64,000 bases of DNA from Blasia pusilla (Eukaryota). This document shows, in pieces, positions 1-64,000 of the stretch; positions within the stretch are counted from its first letter, which is position 1, and each line of letters begins with the position of its first letter. The stretch spans positions 49,910,001-49,974,000 of the forward strand of contig CM114271.1 of the NCBI GenBank assembly GCA_050084515.1. The letters run 5' to 3'. The position numbers were made by a program, and so were the translations under genes. Below the pieces are notes generated by a model. The model was not told the origin of the DNA. It ran no database searches and saw nothing but the letters and a program-made list of their open reading frames with translations.

Positions 1-1194
1 CGCTGCCGGTCTACTGCTTAGGACCGTAGGTCCCATGGGCTACGTAGTCGTGGCGACTATGCAGATGGTCCCCAGAATTTTTTCATCTCATGGTCCCGAT
101 CACACCACGCATATGGGACGTCCCAATGGTTTGTGATGCACAAAGGCAGGGCGTTAGTCGTTGGGACACTCACTACCTACGATTCCCAATAATGGAGTCG
201 CGGACGGACAAGTGGAGAAAGAGGGGAATTGAAAGACGGGGGAAGGGGAAAGAGGGGAACTAAAAGACGGGGGAAGGGGGAAGAGTTCACTTCAAATTCT
301 TGCACCGTGCAACTTGAATTCTTTGCTGCAGGATGTGCAATTCTTGGAAATCCACCGCCACGAACAAAGGGAGTTGGATAGGGTGGCGTGTCAGCAAGTT
401 TGATCAGGTGTTGTCCAATTTCCTTGCTGCAATGCGATTTGAATTCTTGCTATAGGATGTGCAATTCTTGGAAACCCACCGCGCTTAACGAGATTTTAGC
501 CTCAACGCATATGGAATTGGAGTCGGTATTATGATTGCGCTTCATTTGAAGCTTTCATCTGGTGCTCAAATTTTTTTGTTAGTTTAGGCCGCGGAGTTGG
601 ATAGGGTTGTGTGTCAGCAAGTTCGATTAGGTGCAGTCCAATTTCCTTGCCTTCTCGAAGTCTTTTCAAATTTTGTTCACGTCAATTTTTGTTAGTGGCT
701 CAAAGATCGGTCCCATGTGCATAATACTCAAAATTGGAGGCAAATAGTAGAGGAAATCAATAGAACTTCACAAGAACTTCACCGACTCTCAACGATTTCT
801 CACTCTCTTGAGTGTGAAGACGGTAGTTACAAAATCGAGTAAGCAGCTTGTTGTAGGCCGAGAAGATTCAGACTTTATGCGGATGAGAATCCTGAACTCG
901 ATTGGGGATGAATGTATTCTTCAGCAGATTAGTCAACAGTCTCAATCTCAAATCTGTAAGTTAGAAATCTCTTCGCCACTCCATCACTGACCCACAGCTC
1001 GCTCATCGCGCTTGTGTAATAAGTTCATAACAAAGACGGGATCACAATGCTATGAATCTTGAATGTAGCGACGAAGCTGGGGTAGAGATGATTAGAGATA
1101 GAAAAGCGATCCAGACCTTACAGACATGTGCTTATTGAGTGGCTCATTTTCTGGATCTGCCTCACATTGCGAACATTGAAAATTGTGACTCTTT

Positions 1195-1733
1195 ATAACT
1201 TTCCAGCTCACAAAACCACTCTAGAGTTGCTCAAAGTTAGAATGCCCCTCAAGGCCTCTTCTCTTCTTTTATACACTTAGAGATAGGTACAATGAAGACA
1301 AATTAGCTCTACCTATCCTTATGCCACGTATTTTATTCTCATACCATAAGAGGATCTTCTTTGGACTCTAATGTCCCTACCTCATCGAAAGGGCCAGGGC
1401 ATTGTCAGACCAAAAAAGAGAGGATTTGAGCGTTATTTAAGAAATCATGTGAAAAACATGATCGCCGAAAGTTCAAGGATTTATGCGTTCAGTCAATCTA
1501 CGCAGAGCGTTTCTTCCAATGCATCGATAGTTCTTTGGCGCGCCAGAGTTAAGCCTCCGGACCTCAAGAGCTTGCTCCAACCTCATCCTTATCTTACTTT
1601 TCACCAACCTATGGCCCCACTTTCACCTTTATCTCATGTTGGTTGTCTTTACTCTTTTTTCTTGCTTCTTTCATACTTATGCGCTACATGTCATAGGCTC
1701 TAATTTAAGTTTGACTAACAAATCATGGTTACA
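1195..1733 (-). mobile_element. 3' LTR of a chromovirus-type Ty3/Gypsy element
   Basis: The minus strand reads PPT TTGGGGGGAGGTT (about 1734-1746), then TGTAACC at 1733. 1195-1385 is clearly homologous to 62874-63065. Confidence 0.65.
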
Positions 1734-2457
1734 AACCTCCCCCCAATTAAGACACAACGTCCTCATTGTGAGAACTTTCAAACTCTTGCACTATTAATGG
1801 TGCGTTGGCCAAGTTGGTTGAGGGTTGCCATGTGGCCTCAGATATTCGATATCTTCTCCATAAGACCAAGTATTCAACTCGTTAGTGATAAGCTCCTTGA
1901 GTGCGTTTCTTCAAGATATGTTTCACTTCAAATTCTTCGTGATCTCCTACTATTTGAGGAAGTACATGGTGGGGGGAAAATATTGTCCTCAAACCTTTTA
2001 GGGCGTGAGATAAACGATCAAAGAAGAGAGACGTGAAACACAAGATAGATTTTCATATGCATCAATAGGTCTAGCTTATTTTGTAGGATAGTGAAAGGCC
2101 GAATATAGCGAGGATTAAGCTTACGAGCTCCTTCTAATGATAAATTGGTTGCTGCTAACCAAACCTTATTCCCTTTAAGAAATTTGACATCTTGATAATG
2201 AACATCTATGGTTATTTTTGTCAATTTTGGGCAATAGCCAACTTCTCCTTAGCAAGTGTAACCCCTTTCAAAATATGGTCCTCAAACTCATTAATTGCTA
2301 CTACCTTTGTAGATTCTCTTGGGAGTTTCTCTATTCGAGTGAGACTAGAAGGAATTAAGGGATGCTCGCCATGCATTAAAAAAAAATGGTGTTGCTTAAT
2401 GGAAGAGTTCATGAAGTTATTGTATAAGAACTCTACTAAAGGTAACAATGAGTTCTA
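1734..2457 (-). mobile_element. Decayed Ty3/Gypsy pol 3' end: integrase C-terminus plus chromodomain
   Basis: LPLVEFLYNN..., KLNPRYIRPF...VFHVSLL (GPY/F-type region), then EEFEVKHILKKR...EYLVLWRRYRISEATWQPSTNLANA (chromodomain) just before the PPT. Contains stops and frameshifts. Confidence 0.85.
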
Positions 2458-2498
2458 TGTCGTGTGTATACACATCGCTACACAATCCACATGGTTGG

Positions 2499-4558
2499 TG
2501 TGCGCCCCTTCATAAGTGGCTCCCATGTGTGTTAGATACTTTTAGGACTCTAGTTAGGTGAGTAGAAGGAGCTAGAACAACAATCTGCAATTTAAATGGG
2601 ATCATTGGTGCTATTTGGACCAAGATGGTGGCAGCTCACAAATCAGATTGGGATAGGAAATTAGCTTCAGCTGTCCATGCTTACAACACAGTTGAGAAGA
2701 GTACAACAAGGAAAAGTCCCTACTTCTTGGTGTATGCGTAGAACCCTCTCTCGGTAGTAGAGCTGGAGTTGAAGACTGATCATACTCTAGAAGGGCACTT
2801 CCAACCTGAAAGTGGCATAGATAGCAGGCTGGATATGATTGATGCCCTAGAGGAGGAGAGAAAGGCAGCATTGGAGAAGACCAAGGCAGTTCAGCAACAA
2901 AGGAAGATGAGGTTTGATAACCGAATAAAGCATGATCCAGTGAAGGATAGGGACCTGGTGCTGATGTATGATAGTCGACACCAAAAGTTTCCAAAAAAGC
3001 TGCACATTCGACTGCTTGGGCCTTAGCAAGGGAGTGTGGAGTGTGGAACAAAGCATCAAGGGAGTGATGAGAGCAGGTGGAGCTGAAGAGCATCCAAGGG
3101 AGTGATGAGAGCAGGTGGAGCTGAAGAGCATCCAAGGGAGTGATGAGAGCAGGTGGAGCTGAAGAGCATCCAAGGGAGTGATGAGAGCAGGTGGAGCTGA
3201 AGAGCATCCAAGGGAGTGATGAGATCAGGTGGAGCTAAAGAGCATCCAAGGGAAGCTCGAACCAGCTTGAGAAGAAGCAAGCATGGGAAGAATGTAAAGG
3301 TAGGTCTTACCTTCAAGCATGTCCAAGAGACAAGTCGAGCCTATGCCATCAATGCTGCTCAAGAGACTTTAGTTAGGACAGGTTCAGAAGTAGATGAGGT
3401 AGAAATTTCAGGCAGTAGATGCCTTGGAGTAGATGCTTAGGGGGAGGTAGATTTGTAGAAAGGTAGGAACCCAGAATGCCAGAGAAGCCCAAGTGGGAAG
3501 AGGGCTCTCAGCTTCACTTATAAATACTCAGTTGGGTTTGCTTGAAGGCGGGCATATACATGGTGTTGGCTAGTAGACACTCGATCTCTTGAGCCAAGCT
3601 AACCAGTAGAATTATGTGCTCCCAGATCTAGGTAGTATGTAGTGTGCTTGAAGGGGGCTGAGACTAAGAAGGTCTCCCATGTACTCGATGATTTTGTGAT
3701 ACACAAAAGGTAGCCCTATGAAATGAGTTCACTCCACTGCCCTGTATCTGAGTATGTGCAGGATTGAGTGATGAGTTGGGGGGCTTGATGAAGGGAGATT
3801 CTTGGAGCTGATTCAACTAATCATTCAAAAGTGTAGTGAGTGGACAAGAGGCTATACCAGTAGAGGGGAGGCAAGCTTGGGTTCCAAGATTGTGCTTCAC
3901 CAAGGTGTGCTTGGAAAGCTTGCTGTTCTGCCCACCTGAGCTTGGCCTTTGACACCAATCACTGATTACTTCCAGGGTGTGACAACCTAGACTTCCAGGT
4001 CTGGTAAGTGATAAGAGTTAGTGAGTGGAGAGAGAGAGAGGGTCATGCTTGAGCTCCCCTATAGGTAGAAGACCATGGGCTCAGCCTGTTAAGTCTCCTA
4101 CTACCTGAATAAGAAGGGAGAACAAAGGATCAGCAAGGTAAGAGGAGAAGAAGAAGGTGATTGCACTACCTGATCGGTTAGGAGTTGGGTGTACTTTAGA
4201 GGATGTCCTTGGTACATTCAACTAGTCCAAGGCAGCACATTGGAGGACCTTATGCTATCCTGGTCATTCTTGACTGTGATTTCTAAGTAGAGTGTGCTTG
4301 TTGGGTTCCACTGGCCACTCCACTCAAAGCACTCAAGAGAAAGAAAGGAGTTTTGGTTAGTAGGGTGAGGACATGATTGTGATACTGAAGTGGAGAGAGT
4401 TTCTCCAGCCTCTTAAGGTAAGGAGGTGGGGCTTAGAGCTGTTAAGGAGTAGATCTGATCTTTTGATCTGGCCCTAAGCTCTTACATCGGACCGAACTAG
4501 TGGAACTAGCAACATTTTCACCTGGGTTGTGTACTGCCATATATTACGTGGTGAGACA
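2499..4558. mobile_element. 2060-bp TG...CA element (solo-LTR-like) with 5-bp TSD
   Basis: Begins TGTGCG and ends GAGACA. Flanked by GTTGG at 2494-2498 and 4559-4563. The empty site can be reconstructed from the copy near 19240. Confidence 0.85.
3052..3253 (+). repeat. 38-bp tandem repeat, about 5 copies
   Basis: GGAGTGATGAGAGCAGGTGGAGCTGAAGAGCATCCAAG starts at 3061, 3099, 3137, 3175 and 3213. Confidence 0.95.
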
Positions 4559-5092
4559 GTTGGTCACATCTACATACCACACAATACGGATCTTCCCCAA
4601 CATACGGGTAGATCCACACATAAATAAAATACACTCTTGCGTATAGACCGAGACCCCACAAAAAATTCAAGAGTAGTAAAAATGACTCACCCGGCCTAAA
4701 AGTCCACTCATGAATCTATATCGGCATATCAAACCACATCCACTATGAGGAAATTTGGACGCTAGCACCCTAGCTCCTACACACACATACCCACAGACGT
4801 TTATGCAAGAGAGGCGCTCCTAAGGCTCAACATGAGAAAGACGGCTTGAGAAATTCATCTTCCTCACTCTCATATCCTTGGCAAGAGCCAAAAGACTCTT
4901 CCTCCAAAAATAGCCCTACTAACGGTAACATGCGTGCACAGGATACCGGGTAATCGTTGACTTGGTCAACGGGTCACCTCACGGACTAAAACCAAAATAG
5001 GGAAATCGTCAAAAAATGACAATCTCGACACAATAGACCTGTCGCCAACCTCATCTGACATCTCGGGACAAAATTACAACCGAACAACCCGC

Positions 5093-5705
5093 TGTCGTAC
5101 AATAAAATTACCCAGTGTGTAAACTCCTCTCTCATTAATTGTTAAAGAGAGTTTTATTAGTATGAAGTAAATTAGCTTAGGAAAAGGAAATTCCCATCTT
5201 TAAACCTCTTTATGGTGCCTCTTTTATGCGGGCCTAACTTTAGGAAAAGAGGTAATAAATAAAAGATTGGATTATAAAAGTAAAGTAGTGGGGTTGGAGC
5301 TTTAATGAAAGAAAAGAAAAAGTAGTCTTGGGTGGTGGTTAGGATAGTTGGGGTAGTTTGGAAGATATGAAATGAGTAAAGGAGGATATTTTGGAAGAGA
5401 TAAGAGATAATCTTCTTGTGTCAAAATGTGATTGGCGAAGCCTTGAAAGAAATCCATGTGGTACAAGATAAGATTAGCCCTATTTTGTACTCTTGTGGAT
5501 CCCTTGTGAGTATATAAGTAGGAGGGACCCTCAAGGGTTCATCACCTTCTACTTCATATCTTGAGTCTCTCGAGTCACTCTTGAGCGTATGGCTTTGGGA
5601 TTGCTTGCTTTTCCAATGAGAGTGGATTACCCCTCTTGGGAGTGTAACTTGACCTTGGTCTGTCCTTCGAGAGGTTTCTAGAGTGTGGTATGTGTGGATA
5701 TGACA
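5093..5705 (+). mobile_element. LTR of Gypsy family B
   Basis: TGTCGTAC...ATGACA. 5093-5165 and 5372-5423 match the reverse complement of the LTR at 9955-10141. It interrupts the RT of the neighbouring element. No matching TSD. Confidence 0.7.
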
Positions 5706-8340
5706 GACTGGATATATCATATGACCCAAGTACTCAATCTCGTTGTAGAAGAACGTGCACTTGCCTGGATGTAGCTTCAGCCCATGCAAGTGCAATCGTC
5801 AAAACACCTCCTCTAGATGTCGCTCATGCTTCTCAACCGTGGCGCTAAAGACTACGATATCATCAATATAACACCTAGAAAAATTGAGACCTGCCAAGAT
5901 CCTATCCATGACCCTTTGAAACTCAGTTGGGGCGTTCTTTAACCTGTCCTCCAATTTGATAGGCGGTTGATGGTATCCGACTCGAAGATCTAACAAATTG
6001 AAGACCTTTGCATGCCCAATAACATCAAACATCTCCTCAAGAGTGGGCATGGCACACCTATCGGACTTCATGTGCCAATTGATAGGTCTTTAATCTCCAC
6101 ACATCCGCCTATCTGTCCAGTTGCCATGCACATCGTTCTTGGCGGGCATGATAGTGGCAGATGCATACTCTCCATGCAACATTTCCACTAGTCTTGCGCC
6201 AACCAAGTCCTGGATCCTACTCTGAATCAGAGCCCTCTCCATGTCATTGTACCTATAGGGTCGTTGGAAGATCGGCGTGTCACTTGACAACTCATTGCAG
6301 ATCCATGGACCCTTTAGCGTATCGAAATCCTACATACTAAATGCAAGAAAACTCCTATAACTCCTAAGGAACTTGTGTATCCGGCGTCGCTCTCCTCGTG
6401 TAAACTTAGGGCCCATATATGGCTCCCAAGTCTCCATCGTGACTATAGTAGGACTCTCCGGCACGGGTGCCGGTGGTTGCTATGGTGTAACCCCGTCTCG
6501 GACAACAAAACTCGACTGCTCCCTTGCAACCAACTGCAAAATCAGATCTCCATTTGTAGTACCCAAAACCACGCTCAATGCTGTGGCTACCATCTACTGG
6601 CATACATGCAAAACATCCCAAGAAGTCCAACGATGTCTCTCCCAATCATCCTTGGTGTGTCGATCTCTTCGTGTCTCGCCCCTGGCCACTACCTCAACCG
6701 TTTCGGTAGGCATGGGGCTCACCAACGCAAGTGTGATCTGTCGCATCCTCAAATGACGTTGCTCAGCTACTCCTAAGCTGAAAATCCATATCAAGCAGTT
6801 TAGGTCTATCGCCCAACCCGAGACATGACGTCTTGATGCCTCCGATAGTGACGGTATTGCCGTCACTCCTATGGGGAATCCCAACACTCACTCTCGCTCA
6901 CCGGCGTGGGGCTCCACCAACCTCTGTACTTGGTCATTCCAAACCAAGCCAGGTGTGGCTTTCTTGAATGCATACAAAGCGGGAAAACTCACCAATGTGG
7001 GAAAGGCTACTCGTGGCATGCCAATCCTGTTGACCACAGTCAACGGCGGTCGATCATCGTGCCTCATTGCCTATGATCGACGGCCCAGATCCAATATAGT
7101 TTCCACCAACAAATCGGAGGGACGCTCCACTCTCGCATAAGCCCTCCGCAATACCTCATTTGGTACCAAGTTGGTCCACCAAAGACGCGGGCGGTATGGT
7201 CTAGAACCTACACTCGCTGCATCTTACAAAACTGCAAGGCCTATCCATACGCGCACGTGATGTGCACTTGTCACCACGCGGGACCTCGAATCGCCCAGAA
7301 TCGACGCATTCTTCAAAATGTATGTTGGAGAACGAGGCTAATGCTTATGTAAATGTCGCAAGATCTGCATCATCTCCCAAAACAACCTGGACCGAGTATC
7401 AGCTAACCCACTACCTCGTCCAACACTCGATTGGCCCTGACGCGACCAACCAGAAATGACCAAGTCTATGGTCCCTACCCGCTCCAAGTCCTGCGCCCCT
7501 AACAATGAAATGTCCCTCGGTAGGGAATGTTGGTAACCCTGAATAGCGGACGCAGAAAACTAGTCGGGAAAACAGAGGCGTAACTGCGCCACATGGTGAA
7601 GTGAAGCGTGCCTTGCAACATCATCAATCTCCACATACAAGTACTGTTGCACACACACTCTAGTGTGCAAAACAACAGCTAACCCAGTGCCGAACCCTCC
7701 AAAAGAGATCCAACACCCAAATACCCTCCTCTAGGATGCACCACATAATCGGGGTGGTGTCCAAAGGGGTCATAGCATCACTCATGCCTACCTAGGGTTC
7801 CTCTGACCAGTCACACTCTAGTGAAAACATCTTGCTCTATGCGGTTTGCACATGCTTAGTGGCTAAGCGTCCAAGCTCCTCATTCGAGCCCCAAAGCAAC
7901 ACCTCTCCTCCAAGGACTGATGCGGCTACCATAACACTCCTCTCCATAGAAATGTCAGAATTGGGAGTATCCTCTACATGGACATGTCCCTCAATCAAAT
8001 CACTATGCCAAGTGATGGCACTGCTAAATGTTGCTAAGGTCGCCATCTCTCTTGGCTGTCACTCATCACTGTACCTGTGAATCGAATGGGTAATGAGTCA
8101 AAGGCTCCCATCACCTGACTGCCATCCTGGTCTGTAGGACGCTCACTCCTCCTAGTAATCTAGGGAAAACCCCATCGGGTATAACACTACTCCACCAACC
8201 AAGACGTCGTAGGACTCTGCATCAGTCACTATCGCCTTCTCTTCCAACAAGTACTTCCAAGCCAAAAGAGCATGTATGTTCTTTCGAGAGACCACAAAAA
8301 CCAATAAGCGTGTCATATTTAGCCTCCCATCTATCACAAC
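5706..8340 (-). mobile_element. Decayed Ty3/Gypsy pol fragment: protease end, DNA methyltransferase, RT
   Basis: Protease C-terminus (IVTDAESYDVLVGG, 8152-8337). RT motifs PIFQRPYRY, RRMCGD, LDLRVGYHQ, LKNAPTEFQRVMD, YIDDIVVFS and EYLGH (5706-6300). Confidence 0.9.
6770..7730 (-). pseudogene. DNMT3-like C5-cytosine methyltransferase domain embedded in Gypsy pol (decayed)
   Basis: Manual translation gives C5-MTase motifs in order: I VLDLF/GGFGTGL, II YVEID, IV DLVISGWSRQG, V DTRSRLFWE, VI YILKNA, VIII DAASVGSRPYRPRLWWTN, IX ERE*VLGFPIGVT, X RRHVSGWAIDL. One frameshift and several stops. Confidence 0.88.
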
Positions 8341-8469
8341 AACAGTATCAAGTTAGAACATAAGCCCAATAGAAAACAATAAACATGACATATAAATGTG
8401 CAAAGTAATATAATTATTATGTTAGTGCATACCCATACATATATCAAGGCCAATTTTCTCCACAGATTC

Positions 8470-9950
8470 AAACACACCTTGGCCTTTCTTTTATCCTTGT
8501 TTCATCCTCAACAAACATTATAAGCAGATCTCCCTCGATTCAAAGTAGTTGTTTTGATGCAAATAGTACTCGGGAGACCTCTTGAAATATCTCTTTTCGT
8601 AGCCCAGCTGTAAAGGGTGGTAGTTTTGCTCTGTCACGTTTCAAGGTCTTCAGACCTGGCCCTCCCAAGTTTTCCTGAAAGCAGTGGGAAACTTGTCGGC
8701 CACCAAACTGGAACATGGCTTGGGAAAAGGCTTTGGTTCTCTTACTGTAACGATGACCATTGGCCACTCTCTGCAAATTCTTAGCCGTATCTTTCAAGAA
8801 ATCCCACAACCCCTCCGTACCACCAAATGCCCCATCCCTATGTCCATTTACTACGTTCCTAAGAAATAGTTTCAAATCTTTCCTATCTGCAACTACTCCT
8901 AACATGTCTTCTAGCTTCTTTTGCCTAATACTCAAGGCATAAATCCTTTGTGATTATTGTGCCAAAAGCCAACATTGTCTCCTAAATTGAATGCTCAATT
9001 TTTCCACATGCTCCCTCAACTCTGTCTTGGTCAAGTACTTCATGGCCATCCCTCTTTGAGTTATCCCGCCTCCTCTATGCACCAAAGCTTCTGCTTCCCT
9101 ATGCACCTGACCAAAAAAATCATCCTCCCGCTTAATGGAGTCACAATGACTACAAGTGAGGTTCTCAAACCCTCCCCTGTTACTTGACAATCTAGAGCAA
9201 AGCTTGTGCCTAAAACAACCTTGTATACATACAATTGACCTACTACTTAGGTTGAACACTTGCGCTGAAGTGGTAAGCTCACAATTCCAAATAGTTCCTC
9301 ATGTCTGATCATTTAGTATGGCCTTCACATCCATCAACTCTCCTCTCCTTTGGAAGTTTGACTCCTAGAAGCCCCAAAAAAGCAAACTTAGTCCAAAATC
9401 AAAGGAGTAGCAAACCCACCTTTTCCTGAACTGCTTCCTTCCTTGAAGGCATCAAGGTTAAAGAATTTGGTAATGGAATTTTGACTCCTAGAAGCCCCAA
9501 CAAAGCAAACTTAGTCCAAAATCAATGGAGGAAGCAAACCCACCTTTTCCTGAACTGCTTCCTTCCTTGAAGGCATCAGGGTTAAAGAATTTGGTAATGG
9601 AATTTTGAGACGGAAATAAGTCCCTAGGATCTGGTTTCTTTGGTCTTCCCTTCTTCCCAGACCTCAAGACAAGTTTGGCAGTGACCTCTCTAGTGTCAAG
9701 AGCATCCAAGTGATCACGACTAACCAAGTGTTGTCGTAGATTATGCTCCAAATTGGCCTTTCTTGGGCACATATCTATGTGCAACTTGCCACAGATTATA
9801 CATCGTACCTTGTAGAAGTATGACCTGTGTGCAAACTGCGTATCAGCAATAGATGGCGTCATAGAGAACACTATTGTCTCACCCCCAACCTCTACATTCA
9901 TTTTCTCAACTATTCCTAAACCTACGGTGATCTGATGTTCATGATCCCAT
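8470..9950 (-). pseudogene. P-element-like DNA transposase, N-terminal half (decayed)
   Basis: Zn-finger-like CIICG...HLVSRDH, then CSHC, then GHRYSKRTKAF...NLGGPGLKTLKR, then after a stop LLIMFVEDETRIKERPR. This resembles the GxRY/LPSxxTL region and first catalytic Asp of P-superfamily transposases. Confidence 0.55.
9358..9610. repeat. 123-bp tandem duplication
   Basis: TTGACTCCTAGAAGCCCCAA...GGTAATGGAATTTTGA at 9358 and 9481. Confidence 0.9.
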
Positions 9951-9954
9951 AGAA

Positions 9955-12900
9955 TAATGACACAAGTAGATTTCCTCTTATCTCTTCCAAAATATCTTCT
10001 TTTACCCACTTGATATTTTCCAAATTATCCCAACTAACGTAGCCACCAACCAACTAGGCTAATTTACATAATACTAATAAAACTCTATCTAACACTTAAT
10101 GAGGAAGGAGTTTACACACTGGCTGATTTTACTATACGACATTCACCCCCTCCAAACCTGCACATCCTTCGATATGTGCCAAAAATATCGAAACTTCTTG
10201 CTATTTTACTCAAAATTATTTTTGTTGCGCCTCTAGATACATTGAATCAAAATCAAGAAATCCCTCACGTCTACGGAAAATCTTGACCCTTTTTCTTGCA
10301 TTGGGAAGCTTGAGAATTATGTCATCTAGTTCACGTAGTGTGTAAGTGGCATTGTTAAAAGCAAAGACTACAACGTATGGACCAAACCAATGACGTGCAA
10401 ACTTCTTAATTGTACTTTGCTGGTTGTCGTGCACCAAGACCCAATCTCCTTCTCTTATAGGCTCCTTCCGAAGTTGATGTTTTTGTCAAAGCGCTCCTTA
10501 TTTTTCAACCTTGCTTCCTTCATTTTGACTAATGCTTCTGCAATATCTTCTTCCCGCCGCTCTAGTTGTTGCATTCGAAGTGCTAGGAGCTCTTCCCTAT
10601 CGAGCCCGTCTTCCCACGGCAAAACCATCCAAGTGGGTATATCTCCTTCTCCGGGCATTATCGGCTTTTGACCTGTCATCAACTCTATAGGCAAGAACCC
10701 TATAACGGTGTTGTGAGTGGTTCTATCAGCCCATAAAGCAAATGGAAGCAATCTAGGCCAATTAGCATAACGGTCTCCTCACGCCTTTACCGATGCTTGA
10801 ATGATTGGCGGATGTCCTCTTTCGCTCTTACCGTTTGCCTCCGAATTCATGGAGGTTGTTAATCTCAACTGGACTCCGTATCTCTTGAAGAACTCTCGTG
10901 CTTCTTCCGCATTCAGCTCACATGTATCTGCACGGATTCTTCCGATACTCCCATATCGAGCAACAATATCCTCTAGAATAAAACGACATATAGGCTCTAT
11001 TGTTTTAGCCCGTAAAGCCCTCCCTTCTACAAAGTTGGAGAACTCTTATTGTGCTACGACCAGGTAACACATTCCCCAACGATCTAGTGGCATAGCAACT
11101 AGATCTATAACCCATTGATGATGAATAGACAAAGGATGCGTGGGTTTAAGTCCATCTCTCACCTTGATATTTGATTGAAATTGACATTCAACATATGACC
11201 CAACATATCTCTCAACATCTGTATATAGACCTTTCCACCAATACCTCTCTTTTATCTTGGTGAAAGTTGCCCAAGTACCTGTGTGTCCTACCCATAAAGA
11301 ATTATGGAATTCTTTGAGCACTTGCATTTTTATCCCATTGTCATTCACCACCCTCAACGGCATTCCATCTTTCCTCTTTGGCCTTTTCCAAAGATACCCA
11401 TCTTGTAGTAGATAGCCATACGCCTTATGCCGAATCTCCTTAAAGAACTTGTTTTTCCATCCTCCGTCTCTTTGTAGAGTGCTTAAATAGCACCCAATTT
11501 CTTTTAACCTGCCCTCATACAAATTCTCTTTGAAGGCTAGAACATCCTCTATGCCACCTTGTTCTTGAGATAACACTCGCCACACATGTGCATCATCCTC
11601 ATCTATCTCAGTTGCATCCATATCTTCTTCTTGATTAAATCTAGCTTTAGACAACATATCAGCTACTAAGCTCTCTTTCCCAGCTATATGCTTCAATTGT
11701 GGATTCAAGGACCTAATGTAGGCTATCCAACGTAGCATGGCTAAATATGGAGTCATACAATTTGCAATCATACCTATCAGAGGTAGACAATCAACCTCAA
11801 GCAATACATAGGCTTCCATAAGATACTCCTTCTCAGCTTTCATTGCAGTTACAACTCCCCAAAGCTCCCTCTTTACCTAAGGGTACCTCCTCTGTCATTC
11901 CGTGAGTGTACAAGCTCCAAACCTTATCGCAAATCTTCTTCCTTCAGCGTCATGCTGCCCAACTGCCCACCCGATAGCAATAGGGCTAGTGTCCACTATA
12001 ATGATAATAGGTCTTCTACATTCATAGCTCATTTGTCGTAGAACCGGTGGCGACTTCAATGCCTCCTTCAATTGCATCATTGCTGCTCTTTGCTTCTTCT
12101 CCCAAGTGAACTTCTTCTTCTTTCTCAACAGCTCATACAAAGGATCACATATGTGGCCAAAATCAGGAATCCACAACTGATAAAACACATGAGCTCCTAA
12201 ATACCTTCTCACTTCAATGATATTTTTGCATTCTCGTATCCTCCCAATGACATCAACTTTTGCTGGATTTGGTTTCCGGCCAAATTCTCCACAAAGATGA
12301 CCCACTACCATAATTTGAGAGACCCCAATACTACACTTTTCTCTAGAAAGAGTAAGATTGACCTCTTCTAATCTTGTTAGCATCATATCCACATGACAAA
12401 TATGATCAGACACAAACTTTCTACACCATCTTTCACAACCCTCTCAACCCTATCTTCTATTGCATATCCCTTCATAGGAATATCATCTACAAAAGGAATG
12501 GTTTTCTCAAGAATGAACTCTCTCAAGATCTTATTCATTGCACTTTGCATATGAGTGACAGAATTTGTTGCTCCTTGAGGTAATGTGCACATTCTTACAA
12601 GCCCAAGTGGAGTGCGCATAGTGGTAATATCTCTACTCTCCATAGCTAATTGGAATTGATCATATCCCGAGTGCAAATCTTCTATCGAATAGATAGCACA
12701 CGCTGCAAAAGTTTCTACGACTTCATCTATTCTAGGCCCCGCTCCCATATTTCGACTCAAGTAAGGTCCCATAGATGGCTCTAAGATACCCATCTGCATC
12801 TTCTCCTTCAATAACTCAATCAGCTTGGGAATCATAGCTCGTGGTACTGGTATAGGTTTCAAATCCCAAGGCACATATGGAACTATGAAAATTACCATCG

Positions 12901-14430
12901 GTGTCATCACAATCGTGTCTACACAACCAATTTCTTGTGGAGTAAAAGAGAAGGCCTTACCATGTCTCCTTAACATCTCCCGAAAGCTTTTCCTTTCAAT
13001 TTCTGTGAGAAACTCACCCCCTCCAATTTGCACACGATCAAGCGTCTCTTCTGTGAACTTATGTCCTATCTTCCTGACATCCCGCATACTTGGCTCCATT
13101 GATGCACGTTCTACTTGTCTCCCATAACCCTCTGGTAGTTGAGTAGCCATTGGTTTCACGTTCCAGGCCACCGTCTTGTATTTTGTCTGCACTTGTGCCT
13201 CCATAGGATGTTTGTCAGACTCAAACTCGTGCCCATCCGCTTCCTTCTCCGTAGATTCATATTCATTTTCTCCTTCCATGAACCTTGATATTTCTTCATG
13301 TAACTCACGCGAGTGAATTGTAATCACACTTGTATCCAGAAAATTGGTACTCATCTGGATAAACACCTCTTCAAGACTATCTCCAAAACCCTCTTCTTCA
13401 TACATCCCACTAATGAACTCTTCATCTAATAGAACACCCTCACATTTTAACAATCCATCTTTTTTTCTTCATAAAACGTCTTTTCTTTTGATTCATTTCT
13501 TTCATCATTTGGAATCTACTAGACCACAAAGAAAAACATTGAAAAAACCCACACCTAAACATATATGATTCTTCCCCCTCTACTAGCGGAATACTCTTTC
13601 TTTTCTTTGTACCCCCATATTCCTGCTCTACAAGAGTGCTAACTAAAAATCCGAAAACTCTTTCTCTACCTTCATAGGACCTTCTCTCAACTTCTCTCTA
13701 TTCCTTTCATGACCTACTCTTACACTAAGGAATTGAATTGATCTCGTTCCATCCTGACTTTTGATACGTGCATAATGAGACCCATCATCCATGACTTTGG
13801 TCTCCATTCTAGATGTTGTGATGTAAGGTTGCCCAAGAATTACAGGATAAGCAACTCCATTCAGAAAAAAGAAAAATTTCTCAATTAACACATCTCCGAT
13901 ACAAGTTTTGACAGTTGGACAAACACCGTAGAGTTTGCATTTTTGGTTGTTAGCCGCACGTAGTACCCATCCATGCCTGGTATCAATTGGCCACATCCCT
14001 TTGTCGTATACACTTCACGACATGATGTTGATCTCCGAACCATGATCAACGAGAGCCAAAACTAACTCTTGGAGAGAGCCGAGTCGAAATCTAACCTCCG
14101 TCGTTGCACGCGCCCAATATGACCAAGAATAGTGTCCACCATTGTGCCTTTCTTCACCTTGATATGTCAAGGCTTCTCCTAGTCTCGCCTCTTCTCCTTG
14201 TAAGTCAAGCTTTTGTCCAAAAACTTGACAAAGATCTTCATCTTCTTCTTCTATGATGTCAGTATCCAATGCCCTCACCATCACCATATCTGCAGTCATC
14301 TGCCTTTTTCTTTTCATCACATCTATGATCAACTCATGAAAATCACGTTTGGCTTTGCCCAAGACTTCCCTAAAAAAAAACTCTATTTTTGCCTCCAAAA
14401 TCCTCCCCTCAAGAATCTCCTTTAAATTCT
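9955..14430 (-). mobile_element. Ty3/Gypsy family B: gag end, protease, RT, RNase H, integrase, PPT and truncated 3' LTR
   Basis: ALVDHGSEINIM (protease); DLHSGYDQ, LPQGATNS and FVDD (RT); VDTSPIAIG (RNase H); HNSLWVGHTG and WVIDLV (integrase); WFGPY. PPT at about 10142-10153; the LTR starts at 10141. Many stops and frameshifts. Confidence 0.93.
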
Positions 14431-16399
14431 TGCTTGGGCTTAGATAACTCCTACTATCATGGTTTTTGGAACTTCAAGAATTGCTTCAATTGTTCCTATG
14501 CTCCCTCTTAAGGCGGAAATGGTGCAACGAAGCAACAATCAAGTTGTACTAGGTAGTTTGCAAATGCAATAGTTGATGCAGCAACAACAATAATTGCAAG
14601 AATAACATACTGCGAGGCAAACTATACAATCTCAGATATGGGAGGGCTCTTTTGTAGGCTATTCTCAACAAACACATGAGCATCATCAACAGCTACAAGA
14701 GAAACAACAATTAACACAACTTCAGCAACATTTACAACAGTATTAGCAGCAGCACTTGATGCAACAACAACAAAAGCAAGTTGCAAGGCAAAGTATGCAA
14801 TCTCAGAAATGGGAGGGCTCTTTTGTAGGCTCTTCTCAACAAACACAACAACATCATCAACAGTTATAAAAACAACAATCATTAACACAATATTAGCAAC
14901 ACTTACAATAGCATTAGCAATAGGTAAAGATTTTACAACAAAAGCAACATTAATTACAGCAACAACAGCACAAGAAGCTATAATAGCAACAACAACAACT
15001 TTTACTTCGGCAGAAGTTCATGCAATAATAACAACAACAACTTTTACTTCAGCTGTAGGAATAGTAATTGTTGCAACAATAGTAGCAAAAGATTTTATGA
15101 CCAACGCAACATCAATTACAGGAGCAGATGATGCAACAATAGCAGGAGCTGTTACAATAGCAACAACAACAACTTTCACTTCAGCAACATGAACAGATGT
15201 TGCTGCAGCAGCAGCAACTTGTACAACCAAAAGCAGTATTAATTACAACAGTAGCTGATGGAACACTAAAACAACAAATGCAACAACAACAGGAGTAGCT
15301 ATAGCAGTAGCAAAAAAAACTTTTATTTCAGCAATATGAACAGTAGTTGTTGCAGTAGGAGCAACAACAACATCAACAGCAAAAGATGCAATTACAACAG
15401 ATATTTGATCAACAGTTTGGGCATGAGCTCTTTGATTAAACTAACACACACCAAGTAGTCATTAATTGAGTGTTGCGACTAGCTTCATCATATCTCGTTG
15501 TGGCAGTTTGATTCTATGAAATTAAATGATCACAATGAGAGTTGTCGAAAGCCAAGGAGAGCAGCGATGTCTCAATTTCTATCATGAGCACAACTAATGA
15601 ATCTCAAGCAAAGTGGACGCGGCTTGCAACACTCCTCCACTTGATTTACCACACCCGAAGTAGACAAAAAGGGCGGATGCAACTTAAGCACTTAACCTTC
15701 TTAAGCTTACCGCACCCTGAGAAGACGGCAATGGACCTCGCAGCTCAAGCAATCAAGCAGTTAGGCAGAAATGTACTCTCAACTTCTCCTTCCCATCTCG
15801 CTTCCCTCTCTCTTCGCCTTGTTGCACCTTCGTCTCCGCCTTGCTCTCTTCACCTTTGCATTATCCATCACACGTCTCTTACGCCCTAGATCGCCTGACC
15901 CTCGTACCAAGTACTGACCCCTCTCGCTCATACTCCCTTGCTCACACTCCATTGCTCATTTCCCCCCCAATCGGTAGCTAGACCCTTCTTTGGTCGTGCT
16001 CCATGAGCATGCCATGTCATATGCCACACAGGTTAATCAAATTTTGGAAGCCCTATTTTTCTCATTTTTTTTCATCTAAGTTCATGTGTACCTTATTTCT
16101 ACTTAGTTTATGACTTCACATGTTTAGTCATTTTTCATTCCTCACACAAGTGAATCATATAAATTTTTAGTATGACTACATAGAAGACCGACTAGTTACT
16201 AAGTCATTTCAAATATGACTATGCCATATCCTAAGATTTCTCTATGACTCAGTCATAATTTTATATGACTACAACTTAACTATTATATGGGGTGATAGGA
16301 CTGCTATCTGACTAGCAGACATTCTAGTCATATGTTTGAGTCATGAAGAACCTCAGTCATTCTAGTACTTGTAAAAAAAACCACTATTTTCTTCTAGTG
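14430..16399. mobile_element. CACTA (En/Spm) element fragment with one intact terminus and a CAA/GCA-rich low-complexity interior
   Basis: Terminus ...TTTTCTTCTAGTG at 16399 (CACTAGAAGAAAA on the minus strand). Dense subterminal AGTCAT/ATGACT motifs at 16100-16360. About 170-bp duplication at 14610/14780. The left boundary is inferred. Confidence 0.6.
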
Positions 16400-17790
16400 A
16401 TTAGATTATGATACCTTTGCAGTAAAAGTAGAGGCGCCTATTGTATCTATAGTTAAAAGTAAATCATTACAATTTCCTCGAGAAGTGATGCTACAAGGGG
16501 GAGAGACTATCCGTCATTTGACTGGATGGGATGATCCAGTGGAAGTTGGGTGAGTTAAAGTATACCTAGCACAAGAGAAACATGTGAGTTGGCAAGATGC
16601 TAGTGTGGAGGAGAAGAGGAGACGCGACAATGATGGTGTTGATTTTGAGGAAGCTGCAAGAAGAGCGAGGACCGCAAAAAGGAAAGGGTAACCAGAGGCG
16701 CAACCATCAAGAGAAGAAGGGTCTTCTACATCTCAATCTATGATGGATTCTCATATGAAACAAGGTTGGATGAAGGAGAAAGAATTGAGGTCTTCTAAGA
16801 AGACCAAGAGTAAGACTCTTACATACAAGTTGCAGTATGATATAGAGACAAGCACGAATTTGAAGCAGATTCTTGAAGAGAGGATTTTGGATGCGAAAAT
16901 AGAGTTGGGCATAACCAAACGTGACTTTCATGAGTTGATCATAGATGTGATGAAAAGGAAAAGGCGAATGAGTGCAGATATGGTGATGGTGAAGGCATTA
17001 GATATTGACATCACAAAAGAAGAAGATGAAGAGCTTTGTCAAGTTTTCGGACAAAAGCTTGACTTACAGGAAGAAGAGGCGAGAGTAGGAGAAGCCTTGA
17101 TATAGCAAGGTGAAGAAAGGCATAATGGTGGACACTATTATCGATTATATTGGGCGCGTGCAACAACGGAGGCTAAAGTTCGACTTGGCTATCTCCAAGA
17201 GTCAATTTTGGCTCTTGTTGATCATGGTTCGGAGATCAACATCATGTTGCGAAGTGTATACGACAAAGGGATGTGGCCAATTGATACTAGGTATGGATGG
17301 GTACTACGTGCAGCTAACAACCAAAAAGGTGAATACTACGGTGCTTGTCCAACTATCAAAATTGGTATCGGAGATGTGTTGATTGAGCGAAATTTCTTTA
17401 TTCAAAATGGAGTTGCTTATCCTGTGATTCTTGGGCAACCTTACATCACAACATCTAGAATAAAGACCAAAGTCATGGATGGTGGATCTCATTATGCCCG
17501 TATCAGAAGTCAGGATAGAACGAGATCAGTTCAATTCCTTACTGTACAGGTAGGTCGTGAAAGGAATAGGAAGAAGTTGAAAGATGGTCCGATAAAGGTA
17601 GAGGAAGAGTTTTCGGATTTTTAGTTAGCACTCTTGTAGAGCAGGAATAAGGGGTGCAGAGAAAAGAAAGAGTCTTCTACTAGTTGAGGGGGAAGAATCA
17701 TATATGTTTAGGTGTGGGCTTTCTCAATGTTTTTCTTCGTGGTCTAGTAGATTCCAAATTATGAAAGAAATGAGTGAGAAGAAAAGAATG
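16400..17790 (+). mobile_element. Second copy of Gypsy family B (gag end and protease), inverted relative to 13480-14430
   Basis: ORFs 16740-17105 and 17208-17624 closely match 14015-14398 and 13643-13996. Both end in EFSDF*. Confidence 0.92.
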
Positions 17791-18920
17791 TGGAAAAGTG
17801 CTAAAAAAGCATAACTGGTGGGAAATGGTGGTCACACTCACACACCACTATGGAGAACGAAATTTGCAATGAGAGAATGAGTGGAGGTTGATTCCCTTCT
17901 CAATTATATAGGATATGTACAAGTAGCCCTAATCCTAACCTTAACCATAGTCTCGAGTTAGAGTAATTATGATTAACTAACCCTAGTTAAGATAATCGCA
18001 CTTAACTGACTAACCAAGAATAAGCTTCCCTACTTCGTCTGAGTATCAAATGTAGCAATTCAAGTGTCTCATGAGCTTGACTGTAACTCAATCTTCAATA
18101 CTCCCCCTCAAGCTCATCTCGATATCTCTAACGTATAAATCATTTCTAAACATCTCAAACTTATCTCTAGACAATGCCTTTGTAAAGATTGTTAGCAATT
18201 TTCTGATCTGTACATATATACATAGGATATATTTCTCTTGCAAGCACTTTCTCTCTGATTAAAATGATCGTGCACCTCAACATATTTTATACGAGCATGA
18301 AACACAGGGTTATTAGTAAGCTTGATGCTACTAATATTGTCTGTATATATTATAGTAAGTCCTAAGTTACTAACACCAATCTCAACAAGTAATCGATGAA
18401 GCCACACCGCCTCACATGCTGCATTAGTTGCTCTTCTGTACTCAACCTCTGTTGAAGATATAGCAACTGTAGGTTGCTTCTTTGAAGCCCAACTTATACC
18501 TGCGCTTCCCAAAGTAAATGAATAACCACATGTGGAGTGTTGATCAGACACGTTTCCTATCTAATCGGCATCTCTGAATCCCTGTAATTGAAAAATCGGA
18601 GAAGATTCAAATTGAAGCCCGAATTGAATAGAGAATTTCCCATACCGCATAATCCTCCTCACACCATCAAGGTGAGGTTTTTGAGGTGCTTGCATAAATT
18701 GGCTCACTAGGCGAGCTACATAGCTCAAATGTGGTCTGGTTATAGTAAGATAGATCAAACTTCCAACCATACGCCTGTACATATTAGAATCTACAAGCAA
18801 CTTTCCTTCATCCACTCTTAGCTTCATAATCTAATCCAAGGGTGTAGAGATTAGCTTACAAGCCGTCATATTATATTTTGAAAGCATATAAAGAGCATAT
18901 TGTTGTTGTAGTAACCACAT
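17790..18920 (-). mobile_element. Ty1/Copia remnant: RT end, RNase H, PPT and LTR
   Basis: YRRMVGSLIYLTITRP, GFRDAD, ISWASKKQPTVAISSTEVEY, YTDNISSI, NPVFHARIKY. PPT TTGAGGGGGAG at 18101-18111, then the LTR from 18100. Confidence 0.92.
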
Positions 18921-19285
18921 GCAGGCTTGAGGTGTATGTTGTGCGGATCTACGAGGGGTGTAGCCACAATGTTGGTATGTGATGGTTGGTCTCGAGGGTG
19001 GCATATGTCATATCTGACCCCCCCTCTTGATGTTTCCACAGGACGATGGATGTGTCCAAGATATGTATAGGATAGTAGATCATGTCAGAGAGATGTGATA
19101 TTTTCTATCTGGAGTTAAGGGGGATCCAACTTCCAGCTAGGGGGCCGGTTGTGTGATCTCCATATAGATGTATGAGTTGATTTTTGTACATGTGTAGATC
19201 TACCCGTGCGTGGGGAAGATCGGTGTTATGTGGTGTGGATATGACCAGCGATGTATGTTGTGTAGCGATGTGTATGCGCATGACA
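18921..19285 (+). mobile_element. 3' end of a PHD-Gypsy element: PHD-finger remnant plus partial LTR
   Basis: AGLRCMLCGSTRGVATMLVCDGWSRGWHMSYLTPPLDV..GRWMCPRY (18921-19064) is homologous to 49959-50093. The LTR ends ...GCGCATGACA at 19285. Confidence 0.85.
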
Positions 19286-21453
19286 CTGATGACAAGATCA
19301 CTTGCCTTTTAGGTGAGACTTCAATTCACTTCTATTCATGCATTTGAAGTTACTCAAATGTCAACTATTATTGAGAATACATCTATTTTTAATGTACGTG
19401 TGCAGGTTTTTTTTCAATCACTAGTCAGGATAACAAAAAGTTTTCAAAATAGCTATTCTCATTTCTAGTTATCGGTTTTCTAGTGTTGGGTTTTCTTGAA
19501 CTTTGTGATCAAGTTACACCTGATTTTGGACATCCAGTGCTGTAGATTTGATCATACTATATCCCACACTAATTTATTTCAGACCAACAATTTCCATTCA
19601 TAGTTACAAGAAAGTTCTTTGCAATTTGCTTGTTCCACATTAGCTTCAATATTCTCTTAAGTTTCACTGCATTTCAACTTTCAATGGTTCATCTAGTCAT
19701 CTTCATTTTCTACTAATATGTCTACATATCTTTATTTTTGTTTCACTTTCTTTCATTCTAATCTACACCTACGTTTCATTTCTATGTTCCATTTATACTA
19801 TTTCTCCTTTGGTCTACTCGGCAACCTGAAAAGTATGCTTCACATGTCTAGTATGCATGTACTTAATTTTCACTTACTACTTTTTCATTCTTACATTTTC
19901 TACTTGCTGAGAGTTAATTTCAAATGACAGTTTTCAATGAATTCTCATCCTAAACTTTTCTGATTTTTGAAGTTCAATACTAACTCTACTAAATAAATTC
20001 AATTTGCACAGTCTGGGCCACGCTTGCGTCGTCGTGAACCATTCCATCATGAAAAAAATTCATCGCATGCATCTCACCACAACAACGACAACAACCAGGA
20101 TTTTAACATCCACGTGAATCACAGCCATGTGAACACTACTCAGGAAGACCAGGTTCCATCTACTCCGAGATGGGACATAGATTCATTCCAGGCTACATAG
20201 GATAGACTTCTTACTATGTCTACAGAGATTGCAAAGTTAAATGGCCTTCTCAATTCATCTCTTAGGGGCAACTAGCTGCACGTTAATGAGACTCCTTTGA
20301 AAAATCAGCTCCGGGATGCAAAGGACCAAGTTGGTGGACTTGCAAGGAATCTTGGTCCTCTACTCAATGATAATCTTGCACTTGCTCTTCAGCTTAGCAT
20401 TCTTCAGTCAATGCTGAGGGAGTATAGGGAAAAGTTCAAAAGTTAATGTAGCATTACATAACAACATTTATATTACTACATTTCTACACCATTTTTGTTT
20501 CTGTAGGCTTTCAACATTTCAGGTTCTGTGCCATTCTGAGTTGATTGATAAACTTCATTCAAATGAACTCTACCTTTACTTTCAATAATACTCAAGATTT
20601 GCATCTCACTAATCAGTATTTTCTGTCACATGTACCTCAATTGTCTAAATTTTCATTTTACTTCAACTTCTTTAATATGAGCCATGATCACCTACAATGC
20701 ACATTGCACCTATTTCAATTTCTAAATCTTTTTCATGTTTACACACAATCTTTCCATTAATCTTTTTTTGTTCACATCTCAAGCTTACCACCTGCATTTA
20801 CAATTAGAATACCAAAACTTCCTTTCCTGCTTAAAAACACAACATAGTTGTTTCTCAAATATACCTCTTAAATACTGACATCTCCTTATCATCTGCAATC
20901 TCAATGCACACCTTTTTTATCCTATCCATACTACTTCATGTTTGATTCTTGGCCTAGGCATTAAAATATTGTCTTATCATCTACTAAAATTTTCAAGACC
21001 CACTAAAGTAAGGCTAACAACAAACTTGATGCCAAATTTATGTCTCATCGTAGGTATTCACTAATAAGTCTTATTCACTCTCTACTACAACTATATAAAG
21101 GTACAAATTCACACATTGTCATTTCTCTTCAAATCTTTACTACATTTTTTCTTTCAATCTAGTCACTTCCTCTCATCCCACTAGTTGAAAGTAAACCAAC
21201 ACTAAGCTGATAAATTTATTTTATACCATTACTCAATCACACCGAATTCAGAGTGTTTTTTCACCCCAACTATTCACACTATGTAGGCACTATGTATTCA
21301 ACTATTCATACTTGTTTTTCTTTTCTTATTCACTCCCACAAATTTTTTTCCCCTTCCCCATTATGGCTTGTCCAAACATTTTCTTGCTACCTAATCGTTA
21401 CTTGTCAAGCATAGAGATGTTAGCACATCAAGAAGGCACTCCACTAAGAATAA

Positions 21454-21700
21454 CTAGTAAGGTGCTTGTGTGATGCACGGGAAATAAAAATATGTTTGAA
21501 GAGCTAGTGTATAGCCTGTGAAGGAAGAAATTAATGATGTTCCACATAAATTCAAAATTTTTCTCGTTGACCGTAGTATGTGAAATGTTTTCTCGCTACG
21601 CCATTATCACGTACGATGCAAGAGCAATAAAAAAGTGTTTGAAGAGCTAATGTATAACATGTGAAGTATTTTCTTGCTGCCCCGTGTCAAACAAAGAGGT
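21454..21700 (-). mobile_element. Helitron 3' terminus (degenerate)
   Basis: Minus strand CCCGTGCATCACACAAGCACCTTACTAG|T: a degenerate hairpin followed by CTAG. Shares a GGGCAGCAAGAAAAT motif with 26460-26520. Confidence 0.55.
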
Positions 21701-22535
21701 GTTTACATATCCATATCAAGAAGACACTCACCAAAATAATATCGATAGGGTGCAAAATCCCTTTTGGCAGATCAAATGTGCAACAAAATACCTTCACCAG
21801 ATCGAGCGTGCAACAACGAATTTGCTTGCGAAACATAGGCCTTCCTTTTAAGAGGCCTTCCTTTAACAGCTATAGCGCTATCACTGGTCCTGCCGGTAGG
21901 AAGCAAATCCTGCCGGCAGGATTTGCGTTGTTGCACGTACATGCCGCATGCCTACACGAGAGTCAATCCAAGCTTTCACACAAACACTTTGTGAGACAAG
22001 AATTTAACGGTGCTGCGTCATTCCTGCTCAACTGTTTCTAGATCACGACATTTGGAGTTTGCTGCTGTCACTCTAGCGGATGCAATCAGCCAATATGAAA
22101 CATCTGTATTAGACAGCCAATATGAAACATCTGTATTAGAGAGTACATCCTGTTTTTCTGAAAAATTCTGAAACTAAACTGACTTTTTGGATCAGCATTT
22201 CGTCTACAGATTTGAGCCAAGAGCTTTTGAGTCGTGGAGAAAGTGCCCGATCTTATGTACAATGAACAAGACGAAGAAGCAGGTCTGTCCGATGCAGCGA
22301 CGTTGAATTTGATGCCAATGGATCCATCTCGAGAAGCGTCTAACAAATTTTCTGCTTAGACATTAGAGCGTGCTGAAGAATTCAGATTCGTGGAACACTC
22401 AATCGATTACACACATTGTAAGGATATGATGACAGAGGGAGGCTTGCCTTGTGAGGAAGAAAGCTTCCACTTGCCACCATGGATGAGATCCTGCTCATTT
22501 TCCATCCCGGAGAAGCCTTGAGATAGAAGAGTTGC

Positions 22536-24473
22536 TCAAATAAGACCCAAACTAACAATTCTAGCCAACCCTTTTATCACTTTTGATCCCGATGTCAATC
22601 CTGGAACACTGTCTCCACCAACACCACCACCGGACCCTGACATGATCGACGCTAAATCAGCAGCATTACCAATAAGAGAAGAATAATCTACCCCTTTATG
22701 CTTGTTCTCGTGGATCGTGTTCCGCATCTCAGCCTGTTGTCGCTGATTTTCCAGATGCATTGCGGCGAGAACAGCTGAATTCTGCTGTGCATGCGCATTG
22801 AAGCTAGCTGCGGCAGAATAGTTCGGTGGAGCTCCGGGCATGTAGTATGGCGGTGGTTGACCAACGGCATGAAGATAGGGCGGTGGAGCATTGCCAGGTG
22901 GGGGCGGTTGATGGTATCCCTGTGCTTGATAAACAGGATCGAAGTGTGGCTGCTGATGTTGTGGGAGTCCTTGGTAACTATGAGCAGAGGGTGGGTATTG
23001 CTGGTGTGATGAGCCTTCATGAGAAGATGGCGGGGGATAGTGGTATCCCTGTGGAGCTTGCTGCGGATTGGGAGGATAGGAATCCTGATTGAAGTGTCCT
23101 GGAACAGTTGGTCGGGGGGTACTGCGGCTGGGTTTGATAGTTTTCGGGTGCTGCAGTTTGTTTTTGGAGATGGTGATGCGGAGGCTGTGGCTGATGGTAT
23201 CCCGGTACAGGTTGGTGGGGAGGGTAGGAATACTGTGGCTGCTGGGGTCCCGGTGCAGCAAAGGGGGGATTGGAACTCGTTTGCTGAGGAGCAGTAGGAT
23301 TCGAACCATGGGAAGTCGGAGGTAAGGATCGTGATTGTGTTGGTGGACCGTGCACCGGGTAGCTCTGCTGCAGATTGCGGGGAGCCGTCTGCTTCAGTCG
23401 GTCTTGGGAAGATCTCCCCATGGCGCTCGATGGCGCTCCTGGAACCCCTGTGGACGCTTCCCGTGTCGATTCCTGTTGTCGAGATGATTCCCACGAGTTG
23501 TACAAGGGCGCAGGTGGTGGAGTATTCACGTTGAAGCTGACAGGAGGGGCCATAGTATGTCTTGTGGAGTTGCTCTTCCAGACATGAGATCCACCAGACA
23601 CATCTGCCCCTCGATTTGAGTCGGTGCTGTGGTGAGGAGCACTGTTGGTTCTTCCCGACCCAATGAAATCTTCTCTGATAGTTTGGGATACTGGTCGACG
23701 GCCATTACCTTCCGCACTTGGGGTGGTTCAACTCTCGTGTAGCTGCGTTGCTTCTCCTCTGGTACATTGTGGTGGCATATCAGACACACAGTTCGTGCCG
23801 GGTTTTTCGTTTTCTGGAATGCTGGCCCACGGATAGGACTCATTCCGCAATGGAGACAACACAAGATCTTGAGATGAAACACGTGGGGTGACACCTCTGA
23901 TGTTTCACTCATGATGAAATCTCCCGGTTTTACTGAACCGTTCTGGAGATTCTCATCGTGACAAAATGCGCATAGATTATGATCAGAATTCTTCAACGAC
24001 ATGAAACGCGGGCCACGAATCGGAATTCCCATGCAGTCGGCGCACTTGGTGTTGAAGTTGTAAACCTCCTCGTATTTCTTGCAGATTGACTTGACCATGA
24101 GTTTCTCGATTAACTCGTAGTCCTCCGTTCTATCGCTCCGGGTCTGAGTTCTAGCATAGCATCCCTCACATAAGTCGTAATCCTCTCGTATCTTATGGTG
24201 GTACAGTTTCCCTCGAATCGGAGCCGCTCCACACTCACCACATTCGATCAAATGAATCTGGTAAGGCCTCGATGTGGGATGCCTTTCCAACTTCACAAAG
24301 TCAGAATAGTTTGGATCCGCTTCCTCACGACGATAACACATTGCACATAAATCATAATTAGGGCGCCTTGTGCATTGGTAGCGATAGCCGTTGATTGGAG
24401 ATACACTGCACTAGTCACACTGGACACCTGCGTGCACCCAGGGCAAGCCGATGCTGTCCCCGAATGTGCCCAT
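22536..24473 (-). pseudogene. Disrupted paralog of the 4xZZ zinc-finger / Pro-Gln-rich gene
   Basis: ATG at 24473 (MGTFGDSIGLPWVHAGVQCD*CSVSPING) aligns with the start of the intact paralog. In-frame TAG at codon 21 (24413-24411). Two frame changes (about 23620 and 23115) link ORFs 23526-24341, 23017-23601 and 22536-23309. Confidence 0.85.
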
Positions 24474-26459
24474 GCTCCTCGAAAACTCGGTGGACCAAAA
24501 CTTCTAGAGAAACTCACCGCTGAAGCAGTACTGCTCTTGTTCCTAGCCTCCCTCTGACTGAATTCTACTCGACGCTCCAAAATCTGTCTGCTCCTATCTA
24601 GATTCGCTACCACTGCTATTGATCTGAATAATTGGTACGTGTAGGCTTATGAATTTATCCGAACTCCTACAGTACAGAACCGCAGCTCTAATGGATCAAC
24701 ACTTGAACGCCAGCGATGCTGAAATTGATCGTCTCTATCAACGAATCCACTACTTTCAAATAAATCTCCTGAAAAATTTCGTCTATTTCAAATTTCCCTG
24801 TTTTGACCAGCAGCTATCGGACAGGGGCCTCAGACATTTCCTCAGCTATGCAATGCATCATAGGTATAAAACATATATGTGTCGAATTGCTGAAGGTCTT
24901 CTGGAAAGTTTTCCTTTGCTGGAGGTCGATTTGTGGGTCCACCAGGGGTTCTACAGATCTGGTCTCGCCGGAAGCGTGGAACTAGGAGTTGACCCAGCTA
25001 CACTGCTGCCTGTAAAGCTTGAGAGTTTCGCATCAATGATGTAGAGAGAAACCTGCAAATACTAGGTGAACTGCTACAGTCGTCGTCAGTGGACTTGGCG
25101 AAGTTCTTGAGAGTACGAGGAGACTTCCTAGTGGGGAGCGGTGCGATCTCTTGTCGTCCCGCTCGAGACGGATTGGCGAGGAAGGTGCTACTGATCTCTA
25201 ACATGCGGGCCCCGCTCAACTCTGGTATTCAGTGTCCAGCGACCTTGCGTCCATGGGAACGGGCGTTGACATTGGAACTGGTCCAGCGGACAGATCCAGT
25301 GATTGATTCCGAACTCGAACCTAGATTTAGATTTTGAGTTTAAAGCGTTTTACTCTCCATTGGACTTCAGATTTCTGCATTTTAGGTTTCGCCGGGCAAG
25401 TCACACCTTAAAAGGATGTTGTCAGGAGCAGTGAATTCACGACTTCCGCTCATAACTATAGATACCTAGGTTGATTGATGGTGTCGAAAGGGTGTAAAGA
25501 TAGACCGTTATTCGAAATCCTCGCCACGAAGACCCCTGATTCAATCTGCGGTGAAGTCGGGACTCGGGTGTGTTTAACTGGGGAAGTCAGGACTAGGGGA
25601 GGACTACCTCGATAGTTTGGCAACTGCATTCTTTCGATCAACAATGTGAAAGTGGATTCGGGTTGTGCTTGGGGGAAGCAAATGTGCCTCTGCTATAATC
25701 GTGTCTACCGAACTGTGCCAGACCGTTCACACATGTAGTACCGAGCACTCTTTGAACTCAATCCGTGTGCGAAGGGTGCTTTCCAGATCAGAGCCTCCGG
25801 AGTCGGCGTAGGATCTATATCCCGAACAACCTGAAACAGTCGCTGGCGCAACAAAACAATATATTTGAAGTGGAAACTTCCGAAAGCGTGGAACACCATC
25901 CTCATCGGCTCCACCGTCATGAGCACGATCGCACTTAATGCACGATGGCCCTATGGATTCTCAGGGGACACACATACCTTAATTCTGCGAGATTCTTAAG
26001 ATTACGCACGGGGGTAAATGGCCAAAGCGGTACCATGAACGTTCTATTTTCAGATCTGCCTTCCCTTAATCACCCTAGCTAGTTCTAAAATGCCAAGATG
26101 TGGAAAAGTTCATGATTTGATAACCCCGCAGGAGGATTGGCACGAGTGTAGATGCAGGAGACATAACCAAGCCCAAAAGCTTGCAAGGTAGCGTCGCATG
26201 TTTGGGTTTAGTAAGAAATAATCTTTTTTATAAAATAAACTAGAAAATATATGTTTTTATTTGAATATTAGTGGTAACAAATCTAAATACTATAAGTTCA
26301 TCAGTTTTCAATTCATCGGGGAAAGATGATATTCTTGTTTCCTTTTCTAATCCCCATCTCTCAATTAAGAAAATAAAAGTTTTTTTTTATCAAATTTTTT
26401 GAAGATCTATATTATTATTGGAGATTGTCTTTTTGATTTGCAAACACGTCTTTGGTTGA

Positions 26460-26557
26460 CATGTGGCAAATGGGTAGCAAGAAAATGTTTCCCCCTCTAT
26501 GGGCAGCAAGAAAATGATTTCCCTTCACTCTCGTGCATGGCAAGGGCTGCCCACTAG
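26460..26557 (+). mobile_element. Helitron 3' terminus (degenerate)
   Basis: CTCGTGCATGGCAAGGGCTGCCCACTAG|T: a hairpin remnant followed by CTAG. Confidence 0.5.
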
Positions 26558-26657
26558 TTATGATTAAGATTCCTCCCGACCAACTTTCAAGTTAATTTAA
26601 TTTATGAAGTAGTCATTTTTATCTTTTTAAGAATAACTTTTGTCCCACCATTCTTTC

Positions 26658-27430
26658 CTAGCAAGGTTTAAGTTACATGGAAGCGGACATCATGAACTTT
26701 GTCTACATGCCCGCATCCCAAGCCCGTGCGGGATGCGTGCATCCCGCACGGGCTTGGGATGCGGGGTAAGATTAAATGAGGCGGGGAAGAATCAAATGGG
26801 TGTGTAGGCTATGAGCCCTTGCCTAACCCACATCAAGCTTGCACACGTCCCACACTAACTTGCCTTAAGCCCGCATGGGCCTGCATAAGACTGGTAGGGC
26901 GGCTTGGGCCTACACACAAGGCCCGTGGCTGGGCCCACAGAAGGTATGCACTAGGAAAGCTCAAGGTCCGCCGCCCGTGCAGGGCCTACCCATAGGCCTT
27001 GAGCCCGCCTTGTCTAGACCCAACCCAACAGGCGGGCTAGATGCGGGCCTAGTCGCATGCCCAGCCTATCTATGAAGACCTGTCTTATGCGAGCGTGTCG
27101 TAGGCTAGTGTAGGCTTAGGGTAAGCCGGCGTGGGCAGGTGCAGGCTATAAAACAACTAGCAAGAATAGGCGACACGTTGGAAACATAGATCCGACTCGA
27201 TGCAGACCTTTGCGAGGAAGGTGTGGGCTTGTTGTGGCCTATGAAACGGGTGGCAAGAATGGGCAATGGGTTGCTGGCAATGGATTAGGTGCGGGCTAAC
27301 CAAGCGTAGGCCTATGTTGCGGGCGGCGCAGCCCAAGTACAGGCCGTAGACACCTGGGCTCGCACAGACATGTTCATCTTAGGGATGGACATAAGTTTGC
27401 GGACATAGACTTTGTCCATGTGCAACCTTG
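26658..27430. mobile_element. GC-rich non-autonomous hAT-like element with 8-bp TSD
   Basis: ATTCTTTC at 26650-26657 and 27431-27438. Imperfect CAAGGTT.../...AACCTTG ends. Many GCCCG/CGGGC motifs. Related copy at 46555-46947. Confidence 0.65.
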
Positions 27431-28186
27431 ATTCTTTCATTATCTTTTTTTTAAGTAGAAATTAATTTTCCCTCCAACCTAAACTTGAAAACTTATTTTA
27501 AAAATAATTTTGTTTAACATTAGCATTTGAACAAAGAGTTGAAAGCTGAGAAAAGATAATTAATACTCAAGAACATTTCATAACTATTGGAATTATTTCT
27601 AAAGGGAAAATTTAATATTTTTATGATTAAATTTTCATATAAATACTAATTCTTCCTTATCAAATTTAAATCTTAGTATTCTTAGTTTTTATAAATTTAA
27701 AATATTTATATATTTTTTATATGAGAGTGGTCATAATACGCGGGAGACTTAAGAAAATTTTCTGAATATTAAAAAATTTATTCAAGATTTAAAATTTGAT
27801 ATCTTTATTATATTTAAATTTTCATCTAATTTTTATTTATTAAAACTTAAATTTTAATATAATAACAAGAAAGTACACGAGGGAGACTTAGGGAAATTTC
27901 ATGAATATTGGAAATTTTCATGAAAATTCCTTTCTTTTTTAAATTAACATGAATATAAGTATCTAAAGTTTCTCCTATTCTACTTCTTAAGCTTAGTATA
28001 AGATAGAAGTAAATTCAAAATTCTAGAGATTCTTAAGTTTACTCTAAGAAAAAATAAATCCTAAGAGACTTGACTTATTTTAAAGCATATGTCATTTGTC
28101 ATTCAATGAAGTGACATGGCAAGAAGATACCATTCATTAATACAATGGATGACAATTAGTAGATATTAGTATATCTACCTATGCGA

Positions 28187-29400
28187 TGTCATCTTACATG
28201 GATGCAAGGCCACCTTCTAGTATATGGTCACCAATGTTATGTCGAAAATATCTTTCCAATAAGGTTTTCCAATTACTTTCATTAAAGGAAATATTTTCTC
28301 AAAATATCCAGCCGGTTTTCTTCCAATTGTTGGAATGTCACTCGATCCTTAAAGTTACCGTTTTTCATTTCCATCCATATTCTCAAATGCATTATATACA
28401 CTCCAAATTACTAGTTTATTTTAGTATGAGATCATATTCTCTTTGCAATCCGCCTCTTCTCTTTTTTGATTTGCCATCTTCACTAGATTAAAATTTGCAG
28501 AAGCTACACCATCCTCATAAATCTAGTTGATGGCCAAATCCCGTTCAAATAGCTTGTTAAATAAGGGCAAGGAGATTGATTTTACTTTTCTATCAAAGGA
28601 ACCTTGATGGGTAGTAGATAGCTTGGTTGTTGTAGAAGGAGGAGCTATTTTCAATACGAAGGATGATTCATTGATGTCATGTCTTTTAGGATGGATCGAC
28701 GAGTTTATAGTAGAGCGCCTTCAAGAAAAGTGGAGGACAACCTCATAAGTTCAAGGACGACTTGTCGAGGCCACATGTAGCGTGAGAGAGTAGGTTTCCC
28801 CTTTGTTTCCCCTCATTTGGAGCTATATCACAACACTTGCTATTTCGGGTAAGTTACCATTACGAGTACAGTTGACTTTCCATTTTGGGGAAGATCCTTT
28901 GACCTGCTACAACAAGTCAAAAACCTAAGAGATGACTTGCAATCCTAAGTTACCATAGAGAGATGTGGGGAAAGGGAAGGAGGCATTTCCAAGGAGACAG
29001 ATCTTTGGAGCTCATTCTTTATTTGTTGGACCTCTTGGCATGAGGCAGCGGAGTTATGGTCCTCCTTGCCTTGGGTCTGGTTGTGGCCTTCAAGTTTTGA
29101 CTCTTTGAGTCCCCCTCTTTTGTACTTCCGATGGATTTTCCATCACTTGTTTTTATCGAAGTGCATCTTTATCATCTTGCCTTGTTAGTAACTGAAGCCT
29201 CTCATTAATAGAGTAGGTTTGGTTTGACATGAGAGAGAGAGAGAGAGAGATTGTTGAGAGATCTTTCATTTAGTGGAGATATTTTGATACGCAATTGTCT
29301 TGATATTTAGATATCATGAGTTAGTATGGTATCTTGTATGTTTGAGTGTGTATTTGGTGACGGCCATGTATGTTGTATAGCGATGTATATGCGGATGACA
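28187..29400 (+). mobile_element. Solo-LTR-like sequence sharing the PHD-Gypsy LTR terminus
   Basis: TGTCATC...GATGACA. The last 35 bp or so match 19250-19285. No TSD found, so the left boundary is uncertain. Confidence 0.5.
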
Positions 29401-29611
29401 TTGAGTATCATAATAACTATTCCATTCCTTTCTAATCTTTTTAATTTTAGATTTAATTTTTTTGTCCCATGTTCTCTTTTGGTTCACTTAAAACACCAAT
29501 TTTGACAAATGTGGTGTTTTAGAAAACCCGGTTTTGTTCTAATATGATTATTACATTCTAGGACATAGTATAATGGGAGTACAACTTAGGTTTTACCCTC
29601 TTTGTCAACCA

Positions 29612-30240
29612 TGTTTATGGCTAAGGGTTTATGGCTTAGGGTTTAGGGTTTTTTTCTTAGGGGTTAGGGTTTAGGGTTTTTGTCCTAGGGATTAGGGTTT
29701 AGCGTTATTGGCTTATGGTTTATTTCTCGGGTGTAGGGTGTTTGGCTTACGGTTTTGGATTTTTGGCTTACGGGTTAGGGTATAGAGTTGTTGGCCTGAG
29801 GTTTAGGGGTTTTGTCTTAGGCTTTACGGATTTTGGCTTAGGGATTAGGGCTTAGGGTTTATTATCTAGGGTTTAGGGTTTATTGCTTAGGATTTAGGGT
29901 TTAGGGTGTTTGGCTTAGGGTTTAGGGTTTTTTTGCTTAGGGGTTAAGGTTTAGGGTTTTTGGCCTAGTGTTTAGAGTTTTTGGCTTAGGGGTTATATCT
30001 TAGGCTTCAGGGTTTTTGGCTAAGGGGTTAGGGTTTCTTGCCTAGGGTTTAGGGTTTATGGCTTAGGTTCTAGGGTTTAGGGTGTTTGGCCTTAAGTTAG
30101 GGTTTATGGTTTTCTGCTTGGGGGTTAAGGTTTAGGATTTTAGGCCTAGTGTTTAGAGTGTTTGGCTTGGGGGTTAGGATGTAGGGTTTTTGGGCTAGAC
30201 TTTAGGATTTTTAGCTTAAGGTTAGGGATTTTGGCTAGGG
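29612..30240 (+). repeat. Interstitial degenerate telomere-like array (TTTAGGG variants)
   Basis: Dozens of TTTAGGG/TTAGGG units interleaved with TTTTGGC-type spacers. Confidence 0.9.
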
Positions 30241-30599
30241 AGTAACTATGATTTAGAGTGTAGTCTTACTTAGGGAGACTCCGTTTTCATCTAAAGTCCA
30301 AATAGATGAATTAAACTACATGTTGCAAGCTGGAGCACGAATCTAGACAATAAAATTTAAAATGGGAAGAACATGGAATCCGATTCCAATTGTGAAAGCT
30401 TCTACAAAACAATTTTATTCTCCCAAAGACAATAGAAAAAATTTAAAATGGGAAGAACATGGAACAATAATTGTGTTGTTGTTACGATTCTTCAGTATTA
30501 GGTTAGTGCAAAAGTTAAGACTTTCAAAATTACAAAACAATTTTATTCAATAATCCATTTTTTTCACTACTATTCTTCTCCCATTTTCTTACATCCCAA

Positions 30600-33260
30600 T
30601 TTTGATATCTCCTACTTCGGGCTATGTTCCCTCTTCCGAATGTATTCAATGGCCATCAATACTGAATTCTGAAATTTGTATCTTCACCAACTCCAACTAG
30701 AACTTGTCACATCCATATAGCACATTTGTTTCTTTCTTGTCCTGGTCTAATTATGACAAAGTCTCCAACATTGAAATCTACCAATACAACTTTTGTTTCC
30801 TCCTTTGTTAACATATCAACTCTAGGCCTGAATCTAGTGGGCCCACAGTAGTGATCTCGATTTGGAGGAATTCCACTTCCAAAGTTAATAGGAACTTGAG
30901 TGTTGTGTGTGGTTAGAGGCCAAAAATCTTCCAATGTCTCAGAGAACGATGAAGCGATGTCATGGGCTATCAAATTGGTAGAAGAATCTTCATTTTCTGT
31001 TGTTTTGTGATTTAATCACAAGTTTTGAACCTTGTACTCAGAGTTTCTATGAGGAAACAATCGGTCCAATTCCTCCATCGTCTTCCTCCACTGCTGTGCT
31101 AGTTGTTGGAACTCCACCTTTGTGCCTCCAGAATACTTGCTTCCCATCTTATCAAAGTACTCAATGTATTGAGATACATCTTTCTTCACATCGGAAAATG
31201 CCTTCAAGGATGTGGGCAAAAAGCGCTTTGGATTCCTAATAGGGATAAGAGGATGTCCAGTAATTTCATTATGTAAAAATACGTCATAACCACGCTCATT
31301 TGATAGCCACTCTTTATCCGAACCATACATCTTGTAATGCATGATGGGCATGCCATCCGGAGATCTAGTAAATTGGAATCGACATGGCTTCTACAATCCA
31401 TACCACTGATTTTTTTGTCTTAGGCCCGATGAAACCTTTCAAGTACTCCTTGAAGTCGGGAATGTCCTGAACCACTTGTGGTGCTGGATTCAGTGAGGTG
31501 GAGTTAAAAAATTGTGTCGCAAGATCTTTCAAGATGTATGCATTGTGTTGCCGCAAAGTTCGTGAGAACTTGCTAAACATAGCATCAACATCTTCGTGAG
31601 TGTTCCCGAGGATGAGAAAAGCCAAGTGAATCTCTTCGAATACCTCCCTGTGAACAAGAAGGGCCAAATACGCCATGATGTAAATATTTTTTTATCTTTT
31701 CCAGAGTTGTCCATTTGTAGATTCAGAATCTTAGGCAGCTTCCTTGGTCCCTCTTTGGCAGACTCCGTGAGCTTATAGGGTGCACAGAGTAATCCATCAA
31801 GATTTTCCCTCCCTTTTAAGAATCGACTGTGAAATGGAGTTAGGTCAGGCCCGTCCACGAATTCTTGTATTTCACCGTGGGGGTTTTCCAAACTCCGAAA
31901 CAACTTTGCCAATGATCCAATTGTCCAATTAGATCCTTGCTTGTAGACTCCTATGTCAAATTGAGCGATTGCACACGGTCCATGCCCATGAGTCAAGATA
32001 CCTGCAATAAGAAATAGAGTGAGTAAAAGTTAATTCAACTTAATATTCAAGTATCTAAGGAAGGTACCGTTTCTCCAAACTTGGTACGTGCGTCAAGTAC
32101 CACATGCGTCCACAAGTTCCATAAGGAAAAAAATTTAAGAAATGTTACGCCCTATGAGAACTTCAGTTTTGATTAATGGATCAAGCATAGACCGATCTCT
32201 TTCTCCTTAGGAAACACTTTTGGGTGTGGATTAAACATAGGAACTTAAGTCCTATTATATGAATTGGATCAAGATAGCCTGACAAACTTGCTAACTGTCA
32301 CTTACACCCTAAACCATTTTCTAGTATAATGGAGTGTTATTCCACAATATTTACTTGTACAAGTAACTAGAAACGGTTGAGCCAAAGCCAAATCTTTGGT
32401 TTGTTGCCACGCTCTTGGCAAACCTGTTTTGAAACTATCCATTTTGCCATGGATTAGGCAAAGATAAGACTCAGGATGGCACACGGATTCTACTTGCCAA
32501 GTGTAATATAAACTTCTTTGAGACCTTTGCAGGTCATCATGTTTGACTGCCCGTTCCTTAACAACAGCCTTCTCCTCGTTTGTCAATGTAGTATTTCCCA
32601 CAGACTTCAACATTGCACATATCGCATAGTTAGACAAATTATCACATGATTTGTGAATAGCAAAATTGGAGAAATTTTTTTTTATTCGATTGATAGTTGA
32701 TTATGAGACTTCTGCTAATCCCAATTTCCCTCCTTCCTTATTGACTACTTCTCGTATATACTTCTAAGAGAAAAATTGAGGCAATCGAATCAATTCCTCT
32801 CTTCTCCCATCTGACATTGTTCTTTCCTTGTGGGGCATCCGATCTCCAATCTCCTCATTTATCAGCTTGACCGTTTCCACCCTTGCGCCATCCTCTAGGT
32901 TATGCAATTTCTTCCCAGGTTCCCATGCTCGTCCGCGTCTTGCCATCTCTGACATTTCTTGCTTCATCCTCGAAACTTGTTTTTCCAAGACCATGGATGT
33001 GTCGCGAACCTGGAAAGCATACCGTTCTACCTTCCAATTGCACAACCCTTCCTCCATCAATGAAGTAAGATGAATGGACTATGGCGTGGAGTGATTCCCT
33101 TCTTTCCTGAAAGGATTTGTTCCAATACTTCTCTCTGCTTGAACGAACAACATCTTTCAGCGTATATTGACAACAAAATTGTCTGCAACAATTTTTCGAC
33201 GCAACTTATGATATATCTTCCTCTATTAGCTTTTTTGTTTTGTTTTAGTAGCTCGTGATA
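30600..33260 (-). pseudogene. DUF7869/Sola1-like DDD DNA transposase (decayed, intron-containing)
   Basis: CAIC..L, H...Q...R..Y, LCLIHGKMD, ILTHGHG, LNLQMDNSGKDK, FLILGNTHEDVDAMFSKFS. A GT-AG intron at 32354-32002 joins FLVTCT-S-ILTHGHG in frame. Frameshifts are present. The family name comes from motif recognition, not a search. Confidence 0.75.
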
Positions 33261-33375
33261 GACATCGCTTTTTACATCGATAAGTTTATGTGTAAGTTCT
33301 CTTCCTCTTGCCTGTTATTACTTCAACGGCCCCTTGAGACACGGTTGAACATTCCAAGTAGCATGTCCATAAGTC

Positions 33376-34320
33376 TCATCCATCTTTAGCAATGCAGGAT
33401 GCCGTAGGCCATATGACTAGGTTCCTTTCCAGAAGCTTGTAGCGTGTAAGACGGCTCGTGATGTTGGTAATGAATACACCAACATGGTGATCCCCTAGTT
33501 TTTGACCACCAACTTTTTCGTTTGGATTGACGTAGTGAACAATTCCCTCTCCGATATTTAGACATCCATCGTTCTCTGTAAGTTGCACCGGTGAAAGGAC
33601 TGATTCTATACGACCAATCATGGGAACCGCAACTTGTATGTTGATGGAGGTATTGCGGGCTGAGTGATTCCTCTTCCTAATATCCATGGTATCATTCTAT
33701 TTTTCTGTAATTAGATATCTGCCATATTTTGCAAACATTCCTAGCATATCTTATAGCCTTCTTCCATCCGGGTGGGTAGCTGGCTCGTAGTATGACTCAT
33801 CAACTATCACGCACACCCACGGTTTCCATTGGTCGTCAAAGAAGGACATAGATTGGATCTCATGTGAATCAAAGCTTTCGGCAATACGCAGTGAACCAAT
33901 AAGAAGCTTTGATCCCTTCGAATCTTTTAAGAAAACTTTCTTTGAATACTGTGTGGGGCAATGAGGCTCTCCTTCCACATCCTCACGTCCACCACATGTA
34001 TTCGTTGTTGTAACTCCATTACGAGGCCATGTGATGACTGCTCCAATGAAATCAGGAGAGGTTCTCCATTGTAAGTGCTTGTTGAACTTCCGAAGACTTC
34101 CTCCAGAGACATATAAAAGGAGTCCTTACCAAGTGGTATGCTATGGGCTATTCTCTCAAAATTGGTGTCCACAATTCTAGCTCTTCCAACAGAGATGGTG
34201 TTGGATTCTCAACATCCACTTCTCTAAGCACCATTAATCTGATCGGCCCCCTTGTATGAGGAGAAGCCTAGATTGATGGTTCCGACTTAGACGTCGAAGG
34301 AGTCATAGTAATATGACGTA
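33376..34320 (-). pseudogene. Fragmented ORF upstream of the transposase, possibly transposon-associated small domains
   Basis: Collinear minus-strand ORFs with HSIPLGKDSFYMSLE and IGEGIVHYVNPNEKVGGQKLGDHHVGVFI, reminiscent of Tnp1/DUF8039-type modules. Confidence 0.35.
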
Positions 34321-34849
34321 GGTGGTTTGAGGAGTAGCGTTACTAGGTTTATCTAACCCTTTATTGCATTAGGGTGCTGGGCACCCTAATGCGTCGCGGG
34401 GGTCCGGGGGCAGAGCCCTTGGTATGCCAAGATGACGCGGGGGCCCGGGGGTGCAGTCCTTGGTAAAATTTTTCTATTAATAGAAATGAAGAAAAATAGG
34501 TAAAAACCCTAGTTTTCCCGAGTAGTCAAATAGTCGGGAGCCGCAGCGGTAGCGCATTCTCGTATGTCGAGTTATCTCCCAATTCAGGTTCCATCGAAGC
34601 TCTTCTGTGAGCGCACGGACGCACTAGGCCACTTTGTATCTCTAAGTTTTGTAAAGATTTCAGTGATTTTGTCACTTTTTGTTTTCTCACAGATGGATGA
34701 TCCATCCTGTAGATACACTACATCATCGATGCAGAATTCCATTGCAAAAATCTGAGATCTGCACCATAACATCAAAGTGGCAATTAATTGTTAGACATAC
34801 TCCAAATGGAAAGTGGGTCAGAATTGTAATCATCTTATTGCACAGGGCA

Positions 34850-35850
34850 AATTGGAACTTTAGATCCATTCAGGAAGAGTGGCAACATGTAGGGTATGTC
34901 CGATTGGAACTCTGGTTTCGAATATGGAGATGTGCCATCCACATAATAAAGTCAGCAGAAAGTTCAACATAACCTGCTTTGCGCCAGCATTCTCTCACCT
35001 AGAGGTGATTGGGAATTGTAGTTCCCAATGACCTTCCCAACGGATATTGAGATCCCATTCGAAAGGACATCAGGCGCCTCTACGCGAGACGGGAACAGAC
35101 AACTTCCAACGAAATTGGATTGTTCCACTGACAGGCACACGGAGGGTCAAATGCCCTAGATTCGGATCTTAAGATCCGATCGAAATGTCACTGGACTATG
35201 GGTGAATTGGACCTTAAGATCCAATTGGGATGAGGAAGGGCAAGTCCGATTGGAACTCTGGTTTTGATTACTGCGAGGAGCCATCCCCCTTATAAAGTCA
35301 TCAAGGAGTTGAAAACAACTCCTTTGCGCATCTATTGCGATTTTGTGAATCGTGGGGTATCTGTTAAGAAGAAATGTGGATTGTTCGCTGGCAGGCACGC
35401 GGATGCCCGAATGACCATGAATTGGATCCTAAGATCCAAAATAAGCATCACAGGACAAAGGGCGAATTGGATGTTAAGATCCCGTCGGGAAGGGTGGATC
35501 TTAAGGTCCACTCTTAAGCACAGAAAAACGTCAGTCTCTAGCATAATTCTCCGACTGGAACTATAGTTTCGAATGGCCTTCCAATGGGCCGAATGCCCTA
35601 GATTCGGATCTGAAGATTGGATCAAAGGGTCATTGGACTCTGGGTAAATTGGACATTAAGATCCAATCAGGATGAGGAACGTCAAGTCCGATTGGCACTT
35701 TGGTGATCTTATGACGGATCTTAAGATCCCATTCGAAAGAACATCGGGCGTCTTTCCGCGTAAGTCTGAGATGGACAACTTGCCACCTGTTTGACAAACT
35801 CTCAACTGACTTTCTAAGGTGGACGTCACCTCGACACATTCGGATCTATA
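34850..35850. repeat. Degenerate internal repeats rich in GGATCTTAAGATCC-type palindromes
   Basis: Blocks repeated at 35051/35725, 35151/35592 and 35205/35646. Confidence 0.7.
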
Positions 35851-37089
35851 GTATCAATTAAAAGAATACCCTTGGTATTTGTCCGATATTATGGTAACCT
35901 CTATAAATCTATTCCAAAAATAGTATTGGAAATCACAAATTACGGAGTTTGCGTCACACTTACAGGTTTATTTGAAGGTGATCCGACTCTATATCAGGGT
36001 GATTTGCTTATCGAACGACGATGATCAAGCAAGATTTGAAGTTATAAATTGATTTGTTGGACTATCAGAGGCCCTCGTTATATACCAGTGTGTGTGGTTA
36101 GAGACCCAAAGTGGAATGGATTATAAAAGGAAATATGGCCTAGAAGAGGAAAAAATAGATGACTTATGTATAGAGCCCGTCCAAAGGTTCAATTCATAAG
36201 CTTACGATTTCTGAAGGGCTTATGTCTCTCGACTATGGTTATGATTGTGATCATGAGGTATAACACCCTAATGGATTGAAGAGAACGGTTGGGGAGGGAC
36301 AGAAGACGTTGGTAAACTGGGCTCACGAGGTTGGGTTGGAATTCTATGTAATCCTCGCTCATTCCATTAGAAAACCATTCCAATGGAATCAGCGAGGATT
36401 ATATAGGATTCCAAGTGAAGTCAGTTTGAGGTGATCGATCTGTGCCCTTTCGTCAATCTCAGCCATTGGTTTTCATAACGGGTTGAGGAGTGGCTCGGAT
36501 GATTTCAACATATATCATTTTCATCTAATGCGAGATATCTTTTCCTGACATAGATCCTGAATCAGTGACATCCAAATTTGAAATGGATATGAGTATTAGG
36601 TTAAGTAACGTAGGTGTGCTAACATGGATCTAATCTGGACCGCTAGTCAACCATTGAGTCTGTTCTGAATGACAAGTATAAGTAGCAACGTTTCCCTAGA
36701 TCATGTTTTTTGCTATCGATCTCTCTACACCGGAGGTGCAAAGCGCTTGCTCTGCAAGTGAGGGAAGAATGTGAACGCCCGGTTGTTGATCTTTTGTAGG
36801 TCGACGCAAAATTACAATCATGAGGTTCTTTTTTCTTCTCCTTTTGAATGCAATACTTTTGTTGTTGTCGATCTGGTCAACGGTGGAGTTCAATAGGAGT
36901 TCATTGTGATGTTAATTGCGGTAGGATAGTAAACGCCTCTCGGGGGGTTTCAGATACTATGACTTTCGAGCCTAAAGAGCGCACATCCAAACTAGTATAA
37001 TGCCCATCTAGATAGCTCCTTAGAGGTCTCGTAGAGTTCATTTTGGACTCCATTTATGAGTTGTAAGGCGTAGTTTCTCGTTCTCATTT

Positions 37090-40030
37090 CTAGCACTGGA
37101 GGGAACAGTTCCAGCAATTTGATTTAGAAACTTCAGTTTCGTATGCCTTAGTTTAGGGCTCCCTTATCGATTCTGGAACTGGAACGGCAGTTCCGATTGA
37201 TCCTCCTCCTCATTTTGACAAGTGGATCTTTACTTCCGATGGTGAGGCAGTAAGGAAAGAGGCCAGCGATTTGATTTGGGAACTACAATTCTAAATGCCC
37301 CCGTTTGGGCTTAGGGTTAGTGTCAGGAACCGGAACCTGAGTTCCGATTGATTCTCCTTCTGATTTCGAGAATTGGATCTCTAGTTCCGATAGCGAGGAA
37401 TCCGATAAGAAGGTTTGCAATCTCATTTGGGAACTACAATTCCGAAAGCAGCCGTTCAGGCTCAGTTGTCATGTGTGGAACCGGAACCTGAGTTTTGATT
37501 CATCCTCCTTCTCATTTCGAGAATGGGAACTAGAGTTACGATGGTGAGGTAGTAAGGAAAGAGGCCAGCGATTTGATTTTGGAACTACAATCCCGAAAGC
37601 CCTCATTTAGGTAGGGGCTCCCGTCTCTAGAATCGGAACCTAAGTTTTGATTGCTCTTCCTTCTAATTTTGAGAAATGGATTTAAAGTTTCGATCGTGAG
37701 GAAGTCGGGAAGGAGGGCGGGGAACTCATTTGGGAACTTCAGAGATGGACTCTCGTCTATGAAACCAGAACCTAAGTTTCGATTTATCCTCCTTCTCATT
37801 TCGAGAAGTAGATCTCTACTTCCGATGGTGTGGAAGTCGGGAACGAGACCCCCAATATCAACTTATGAAGTACACCTCCAAACATACCCGTTTGGGCTCA
37901 ATTGTTGTGTCAGGAACCTGAGTTCCGATTGATCTTGCTTCTCATTTCAAGAATGGGATCTATAGTGCCGATAGCAAGGAATCCAATAAGGAGGTCCACG
38001 ATCTCATTTGGGAACTACATTTCCGAGAGAAACGGTAGCCTAAATCCTAAACCCTAAATCCGTTTGGGCTCAGTTGTTGAGGATGGAACCGGAACCTAAG
38101 TTCCGATTCATCCTCCTTCTCATTTTGAGAAGTAGATCTAGAGTTTTGATGGTGAGGTAGTAAGGAAAGCGGCTGTTGATTTGATTTGGGAACTACAGTT
38201 CGGAAAGTAGCGGTTCAGGCTGAGTTTTCCTCTTTGGAACCAGAACCTGAGTTCTGATTGATCCTCCTTCTCAATTCGAGAACTCGAACTAGAGTTCCGA
38301 TGGTGAGGTAGTAAGGAAAGCGGCTGGAAATTTGATTTGGGAACTAGAGTTCCAAAAGCAGCGGTTTGGGCTGAGTTGTCCTCTTTGGAACCAGAACCTG
38401 AGTTTTGATTGATCCTCCTTCTCATTTCGAGAATCGGATAATTCTAGAGTTCCAATGGTGAGGTAGGAAGGAAAGAGGCCGGTGATTTGATTTGGGAACT
38501 ACAATTCCGAAAGACCTCGTTTAGTGATGGAATCTCGTGTATGGAACTAGAACCTGAGTGCCGATTGATCCTCCATTTAGTTTCGAGAACTCGATGTAGA
38601 GTTCCGATGGTGAAGATGCCGGGAAGGAGGACGGAAAACTCATTTGGGAACTAGAGTTCCAAAAGCACCCATTCGGGCTCAGTTGTTGTTAGAAGAACCG
38701 GAACTTGAGTTTTGATTCATCCTTGTTCTCATTTCCAGAATGGGATCTCTACTTCCAATAGTGAGGAATCCGATAATGAGGGCCGCGATCTCATTTGAGA
38801 AGTGGATCTCTAGTTTTGAAAGCAGCCGTTCGGGCTCAATTGTCGAGTCTGGAACCGGAATCTGAGTTGCAATTCATCATCCTTCTCATTTTGAGAAGTG
38901 GAACTAGAGTTCCAATGGTGAGGTAGTAAAGAAAGAGGCCGGCGATTTGATCTGGGAACTAGAGTTCCAAAAGCCCAGGTTTAGGTAGGGACTCTCGTCT
39001 CTGGAACCGGAACCTGTGTTCCGATTGATGCTCCTTCTCATTTCGAGAATTGGAACTAGAGTTCCAATGGTGAGGTAGTAGGGAAAGAGGCAGATGATCT
39101 GACTTGGGAACTACACTTTCGGAAGCCCTTGTTTGGGAAGGGACTCCCGCATCTGGAACCGGAACTTGTGTTTTGATTGATCGTGCTTCTCATTTCAAGA
39201 ACAGGATCTCTAGTGCCGATATTGAAGAATCCGATAAGGAGGCCGAAGATTTGATTATGGAACAACAATTCTGAAAGCAGTTGTTTGGGCTCTGTTGTCG
39301 AGTTTGGAACCAGAACTTATGTCCCGATTGATCCTCCTTCTCATTTCAAGAATTGGAAGTAGAGATCCGATGGTGAGTTAGTAAGGAAAGTGGCTAGTGA
39401 TTTGATTTCGGAACTAGTGTTTTAGAAAGCTCTGGTTTAGGTAGGGACTCCCGTTTCTGGAACCCGAAGCTGTGTTATGATTTATTCTGCTTCTCATTTC
39501 AAGAAGTGGGTCTCTAGTGCCGACAGTGAGGAATCCGACAAGGAGGCCGACGATTTGATTTGGGAACTATAGTTCCAAAAGGCCTCGTTTAGGTAGGGAC
39601 TTCCGTCTCCGGAACCAAAACCTGAGTTCCGATTGATCCTCCTTCTCATTTCGAGAGTGGATCTAGGGTTCCGATGGTGAGGAAGTCGAGAAGGAGGACG
39701 GTGATCCCATTTGGGAACTACACTTTCGAAAGCACCCGTTCGGGCTCAGACCTCGTGTCTGGAAACGGAACCTGAGTTCCGATTGATCATCCTTCTTGTT
39801 TCAAGAACTGGATCTCTAATTCCAATACTGAGGGTTCCGATAAGAAGGCCAGAAATCTCATTTGGGAACTACACTACCAAAAGTAGTTGTTCGGGCATAA
39901 TTGTCGTATCTGGAACTGGAACCTGAGTTCCAATTGATTCGAGAAGTGGATCTATAGTTCCCATTGTGAGGTAGCAGGCATAGAGGCCAATGATTGGATT
40001 TGGGAACTCTAGTTGTGAAAGCACGAGTTT
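37090..40030. repeat. Satellite array, about 151-bp monomer, about 19 copies
   Basis: A GGAACCGGAACCTGAGTTCCGATTGATCCTCCTTCTCATTTCGAGAA-type core recurs at 37331, 37482, 37634 ... 38241, 38392. Confidence 0.92.
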
Positions 40031-43000
40031 AGATATCCGTTCATTTCTCGATTCAATGCTATCAAATTGAGCATAGATCCATACTTCCGGTGCAATTGAA
40101 TGTGTGGCTTTTATTGCGGGGCGGGAGATGTCATACAGAGCTGGATTCGTGAGTGCCCTTCATGAAGGTATTCGGTTATTCTATCATTTCTAGAAGTGTT
40201 GTGTGTGTCTGTGTTTAGGTTTTAGGGTTTGCAACTACACTTCCGATTCACACCTACATGTAGAGTTATGAAAATGGTTTAGGGAATTGGATTCAGTTAT
40301 CATTTGTTTAACTAGATCTATAGTTCCAATTCATAGGTACTCCCGACCGACAGAAGCTGGCTTTGGTTGGTCGGGAGTACCTAAGAATCGGAATTGAGTA
40401 GGAACTTTGGCTGATTCGAGTGATGTTGTCACAGTGCAATTGCAGCGTTGAGGCCTCCAACCTCCTTACTGCATTTTAGATCTGAATGCGTTTTGCAGCT
40501 CACTAGCCGTGCTTTTCGAGGAGTTAGGTCACTGGTCTATATATCTATTGCGTTTGTGGTTTAAACTTCTGTCATTTAGTTCCAGCTTACTAAAGTAGAT
40601 AATGATGGAGGAATAAGGAGAAGGAGGAACATGAAAGGCCGCAATACTTGGCTTCTGACGCTTGGGTTTCTTCCTGACAATGTATTTACTTTCATTAAAG
40701 GGATTGACTCGTGCTGTTTTGATAACTGAAATAACGGTTAGTATGTTAAGATCTACACAAGGAACCACAAAGATTATAATCTGCCATGTTCACTCAATTA
40801 TGAACTTGAGATCCTATTGCAAGCCGTTACAAGCCTAAATTGGTTATGGTTCGAATGTAGTACCCCTTCAAATGCTGAAATAGTCCGTTCAGACGTGGTA
40901 ACGTTTCTGATGTAGTAGCCTTTCCGATGTGGTAAGGATCTAGACGTAGTACCCTCTCGGATATCGTAGTGCTCTAGCCTTGTAGCCCTTCAAGTTTGCA
41001 TGAGCGACACACATAGTAGCCCTTCAGGCTTGGAAACCCATTAGACTTGGAACCCCTTGAGAAGGTATCACGGCTTCTAACGTCATGGCGATTCAGACGT
41101 AGTACCCCTTCGGCGTTGTGCTAAGTTATTTGTACTGCCGACAAAGACTCAATCATGAAGAATTGCTACCGTTCACTACTTCGTGTTTCGATTGGTAGAG
41201 GTTTGGATGCAGTAATTTTGCAATTTCCCTACAAATGCATTCTATTGTAGCCACAAGAGCCGACATAGTTTTGGTGTGCGAATGTACGCTAGTAACTAAT
41301 ATGGAAGTTTAATTGAACCGCGAGGGTAGATTGGAACGTATGTAGGGGTAAGGAATCTTGTAACACAATCAGGCTCCTGTCAAATTTCCTCCTCTTTCAG
41401 ACAGTGAGTTTCTTACCAAGGTGGACGTCATCCTTGTTGGGTTCAGTCGGGTGTTGGGGACATTATCATTGTAAGTTTTATATCAATTCCTAGATTTGCG
41501 AGAGAAACGGAAGGACAACTGTTGATACGTTTCTAAATCAGGAGTTTGAATTGAATCTGGTGGTGTCAGCGGACCCCTTGGTTTCAAAATCTTTAGCTCA
41601 TTGAATTCCATCGTAGACCAGAGCAACAATTGCCCAAGGGATCAAGTTCCGAAATTCTTGAGATTGTGCAGATCTCCACTTTCCAATTCACCAAGGTTAG
41701 TTCATGTCTACATATGTTTGCACTAAATTGATTTATGATGAGTACTATATTGCTTGATTCTTGCCTATCGTGTGTGTTAAGAAAAGGGTTTTCTCTCCTA
41801 TGTTTAACGCATTGCTTACGAATTCTCGTGTTGCAGTAAAGTTTTTCGGTCTACAATCATGGTTAAGAAGCAGATTCTTACTCGGAAAAAGGTTCTAGGC
41901 GCTTTGATTCGCGATCAAAGAAAGCCTTTCATTTTGAATTTCTTAAAGGATGAACTTTAGAATATCGGCTGCGCAAGGGATGTCCAAAATAAGACTGAGT
42001 GTCAAACTTGCAAGGAAGGAGAGCGTAATTTTGGATGGAATGCGCTTGATTGGATGTAGCATTGTTGCTAGTGACACGTTCTTGGTGTTGCATCTTTTAG
42101 ATGCGGATAATGAAGAGAACTATCATGTGGATGTTACTCAATCCGTCATTTATCGAGCCGAACTGAATTTGGGAGTTCAAACTCTTCTCTCCGATGTCCA
42201 AAAGCTAGTGATGAGAGGTCTTGTTTCATCGGACATTTAGGACATTGGTCCATTTTTTAGAGAGGTGCTTCGGGTAGCTACCACCGAGTTTGCGTTACCA
42301 TTGATGGTACAAAAAGAAAAAAAGGTAGCGGGTATTGGGTTGGGAAAAGACACGACATGTGCTCGTCTAGCAAAGGCTATAGACTCTACGTTGGAAATTG
42401 GGTCTATTGTGATAGTCCAGGAAAACAAAGTCGCCGAGCTTGATGCAAGGGCAACACAAGAACTCATCGTAACAACCATCGGAACAGTGCTTGCTGGTGA
42501 GCGGGCAAGAAGTTGCCCATTTTTTCCTTAATGAGTACGACCTGCACGAATTGAAGCATCATCTTTTCGGCTACATCATCGCAAAGGCTAAGGATTGGGA
42601 TGTGGACATGTGCAGTTTGGACAAGGAGTATCAGAAGAAGAATTACGATAAGTTCCAAGCTATCTACCAGACCCTAAAAGAAGATCTCCAAATTGATTTC
42701 ACGAGGATTGTTCTGACTTCGAGGAAGGGAAGGTTTAGTTGAAGTAACTTTGCCGATGGACTCAATAAGTATATTATGAGGTTCAGGAAGAGATTACCGA
42801 CCTTGCCACGGATGAGACACTCTTGCGATTGAGCAGGAAGAGACCTCAGCGAGGGTAATAGGTAGCTGAAATGACACTCTATTTTGATGCCATTGGGTAC
42901 ATTTGTAAATAGAACGTGAAATGTAGCATATTGAAGTGGATGGATTAAAGAAGTATACTGCCCAGGTTTGAGCACGTTGATGTCATAGATATAGCAAGGG

Positions 43001-43329
43001 ATGAGAATCTCCTCTGATTGGAAATGTATTGTCACCACTTGTAAATTCTATGGTACTAGATATTTGTAGTCATGTACAGCGGGAATTGTAACCTATTGCA
43101 GAGAATGAAAGCTAAAATTGCGAGAACTGTAACATATTGCAGAAAGTGGAAGCTAAAGATTATAAAGCCATGTCATATTCGGGGATATTTTTTAATCATC
43201 TCGAATTGGAACTTGAGTTCCAAATCTTATCTATTCAATGAGCATCTTTACTTTCATCTAATGATTGTGTGATCGACTTGTTATGTGACATGCGTGTCCA
43301 ATTTCTTATATTAGAGCTTGCATCCTCAA

Positions 43330-44470
43330 CATTGCCATCCTCTAGATCAATTGGAACTATAGTTCCAATAAGCCCGCTTGTGAGATCCCTTCCTTGGGAA
43401 CAATTGTAGAATCGGAACCGTAGTTTCGATTGTGTCCCAAACTGCCGCGCCCGCTGAAAGTCATTTAGAGCCAAACTAAGTAGGAGTCCAATTGGATCCT
43501 AAGATCCAATTCAGCCGTAGAAGGCGTTCGGTAAAGGGAAATCCCCATCCTCGATTGGAACCGTGGTTTAGAATTATCTGCTCCTTGCATCCCAACAGGT
43601 CGGCAACAAGTGGAGAATCAAAACGTTAGTTCCAATTGTGTCCAAGACTGCCGTGCCCGCTGAAGGTCATTTGGAGCCAAACTCAGTTGGAGTCCTATTC
43701 GATCCTAAGATCCAATTCTGGCTGCAGAAGGCGTCCGGTAAAGGAAAATCCCCATCCTCCATTGGAACTGTAGTTTCAAATTGCGTGCTCCTTGCATCCC
43801 AATAAGTCGGCAACAAATAGGGAATCGGAATGCTAGTTCCGATTGTGTCCTAGAGTGTCGCGCCCATTGAAGGTCATTTGGAGTCAAACTTAGTCAGAAT
43901 CCAATTGGAACCTAAGATCCAATTCCGGCCGTAGAAGTCGTCTGGTGAAGGAAAATCCCCATCCTCGATTGGAACTGTACTTGCGAATGGCCTGCTCCTT
44001 GCATCCCAATAGGTCGGCAACAAGTGGGGAATCAGAACCTTAGTTTCGATTGTATCCCAAACTGCCGCGCCCGCTGTAGGTCATTTGGAGCCTTACTTAG
44101 TCAGAGTCCAATTGGATCCTAAGATCCAATTCCGGCCGCAAAAGTCATTCGGTAAAGGGAAATTCCCATCCTCGATTGGAACTGTAGTTCCGAATGGCCT
44201 ACTCCTTACATCCCAATAGGTCGGCGGACATTGGAGAATCGGAACCTTAGTTCTGATTGTGTCCCAGACTGCCTTGTCTACTGAAGGTCATTTGGAGCCA
44301 AACTTAGTCTGAGTCCAATTAGATCCTAAGATCCAATTCTGGCCACAAAAGGCGTCTGGTAAAGGGAAATCCCCATCCTCAGTTGGAACTGTAGTTCCAA
44401 ACGGCATGCTCCCAAGATCCCAATGGGTCGGCAAGAAATGTAGTTCTAAGCTCACTTGGAACTGGAGTGT
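43330..44470. repeat. Tandem array, about 207-bp monomer, about 5.3 copies
   Basis: AAGATCCAATTC at 43501, 43707, 43914, 44121 and 44328. Confidence 0.93.
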
Positions 44471-45429
44471 CCATTGCTTTTTTTTGGCACTCGGTGGGAG
44501 CTTCTCGGGGACCGAACCAACACATTGGGTTGTCAACTTCATGGCTATCTCGACCGGTGGAAACCAAATACTTCCGAGTTCTTTGGAACTAGAGTTCCAA
44601 ACACCATTCAATAACCTTCCAGTGGAACGATAGTTCGAAATGCCACAGAAATATCAGTAGGATGTATTCCAAAGCCCGAAAAATTCCTTCAGTGGGAAGC
44701 AGTACGTCTACGAGCAGTAGGACTTTACAGATTCCTCCCGGCTAGGGAAAAGCGGGGTTGGGGCGAATGGTCCATGAGGCCAAGATTATTTATTTCTTTA
44801 CTTGAGAATGCTTTGGAATTGGGTCTTAAGGTCCGATTTGGATGACGAACGCACGAACCTTGGCAAAGTCCGCATTCAATCGTCTGCCACCTCCTCTACT
44901 GTGAAGTCGTGAAATAAATTAGTTTATGTTGCAAATATTGCTCTAACGGGTGTACGAAGACTTTAACCACATCACACACTAGCCTTCGCTCTCTCAAGAT
45001 GTCCAAAGAAACGAACAAAATAAACACTGTCAATATCATTCTTAATGTTTTAACTTCAAGATCATACTATATAGGCCGTCGGCGACTAAAAGAGACTTGA
45101 TTGGTTGCAAAAGAACCTGAACATATGGTCATATTTAAATGGACTTAAATCCTCATTTTACTTGTAAGCATGACTTCAAGAAAGTCGAAAATCCAGGAAT
45201 GTTTTAATTCACTAGGAATGTCAAAACTAGTATTTTAATTGACTTCATGTGGTTAATAGCAAGTCTTGGCCAATGCATAAATATTAGTGAACAATAAGTG
45301 AATAGTTACAACTCTTACTCAAAATTTAAGGACTTGGTATTTTAAAGATACTTTGTGGTCTTCTTTGCTATGGCCCATATTCTCATTTAGTACCCTTAAG
45401 TTGCCTTATCTTACTTCACATCATATTAT

Positions 45430-46515
45430 GTAGCAAGTCATGGCCAGTGCGGATCTATGAATGAACATCAACAAGCCCTAGACAAAAATGCCCAACAAGT
45501 CCCCTACTAGCACTCGAGCTCGCACCCATTTTTTAGCTTGCCGTTGACCGTAGGGCGAACTCAAGCCTTTGCAATGTCGCGATACTCATAACCAAATGAG
45601 CGCCAAGCACAACATCTGAACTCTAGCAGGCTCACACTAGGATGGTTTGAGACGCAAGAGACATAAGTGATGGGACGCGAACAAGGTTGAGGTTTTCATG
45701 CGTTTATGGCCGCGAGTAGGAAACCTGGACGAAACATGAACCAAGACTTGAGAGGAGTCGAGTCCATGAAAGTTGGTTTCCAAAGTGGTCAGAACCTAAT
45801 TTGGAACGTGACTACGATTTTTTAGTTTTGAATGTATTTTGGACCATAAACTTTAGTCCCAAGATGTGTTTGGGACAAGTAAGATGGCATTGGGAAGCTT
45901 ATGCGAAGTTGATTCCAACGCACGAAAGATCTCAACAAACACACAAGAGTTGGCTGGGATATTTTCCGAAAATGATTGTACGAGGAGTTGGGTTGAGGGC
46001 CAAAGAGAGAGGCTCGGCTGTCTCTTCCCCAAAGGCAGGGGGAAGGCGGGGATCCCAGAAGTACTAGTAAGGGGGAGGGTCTAAAAGGGTGCTTCCAACT
46101 CGAGCCCCACTTTGGGGCACCGCTGGGCAACTCAAGGGTACGGAATGGATTAAGAGTTTTGGCGTTGGGATTCGAAACCCAAACCAATTCCAATAGAGTG
46201 GAGTTCAAAGATCCCTATTGGATTCCAAGCCGGAGCCCATTTAGTTGGGTCTTGGTTTGGGGCTCATCAGAGATTTATTAGACAATTGGGATTGCTAAGC
46301 GCGCTAGCGACGTTTTGGATGTCTAGACTAACTAGAAAGTCCGTCCCAAGTCTTGAAAGACTTGCCCATGTTGGGAGGCTAGGAGTTAGGGAAGGTTGAG
46401 CTTGATGAGGTGCTAAGTTGAGAACTCATGGGGTTGGAAGGCTGATTGACCCAATCTAGACTAACGTGAGTGTGTTTGGGTGCAGATTGATAATGAGAGT
46501 GTGTCCTACTAAACA
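45430..46515 (-). mobile_element. LTR-like fragment
   Basis: The end ...GTGTCCTACTAAACA (46460-46515) is the reverse-complement homolog of TGTTTAGTAGGACAC... at about 60847-60904. The left boundary is uncertain. Confidence 0.5.
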
Positions 46516-46554
46516 TACACTTCCACAACTCTAAAGATTGACGTTCAAGGGGAA

Positions 46555-46947
46555 CAGGTGCACGACATGCAAGGCTTACGGTTGAGCCCGCACAAGGCTA
46601 GTATGGCGGGATCAAGCCCACATAAGGCCCACTGTTGAGCCAACAGAATGCGTGTATGGCGGGCTCAGGCTGCACCCTACGTGCGCCTAAGCCCTATGTT
46701 GGCTCAGCCATGGGCTTGTGTAGGCTTAGCGACGGACCCTACGCGAGCGTGAACTCGACCAATGGGGGCCTAGTACACCCTACAAGCCTATCGCAGACCG
46801 CACGCGCGCTACAAAATGGTGCCGGCTCGGCCAACCCGGGTCGACGTTACGGGCTCGGCGGGCTTGGGTTCTCGGACCCGCACGAACATATACGTCCTTG
46901 GGACGGACATAAGTACGCGGACACAGACTTTGTTCGTGTGCAACCTC
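46555..46947. mobile_element. Shorter copy of the GC-rich hAT-like element
   Basis: The 3' end GGACATAAGTACGCGGACACAGACTTTGTTCGTGTGCAACCTC matches 27385-27430. Confidence 0.65.
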
Positions 46948-48354
46948 ACACCATTGGCTCATACAATCCGCATATTACTTGTTATGGGCGTATATCGGAA
47001 TGTGGTGGTAACCACCTCCAAATTCAATGTTGATTAATAAGTGCAAAAATTCAGAAAATGCAACACATAATGCTTTGGCTAGCCTTAGATGTTACAAACC
47101 ATCCATTGCAAAGAAAGTGCAAGGCTCTAGAGTAAGGATACAAGTAGTAGTTTTTGTGCAGGACATGGAGAGTGTCCCGCACAAAAACTACTCCTTTCAT
47201 TTTGCAACTCATGACCATTTCAACCAATAAGATTGCTCGCTGCTAAAACAATAACTTTTTTAAAAACTTAATAACTTTAAAATTTTATTATCATTAAAAA
47301 AATTCAATGATATCTTGAGAAAAATATCGCCCCATTTGAGCCAGCGCATCGCACATAGAATTCAGTATACTCATCCAAAAAGAAATCAGTGAGTAGGTGT
47401 ATGCCAGTTTCGTTACAATCGTAGACAATGTCCGGGAGAACGGGGTTACGTGTTGAGCTGGCCGGGAGAAATTGAGAATTTACGATTCTGTTCGTCATTT
47501 ACCGGCCAAAGACCGAGGGTTGAGGGAGGGTGTCCTTTGTATTCGTATCTGTTTAGGTGGCTGAAACGACGAAAACTTCAAAAATCCACGCTCGGTTTAG
47601 TAGAGACCGGAAATGTGCCCGTTGTCACGAAAAAACTCCCCGGACCCTGGTCCTAGACTCCTGCAGAGGTCCATCGGACTTGAAACGACTCTGATTCATA
47701 TATCATTAATACGTTTGACCTTAGATGTACGTTATAAAGTCAGCAACAATGATTTGTACACGTCTTGGCTCCCAACCTGACACGCGTCGTCCGGGAAATT
47801 TGCACAGGTAAACAATACAATTCGAACAATATTGATCCTTACCCTATACACAGTGTTACACACTAATACCAGATACCGTGTGATCAGATTATCTATATTC
47901 TTCTTTCGTCTGTGTACATTCTGTGTTGTAGGGACTCCCGTGCATGGCACAGGAGTCTAGGGATTGCGCCTTATCTTGCTCCCAGTAGAATAAGAAACAT
48001 GTCAATCGGGGAAAACATTAAGAAGGCACTCATTAATATAGATTTGTGGTTTTTAGATTAGCAGCCCTCGAATTCCTCTCGCTTCGATTCGCACGGTGTA
48101 CCCTCCTACCTCCTCCCTCGAATCGGAGCTATTCTACACTGAGCGCATTTGCATTCGGTTAAATGAACTTGATAAATCTGCGATGCGATATTTGTTCCAA
48201 GCTTCATGTATTGCATGCAGTTCGTATCGGCTCCGCAGCGGCGACAGCACTCCGAAACAAAATGATAATTAGGCCGCTTTGTGCATCTGAAGCGATGGCT
48301 ACGGATTCCAAAGCATTTTTCGCACTGAACACTTGCGCGCGCCTATCTCTAAAC

Positions 48355-48707
48355 AATACTGTCGCCTCATGTGCCCATTTCGATCTGCGAAGCTTCTCGG
48401 AATGGTATGGAATTCCAATCTATGGAATTCCACTTGACTTGGACAAAAGAGTCATGCCGTAGCTGAGCTGGCACTATTATACATCATCAAAGTGACCGGA
48501 TTCAATATGAAAATCCATACTCCCATATTAGCTTGAAGTCCCGGTAGCATACTCCTAAACCGACACTTTGATATCGACTCTTTTGTCCAAGTCAAGTGGA
48601 ATTCCATAGATTCCAGGGAGGAGATCGAGTAGCATACGAACTTCAGTGGTGCACGGCTTTCCCGAGAAGCTTCGCAGATCGAAATGGGCACATGAGGCGG
48701 CAGTATT
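48355..48707. repeat. Two-arm inverted repeat (foldback)
   Basis: 48355-48400 pairs with 48662-48707 (45/46), and 48417-48453 pairs with 48576-48612 (37/37). Confidence 0.95.
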
Positions 48708-49029
48708 TTCATAATCCAAGTGGAGTAAAGCACGAACGCTCGGCTTCAATGCAGAAGCATTTGTTTACTTTACCGGGGGAGTGCTTGACTTGAGAACACA
48801 CCATACCGGCTTGAAGCGGCCGATCGGAGTACTATTCGAGCTATGGATTCCTCCGAATACTGTTCTAAGTTGAAGCGGTTGAACTTCCCTACTTTTACCA
48901 AACCCGCGATTTGTTTTTTTGTCTTAAAATCGTTTGACGGATCTATCGCATTATAGCTGGTGCTCGAACATGATCAAATCCGATTTGAGTCCCATTCCAC
49001 GATTCACAAGGATTGACGGATTCCTTGTG

Positions 49030-49647
49030 TGAGTGGATACACACATATGTGGTTCATGCGTCCATCAAGTTGAGCAGGAACATGCGGTCAATGTCGAGTA
49101 TTGTTCATGAGAGTGGCTTCCATGTGAAGAGATAGCTTTCATGTTAATCTTTATATGACGCGAGAGGCTAAGGGACTCCTTTATTCATGCTCATCTTTAT
49201 ATGACGCGAGAGATTGAGATGGTGGTGGTGGATGCTGTAGTGACGGATCCTACACGGGAGGTTGTGCCAACCCAAGTGGTGGCACAAGGGAGATTGTTAC
49301 AAGGAGGAGCGGCGGCGAAGAAGACTCTTATCTATAGTCGACTCCACGACGGACATTGGTTTGTTCCCCTAGCCATTGAGATGTATGGGGCTATGGGGGA
49401 GAGGTTTGACTAGTTCCTTATGGACTATGCTCATCATCTCCAACCGAGAAATGGGTTGTCCTTAACTACCGCGATTCTTTATTGTAGGCAACGAGTCTCC
49501 ATAGCTTTGCAACGTGCCCAGGCCAATGTGCTTTTGCGGCGGGCTCAAGCTATGGGAGACGTCGGCCCTAGAGGCCCACTTGAGAGTAGTCATAGTTCAT
49601 TAGGAGTTGCTGATATTGTTTATGTTGTTGGTGAGTTTAGTCGATAG
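49030..49647 (+). mobile_element. 3' fragment of a CRE/R2-group non-LTR retrotransposon (restriction-like endonuclease domain)
   Basis: VVDAVVTDPT...AAAKKTLIY...FVPLAIEMYGAMG...RQRVSIALQRAQA is the typical RLE C-terminal signature. One internal stop. Confidence 0.8.
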
Positions 49648-49658
49648 GAGGAATGCCC

Positions 49659-52570
49659 TGTCGTGCGAATACACATCGCTGCCAACATACATCGGCTGTC
49701 GTGCACACACATGTCTAAGATCCATCTAGCTATGAATCCTAACATCTCTACACATGAACAATTGGACAACCCCAATCGCTCCCCTAGCTAGTGGTTAGGT
49801 CCCTCTAACTCTAGATAGCCTATAAAAAAAGTCTAAATGCTATTCACCTTGTCGGTGCTAAGATTAGGAGGTCGGGGGCTATAACGCCCCATCGTTAGTC
49901 ACCCTCATGCAATCCATAATATCAAGAGTCATCTTGTATCTACTTATCACACCTGTGTACATCTGGGACAAAGCCAACGTCCCTGAGGAACCTAGTCAAG
50001 AGGCGGCGCCAAACACAACATATGCCATCCTCGAGAACTCCCATCACAAACTAGCATCGTGGCTACGCCTCTAGCAGATCCACACAACATGCATCTCAAG
50101 CCTACAGGAACAACTTCCAAGCAAAAACTTCCTCCCATCTACGTTCAAAAGATGACATGGCGCACAATCACCCACATGATCTTTCCAAATGGTACCATCA
50201 CGACCCTCTAAAACAAGGACTCTTGAAGGTAAAATCTCTCGCACTCGCAGAATAGTGCATCCCGCCGTCACGTCCAATGTCGTCGGCGTTGTATGTTGTA
50301 GGTAGACATAATCCCCAGGATGGAATCGCCGAATCTGTGGTCAATAGCCTCCTCCACGCGTAGTCGTGTGCCTCAGAGTATCGCGATGTTGAGCGATAGC
50401 GTGGATCTCAAATGCCATAGGAATGACTCTCCAAAAGAGCTCAGCCCGATGAGAACACGCTTGCACCCATACATGTGGATCGTTGAGGTCAAGTACCTCA
50501 ACCACATCTTGTCAAATTGACGACGGTAATTCTAGCTCTCTCCCATGGAGCAAGAAATACGATGAAAATGATGCCAAGGATGCCTGCCGACTGAAGCGGT
50601 AACCCATCCCCAACCACGGCAACGGTAGGTCCCAATCTCCTAAGTGTCCTCTCTGCAGTCCATACTTACGCAATCCTCTCTTCACCGTTTGCACAACTCT
50701 CTCTGCCTAACCATCTGCCTCCGGATGATCTCGAGAAGTCGTACGATGATCTATTAGTGCCTCATCACACAAGGCGTGAAAGTCACCCCTAAACTCAGTA
50801 TCGTGGTTTGTCAACACATTTGTTGGTTCCCCGAAATGACTAAGCACTCTATCAAGAAATGCATAAGCCGCTCCCTCACTCGACCTGTCCAACAACGATA
50901 CCAACTCTATCCACTTGGAGAAGTGCTCCACCATGACCAACACGTACTGACTATGGCATCCCGTCAATGGTAAAGGCCTTGCAAAGTCTAAACTCTAGCG
51001 ATACCCTAATCCCATGATCGTAAAGGATGTAAGTGTGGTGTCGGAGCATTGAATGATGCCCGCACCCTATCACATACAATGCATTTGGCTACAAATTTTT
51101 GAACATAAGTGTGCATACGACGCCACCAATACTGAATGTGAATCAAGCTATACGTACGCTTGACTCCAAAATGCCCAAACTCCTCGTGAGCATGTCTCAC
51201 GACTTGTGCTCGCTGGGAAGGATGCGGCACCATCCGCACTCGTCCATCCTCCCAAACTCAAAGCACATGTGTCCCCTCCCACATGAACCTCCTGACCCGC
51301 CGTAGGACTCGATCCTGCTTCTAGCACACATCGTGCTCGCTAAGACACCAGTGTGCGCGTACTCCAAGACCATCTCATCATCGTGAATGTCTAGAGTCCC
51401 TGTCGACTCCTCACTAGCATCTGGATCTGAGGACTCACCATCCAACCTCCCTACTGCTGACCTGACATAGCCAACAAACACAAATAGGCATATGCGTGCC
51501 AAACCGACACCATCTCCTCATCACTCTCACCATGCCACCGCGCTCCACTTGCATCGCTTTGGCTCGTGCATGGGTTACGACTCAACCCCTTCCGCATCCT
51601 GGTTCAGATATCCTGGGCGATGGACAACCTGAAAATCGTACTCATGCAACAGGAGTGACCATTTGGCAAGCTTCCGACATCTCGCATAATCCAAACCAGC
51701 CAAAATCCTATCCATAACTCGCTGAAAACCGGCAAGGGCGTTCTTCAACCCAAATGGTGAGAACCGCCACTGGTACAAACAATCTCTCCCGAAAGGATCT
51801 ATCCCCCAAAATGCTCTCTTTTCCCTGTCCTCCACTCAGATGGGCAACTGATGATAGCCAGCACCGAGATCCAAACAACTGAAGATCCTTGCATGCCCCA
51901 TCGCATCAAAGATCTCCTTTAGAGTAGCCATTGCATAGCGATTGACCTTTGTATGCCGATTGATAGGACCGTAATCCCCACACATCAGCCTATCGGTCTA
52001 TTGGCCATGCATGTCCTTCTTTGCCGGCATAACTGTGGCAGATGCATACTCTCCAAGCAATCTCTCCACTTGTCCAGCGTCAGCCAAGTCTCAACTCCTA
52101 CTCTGAATCAAGGCTCGCTCTATGTCGGAATACCTGTAGGGTTGTCTGAAGATAGGAGTATCACTATCCAACTCAATCCGAATACTTGGACCCTTCAACG
52201 TACCCAAGTCGTGCATACTATAAGCAAAACAATCTTTGAATCTCCACAAGAATTGCAACACTCGTCTCCTCTCCGCTTCTGTCAACCTAGGACTAATCAC
52301 CGGCTCCCAAGTTTCTCTCCCAACCACCACCCTCCTTTGGAAAAGAGGAGGGTGGTGGTTGCTAACTAGCAACCTCTGAAACAACAACATGAGCTCCCAA
52401 CTCAGACACCAACTCTCTAGGCACTCCACTATGTCCTACATCAGCGAAATGAACTCCCATCTCTGTGTGCTCTCATAACATGTCCCATGAAGTCCATGGA
52501 TGCCTCTCCATCACCATTGCGCCCTAGAAAAGAATCATCCTAACGAATGGGACCAATCAATCCCACTGAA
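49659..52570 (-). mobile_element. PHD-finger Ty3/Gypsy element: RT N-half, deleted RT/RNase H core, integrase, PHD, 3' LTR
   Basis: PIFRQPYRY, FGLKNA, HEEFGHFG...CIVC, VEHFSKW, HPEADG. PHD CMLC...CDGS..GWHMLCL...WLCPRC (49959-50093). LTR about 49659-49886. Confidence 0.92.
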
Positions 52571-55500
52571 TTCAGAGATTCTTGATCAACAAAGCACTCC
52601 TCCGCTACTTAGTAACTTTCAAGTTGGCTGCTAACACCACTCTTAAGTTTGCCACAAGCCAATCAGTGACATGCATCCAACATATAATCTCAAATTCACA
52701 AAGCTTTACTTTACTTTATCCAACCCGAGGCACATCCACCAGAGGGTCATGAATTCGTACGAGGATCCTTAAACAAGGAAAAGACCAGGCTTTACTTTTT
52801 CAACTAATCTACCTTAACTACTCTTGTTACCTCTTCACCAAATAGTCAAAACTCTTCATTGTCCTATACTTTCGTCCTACTAACCATCTCAATGTCAAAA
52901 ATTAGGTTGCTCCTTCAATTTTCTATTCTCCTCTAACAACTTGACAATGTATGTCTTAACAATGGTGTAACAGTTACACACATAATGAACACGAACCAGG
53001 AATCAATTATCAATGGCAATGAAGTAGGAGAGGTATGGATGTCCAGCATTTAACTATCGTGCACTCTAGAGGGACTAGTCGGCTTGAAAATGCATAAGTC
53101 TTGAGCCACTTTAGCTATGCATGAATCTTCTCTGATAACTTAATGTATGCTACTTCATTGCCATTGGACTGTTTTGGAACATGGGGGATTCTTGAATGAG
53201 AATCCAATATGTTTGATTGTGGACCATGCTTTTCAAATTATTCTTGAGAGTCTCACTTACACCATATTCCACTTTTGGCCTACATCTTCAAATTCGGAAC
53301 TCATGGCTAAAATCTAAGCTCTTCTTTTAAGTGGCTAAGCAAATCCACATGAGAAATACTCTAATACACTTAGTCTACTCAATCTTCAAAAAGATTCATT
53401 TAGACCCATCTCCTCTACCTTGATTGCAAGCATTTTAATGCTTATGCAAGTCTATCTTCTTCAATAACAACCCTACAACCATTTGTCTTCTTTGGAACTA
53501 CTTGAATCAATTCAAAACTCACTTACATATGAAGACTCTTTTTGATTAATTTGCGTCATAATTCAACCTCTATTCCTCTTCCCCTCTCTATGAAGCACTC
53601 CTGACCTTGAGATTTGCAAGAGGAAATCTTGGGTTGTGTCTTGCATAACTCTTAGGTTGCATATTGTCTCTCCAAGAATTCTCTTCCCCAAACTTCAATC
53701 AATCTCCCCAAGTTGCTCATCTAGACCAGATTAGTTTCTCAAGAAGCATCCCAAACAGCTCCTTAATATGGCCAAACACACCATATGATGCATCGTAGTT
53801 CATTCACTTGAGTGAATAGGGAAGGAGAGGGTCCTCTTTGAGTACTTATAGGGTTTTCTAAGGGAACCCGGCCTTTCCTATCCTCTTGGGCCCTTAAATT
53901 TTGGCCCATAATCCAAATGTTGTTTGTGATCCGCACACCCACACGCGTTAGACTATTCACCTCTCAAAATGTCTTGAGGGAGTCTTCTTGCAGATTTTGT
54001 AACTCCCAACTCCCAAAATGTCTTGAGGGAGTCTTCTTGCAGATTTTGTAACTCCCAACTCCCAAAATGCATCTTGGAGCTTGGACCCGTGTTTTTTTTT
54101 TGTCTCATGGATAGCTCCAATCTCAACTCCCTCTGTTTGGCATCTCATGCTCATTTTTTCACCCTTCGTGTTTTATTGCTAGTCTCACGACTTTCGCCCT
54201 TCTTGACTACTCTTAGTCATGTTCATCGTTACTTACTTTCGATTTGAAACTTGGCTAAAGGATCCTACACCATTCTTGCCTTTCCCTTCTCCTCACATCT
54301 ACCTAAAGTTTGCCAAGTTTGGCTTTCTAATCTATATTTTTCCGCTCCTAGCGATAAATTCTTTATTGAAACTAAAATAAATTTTCTCTCTTAAGGCCTT
54401 ACAAATTTTCCATGTTTCTATCATCTAGTCATAATTACTTTCTCCCACCCCTCTGAAAGGGCCTTGACGATGTTTTCAAAAGTTGATCCTTAATACATTT
54501 CTTGGACCCATCCCAGCTCCTATCACGATTTTGGATTGTTATACATTGGGAGATCCCGTATACCCAGTAACAAAAGAACTCCTATGACTTCCTTTCTTGT
54601 AACGCTGGAGTCAGAGAGAAGTCGATAGAATTCGTGTTTGAAGGTGGAAACTCTGGCGAGCAATACTAATCTCAAAGAAAGCGGACAACATTAAACAACC
54701 CTAATCAGCATCCGTCTACGTTCCTTGGGTACCCCGACGATTGTCAGAAAATGATGAAGAGCGCACCTGACGCAATACCATGGTAATTCTTTGGACGAAA
54801 GTAGGGACAAGTAAACAATACTGATACTCGTATCTTGTTCCTCTAAGGGAAATACTTTTGAATCTTCAACTGGCACAGGCGCTTTAAATTAGGAAAAGAT
54901 ATATGCTTGACATATGATGGTCAAGTTGAAGCTCCTCCTCCTGTATAAAATTTGGTACACCAGTAGGCGGAGTCCTCGACGAGCTAGACGAGAATCAAAC
55001 ATTGTAAACTGTCCCTAGCCCGATCTACCTCGATGATTTCATATCGAAGCATACTATACACTAGATTTTGCTGTACTACTTCTTACATGAATTGACACCC
55101 TTCTGCAGCAATCCAGCAGCAAACATTTCTGCCTATGAATTCCGGAGGGAAGATCCCTAGAATCGTGACATTACGAATTCTGCAAGTGCGCACTGATGAA
55201 TCGAAATCCTCGGAAACGTTTTCGAATGATCATAAGGACTGCCTTGACCTTTATATACATTGGAACATGAAACCCAAAGGTCCTTCATGCAATAGCTAGC
55301 TAGCTAGCTTTGGTCAACTCAACACTGCTATAACCAAATTACCCTAAACCCTGCCCCCCAGATATCTAATTCCAGAATTAGATATCTGCCGCAGAAAATA
55401 TAATTTTTGGACTTAGTGTGGTCATGGACGAATGTTATTGCGCGGTGAATGAATGAATCCAACGAAAATTTATATGAGAGCTAAGGAGGCACGTAAAGTA

Positions 55501-55874
55501 CTCACGATAAAGCCCAGTTTCTTGACCTGTCCGTATATACAATTTCAAAATGAAAAACACAGAAAGAAATAGAACGCGACCAGTGCTGGTAATTCTTGCC
55601 CAATCGCGTACTGCGACCGTCACCCAAGTCCCGAGTGAAGCGGTTTAGAAAACACTATGACGGAGGAGAAACTCGAACGATTTAACGGCAGTTTCCTAGC
55701 TGGATTGAATTACAGCCAGCTTCTTTCGTGGATTGTGAAAGCAACGGTATGCCTGTTCCGAGTAAGTTCTCCAAACCAAAGATTTCACTAATTCTACGAT
55801 GATTTGTGTACACGGCGTCGTGACCAATCGCTGCTCTCCTCCCGCATTGGCCTTGAGATTGAAACGATGCGAAA

Positions 55875-57545
55875 TCACATCATACCCAGCATGCCTCCTA
55901 GGCCTCCGAGTGCTCCGAGCCCTCCCAGGCCCCCAAGACCCCCTCCGAGTCCTCCCATCATTGAGCCAAGGTCAAGACCACCACCACCCTGTGAAAGGAG
56001 CGAAGTGAAGTCTGGTGCACCTCCGGCTCCGAGTCCTCCCATCATTGAGCCAAGGTCAAGACCACCACCACCCTGTGCAAGGAGCGAATTGAAGTCTGGT
56101 GCACCTCCGGCTCCTGAGATGAGAGACGAGTAATCTGCACCACCCCCGCCACCGTTACCTCCCCCTCCATTAATGAGAGACATAAAATTAGCTGCATTAT
56201 TCGGATTGCCGAGGATTCTGGATAAATCTGCTTGTCGCTGCTGCCTCTGCTTGAGCCATGCGTTCACATATTGATTCTGTGGTCGGAAGTTGAAATTGTT
56301 GGCTGGTGCAGGTCCAGTCGGAAGGTATGGCGTTTGTTGGGCATAAGATGCCGGCGATGGAGGTGGAAACTGGCCGCGATCTCCAGCCCTAGGTGGCGGT
56401 TGACGGTAATTTGGTTGTCCATATTGTTGAGGTAGTCCGCGATTCTGAGCTACAGGTGGAGGCGGGCCTTGTTGATTGTAACCTTGCCCTACGTAGCCTG
56501 GGCCGCTGGTTCCCTGCTGCTGCGGACCAGGAGCATTTTGAAACTGGGAACCTGGAGCTGCAGATTGTGCTGGTCTACCCGGGGCATGCTGATTTGAAGG
56601 CTGTCCACGAGGCCCTGAGTCGTCCGAGCTCCCCCAGCTGGATGTAGTTGAACTTCGAGGAGTTGTTGCGGAGGTCCGGCCGATGACAGGGGAGGCTGGA
56701 GCACGGCCGTTGGAGTTGCTCGGATTATAGACCTTCTGAGCCTGAGGAGGGTTTATAGGATTATACCTGGCAGCCTGCAGCACCCGCGGCGGATCTATTC
56801 TCGTAAATCTGCCCTGCTCCTCCTCTGCAACGTGGTGGTAACAGATCAGACAAACAGTACGCGATGAGCCTTTCATGGTCTTGAATGCTGGCCCATATAT
56901 GGGACTCATTCCGCAATGAAGACAGCTCAGGATCGTCACATGGAAGACGTTGTTCACCTCGGGCTCCTTCGTCATGATGAAATCTCCCCTCTTGATAGAC
57001 CCCAACTGCAGTTTGTCGTCGTGACAGAATGCGCACAAGTCGAAGTTGGCATTCTTGACAGACGTGAAGCAAGGGCCGCGAACGGGAGTCTCCTGGCACT
57101 CGTCGCACTGTTTCGCGAAATGGTAAACATCGTCGTGCATCTGGCTACAGCCTCCCTTTATGGCAAGCTTGTCTACTACCTCGTACTCCGAAGATATATC
57201 TCTCCTGCTCTGTGGGCCCGTAGATCTTTCGAAGCATGCCTCGCAGAGATCGTGATCCTCTCTGGTCTTGTTGCGGTAGCGTTTACCCTGAATTGGAGCA
57301 ACCCGACACTCGGCGCATTCGATCAACCGAACTTGATACGGTTTCGATGAGATGTGCCGTTCGATCTTCACAAACGCGTTGTTAGGGTCACATGCCTCGT
57401 GAGCGAAGCACTTGGTACATACGTCGTAGTCCGGACGCCTTGTGCATTTGTAGCGATGGCCGTAAATGGGCATAATGCCGCATTTGTCACACTTGACGCC
57501 ATCGTGCAGCCACGGATGCCCGATACTCCCGCGGTACGTGCTCAT
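55875..57545 (-). CDS. Intronless 556-aa protein: four tandem ZZ-type zinc fingers, P/Q/G-rich disordered region and Gly-rich C-terminal repeats
   Basis: Open ORF with four CxxC...PI.G...D(L/V)CxxC-type units. The ATG at 57545 is supported by alignment to the paralog start at 24473; the ORF-track start at 57638 is TTG. Confidence 0.9.
   Translation of the reverse strand: MSTYRGSIGHPWLHDGVKCDKCGIMPIYGHRYKCTRRPDYDVCTKCFAHEACDPNNAFVKIERHISSKPYQVRLIECAECRVAPIQGKRYRNKTREDHDLCEACFERSTGPQSRRDISSEYEVVDKLAIKGGCSQMHDDVYHFAKQCDECQETPVRGPCFTSVKNANFDLCAFCHDDKLQLGSIKRGDFIMTKEPEVNNVFHVTILSCLHCGMSPIYGPAFKTMKGSSRTVCLICYHHVAEEEQGRFTRIDPPRVLQAARYNPINPPQAQKVYNPSNSNGRAPASPVIGRTSATTPRSSTTSSWGSSDDSGPRGQPSNQHAPGRPAQSAAPGSQFQNAPGPQQQGTSGPGYVGQGYNQQGPPPPVAQNRGLPQQYGQPNYRQPPPRAGDRGQFPPPSPASYAQQTPYLPTGPAPANNFNFRPQNQYVNAWLKQRQQRQADLSRILGNPNNAANFMSLINGGGGNGGGGGADYSSLISGAGGAPDFNSLLAQGGGGLDLGSMMGGLGAGGAPDFTSLLSQGGGGLDLGSMMGGLGGGLGGLGGLGALGGLGGMLGMM
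55943..56113 (-). repeat. 84-bp in-frame coding duplication (GAGGAPDFxSLLxQGGGGLDLGSMMGGL x2)
   Basis: Units start at 55943 and 56027. Confidence 0.95.
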
Positions 57546-58599
57546 GCTGCTTTTCAGAACTCCTGAATTGGAAGAGATCCACCGCTGAAGTTCCACACTG
57601 GCAGTTTCTCCCCTGCTGGCTGGGTCACACTTTCGCAACTGATGTTGTCAACGAATCAGAAATGCTCCACGAATCACTGCACCCACCCTCCCGTCTGAAC
57701 AGCCGGAGTACAAGACCGAACACTAATATTACCAGGAATCAGAAACACGATGTCAGAATTATCACGCAGTCGAGAGCTTCAGTGATTTGAGATCTTCTCA
57801 CCGCTCCCGAAGTAATCTTCGTCGCCTACATCTCACTCTCTCCGGATCAAGTCTCTCGCAGCTCAATCCCGTGTGCGCAGTTCCTTCTCCTCTATATTAT
57901 CCTGAGTTTCCCGGATAAGCACTGGCGCCTGCGGACCACCCTCTTTGCGTGCATCTTAAGGCTAATGCGAGTTGACAGAAGGAGATCGCACTCACCGAAC
58001 GCACGTCAGGGGGATCGATCGATTCACAACGCGCTTAAGCTCGATTAAGTACCCGGTCCATCCGAAGTACTAATCGGACGGTCCAAAAGCAAGATCTCAC
58101 GAAACTGACTCCGCAAATTTACGAAGATTCTCATTAGACCGGGTCCGAGACTCCCAAGCAGGCTAAGCTAGGCCAACGAAGTCAACGGCATCAAACTGCC
58201 CCTAACATCTATAGCTCGCAATAGGGGCAAAGTCCTCGGGAACCGGTAGATTGCCGGTTGTGAAATATCCGCAATCTACCGGTTCACAATCGGAAGTGGT
58301 TTCCAACCGGTTTTTAAAACTCCGATTTTAAACTAAATGGAAGTTCCTCGTATCATATATTCATTTTACTAAAAAATAAATCTCAAAAGAGGACAAAGAT
58401 AGTCAAAAAATTGGCTCCCTAAACACATGTTCAACAAGCAGCACGATTAATAACTTGAAATAAATCTGGTGAGAGCACGAATGTTGGTAAGATATGAATG
58501 GATTACGAAGCGAGCGACAGCCCACCACCTCTGCACGACGTATCAATGCCAAGGCTTGTGCCCGTTGTAAGATCACTGAGATGCATTGCCGAAAATAAG

Positions 58600-58908
58600 T
58601 AGTATGTTTTTTTCATTCTTCCGTATTCGGTACTAGTAATATTTTCCCAAATATATTTGATGAAAATCAATATATTTCACATACATAATAGAATCACTAT
58701 ATGTACATATGTTGAAATTGGAAAATTTAAGTAAATATTGAAGATAAGTTTTGATAAGTATGTTTTTTTTTCCTTCCCGTATTCGATACTAGTAATATTT
58801 TCCCAGTATATTTGATGAAAATCAATATATTTCACATGTATAATAGAATCATTATATGTACATATGTTGAAATTATAAAATTTAAGTAAATATTGAAGAT
58901 AAGTTTTT
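58600..58908. repeat. About 157-bp AT-rich tandem duplication
   Basis: AGTATGTTTTTTT...GAAGATAAGTTTT occurs twice. Confidence 0.9.
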
Positions 58909-59515
58909 GCTCAAATTTATGAATAATCATGAGATTTTTTTTAAAATTTTTTTAAAAAAACTCATATTAATTTAGAAAGAAAGTAATTATCCTTAGTTTT
59001 TCAACTTCCATCTCTCGATTAGCTAAAAAATAACTCATCACTCATTTTCATCATAAGTTTGTGTCAATATCTTGTTTAGAAATCCCTCACAGTTAAAGAT
59101 TGAAAATAAAAAAAACAAGTTAAAATCATTTTCATCCTTTTGAAAAGTAATAAAATTTACACTATTCTACAATTATTTTGTTTTATTTTATTATTAATCT
59201 GTAATTTCCCTTCCAAGATTACCTAGAAATTATTTTTTTTCTCAAATATTGAAATAATAAATTGATCATGAAAAAGACTCATAATCTTTTCATTAATAAT
59301 ATTTTTTTGAAATTTAAATTTATTTGAAGAAAAAAATGATAGAATTATTAAAACCTATTTTCCATTGAAGTTTTGGGTTAATATAGGCAAAATTGAAAAG
59401 ATTTGAAAAATCAAAAAACTTCATATGCATGGCTTAGTATAGGAAAATTTAATCAAAAATTGAAAAACTGAAAGCAATCAAGGCCTTCGTCGAGAACATC
59501 ATACTATTGAGGGCA

Positions 59516-60226
59516 CTAGTTAGCATGCCCGTGCTACGCACAGAAAGAGGTATTTATATAATGAATTGTTAGAAAAAAATTAAAATTAAAGAGTGGGCAT
59601 TATTGTGAACCCAACCCTCACATACATAAAATCATTACTTAACCACTCCCCCCAAAAATATAACTCCTACCAATCAAACAAAATCCCACTAATTCCTACA
59701 ATAAATACTATCCAATTCTTAACCCACTCTTCACATACATAAAATCACGACTAAACCATTCCCTCATAAATAGAATCTCCACCAATCAAATTAAATCCCA
59801 CTACTTCCTACGATAATTATTATTAATTTTTAACTCATTCCTCAAATACATAAAATCATCACTAATCCACCTCCATAAGTATAACTCCCACCAATCAAAT
59901 TAAACCTCATTACTTCCTACAATAATTACTATGCAAAGATTTCCATTTCTTTTCACACCCATAGCAAACTAATCTTTTCAAACCCATAACAAGTTACAAA
60001 ATGAAGACATGACCAAAAAAAAGTAACATGTTACTGTTTTATCTTATTATGGTTGCTTTCTTGTCTAATTCGAATTGTGGGTTTACGCATTATAGTATGG
60101 ATTAATCTTTAATAGTATCATGTGTTCTTTTTAACATAAGATTAACAAGAGGTAATAGATTAAATGACATGTTTCTATGTATGGGTGATTTTTTCACTTA
60201 TGCATAGCACGGGCCTAATGCGAGTA
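59516..60226 (-). mobile_element. Non-autonomous Helitron-like element with 3 x about 113-bp internal repeats
   Basis: Minus-strand 3' end CTGTGCGTAGCACGGGCATGCTAACTAG|T at 59516. Repeats near 59619, 59732 and 59842. A decayed opposite-facing 3' end lies at about 60200-60226. Confidence 0.7.
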
Positions 60227-61539
60227 CATGAAGGAGTGAATTTAATTTGAATGGACTCTAGTTAACTAGGATGATTCTATCCACAAATCTCATATTTTTG
60301 TATTAATTATTTTTAATCAATTTTTAATAAATTTATTGGTTAAAAGGATTAGACGTAAAAAAATCAAAGAGGTCCTCTCCAAAAATAATCCCATGCTCGG
60401 AGTTTAACTCACCTCCCTACTACATAAATAAAGGTACCGTGGGATGTAGTTAGGCATTTCCTATCTAATTACCAAACCGTGATCCTATTAATAGTTGACC
60501 CATCTTTATCTTAGTTTAGTTTCCTTATCTTTATTTTCTTCTATTTCATCTCTATTTATATATTCTGCTAACTAAATTAGAAAGAAGGTTAGCTTGATGT
60601 ATTTTTGTATAAATTTCTATTCTATCTACTACTAAAAAAATTTTAAAATTTTAATTATTGTAATATAGAATTAATAATTTTGTATTGCACAAAGCCTAAA
60701 GGGAACAATATACTCTAGATGAAAATTCAAAGGGCATTCGGTTGTGCCCAAACCCTAAATTGTGCATCACTATCTAGATTTCCATCGGAGAAATCGTCGT
60801 GCGCCTATTCTCCTTGAATGTAAATCTTTAGTGTTGCGAAAGCGTGTGTTTAGTAGGACACGCTCTCAATGCTGATCTCCAGCCAAACACGCACTCACGT
60901 TAGTTTTTTCAAAATTTGTGAAAGTTTATATGGAAAAATGAGAGTAATCTAGTTTTTAATGAAATGAGAAACACATAATTGCAAATCAAAACTCATCAGA
61001 AAAATAAAAATTTTATGTTTTAAAAATGATGGGAGAGATAATGCACGGATTGTAGATTATAAGAAAATTAATTTTTTGTAATGAGTAATAAATTAATCTA
61101 GTGTTCCGAAAATTATTATGATGAATTCATCTTGCAATAAATGGATAGTAAACTTTGTGGTATTTTGATGAATATTTCTTCTTTCTTTTTCCTTAAATTC
61201 ATAATAATAAATTTTTTTAAATACGTCAAATCTTGCATAAATGGAATAGATGGATAATCTGGATTTTTTTTCAAGGAATTAAAAAGGAAAATAATCATGA
61301 AAAATAATCCATAGCTTTGAGGATTTTTAAAGCAAATGCGTCTTTCATTTAATTGATGATGTGAGTTCAACTGTAATATTTTAAGTAAAATTTCCTTATT
61401 TTTAAAGTTCATAATTTAATTTTTTGGTCATTTTTAAAAATCTAATATAAAATTTCAAACCATTTAATTTAAATCATATTTACTATTTAATATTTATTTT
61501 TTGATAATTTAAAAAAATTCTTATATATTACTATAATTC

Positions 61540-61678
61540 CTTTATAAGTCATGAAAATATGATTGCATTGGTTTTGTAAGTCATAAAAATGGAATTTAAC
61601 CAACCAATCTATAATTTGAGTCATTTTGTATACAAGTGATTCATTGCCAAGTCATACAATCCATAATTTTATGTAGTG
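61540..61678. mobile_element. CACTA terminus remnant
   Basis: ...TTTTATGTAGTG at 61678 (CACTAC on the minus strand), preceded by several AGTCAT subterminal motifs as at 16100-16399. Confidence 0.45.
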
Positions 61679-62873
61679 TTTACGGATAATACTCCATGTT
61701 GTGCAAATGTTGTTTTGGAAAGTACATACTCTTTTGCTCACTTTTGAGGAATTTCTTTTTTCATATTTCAGCATTTACAATTTTCATCTTGCAATTAATG
61801 AGAAGAAGAGTTATTTGTACTCCAAAATGACTAATTGTGTACTGCCATTTTCTTTATTTGATGAGATTTGACAATTCATAGACGATCGGATTCAGAAAGG
61901 CAGAGTTGTAGACTTGTTATTAAGTACATTAAGGATATCCCCCCTAAGTTATGACATATTCGCCCCTCCATGTTGTTTTGTTATGCAAAACAAAATGGAG
62001 GGATGAATATGTGTTCATGTCTCGAACTACAATAGATGGGATGGCCATGCATTCATCTATTCTGTGGGATGAACATGTTGGTAAGGATTCCATGAAGCAC
62101 TTTAAGCCGTGGTGGGATAAGGATGCATTGAGAAAAGTCTACTCGAGTGGCGTACCGTGCTTCACTAATAATGACGTGGAAATGATGTTTAGTTGCTCTA
62201 CCCCACCTATTATAGTAAAGGATGGCAGTCTAAATTTTTGAGGATGCTAAGCAATAGTTCTCAACTATGGTCCCATGAACTAAGGTATTACAAATTGGTG
62301 CATGGCGCCAATCTCAATATGGCATATCCTGTTGAGAACTCTCCAACTAACTATATATTACCAAATTTTTGTGGGACAACGATTTAGAGAGCAATCAAGC
62401 CCACATATAGAATTTTTCTAGGATAAAGCCTCAACCATAGGCAATAACAATGTGGATATTTATGATATCTATGGTCATAAATTGATTCATCAAACATACA
62501 AAATAAAGGTTGTGTTGGTAACACAAAATATGGAACTGTACATGCTTGGACATTGAGTGTAACATAGAATGTGAAGTCGTTGAGGTTCACAAAGATAGAA
62601 ATTTTCTACCTTCTTACAACTCTGGTACCCTTGTTTCTCTTGATGTAGGTGTTATTGAGGTTGAACACGTTGCCGGAATTTTCTCACCCCTAACTCAATT
62701 AGTTGCATTGTCTGTAGCTTTGGAAGTAGATTAACACACTTGATAACTTAGCGTGGGTTACCCTAGTACTCCAAATAAGATAAGAATTTTTTGTTGGGAT
62801 TTTGGAGTGAACATTGCAAGTACGAGGAAAATCTAGACTATGACCCAAACATAGAGGAGGCAACGTGGGAGAG

Positions 62874-63200
62874 TGTAACTCTTACGCTCATAAGACCACT
62901 CTTGAGTTGCTCAAAGGTAGAATGCCTCGCAAGGCCTCTCCTCTTCGTTTATATACTTAGAGATATGCATAATGAATTCAAAGATAAATTCTACCTATCC
63001 TTATCCCATGTGTTCTCTTCTCATAGCATGAGAAGATTTTTTTGGATTCTAATATCCTTATCTCATCTTATCACATCTATCCCTAATTTCATTTCATCTT
63101 ACTTTTTTGCAGCATATGACCCCACTCTTATCTTTCTCTTCTTCTTTTTTTCCTTTTGTATTTTTGGCTGGTTCTTCCTACTTATTAGAGGAGTATTACA
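62874..63200. mobile_element. LTR fragment homologous to 1195-1385
   Basis: TGTAACT...ACCACTCTTGAGTTGCTCAAAGGTAGAATGCC...CTACCTATCCTTAT. Confidence 0.7.
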
Positions 63201-63229
63201 AGAAGAATAAGAAGATGGATGACATATAA

Positions 63230-64000
63230 TTGCCTTCTTTTCTCGCAAGTTATTGCTAGTAGAGAAAAATACTATATAAATGAGCAAGAAGAACTTGTCA
63301 TTGCATTGGCAATCAAGCATTGGAAACACTACTTAGGCAAGAAGAAGTTTGTGGTGGAGATAGATCTCAAGCCCTTGGTCTAGTTAGAGCCCCAAATGGA
63401 GCTCTCCATTAGGCCAACTTCAATGGGCACAATGGCGATAAAAATTCACCATGAAAATTTTCTATATCAAAGGAAAGGAGTAGTTGGCGGACGCCTTGAC
63501 TCATGATCATATGTTATAGATGAATAACATGTCTGAAGTACAAATTCACTCTAGCTGGTGGAAAATGTTGATCAAAGCAACAAAAGAGGATGAAGAAATT
63601 GCAATTGCTATTCAAGAAAAAAAAAGCACATACTATTCATGGATTGGTTTTCCAGAAAGGTAAAGTATAGATCCCACAAGATCCACACTTACGCATTCAA
63701 GTATTGTCCAGGGATCACGACACAATCATTACGTATCATATAGCACTTGACAAAATCTTAGAGGGGTTACAACATGAATACTATATATTGGCCTAAATTG
63801 AGAGAAGATGTTGATATATATATATATATATATATATATAAGGATTTGTATGAGTTATCACAAAATCAAGGCTAGTAACTCAAAACCAACAAGATTGTTT
63901 TAACCCATCCTAATACCTCAATTAAAAACGTTGGGAATAAGTCACTATGGGTCTTGTTTGTGAGCTACCATGTACAATCACAAGACATGACTCTATTAAG
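63230..64000 (+). mobile_element. Highly decayed Gypsy RNase H and integrase fragment
   Basis: EELVIALAIKHWKHYLGKKKFVVEIDLKPL and YIKGKE*LADALT. Confidence 0.7.
63814..63840. repeat. (AT)n microsatellite
   Basis: Uninterrupted AT run. Confidence 0.95.

What the first reader, a model, noticed from the sequence alone, without database searches (positions are those of the whole stretch)
6770..7730. Ty3/Gypsy retrotransposon carrying a DNMT3-like DNA methyltransferase between protease and RT
Seen: translating the minus strand through stops yields a full C5-MTase motif series in order: LDLF/GGFG, YVEID, DLVISGW(SR)QG, DTRSRLFWE, YILKNA, DAASVGSRPYRPRLWWTN, ERE*VLGFP, RRHVSG. It is collinear with the protease (8152-8337) and RT (5706-6300), so it sits inside pol. 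Known: motifs VIII-X resemble the DNMT3 clade (DAxxxSAAHRARYFWGN, ERxFGFP), and DNMT-bearing Gypsy elements have been reported from charophyte algae. I do not know of this as a described feature of land-plant elements. Inference: the family may methylate its own cDNA or its insertion site. This copy is dead (the catalytic PC reads SR at 7445-7440; ENV reads KNA).
Basis: partly seen in the sequence, partly recalled or inferred. Interest (0 to 1): 0.9.

Follow-up and report, generated by a model that had tools for sequence, protein, structure and literature searches.

The report
Dead DNMT3-carrying Gypsy retrotransposon fragment
This stretch is a broken copy of a jumping gene that carries its own DNA-methylating enzyme, a kind published only for a green alga but also found here, intact, in liverworts and peat mosses.

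Summary
One minus-strand frame (7730-6597), read with X at its stops, gives a complete, non-permuted C5-methyltransferase motif series. It matches intact proteins of Marchantia, Calypogeia and others at E down to 1.7e-123. It is collinear with protease and RT, as in uninterrupted relatives (P0195: zf-CCHC, protease, DNA_methylase, RVT_1, RNase H, integrase in one 2188-aa ORF).

A family profile and an AlphaFold model both point to DNMT3A/B/C, well ahead of DRM and bacterial enzymes.

The window copy is dead and cut at both ends (8238 to about 5705). It has PC>SR, ENV>KNA, five internal stops and a 1-nt insertion.

The domain is not a one-off insert. Raw DNA reads cover the DNMT part about as deeply as protease and RT, 50-100 times the flank. 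Stranded RNA reads are 92-98% from one strand.

Named relatives are liverworts and Sphagnum. The window's domain sits inside that clade.

The kind is published only for the alga Klebsormidium (de Mendoza 2018). I found no paper naming it in land plants. Enzyme activity is untested. I file it as a new member of a known kind.

The parts
8152..8238 (-). Last ~28 residues of the retropepsin (ESYDVLVGG..LYPMGF block). The copy is 5'-truncated here, so gag and the protease active site are absent.
   Evidence: tblastn with P0003, P0005 and P0007. 1707 DNA reads run on into unlike sequence at 8238, and depth falls from about 1490 to about 22.
7731..8151 (-). Protease-DNMT linker, poorly conserved, with indels relative to most family copies at 8064 and 8098.
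   Evidence: 41-44% identity to relatives in tblastn. The linker is the least conserved part of ORF1 after the tail. Indels: 812 of 1265 and 888 of 975 reads.
6597..7730 (-). DNMT3-like C5 cytosine methyltransferase domain plus its conserved tail (ERHRWTSWD, 6641-6615). Motifs I to X are in canonical order. It is inactivated by PC>SR (7445-7440), ENV>KNA (within 7322-7305) and in-frame stops at 7562, 7340, 7226, 7073 and 6890.
7701..7701 (.). One extra base that splits motif I (LDLF | GGFG) between two frames.
   Evidence: tblastn frame change at 7703/7702. The base is absent in 495 of 853 DNA reads and in 5 of 6, 7 of 8 and 8 of 12 RNA reads.
5705..6434 (-). N-terminal two thirds of the reverse transcriptase, in the same frame as the DNMT. 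It has an internal deletion near 5944 and is 3'-truncated after YLGHMIYP. RNase H, integrase and PHD are missing from this copy.
   Evidence: 65.6% identity to P0007 residues 1151-1275. Pfam RVT_1 at E 6.2e-15. Loose ends: 5944 (1168 reads) and 5708 (585 reads).
49959..52520 (-). Second, 5'-truncated relative of the same lineage. It has the DNMT tail only (ERHPWTSWD, 52508-52476), RT (52315-51689), a mostly deleted RNase H, integrase H2C2 (51221-51057), rve (50988-50722) and a decayed PHD finger (50093-49959).
   Evidence: 74.2% DNA identity to copy 1 over 411 bases.
5093..5423 (.). Flanking unrelated high-copy repeat, present again inverted at 9958-10141. Not part of the element.
   Evidence: blastn 84-86% identity. 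Opposite-strand joints 5289/10053 appear in DNA and RNA reads, and the RNA strand bias is opposite to that of the element.

Best explanation
What it is. Window 8238 to about 5705 (minus strand) is a decayed fragment, truncated at both ends, of a Ty3/Gypsy-type retrotransposon. Its polyprotein carries a DNMT3-type cytosine-C5 methyltransferase as an integral domain between protease and reverse transcriptase. The full order, seen in relatives, is gag(CCHC), protease, DNMT, RT, RNase H, integrase, with a PHD finger after the integrase in some members.

Where it occurs. The lineage is present in liverworts (Marchantia, Riccia, Calypogeia) and in Sphagnum. In this genome it is very abundant and transcribed. 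This particular copy cannot make an enzyme.

How it most likely works. These steps are inferred, not shown:
1. The DNMT is translated as part of the Gag-protease-DNMT(-Pol) polyprotein and released by the protease.
2. It acts as a de novo cytosine methyltransferase on the element's own cDNA or on the new insertion and its surroundings.
3. The PHD finger on the integrase reads histone tails to choose insertion sites.

My odds: DNMT is an integral family feature, about 0.95. It is DNMT3-type, about 0.9. Intact family members are catalytically active, about 0.55. The target is the element's own DNA, about 0.35. The confidence given for this explanation (0.85) is for the identity and architecture, not for the inferred mechanism.
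For: Architecture.
- tblastn places protease, DNMT and RT collinearly (8331-7702, 7703-6612, 6434-6060) against P0007, a Marchantia model that runs from protease through DNMT into RT.
- P0195 is one uninterrupted 2188-aa ORF. Pfam finds zf-CCHC 530-547, Asp_protease 796-888, DNA_methylase 978-1226, RVT_1 1421-1575, RNase H 1638-1766, Integrase_H2C2 1895-1949 and rve 1967-2061.
- Of 323 stored proteins, 55 show protease before the DNMT, or RT/RNase H after it.

Not a one-off.
- In a DNA run, depth over 5696-8305 is about 1250-3550 per bin, against about 14-47 in the flank 8306-9871. The DNMT bins match the protease and RT bins.

DNMT3 type.
- Profile A1 against PDB gives DNMT3A 4.4e-15, DNMT3C 6.2e-14 and DNMT3B 5.8e-13. 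M.HaeIII scores 7.5e-7, NtDRM 5.9e-5 and M.HhaI 7.7e-5.
- In the AlphaFold model of P0002, 10-residue block means over about residues 300-640 are mostly 74-92, with dips to 52-55. The listed Foldseek matches (ranks 1-50 of 500) are all DNMT3A/B/C, with TM-score on the target 0.74-0.80 for catalytic-domain chains.
- Motifs are not permuted.

Constraint.
- The catalytic PC is kept in 112 of 131 relatives that cover it, and ENV in 123 of 161.
- The DNMT is more conserved than gag, linker and tail in all 10 pairs compared, and more than protease in 9 of 10. For P0003/P0005 the identities are DNMT 74%, protease 56%, gag 46%, linker 44%. The exception is P0003/P0002, where only 28 protease columns align.

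Expression.
- In three RNA runs, 92-98% of depth over 5696-8305 has the first mate on +. The DNA run is symmetric and the adjacent repeat has the opposite bias.

PHD.
- Pfam finds PHD after the integrase in window copy 2 (E 3.8e-7), in Marchantia P0144 and in 4 of 4 type B relatives scanned.
Against: - The window copy alone is below Pfam's cut-off (15.5 against 22 bits). It has no gag, no protease active site, no RNase H, no integrase and no LTR.
- No terminal repeats of the family could be defined from either copy. 'LTR retrotransposon' therefore rests on domain order only.
- No enzymatic activity is known for any streptophyte member. KnitGypsy-Dnmt3 gave no methylation in yeast, which its authors call inconclusive (PMC5890265, section 10).
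- My trees have no canonical DNMT3, DRM or Klebsormidium sequences. 'DNMT3-type' rests on similarity ranking and fold, not on a rooted phylogeny.
- RNA reads were laid at 80% likeness or more, and most are under 90% alike. They show family transcription, not transcription of this copy or of intact copies.
- 'Sense' assumes the usual dUTP library orientation.
- The table of letter differences was cut off at 6488, so I could not see whether most copies in this genome keep PC and ENV.
- The host is not identified, because names were coded.
- Two relatives carry bacterial MAG labels (P0061, P0095). I take this as mis-binning but did not test it.
Confidence: 0.85

Rival explanations
1. One-off event. 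A host DNMT3 gene or pseudogene fragment was captured by, or lies nested between, unrelated retrotransposon pieces in this single locus.
For: The locus is a patchwork of truncated repeats. The copy has no LTRs or gag.
Against: Read depth over the DNMT part equals that of the adjacent protease and RT, and is 50-100 times the flank. The same protease-DNMT-RT order occurs in Marchantia, Sphagnum and unnamed contigs, including one uninterrupted ORF. DNMT and RT share one frame here.
Confidence: 0.02
2. The domain is a true family feature but works as a non-catalytic module, or on a substrate other than DNA. It could be a structural or DNA-binding pseudo-enzyme, or an RNA methyltransferase.
For: KnitGypsy-Dnmt3 showed no activity in yeast. 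11 of 131 relatives read EC instead of PC.
Against: PC is kept in 112 of 131 relatives and ENV in 123 of 161. The SAM-binding motif I and motifs VIII-X are also kept. The DNMT is the best conserved part of ORF1. SymbioDIRS-Dnmt3 domains do methylate CG in yeast.
Confidence: 0.15
3. Nothing new in kind. The bryophyte elements are simply the land-plant branch of the published KnitGypsy-Dnmt3 family, inherited vertically from a streptophyte ancestor.
For: Both are Gypsy-type elements of streptophytes with a non-rearranged DNMT3-like domain inside Pol. Later papers already speak of 'streptophytes (Gypsy-DNMT3)'. At least 464 cluster representatives match the domain at E<=1e-30, so the superfamily is wide.
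Against: No row named Klebsormidium appeared among the 7, 60 and 120 listed hits. The domain order and repeat structure of KnitGypsy-Dnmt3 are given only in a figure I could not see. The DNMT sits at two different places in the superfamily, so the domain has moved or been captured more than once.
Confidence: 0.5

Closest known systems
KnitGypsy-Dnmt3 of Klebsormidium nitens (de Mendoza et al. 2018, PMC5890265; I read the abstract, sections 9 and 10, and found passages)
   Same: A Gypsy-type retrotransposon of a streptophyte with an intronless, non-rearranged DNMT3-like domain inside the Pol polyprotein. Key catalytic residues are conserved and the domain is under purifying selection. Activity is unproven.
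   Different: The order protease-DNMT-RT and the integrase-PHD module are shown here. I could not compare them with the Klebsormidium figure, nor test sequence relatedness. The paper reports DIRS-like repeats, whereas the terminal repeats here are unknown.
Mammalian DNMT3A/3B/3C catalytic domains (PDB 6w89, 8te4, 6u8p, 8tci)
   Same: They are the best sequence-profile and fold matches. Motifs I-X are in the same order, and VIII-IX are alike (DAxxVGSRAHRxRLWWTN against DAKEVSAAHRARYFWGN; ERERAMGF against EMERVFGFP).
   Different: About 22-24% identity. Pfam finds no PWWP or ADD reader domains. The domain is embedded in a retroelement polyprotein.
SymbioDIRS-Dnmt3 of Symbiodinium (same paper)
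   Same: A retroelement-borne DNMT3-type domain. It was shown to methylate CG de novo in yeast, which is the precedent for activity.
   Different: It is a DIRS element with a tyrosine recombinase, in dinoflagellates, and the authors regard it as an independent acquisition.
Chromoviruses (Ty3/Gypsy with an integrase C-terminal chromodomain)
   Same: A chromatin-reader domain is fused to the integrase C-terminus, presumably for target choice.
   Different: That chromoviruses use chromodomains is taken from the introduction of the 2026 preprint and from general knowledge.
DAM-LTR / EpiLTR elements (bioRxiv 10.64898/2026.05.21.726589; found passages only)
   Same: LTR retrotransposons that carry DNA methyltransferase domains and a chromatin reader.
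   Different: Those carry a Dam-type adenine methyltransferase, and their DNMT is sister to DNMT4. The preprint states that DAM-LTRs are absent from Streptophyta.

Membership tests
C5 cytosine DNA methyltransferase (Pfam PF00145) | Match above Pfam's gathering score | tested here: not met
   The window copy scores 15.5 bits against a 22-bit cut-off, E 0.012. Of its 7 first relatives, 6 pass at 34.9-51.3 bits. P0007, which lacks motifs IV-VI, does not. The window copy is therefore a decayed remnant of a member.
C5 cytosine DNA methyltransferase (Pfam PF00145) | Catalytic Pro-Cys (motif IV) and Glu-Asn-Val (motif VI) | tested here: not met
   The window reads SR (7445-7440) and KNA. Relatives keep PC in 112 of 131 and ENV in 123 of 161.
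DNMT3 clade | Motifs I-X in canonical, non-permuted order (unlike DRM) | tested here: met
   The alignment with intact relatives shows I, IV, VI, VIII, IX, X in order. The profile matches NtDRM only at 5.9e-5.
DNMT3 clade | Closest solved relatives are DNMT3 enzymes, by sequence and by fold | tested here: met
   The 29 best of 46 PDB sequences are DNMT3A/B/C, at 4.4e-15 to 2.5e-11. The listed Foldseek matches, ranks 1-50 of 500, are all DNMT3A/B/C.
DNMT3 clade | Placement inside DNMT3 in a rooted tree with DNMT1, DNMT5, DRM, DNMT4 and bacterial outgroups | not tested
   No canonical DNMT sequences could be obtained. All 150 listed rows score E<6.2e-64 and look like retroelement relatives.
DNMT3 clade | N-terminal PWWP and/or ADD reader domains of canonical DNMT3 | tested here: not met
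   Pfam finds neither in 7 + 5 relatives. A PHD finger sits at the far C-terminus of the polyprotein instead.
Ty3/Gypsy LTR retrotransposon | Pol order protease, RT, RNase H, integrase, with a gag CCHC knuckle | tested here: met
   P0195 shows it. In the window, copy 1 has protease remnant, DNMT, RT, and copy 2 has RT, integrase.
Ty3/Gypsy LTR retrotransposon | Long terminal repeats, PBS/PPT, target-site duplication | tested here: inconclusive
   No direct-repeat pair flanks either copy, and both are truncated. The published algal relative has DIRS-like repeats.
KnitGypsy-Dnmt3 family | DNMT3-like domain within the Pol ORF of a Gypsy-type element in a streptophyte | tested here: met
   The window's host is inferred from the tree only.
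KnitGypsy-Dnmt3 family | Sequence relatedness to the Klebsormidium elements, with the same domain order and repeats | not testable with these tools
   No hit was named Klebsormidium. The architecture is only in a figure and supplements, which were not available.

The most novel reading that the evidence does not exclude
A DNMT3-bearing, PHD-tipped Gypsy lineage is alive across bryophytes, with thousands of copies and strand-specific transcripts in this genome and intact ORFs in Marchantia polymorpha. Its methyltransferase, the best conserved part of ORF1, would be an active de novo enzyme that marks the element's own DNA. At this copy number it would contribute measurably to the host methylome. 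The element would then write its own epigenetic state rather than merely suffer the host's. The genetically tractable Marchantia could show why.
Probability: 0.3. Interest if true: 0.8.

Novelty: new member of a known kind. Interest (0 to 1): 0.55.

Why it matters
Why a transposon would carry the enzyme that usually silences transposons is an open question raised in 2018. The streptophyte example then available, from Klebsormidium, gave no activity in yeast and has few copies.

Three points follow from this work:
1. The same kind of element occurs in land plants, with apparently intact gag-protease-DNMT ORFs in the model liverwort Marchantia polymorpha. In at least one genome it has very many copies and is transcribed. 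That makes the question testable by ordinary genetics and methylome work.
2. There is an annotation risk. Several of these retroelement ORFs are named 'DNA (cytosine-5)-methyltransferase' by UniRef. That can inflate counts of host DNMT genes in bryophytes.
3. In the wider superfamily the DNMT occupies two different positions in Pol. This split maps to a single branch of the DNMT tree, a clean case of domain shuffling inside retroelements.

Tried and rejected
- Whole-genome search: no genome is held for this window. I could not list intact copies, LTR pairs or insertion ages, and used raw reads instead.
- Sequencing-run search: no RNA holder was listed by the index. Raw RNA runs of the same species label were laid instead.
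- Letter differences: the table was cut at 6488, with 1503 rows not shown.
- Host identification failed.
  - Organism names are coded.
  - Rfam found nothing (0 matches).
  - The Atlas gave only 'Streptophyta' for the Marchantia DNMT cluster, and ZZ-finger clusters of mixed taxa for a host-like ORF.
  - Scan notes for this genome were empty.
It was replaced by FastTree on 96 rows and IQ-TREE quick on 41 rows. P0059 was left out as a long branch.
- Canonical DNMT3, DRM and Klebsormidium sequences could not be obtained, so there is no rooted phylogeny.
- The inverted repeats 5093-5423 / 9958-10141 were considered as DIRS-like termini of the element and rejected. They belong to a different repeat with its own depth and the opposite RNA strand, and the element's homology ends inside them at 8238 and about 5705.
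- CpG observed/expected is 0.70-0.83 in the fragment, against 0.66 for the whole window. There is no distinctive decay signal.
- A Dam-like second methyltransferase at the C-terminus of type B relatives was followed only weakly. Pfam MethyltransfD12 scored E 0.16 in 1 of 4 proteins. Crude motif patterns were both present in 5 of 38.
- One literature search was rejected for syntax and re-sent in other words (0 papers).
Full report
**1. The observation**

The minus-strand frame 7790..6594, read with X at stops, gives a 399-residue product, P0001, with 10 stops. Coordinates are:
- motif I, FGGFGTGL: 7703-7680
- YVEID: 7637-7623
- motif IV, SGWSRQG: 7454-7434
- motif VI, YILKNA: 7322-7305
- motif VIII, DAASVGSRPYRPRLWWTN: 7223-7170
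- motif IX, ERE*VLGF: 6899-6876
- motif X, RRHVSGWAID: 6833-6804

By itself the decayed copy is only a weak database match. Pfam DNA_methylase scores 15.5 bits, E 0.012, under the 22-bit cut-off. All 19 PDB sequences matched at E<=1 are DNMT3A or DNMT3B, best E 0.004.

The decisive result is the search for relatives. Seven long proteins matched at E 1.7e-123 to 1.6e-92, with 47-58% identity over 67-97% of the query. The window holds one copy of the domain.

**2. Where the domain sits**

The Marchantia polymorpha relatives (for example P0003, Mp_4g09160, 1278 aa) read gag with CCHC knuckles, protease (DSGAQP), a linker, then the methyltransferase with intact AGWPCQG, YILENV, DAARVGSRAHRARLWWTN and ERERAMGF. 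P0007, P0012 and P0016 run on into RT and RNase H.

tblastn of these proteins on the window gives a collinear series on the minus strand:
- protease and linker: 8331-7702
- DNMT: 7703-6612
- RT: 6434-6060, at 65.6% identity to P0007

DNMT and RT lie in the same frame.

P0195, from an unnamed contig, is one uninterrupted 2188-aa ORF. Pfam finds zf-CCHC, Asp_protease, DNA_methylase, RVT_1, RNase H, Integrase_H2C2 and rve, in that order.

**3. State of this copy**

The copy is dead and is only a fragment.
- The catalytic Pro-Cys reads Ser-Arg (7445-7440), and Glu-Asn-Val reads Lys-Asn-Ala.
- Five stops lie inside the domain.
- An extra base at 7701 splits motif I. 495 of 853 DNA reads lack that base.
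- Family homology stops at 8238, where 1707 reads continue into unlike sequence and depth falls about 70-fold.
- Homology also stops near 5705, after YLGHMIYP of the RT. There is an internal RT deletion near 5944.
- Gag, the protease active site, RNase H, integrase and any terminal repeats are absent.

A second relative lies at 52520-49959 on the same strand. It is cut just inside the DNMT tail (ERHPWTSWD) and continues with RT, integrase H2C2, rve and a decayed PHD finger. It is 74.2% identical to copy 1 over 411 bases of RT. The two copies together sketch the family's order in this genome.

**4. Family feature or one-off**

No genome is held for the window, so I laid public reads of the same species label on 5000-10200 at 80% likeness or more.

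In the DNA run, about 1 in 100 of the run was read, and 50,121 of 12,434,590 records were laid. Summing both strand columns, table 2, depth per bin was:
- RT: about 1850-3550
- DNMT: about 1250-2240, mean about 1770
- linker and protease: about 1490-2000
- flank 8306-9871: about 14-47

The DNMT part is thus as abundant as its neighbours.

By my arithmetic from that table, about 0.11% of all letters read lie on the DNMT part. That is roughly 900 domain-length equivalents per gigabase of genome. The genome size is unknown.

Most reads are old relatives: 37,518 of 50,121 are under 90% alike.

In three RNA runs, 2217, 2480 and 2581 records were laid. Of the depth over 5696-8305, 92.6%, 97.9% and 92.2% has the first mate on + (my sums from table 2). 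In the DNA run the two directions are equal, and the adjacent repeat at 5174-5695 shows the opposite bias. With the usual library orientation this means sense transcripts of the family. It does not show that this copy, or intact copies, are expressed.

**5. What kind of methyltransferase**

A profile of 19 gag-protease-DNMT or protease-DNMT proteins (A1) was searched against PDB sequences:

| Target | E-value |
|---|---|
| DNMT3A | 4.4e-15 |
| DNMT3C | 6.2e-14 |
| DNMT3B | 5.8e-13 |
| M.HaeIII | 7.5e-7 |
| tobacco DRM (4onj) | 5.9e-5 |
| M.HhaI | 7.7e-5 |

No chain named DNMT1 or chromomethylase appeared among the 46 sequences at E<=0.01.

An AlphaFold model of the Calypogeia protein P0002 has 10-residue block means over about residues 300-640 that are mostly 74-92, with dips to 52-55. 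The rest of the model is poor. The listed Foldseek matches, ranks 1-50 of 500, are all DNMT3A/B/C, with E about 1e-15 and TM-score on the target 0.74-0.80 for catalytic-domain chains.

The motif order is not permuted as it is in DRM. Pfam finds no PWWP or ADD in the relatives.

This is a similarity ranking, not a rooted tree. I could not bring canonical DNMT3, DRM or Klebsormidium sequences into the session.

**6. Constraint**

Among 180 relatives, PC is kept in 112 of the 131 that cover the site. EC occurs in 11, and other pairs in 8. ENV is kept in 123 of 161.

In ten pairwise comparisons along ORF1, the DNMT is more conserved than gag, linker and tail in all ten, and more than protease in nine. 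The exception is P0003/P0002, where only 28 protease columns align.

| Pair | DNMT | Protease | Gag | Linker |
|---|---|---|---|---|
| P0003/P0005 | 74% | 56% | 46% | 44% |
| P0003/P0022 | 51% | 46% | 25% | 29% |

I had no DNA of relatives, so there is no dN/dS.

**7. Range**

Named relatives are Marchantia polymorpha (many gene models), M. paleacea, Riccia sorocarpa, Calypogeia fissa, and Sphagnum fallax, S. troendelagicum and S. jensenii. Two carry bacterial MAG labels (P0061, P0095), which I take for mis-binned contigs. The rest are unnamed metagenome or run assemblies. No row is named Klebsormidium.

Short relatives number 608 at E<=0.001 among 8000 scored.

A domain profile (A2) was run against 1.84 billion cluster representatives:
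- 464 at E<=1e-30
- 2195 at E<=1e-10
- 9821 at E<=0.001; this last set certainly includes ordinary methyltransferases

BLAST-defined architectures of the 323 stored proteins fall into two orders:
- Type A, protease-DNMT(-RT-RNase H-integrase): 55 proteins.
- Type B, RT-RNase H-DNMT-integrase-PHD: 83 proteins.
- A further 27 show DNMT-integrase only, and 158 show DNMT only.

Pfam confirms type B in 4 of 4 proteins scanned.

On an IQ-TREE quick tree of 41 domains, the A/B split is a single branch (SH-aLRT 98). The window's domain lies in a 13-row clade (100) with Marchantia, Riccia, Calypogeia, Sphagnum, P0005 and P0014. FastTree on 96 rows agrees: a 20-row clade at 99 and a type B clade at 99. 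P0059 was left out as a long branch.

The host of the window is therefore most likely a bryophyte or another early land plant. It was not identified.

**8. Mechanism**

Shown:
- an integral, conserved DNMT3-type domain in the polyprotein
- abundance in this genome
- strand-specific family transcripts
- a PHD finger after the integrase in members of both orders

Inferred:
- release of the domain by the protease
- de novo cytosine methylation of the element's own cDNA or new insertion
- histone reading by the PHD finger for target choice

The precedent is that SymbioDIRS-Dnmt3 domains methylate CG de novo in yeast. The Klebsormidium Gypsy domain gave nothing in that assay, as did human DNMT3B, and the authors call this inconclusive (PMC5890265, section 10).

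**9. Literature**

De Mendoza et al. 2018 describe KnitGypsy-Dnmt3 in Klebsormidium nitens only. A term search of its text found 0 occurrences of Marchantia or liverwort. I read the abstract, sections 9 and 10, and found passages.

Sarre et al. 2025 (PMC12344493, found passages) and a 2026 preprint on Dam-carrying retrotransposons (10.64898/2026.05.21.726589, found passages) refer to DNMT3 in retrotransposons of 'streptophytes'. In those passages they name no land plant.

Searches for the Marchantia gene identifiers returned no paper. The searches returned no paper naming such elements in land plants. Passages of PMC6453930, PMC5784723, PMC8616336, PMC10952607 and PMC11982613 do not mention them.

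Supplements were closed, and the DNMT trees there may include bryophyte rows. The sequences themselves are public gene models. UniRef names some of them 'DNA (cytosine-5)-methyltransferase'.

**10. Verdict**

The locus itself is a dead fragment.

What is worth keeping is the family: a DNMT3-carrying Gypsy lineage in land plants, abundant and transcribed here, and apparently intact in a model liverwort.

I rate it a new member of a known kind. Interest is moderate because the kind was published in 2018. It would be higher if the enzyme proves active.

Noticed in passing
Relatives P0032, P0039, P0041, P0052 and 79 others (not in the window): A second domain order exists in the wider superfamily: RT, RNase H, DNMT, integrase, PHD, against protease, DNMT, RT here. 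On the DNMT tree the two orders are separated by one branch (SH-aLRT 98). The domain has therefore moved within pol or been captured twice from close sources.
   Followed up: partly
P0039 residues 1715-1755, and the C-termini of P0041, P0059, P0212 and P0229: After the PHD finger, some type B proteins have a further ~300 residues with DPWxGxG and (S/A)PW(F/L)-like motifs. One has a weak Pfam hit to D12-class N6-adenine methyltransferase (E 0.16). Both crude motifs appear in order in only 5 of 38 proteins, so this is a possible DNMT3-plus-Dam element with thin evidence.
   Followed up: partly
window 55875-57647 (-) and 22536-24410 (-): Two paralogous, apparently intronless host-like ORFs with four ZZ-type zinc fingers followed by a long Q/P/G-rich tail. 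The first is open for 590 codons. The second is broken over three frames.
   Followed up: partly
window 7052-7483: RNA reads join 7052 to 7483 with 12 other letters between: 1, 4 and 8 reads in the three RNA runs, none in the DNA sample read. This looks like a transcribed deletion derivative lacking motifs IV-VIII rather than splicing, since the ends are AT..GC.
   Followed up: no
window 5093-5423 and 9958-10141: Inverted copies (84-86% identical) of another high-copy repeat bracket the fragment and its low-copy flank. Reads join 5289 to 10053 on opposite strands. Its RNA comes from the strand opposite to that of the DNMT element.
   Followed up: partly
window 8540-10024 (-): Low-copy sequence (depth about 14-47) with three consecutive ORFs in one frame, including a C2H2-like CxxC...HxxxxH motif. 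No Pfam match at E<=0.1. It contains a 123-124-bp direct duplication at 9351-9608.
   Followed up: no
window about 10200-14500 (-) and 17106-17624 (+): An unrelated Ty3/Gypsy element with long open RT, RNase H and integrase frames and no DNMT. A related protease fragment lies on the other strand.
   Followed up: no
window 3019-3291: A tandem array of a 38-bp unit, with copies up to 100% identical.
   Followed up: no
P0061 and P0095 (database labels): Two retroelement DNMT/integrase proteins carry bacterial MAG names (Spirochaetia; Candidatus Obscuribacterales). They are probably eukaryotic contigs mis-binned into bacterial bins.
   Followed up: no

Follow-up and report, generated by a model that had tools for sequence, protein, structure and literature searches.

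The DNA of Blasia pusilla analysed here, a stretch of 64 kb referred to as the window, is repeat-rich and plant-like and contains nested decayed elements.

Three dead fragments of one green-plant Gypsy/Ty3 lineage lie within it (Table 1). Two are on the minus strand: copy A, which bears a PHD finger, and copy B, which bears a DNMT3-like DNA methyltransferase domain (DNMT). The third is a plus-strand fragment with a second PHD.

Table 1. Features of the three Gypsy/Ty3 fragments, in positions of the window.
Feature	Position	Strand	Evidence
Family B repeat downstream of copy B (about 4700-4559 plus 2498-2458)	2458..4700	-	blastn
RT, copy B, cut at 5709	5709..6473	-	RVT_1 E 6.3e-16
TAG + CAA CCA between DNMT tail and RT, copy B	6474..6482	-	
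DNMT3-like domain and ORF1 tail, copy B	6612..7703	-	Marchantia proteins, DNMT tree
Protease (PR) end and PR-DNMT linker, copy B	7702..8331	-	41-44% identity to Marchantia P0001, P0002, P0004
3' fragment with the second PHD, a purine tract (19136) and a B repeat up to 19285	18933..19285	+	
3' end of copy A: purine-rich tract (from 49788), then one B repeat with its end at 49659	49659..49788	-	
PHD finger at the integrase C-terminus, copy A	49959..50093	-	PF00628 E 6.1e-10, 39.4 bits, cut-off 24
Integrase catalytic core and C-terminal part, copy A	50119..51018	-	rve E 1.7e-7
Integrase H2C2 zinc-binding domain, copy A	51021..51320	-	PF17921 E 6.7e-18; tblastn
RNase H end and RH-INT linker, copy A	51321..51673	-	tblastn
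RT N-terminal half, copy A	51677..52351	-	RVT_1 E 1.4e-7; tblastn; trees
TAG + CAA CCA (putative CAR-YYA readthrough context) at the ORF1 tail/RT boundary, copy A	52356..52364	-	
Gag-PR-DNMT frame tail with H-x-W-T-S-W-D motif, copy A	52365..52520	-	alignment with copy B

The first-pass annotation had placed a PHD finger at the end of pol in copy A. The Pfam match confirms it, following the H2C2 domain and the integrase core and scoring above the curated cut-off, and a chance pattern was rejected; at the protein level it shares 50-65% identity with the PHD ends of relatives (tblastn). The integrase reaches up to 75% identity with relatives, with an rve score of 31.8 bits, slightly below the 32.6 cut-off, and the order RT-RNase H-integrase with H2C2 and rve domains is that of the Ty3 type. 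Translation reveals the PHD of copy A to be decayed: the fourth Cys is missing, a stop lies inside the domain and its frame differs from that of the integrase. A deletion just upstream of 51673 has removed the second half of the RT and most of RNase H, so that residues 10-226 of the relative P0007 end at 51677 and residues 459-574 begin at 51673 (tblastn). Copy A is also truncated 5' of its ORF1 tail, and a Pfam scan of the three minus-strand frames beyond it (52520-53001) gave no match. The H-x-W-T-S-W-D motif of this tail is also found close to the C-termini of Marchantia P0001-P0003.

The second PHD copy, at 18933-19064, is likewise real, though weaker, with an E-value of 1.8e-4 and a score of 21.9 bits, below the cut-off. 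Three of its zinc ligands are changed, and it is 77% identical in DNA to the PHD of copy A over 146 nt (blastn). The 3' fragment to which it belongs sits within coding sequence labelled Copia-like by eye from its translation.

In copy B, the DNMT matches four gag-PR-DNMT gene models of Marchantia polymorpha at 48-54% identity (E down to 1e-115), and Pfam DNA_methylase recognises it at just E 0.024. This domain is decayed as well, carrying altered catalytic Pro-Cys and Glu-Asn-Val motifs and several stops; all three such domains in the window, two PHDs and one DNMT, are thus dead. RNase H, integrase and PHD are absent from copy B, whose RT ends at 5709. As first noted, no copy in the window has both domains: the DNMT proteins of relatives compared with it match 8331-6612 alone, and none matches 5' of the PHD copy. 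Both RT N-terminal peptides on which the two copies had been linked are present (in the 52151 and 6270 regions), and the RT regions are 74% identical over 411 nt. Because this leaves a DNA difference of about 26%, the two represent related subfamilies and not recent copies.

A supposed LTR terminus at 2458, co-oriented with the DNMT copy, is correct in its orientation and wrong as a plain LTR end. What ends there is the B part of a split repeat, which continues at 4559-4700 past an insert bounded by TG...CA (2499-4558; 2.06 kb, 5-bp target duplication). Positions 2458-2499 match the terminus at 19244-19285, and 4561-4661 match 19247-19149 at 74.5% identity (E 2e-8; blastn).

Sequencing reads from organism A, which may not be the host (they share just 0.07-0.12 of words with the 64-kb stretch), cover copy A from the ORF1 tail to the B repeat with 35,323 DNA and 2,022 RNA reads. 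The RNA reads are strand-biased as sense transcripts would be (70.6 versus 3.5 in the PHD bin). Since the reads on copy A are mostly below 90% identity, the family is abundant and transcribed in organism A from other copies. Read depth falls to about zero past 52578, and among the matches listed no loose read end leads from the 5' truncation to a DNMT.

Relatives were drawn from the best 80 of 544 metagenome loci together with two genome-contig loci, 82 in all. Setting aside 15 loci without a PHD match, 30 without an RT and 10 with less than 1400 nt upstream leaves 27 in which co-occurrence can be tested, each having a PHD, an RT and 1400 nt or more upstream, and DNMT precedes RT in 25 of these 27. 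Both exceptions, L006 and L017, are truncated. Conversely, a PHD is present in 24 of the 26 DNMT loci with DNA after the integrase (best 80 of 544 plus two). Full-length PHD-bearing relatives thus do carry the methylase. These counts overstate independence because several loci are near-duplicate assemblies (L014/L015, L041/L042, L069/L070, L072/L077 and L007/L008). Six complete loci (L008, L042, L046, L067, L070 and L080) hold both domains inside a single unit of the form A...B-A-B, so that the predicted co-occurrence within one repeat pair stands in complete relatives, with split repeats in place of an LTR pair as the termini.

Named proteins agree with the loci. A search with the window integrase returned 213 longer proteins; PF00628 is present in 112 of the 120 listed, and PF00145 together with PF00628 in 11 of those 120. 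In P0018 and P0058, DNMT-RT-RH-INT-PHD lies within one ORF. The Marchantia gene model Mp_7g09570 matches both the PR-DNMT of copy B and the INT-PHD of copy A, and counts as supporting evidence only because it is a spliced prediction across a damaged locus. The intact elements L001 and L081 have the order gag-PR-DNMT-RT-RH-INT-PHD, or, in full, gag, zinc knuckle, protease and DNMT3-like domain, a UAG, and then RT, RNase H, integrase and PHD. The order proposed in the first-pass annotation is therefore supported, with the amendment that a conserved in-frame stop separates writer from reader, so that the two are not simply parts of one polyprotein.

For Blasia pusilla itself, we infer that DNMT and PHD co-occur in elements of its own genome. 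That the DNMT and PHD copies are instead separate subfamilies in this host, each lacking one domain, is a reading to which we give very little weight. It can draw on the RT DNA difference, by which the window copies are not one young family, and on L028, where the protease leads directly to RT with no DNMT. Against this, copy A, which is truncated at its 5' end, retains two features found 3' of a DNMT, namely the motif of the ORF1 tail and the stop; in copy B the break falls within RT, and a family B repeat comes after it; and the closest relatives of both copies hold both domains.

The trees place the two copies together. With 165 RT rows, FastTree pairs the window RTs as sisters (SH 91) and puts them in a clade of 17 rows (SH 99); among 35 rows picked from the 165 (IQ-TREE) they are again sisters (99/91), within a 9-row clade (98/94) alongside loci with DNMT and PHD; the two RTs do not fall in different clades. 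In the tree of DNMT domains, that of copy B joins Marchantia and loci L009-L058 in a group of 13 rows (SH 100). A wider lineage surrounds them, in which 270 relative proteins include 56 of the order RT-RH-DNMT-INT-PHD and three of the order DNMT-RT-RH-INT-PHD (order confirmed with Pfam for a subset). Elements of the former type form a 75-row RT clade (SH 99) that includes proteins of Pleodorina and Tetrabaena; this algal sister clade carries its DNMT between RNase H and integrase. One branch of the DNMT tree (SH 97) divides 38 pre-RT domains from 102 post-RH ones. Because this tree is unrooted, one move of the DNMT and two captures are both possible. The 38 pre-RT domains form one group (SH 97), the Klebsormidium protein P0032 is not among the pre-RT rows listed, and the deep RT branches lack resolution. 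By pattern match, catalytic motifs are found in 31-34 of the 38 pre-RT domains and an ENV-type motif in 77 of the 102 post-RH domains.

The taxonomic range is drawn from a few named proteins, those of Marchantia, Riccia, Klebsormidium, Pleodorina and Tetrabaena. An occurrence in bacteria was considered and rejected: L081 and L082 were binned with a cyanobacterial genome and are taken as eukaryotic contamination. Viral contigs searched with the pol alignment and P0001 yielded no relative. An ESM Atlas cluster (score 0.93, PHD 99%) has Mollusca as its commonest phylum on 24 recorded members, which is not taken as a range.

A conserved stop between DNMT and RT marks the window's own clade. Both window copies read TAG CAA CCA at the boundary of the ORF1 tail and RT. 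In L001, a single frame runs through 1369 aa, the TAG and 1047 aa, and the codons next to the stop are CAG TTA; in L081, at least 1162 aa precede the TAG, 1047 aa follow in the same frame, and the next codons are CAA TCA. Of 19 copies that cover the junction column, 18 have a stop there (L001, the one that does not, is shifted in the alignment), and the next column has a stop in 6 of 17 copies (both from the best 80 of 544 plus two). The stop is followed by CAR-YY in 20 loci and both window copies, compared with 4 of 292 other in-frame stops in the same best 80 of 544 plus two. Just 4 of these 20 loci, together with the two window copies, show the full CAR-YYA; in the other 16 the sixth place is C or T. 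A separate search with DNMT gave the same picture: its 16 best long matches are PR-DNMT proteins, 15 with gag, and all end 74-144 aa past the DNMT without an RT.

Decay could in principle produce such a stop, if a CAG Gln codon were repeatedly deaminated in methylated DNA. Stops do arise at Gln and Trp columns, in 60 of 630 cells and in at most 24% of any one column, and P0188 has Leu at the stop position; yet the UAG is the sole stop in the intact L001 and L081, it recurs in the 18 of 19 copies from the best 80 of 544 plus two, and the 16 further long ORF1 proteins, themselves best matches, end at its site. Decay is thereby largely refuted, and we regard it as barely tenable.

UAG CAR YYA is the readthrough signal of tobacco mosaic virus (TMV), according to the sections consulted of PMC2754532. 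In the present elements it is very probable that readthrough at UAG yields Gag-PR-DNMT in bulk and adds RT-RH-INT-PHD to a minority of products. Most ribosomes would terminate at the UAG, releasing Gag-PR-DNMT, and a minority would continue; with readthrough confined to that minority, the methylase would therefore enter the particle at Gag levels. Less favourable to this reading, three of the six sequences folded, L001, L081 and window copy A, have strong RNA structure 3' of the stop (z -2.8 to -4.0), whereas in L008, L058 and window copy B it is weak, and a consensus fold of this region showed no covariation bonus.

A quite improbable competitor is that a spliced mRNA, or one with an internal start, supplies pol, the UAG being a true stop and CAR-YY incidental. 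Many pol-only ORFs have a Met just ahead of RT (P0007-P0010), the group L005-L058 has an ATG three codons past the stop, and the final A of CAR-YYA is missing in most copies. Against this reading, nothing separates ORF1 from ORF2 in L001 and L081 except the stop, the two sharing a frame; ORF2 of L081 has no Met until deep within RT; and CAR-YY is conserved across families whose linker proteins have diverged. Readthrough is not general in the wider lineage, because no stop separates DNMT from RT in a second clade of loci (L033, L041, L046, L059, L062 and others) or in the proteins P0018, P0029, P0032 and P0058.

At their ends, rather than two plain direct LTRs, the six complete loci named above have repeats in the arrangement A-ORFs-B-A-B, and copy A ends in a single B, the last 11 nt of which are identical to the B2 end in L008. 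A purine tract lies ahead of B1, and no primer-binding site was identified by eye after A1. The elements have TG...CA ends, and the complete relatives have a short target duplication of 4 bp, exact in three of the six, with one mismatch in two and absent in one. At the joint of B1 and A2, CA-NN-TG is found in 28 of the 59 loci with at least 420 nt past the PHD (best 80 of 544 plus two; 30 pattern matches, of which two off-site ones were dropped), NN being GC in 11, AC in 11 and another pair in six. Judged by the legend of Fig. 4c in PMC5890265, these are DIRS-like split repeats on a Gypsy coding region. Four single-B loci with long 5' flanks (L005, L029, L055 and L062) show no upstream B.

Tentatively, and at somewhat less than even odds, the true LTR may be B+A, with the integrase cutting an internal CA-NN-TG to give both A-ORFs-B-A-B and A-ORFs-B copies. 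Cleavage of this site in circular or linear cDNA would generate the former, and copies of the latter form, such as copy A in the window, could result from cutting at both sites or from recombination between B1 and B2.

Both added domains are maintained. Between L001 and L081, dN and dS are 0.138 and 1.9 for DNMT and 0.088 and 1.4 for PHD, with dS near saturation; DNMT and PHD are under purifying selection. The DNMT of L001 is an intron-less, unrearranged Dnmt3-type domain with its catalytic motifs in linear order, which are altered in the window copy, and its nearest solved structures are DNMT3A/B/C (PDB). The nearest fingers to the PHD of L001 are those of CHD4, PHF12, PHF21A, KAT6A, ATXR5, KDM5, UHRF1, BAZ2 and AIRE, which are readers of the unmodified H3 tail. 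It is slightly more likely than not that the methylase acts on new cDNA, whereby copies would arrive pre-marked. As for the PHD, the odds seem even that it binds the unmethylated H3 N-terminus (H3K4me0 type) and would steer insertion off active promoters, from the position at the integrase that chromoviruses give to the chromodomain.

The two domains might instead serve other ends, the DNMT acting in trans on the host or on rival elements, or the PHD stabilising the integrase or recruiting host factors. This is the less likely course, although de Mendoza et al. leave the role open in the available sections of their paper (PMC5890265), and pattern matching finds no catalytic motifs in some of the post-RH DNMTs. 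What counts against it is that both domains are under purifying selection, that DNMT and PHD have been kept together across algal and land-plant clades, and that a DNMT fused to Gag would sit within the particle beside the cDNA.

Taken together, the architecture of the lineage, readthrough at the UAG, self-methylation, targeting by the PHD and an LTR composed of B+A form the best joint explanation of these observations, with a probability of roughly 75%. That readthrough, cDNA methylation, PHD targeting and cutting of circles all operate at once, in an old, self-marking and chromatin-steered Ty3 lineage extending from volvocine algae to liverworts, is unlikely. In such an element, the UAG after the methylase would make DNMT3 a particle component at Gag level, and cDNA would be methylated before insertion. 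The integrase PHD would choose nucleosomes unmethylated at H3K4, a state that host DNMT3 enzymes read through an ADD finger of their own. The DDE integrase would cut a palindromic CA-GC-TG in circularised cDNA, leaving the permuted A-ORFs-B-A-B.

Each of the components is already in print apart from the others: Gypsy elements with a DNMT, Gypsy elements with a PHD, and LTR elements with chromodomain and DNMT. REM1 of Chlamydomonas reinhardtii is reportedly a Gypsy element with a PHD finger. In the same alga, the Gag-Pol of Gypsy-7a_cRei includes a PHD, for which the sections available of PMC9940879 suggest a role in limiting harmful insertions, and PHD fingers are described as common in Chlamydomonas elements in those of PMC8557442. 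REM1 and Gypsy-7a_cRei share the PHD with the present lineage; the accounts consulted mention no DNMT for them and describe normal LTRs.

The closest parallel is KnitGypsy-Dnmt3 of Klebsormidium nitens, a Gypsy element described in the consulted parts of PMC5890265 as having an unrearranged Dnmt3-type domain in pol and DIRS-like repeats. The two have in common the Dnmt3-type domain and the DIRS-like split repeats on a Gypsy element. They differ in that the DNMT of KnitGypsy-Dnmt3 shares the pol ORF with RT, an arrangement seen in P0032 and the second clade, whereas a conserved stop separates the two in the window copies and their clade. The Klebsormidium protein KFL_009030040 (P0032), which matches the window integrase at E 8e-74, reads PR-DNMT-RT-RH-INT and lies outside the window's 18-row RT clade; its RT sister, P0028, has a PHD. 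Neither a PHD nor land-plant members appear in the text and three supplements of PMC5890265, of which Fig. 4c or the main supplementary PDF may show a PHD. The present lineage is probably kin of KnitGypsy-Dnmt3 and similar to it in its working, as far as sequence comparison can tell.

EpiLTRs, LTR retrotransposons of Cymbomonas and Euglena, carry a chromodomain, DAM and a DNMT4-sister enzyme, and the available text sets them apart from streptophyte Gypsy-DNMT3 (bioRxiv 10.64898/2026.05.21.726589). A chromatin reader combined with a DNA methyltransferase is common to both, the reader in EpiLTRs being a chromodomain and here a PHD. Chromoviruses such as MAGGY also place a histone reader at the integrase C-terminus, as stated in the consulted part of 10.1101/2021.11.30.470311. 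The position is the same; the present elements use a PHD as reader and end in split repeats, and Pfam detected no chromodomain in the window pieces or in 22 relatives. Compared with DIRS, the present elements have an rve integrase instead of a tyrosine recombinase, and L001 has just two long plus-strand ORFs. Stop-codon readthrough itself is familiar from SIRE1 and MuLV. In Tca2, a stop separates gag and pol (PMC2194720, in the part consulted). Relative to TMV, Tca2, SIRE1 and MuLV, the stop here falls after protease and methylase, and not after gag or pol. A link of the PHD to the REXdb lineage Selgy was not borne out, the consulted supplement of PMC6317226 listing no extra domain for Phygy or Selgy. 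The element is undescribed in the portions available of PMC6317226, PMC12344493 and 10.1101/2021.11.30.470311. A literature search, with subscription journals, Repbase and theses mostly outside its reach, found no paper on a DNMT3+PHD Gypsy element, on land-plant members or on readthrough.

On the present comparisons, a KnitGypsy-Dnmt3-like family appears to extend to liverworts. Marchantia polymorpha, a model land plant with chromatin maps, has related gene models, so that the question asked since 2018, why retrotransposons own cytosine methylases, becomes testable through this lineage. The stop after the DNMT predicts a methylase as abundant as Gag, which would fit self-methylation of cDNA within the particle. 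If the targeting reading is true, the PHD would join the chromodomain as another means of guiding insertion by histones. The split repeats, which meet at a palindrome, suggest that the DDE integrase here follows an unusual route of integration. Plain LTR finders miss elements of this kind, whose ORF1 can also be mistaken for a host DNMT gene in gene counts.

The DNMT-PHD family is not the only source of mobile DNA in the window. The second Gypsy element (see table) is unrelated to the family, at about 24% identity, and part of its 3′ region recurs as an inverted repeat at 5093-5423. The DUF7869 match is likely derived from a transposon.

The two ZZ zinc-finger reading frames are related to each other, with 67% identity across 786 nt at the DNA level, and a third, similar piece lies at 48114-48378. 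A ZZ-finger frame of 590 aa is the longest open frame of the whole window. Together, these frames probably constitute a repeat family. Local duplication is also found, with 958 nt shared in inverted orientation by 13479-14436 and 16849-17787 (88% identity), alongside four tandem arrays.

Features of the window outside the main DNMT-PHD copies
Feature	Position	Strand	Basis
Second Gypsy element	9488-13468	-	RT, RH, H2C2, integrase C-terminal match
DUF7869 match	31368-32029	-	PF25273, E 4.8e-24 and 8.2e-8, over two frames
ZZ-finger frame 1	55875-57647	-	three PF00569 matches, E 8.5e-20
ZZ-finger frame 2	22536-24479	-	three PF00569 matches, E 2.3e-16
Frame with C-terminal motif	49200-49600	+	motif at the end of the frame
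Short end of DNMT-PHD family B repeat	29363-29404	+	88% over 42 nt with 19248-19289
Tandem array	3019-3291		period ~38 nt
Tandem array	29570-30260		period ~7-21 nt
Tandem array	37100-40050		period ~151 nt
Tandem array	43400-44430		period ~207 nt

The C-terminal motif of the forward frame is presumably that of the restriction-like endonuclease of non-LTR elements; a Pfam scan of this frame gave no match. RNA reads cover 49500-49613 with a strand bias opposite to that of the PHD-bearing Gypsy copy.

The short B-repeat end, part of the family's split terminal repeats, immediately precedes a tandem array. In the second clade of loci (L033-L080), which lacks the stop between DNMT and RT, the B repeat closes with the 15-nt terminal motif in three tandem copies.

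Among relatives outside the window, an intact element occupies a whole contig (L081) located in a cyanobacterial genome bin. The contig ends share an identical overlap of 127 nt and it was therefore assembled as a circle; it probably represents collapsed eukaryotic repeats. Some algal-type family members (proteins P0043, P0077, P0149, and P0300) also contain PF01585, which we take to be the G-patch domain. Another relative, L028:7324-12571, encodes gag, PR, RT, RH, and INT, lacks the DNMT and gave no PHD match, possibly reflecting a lineage that has lost both domains.
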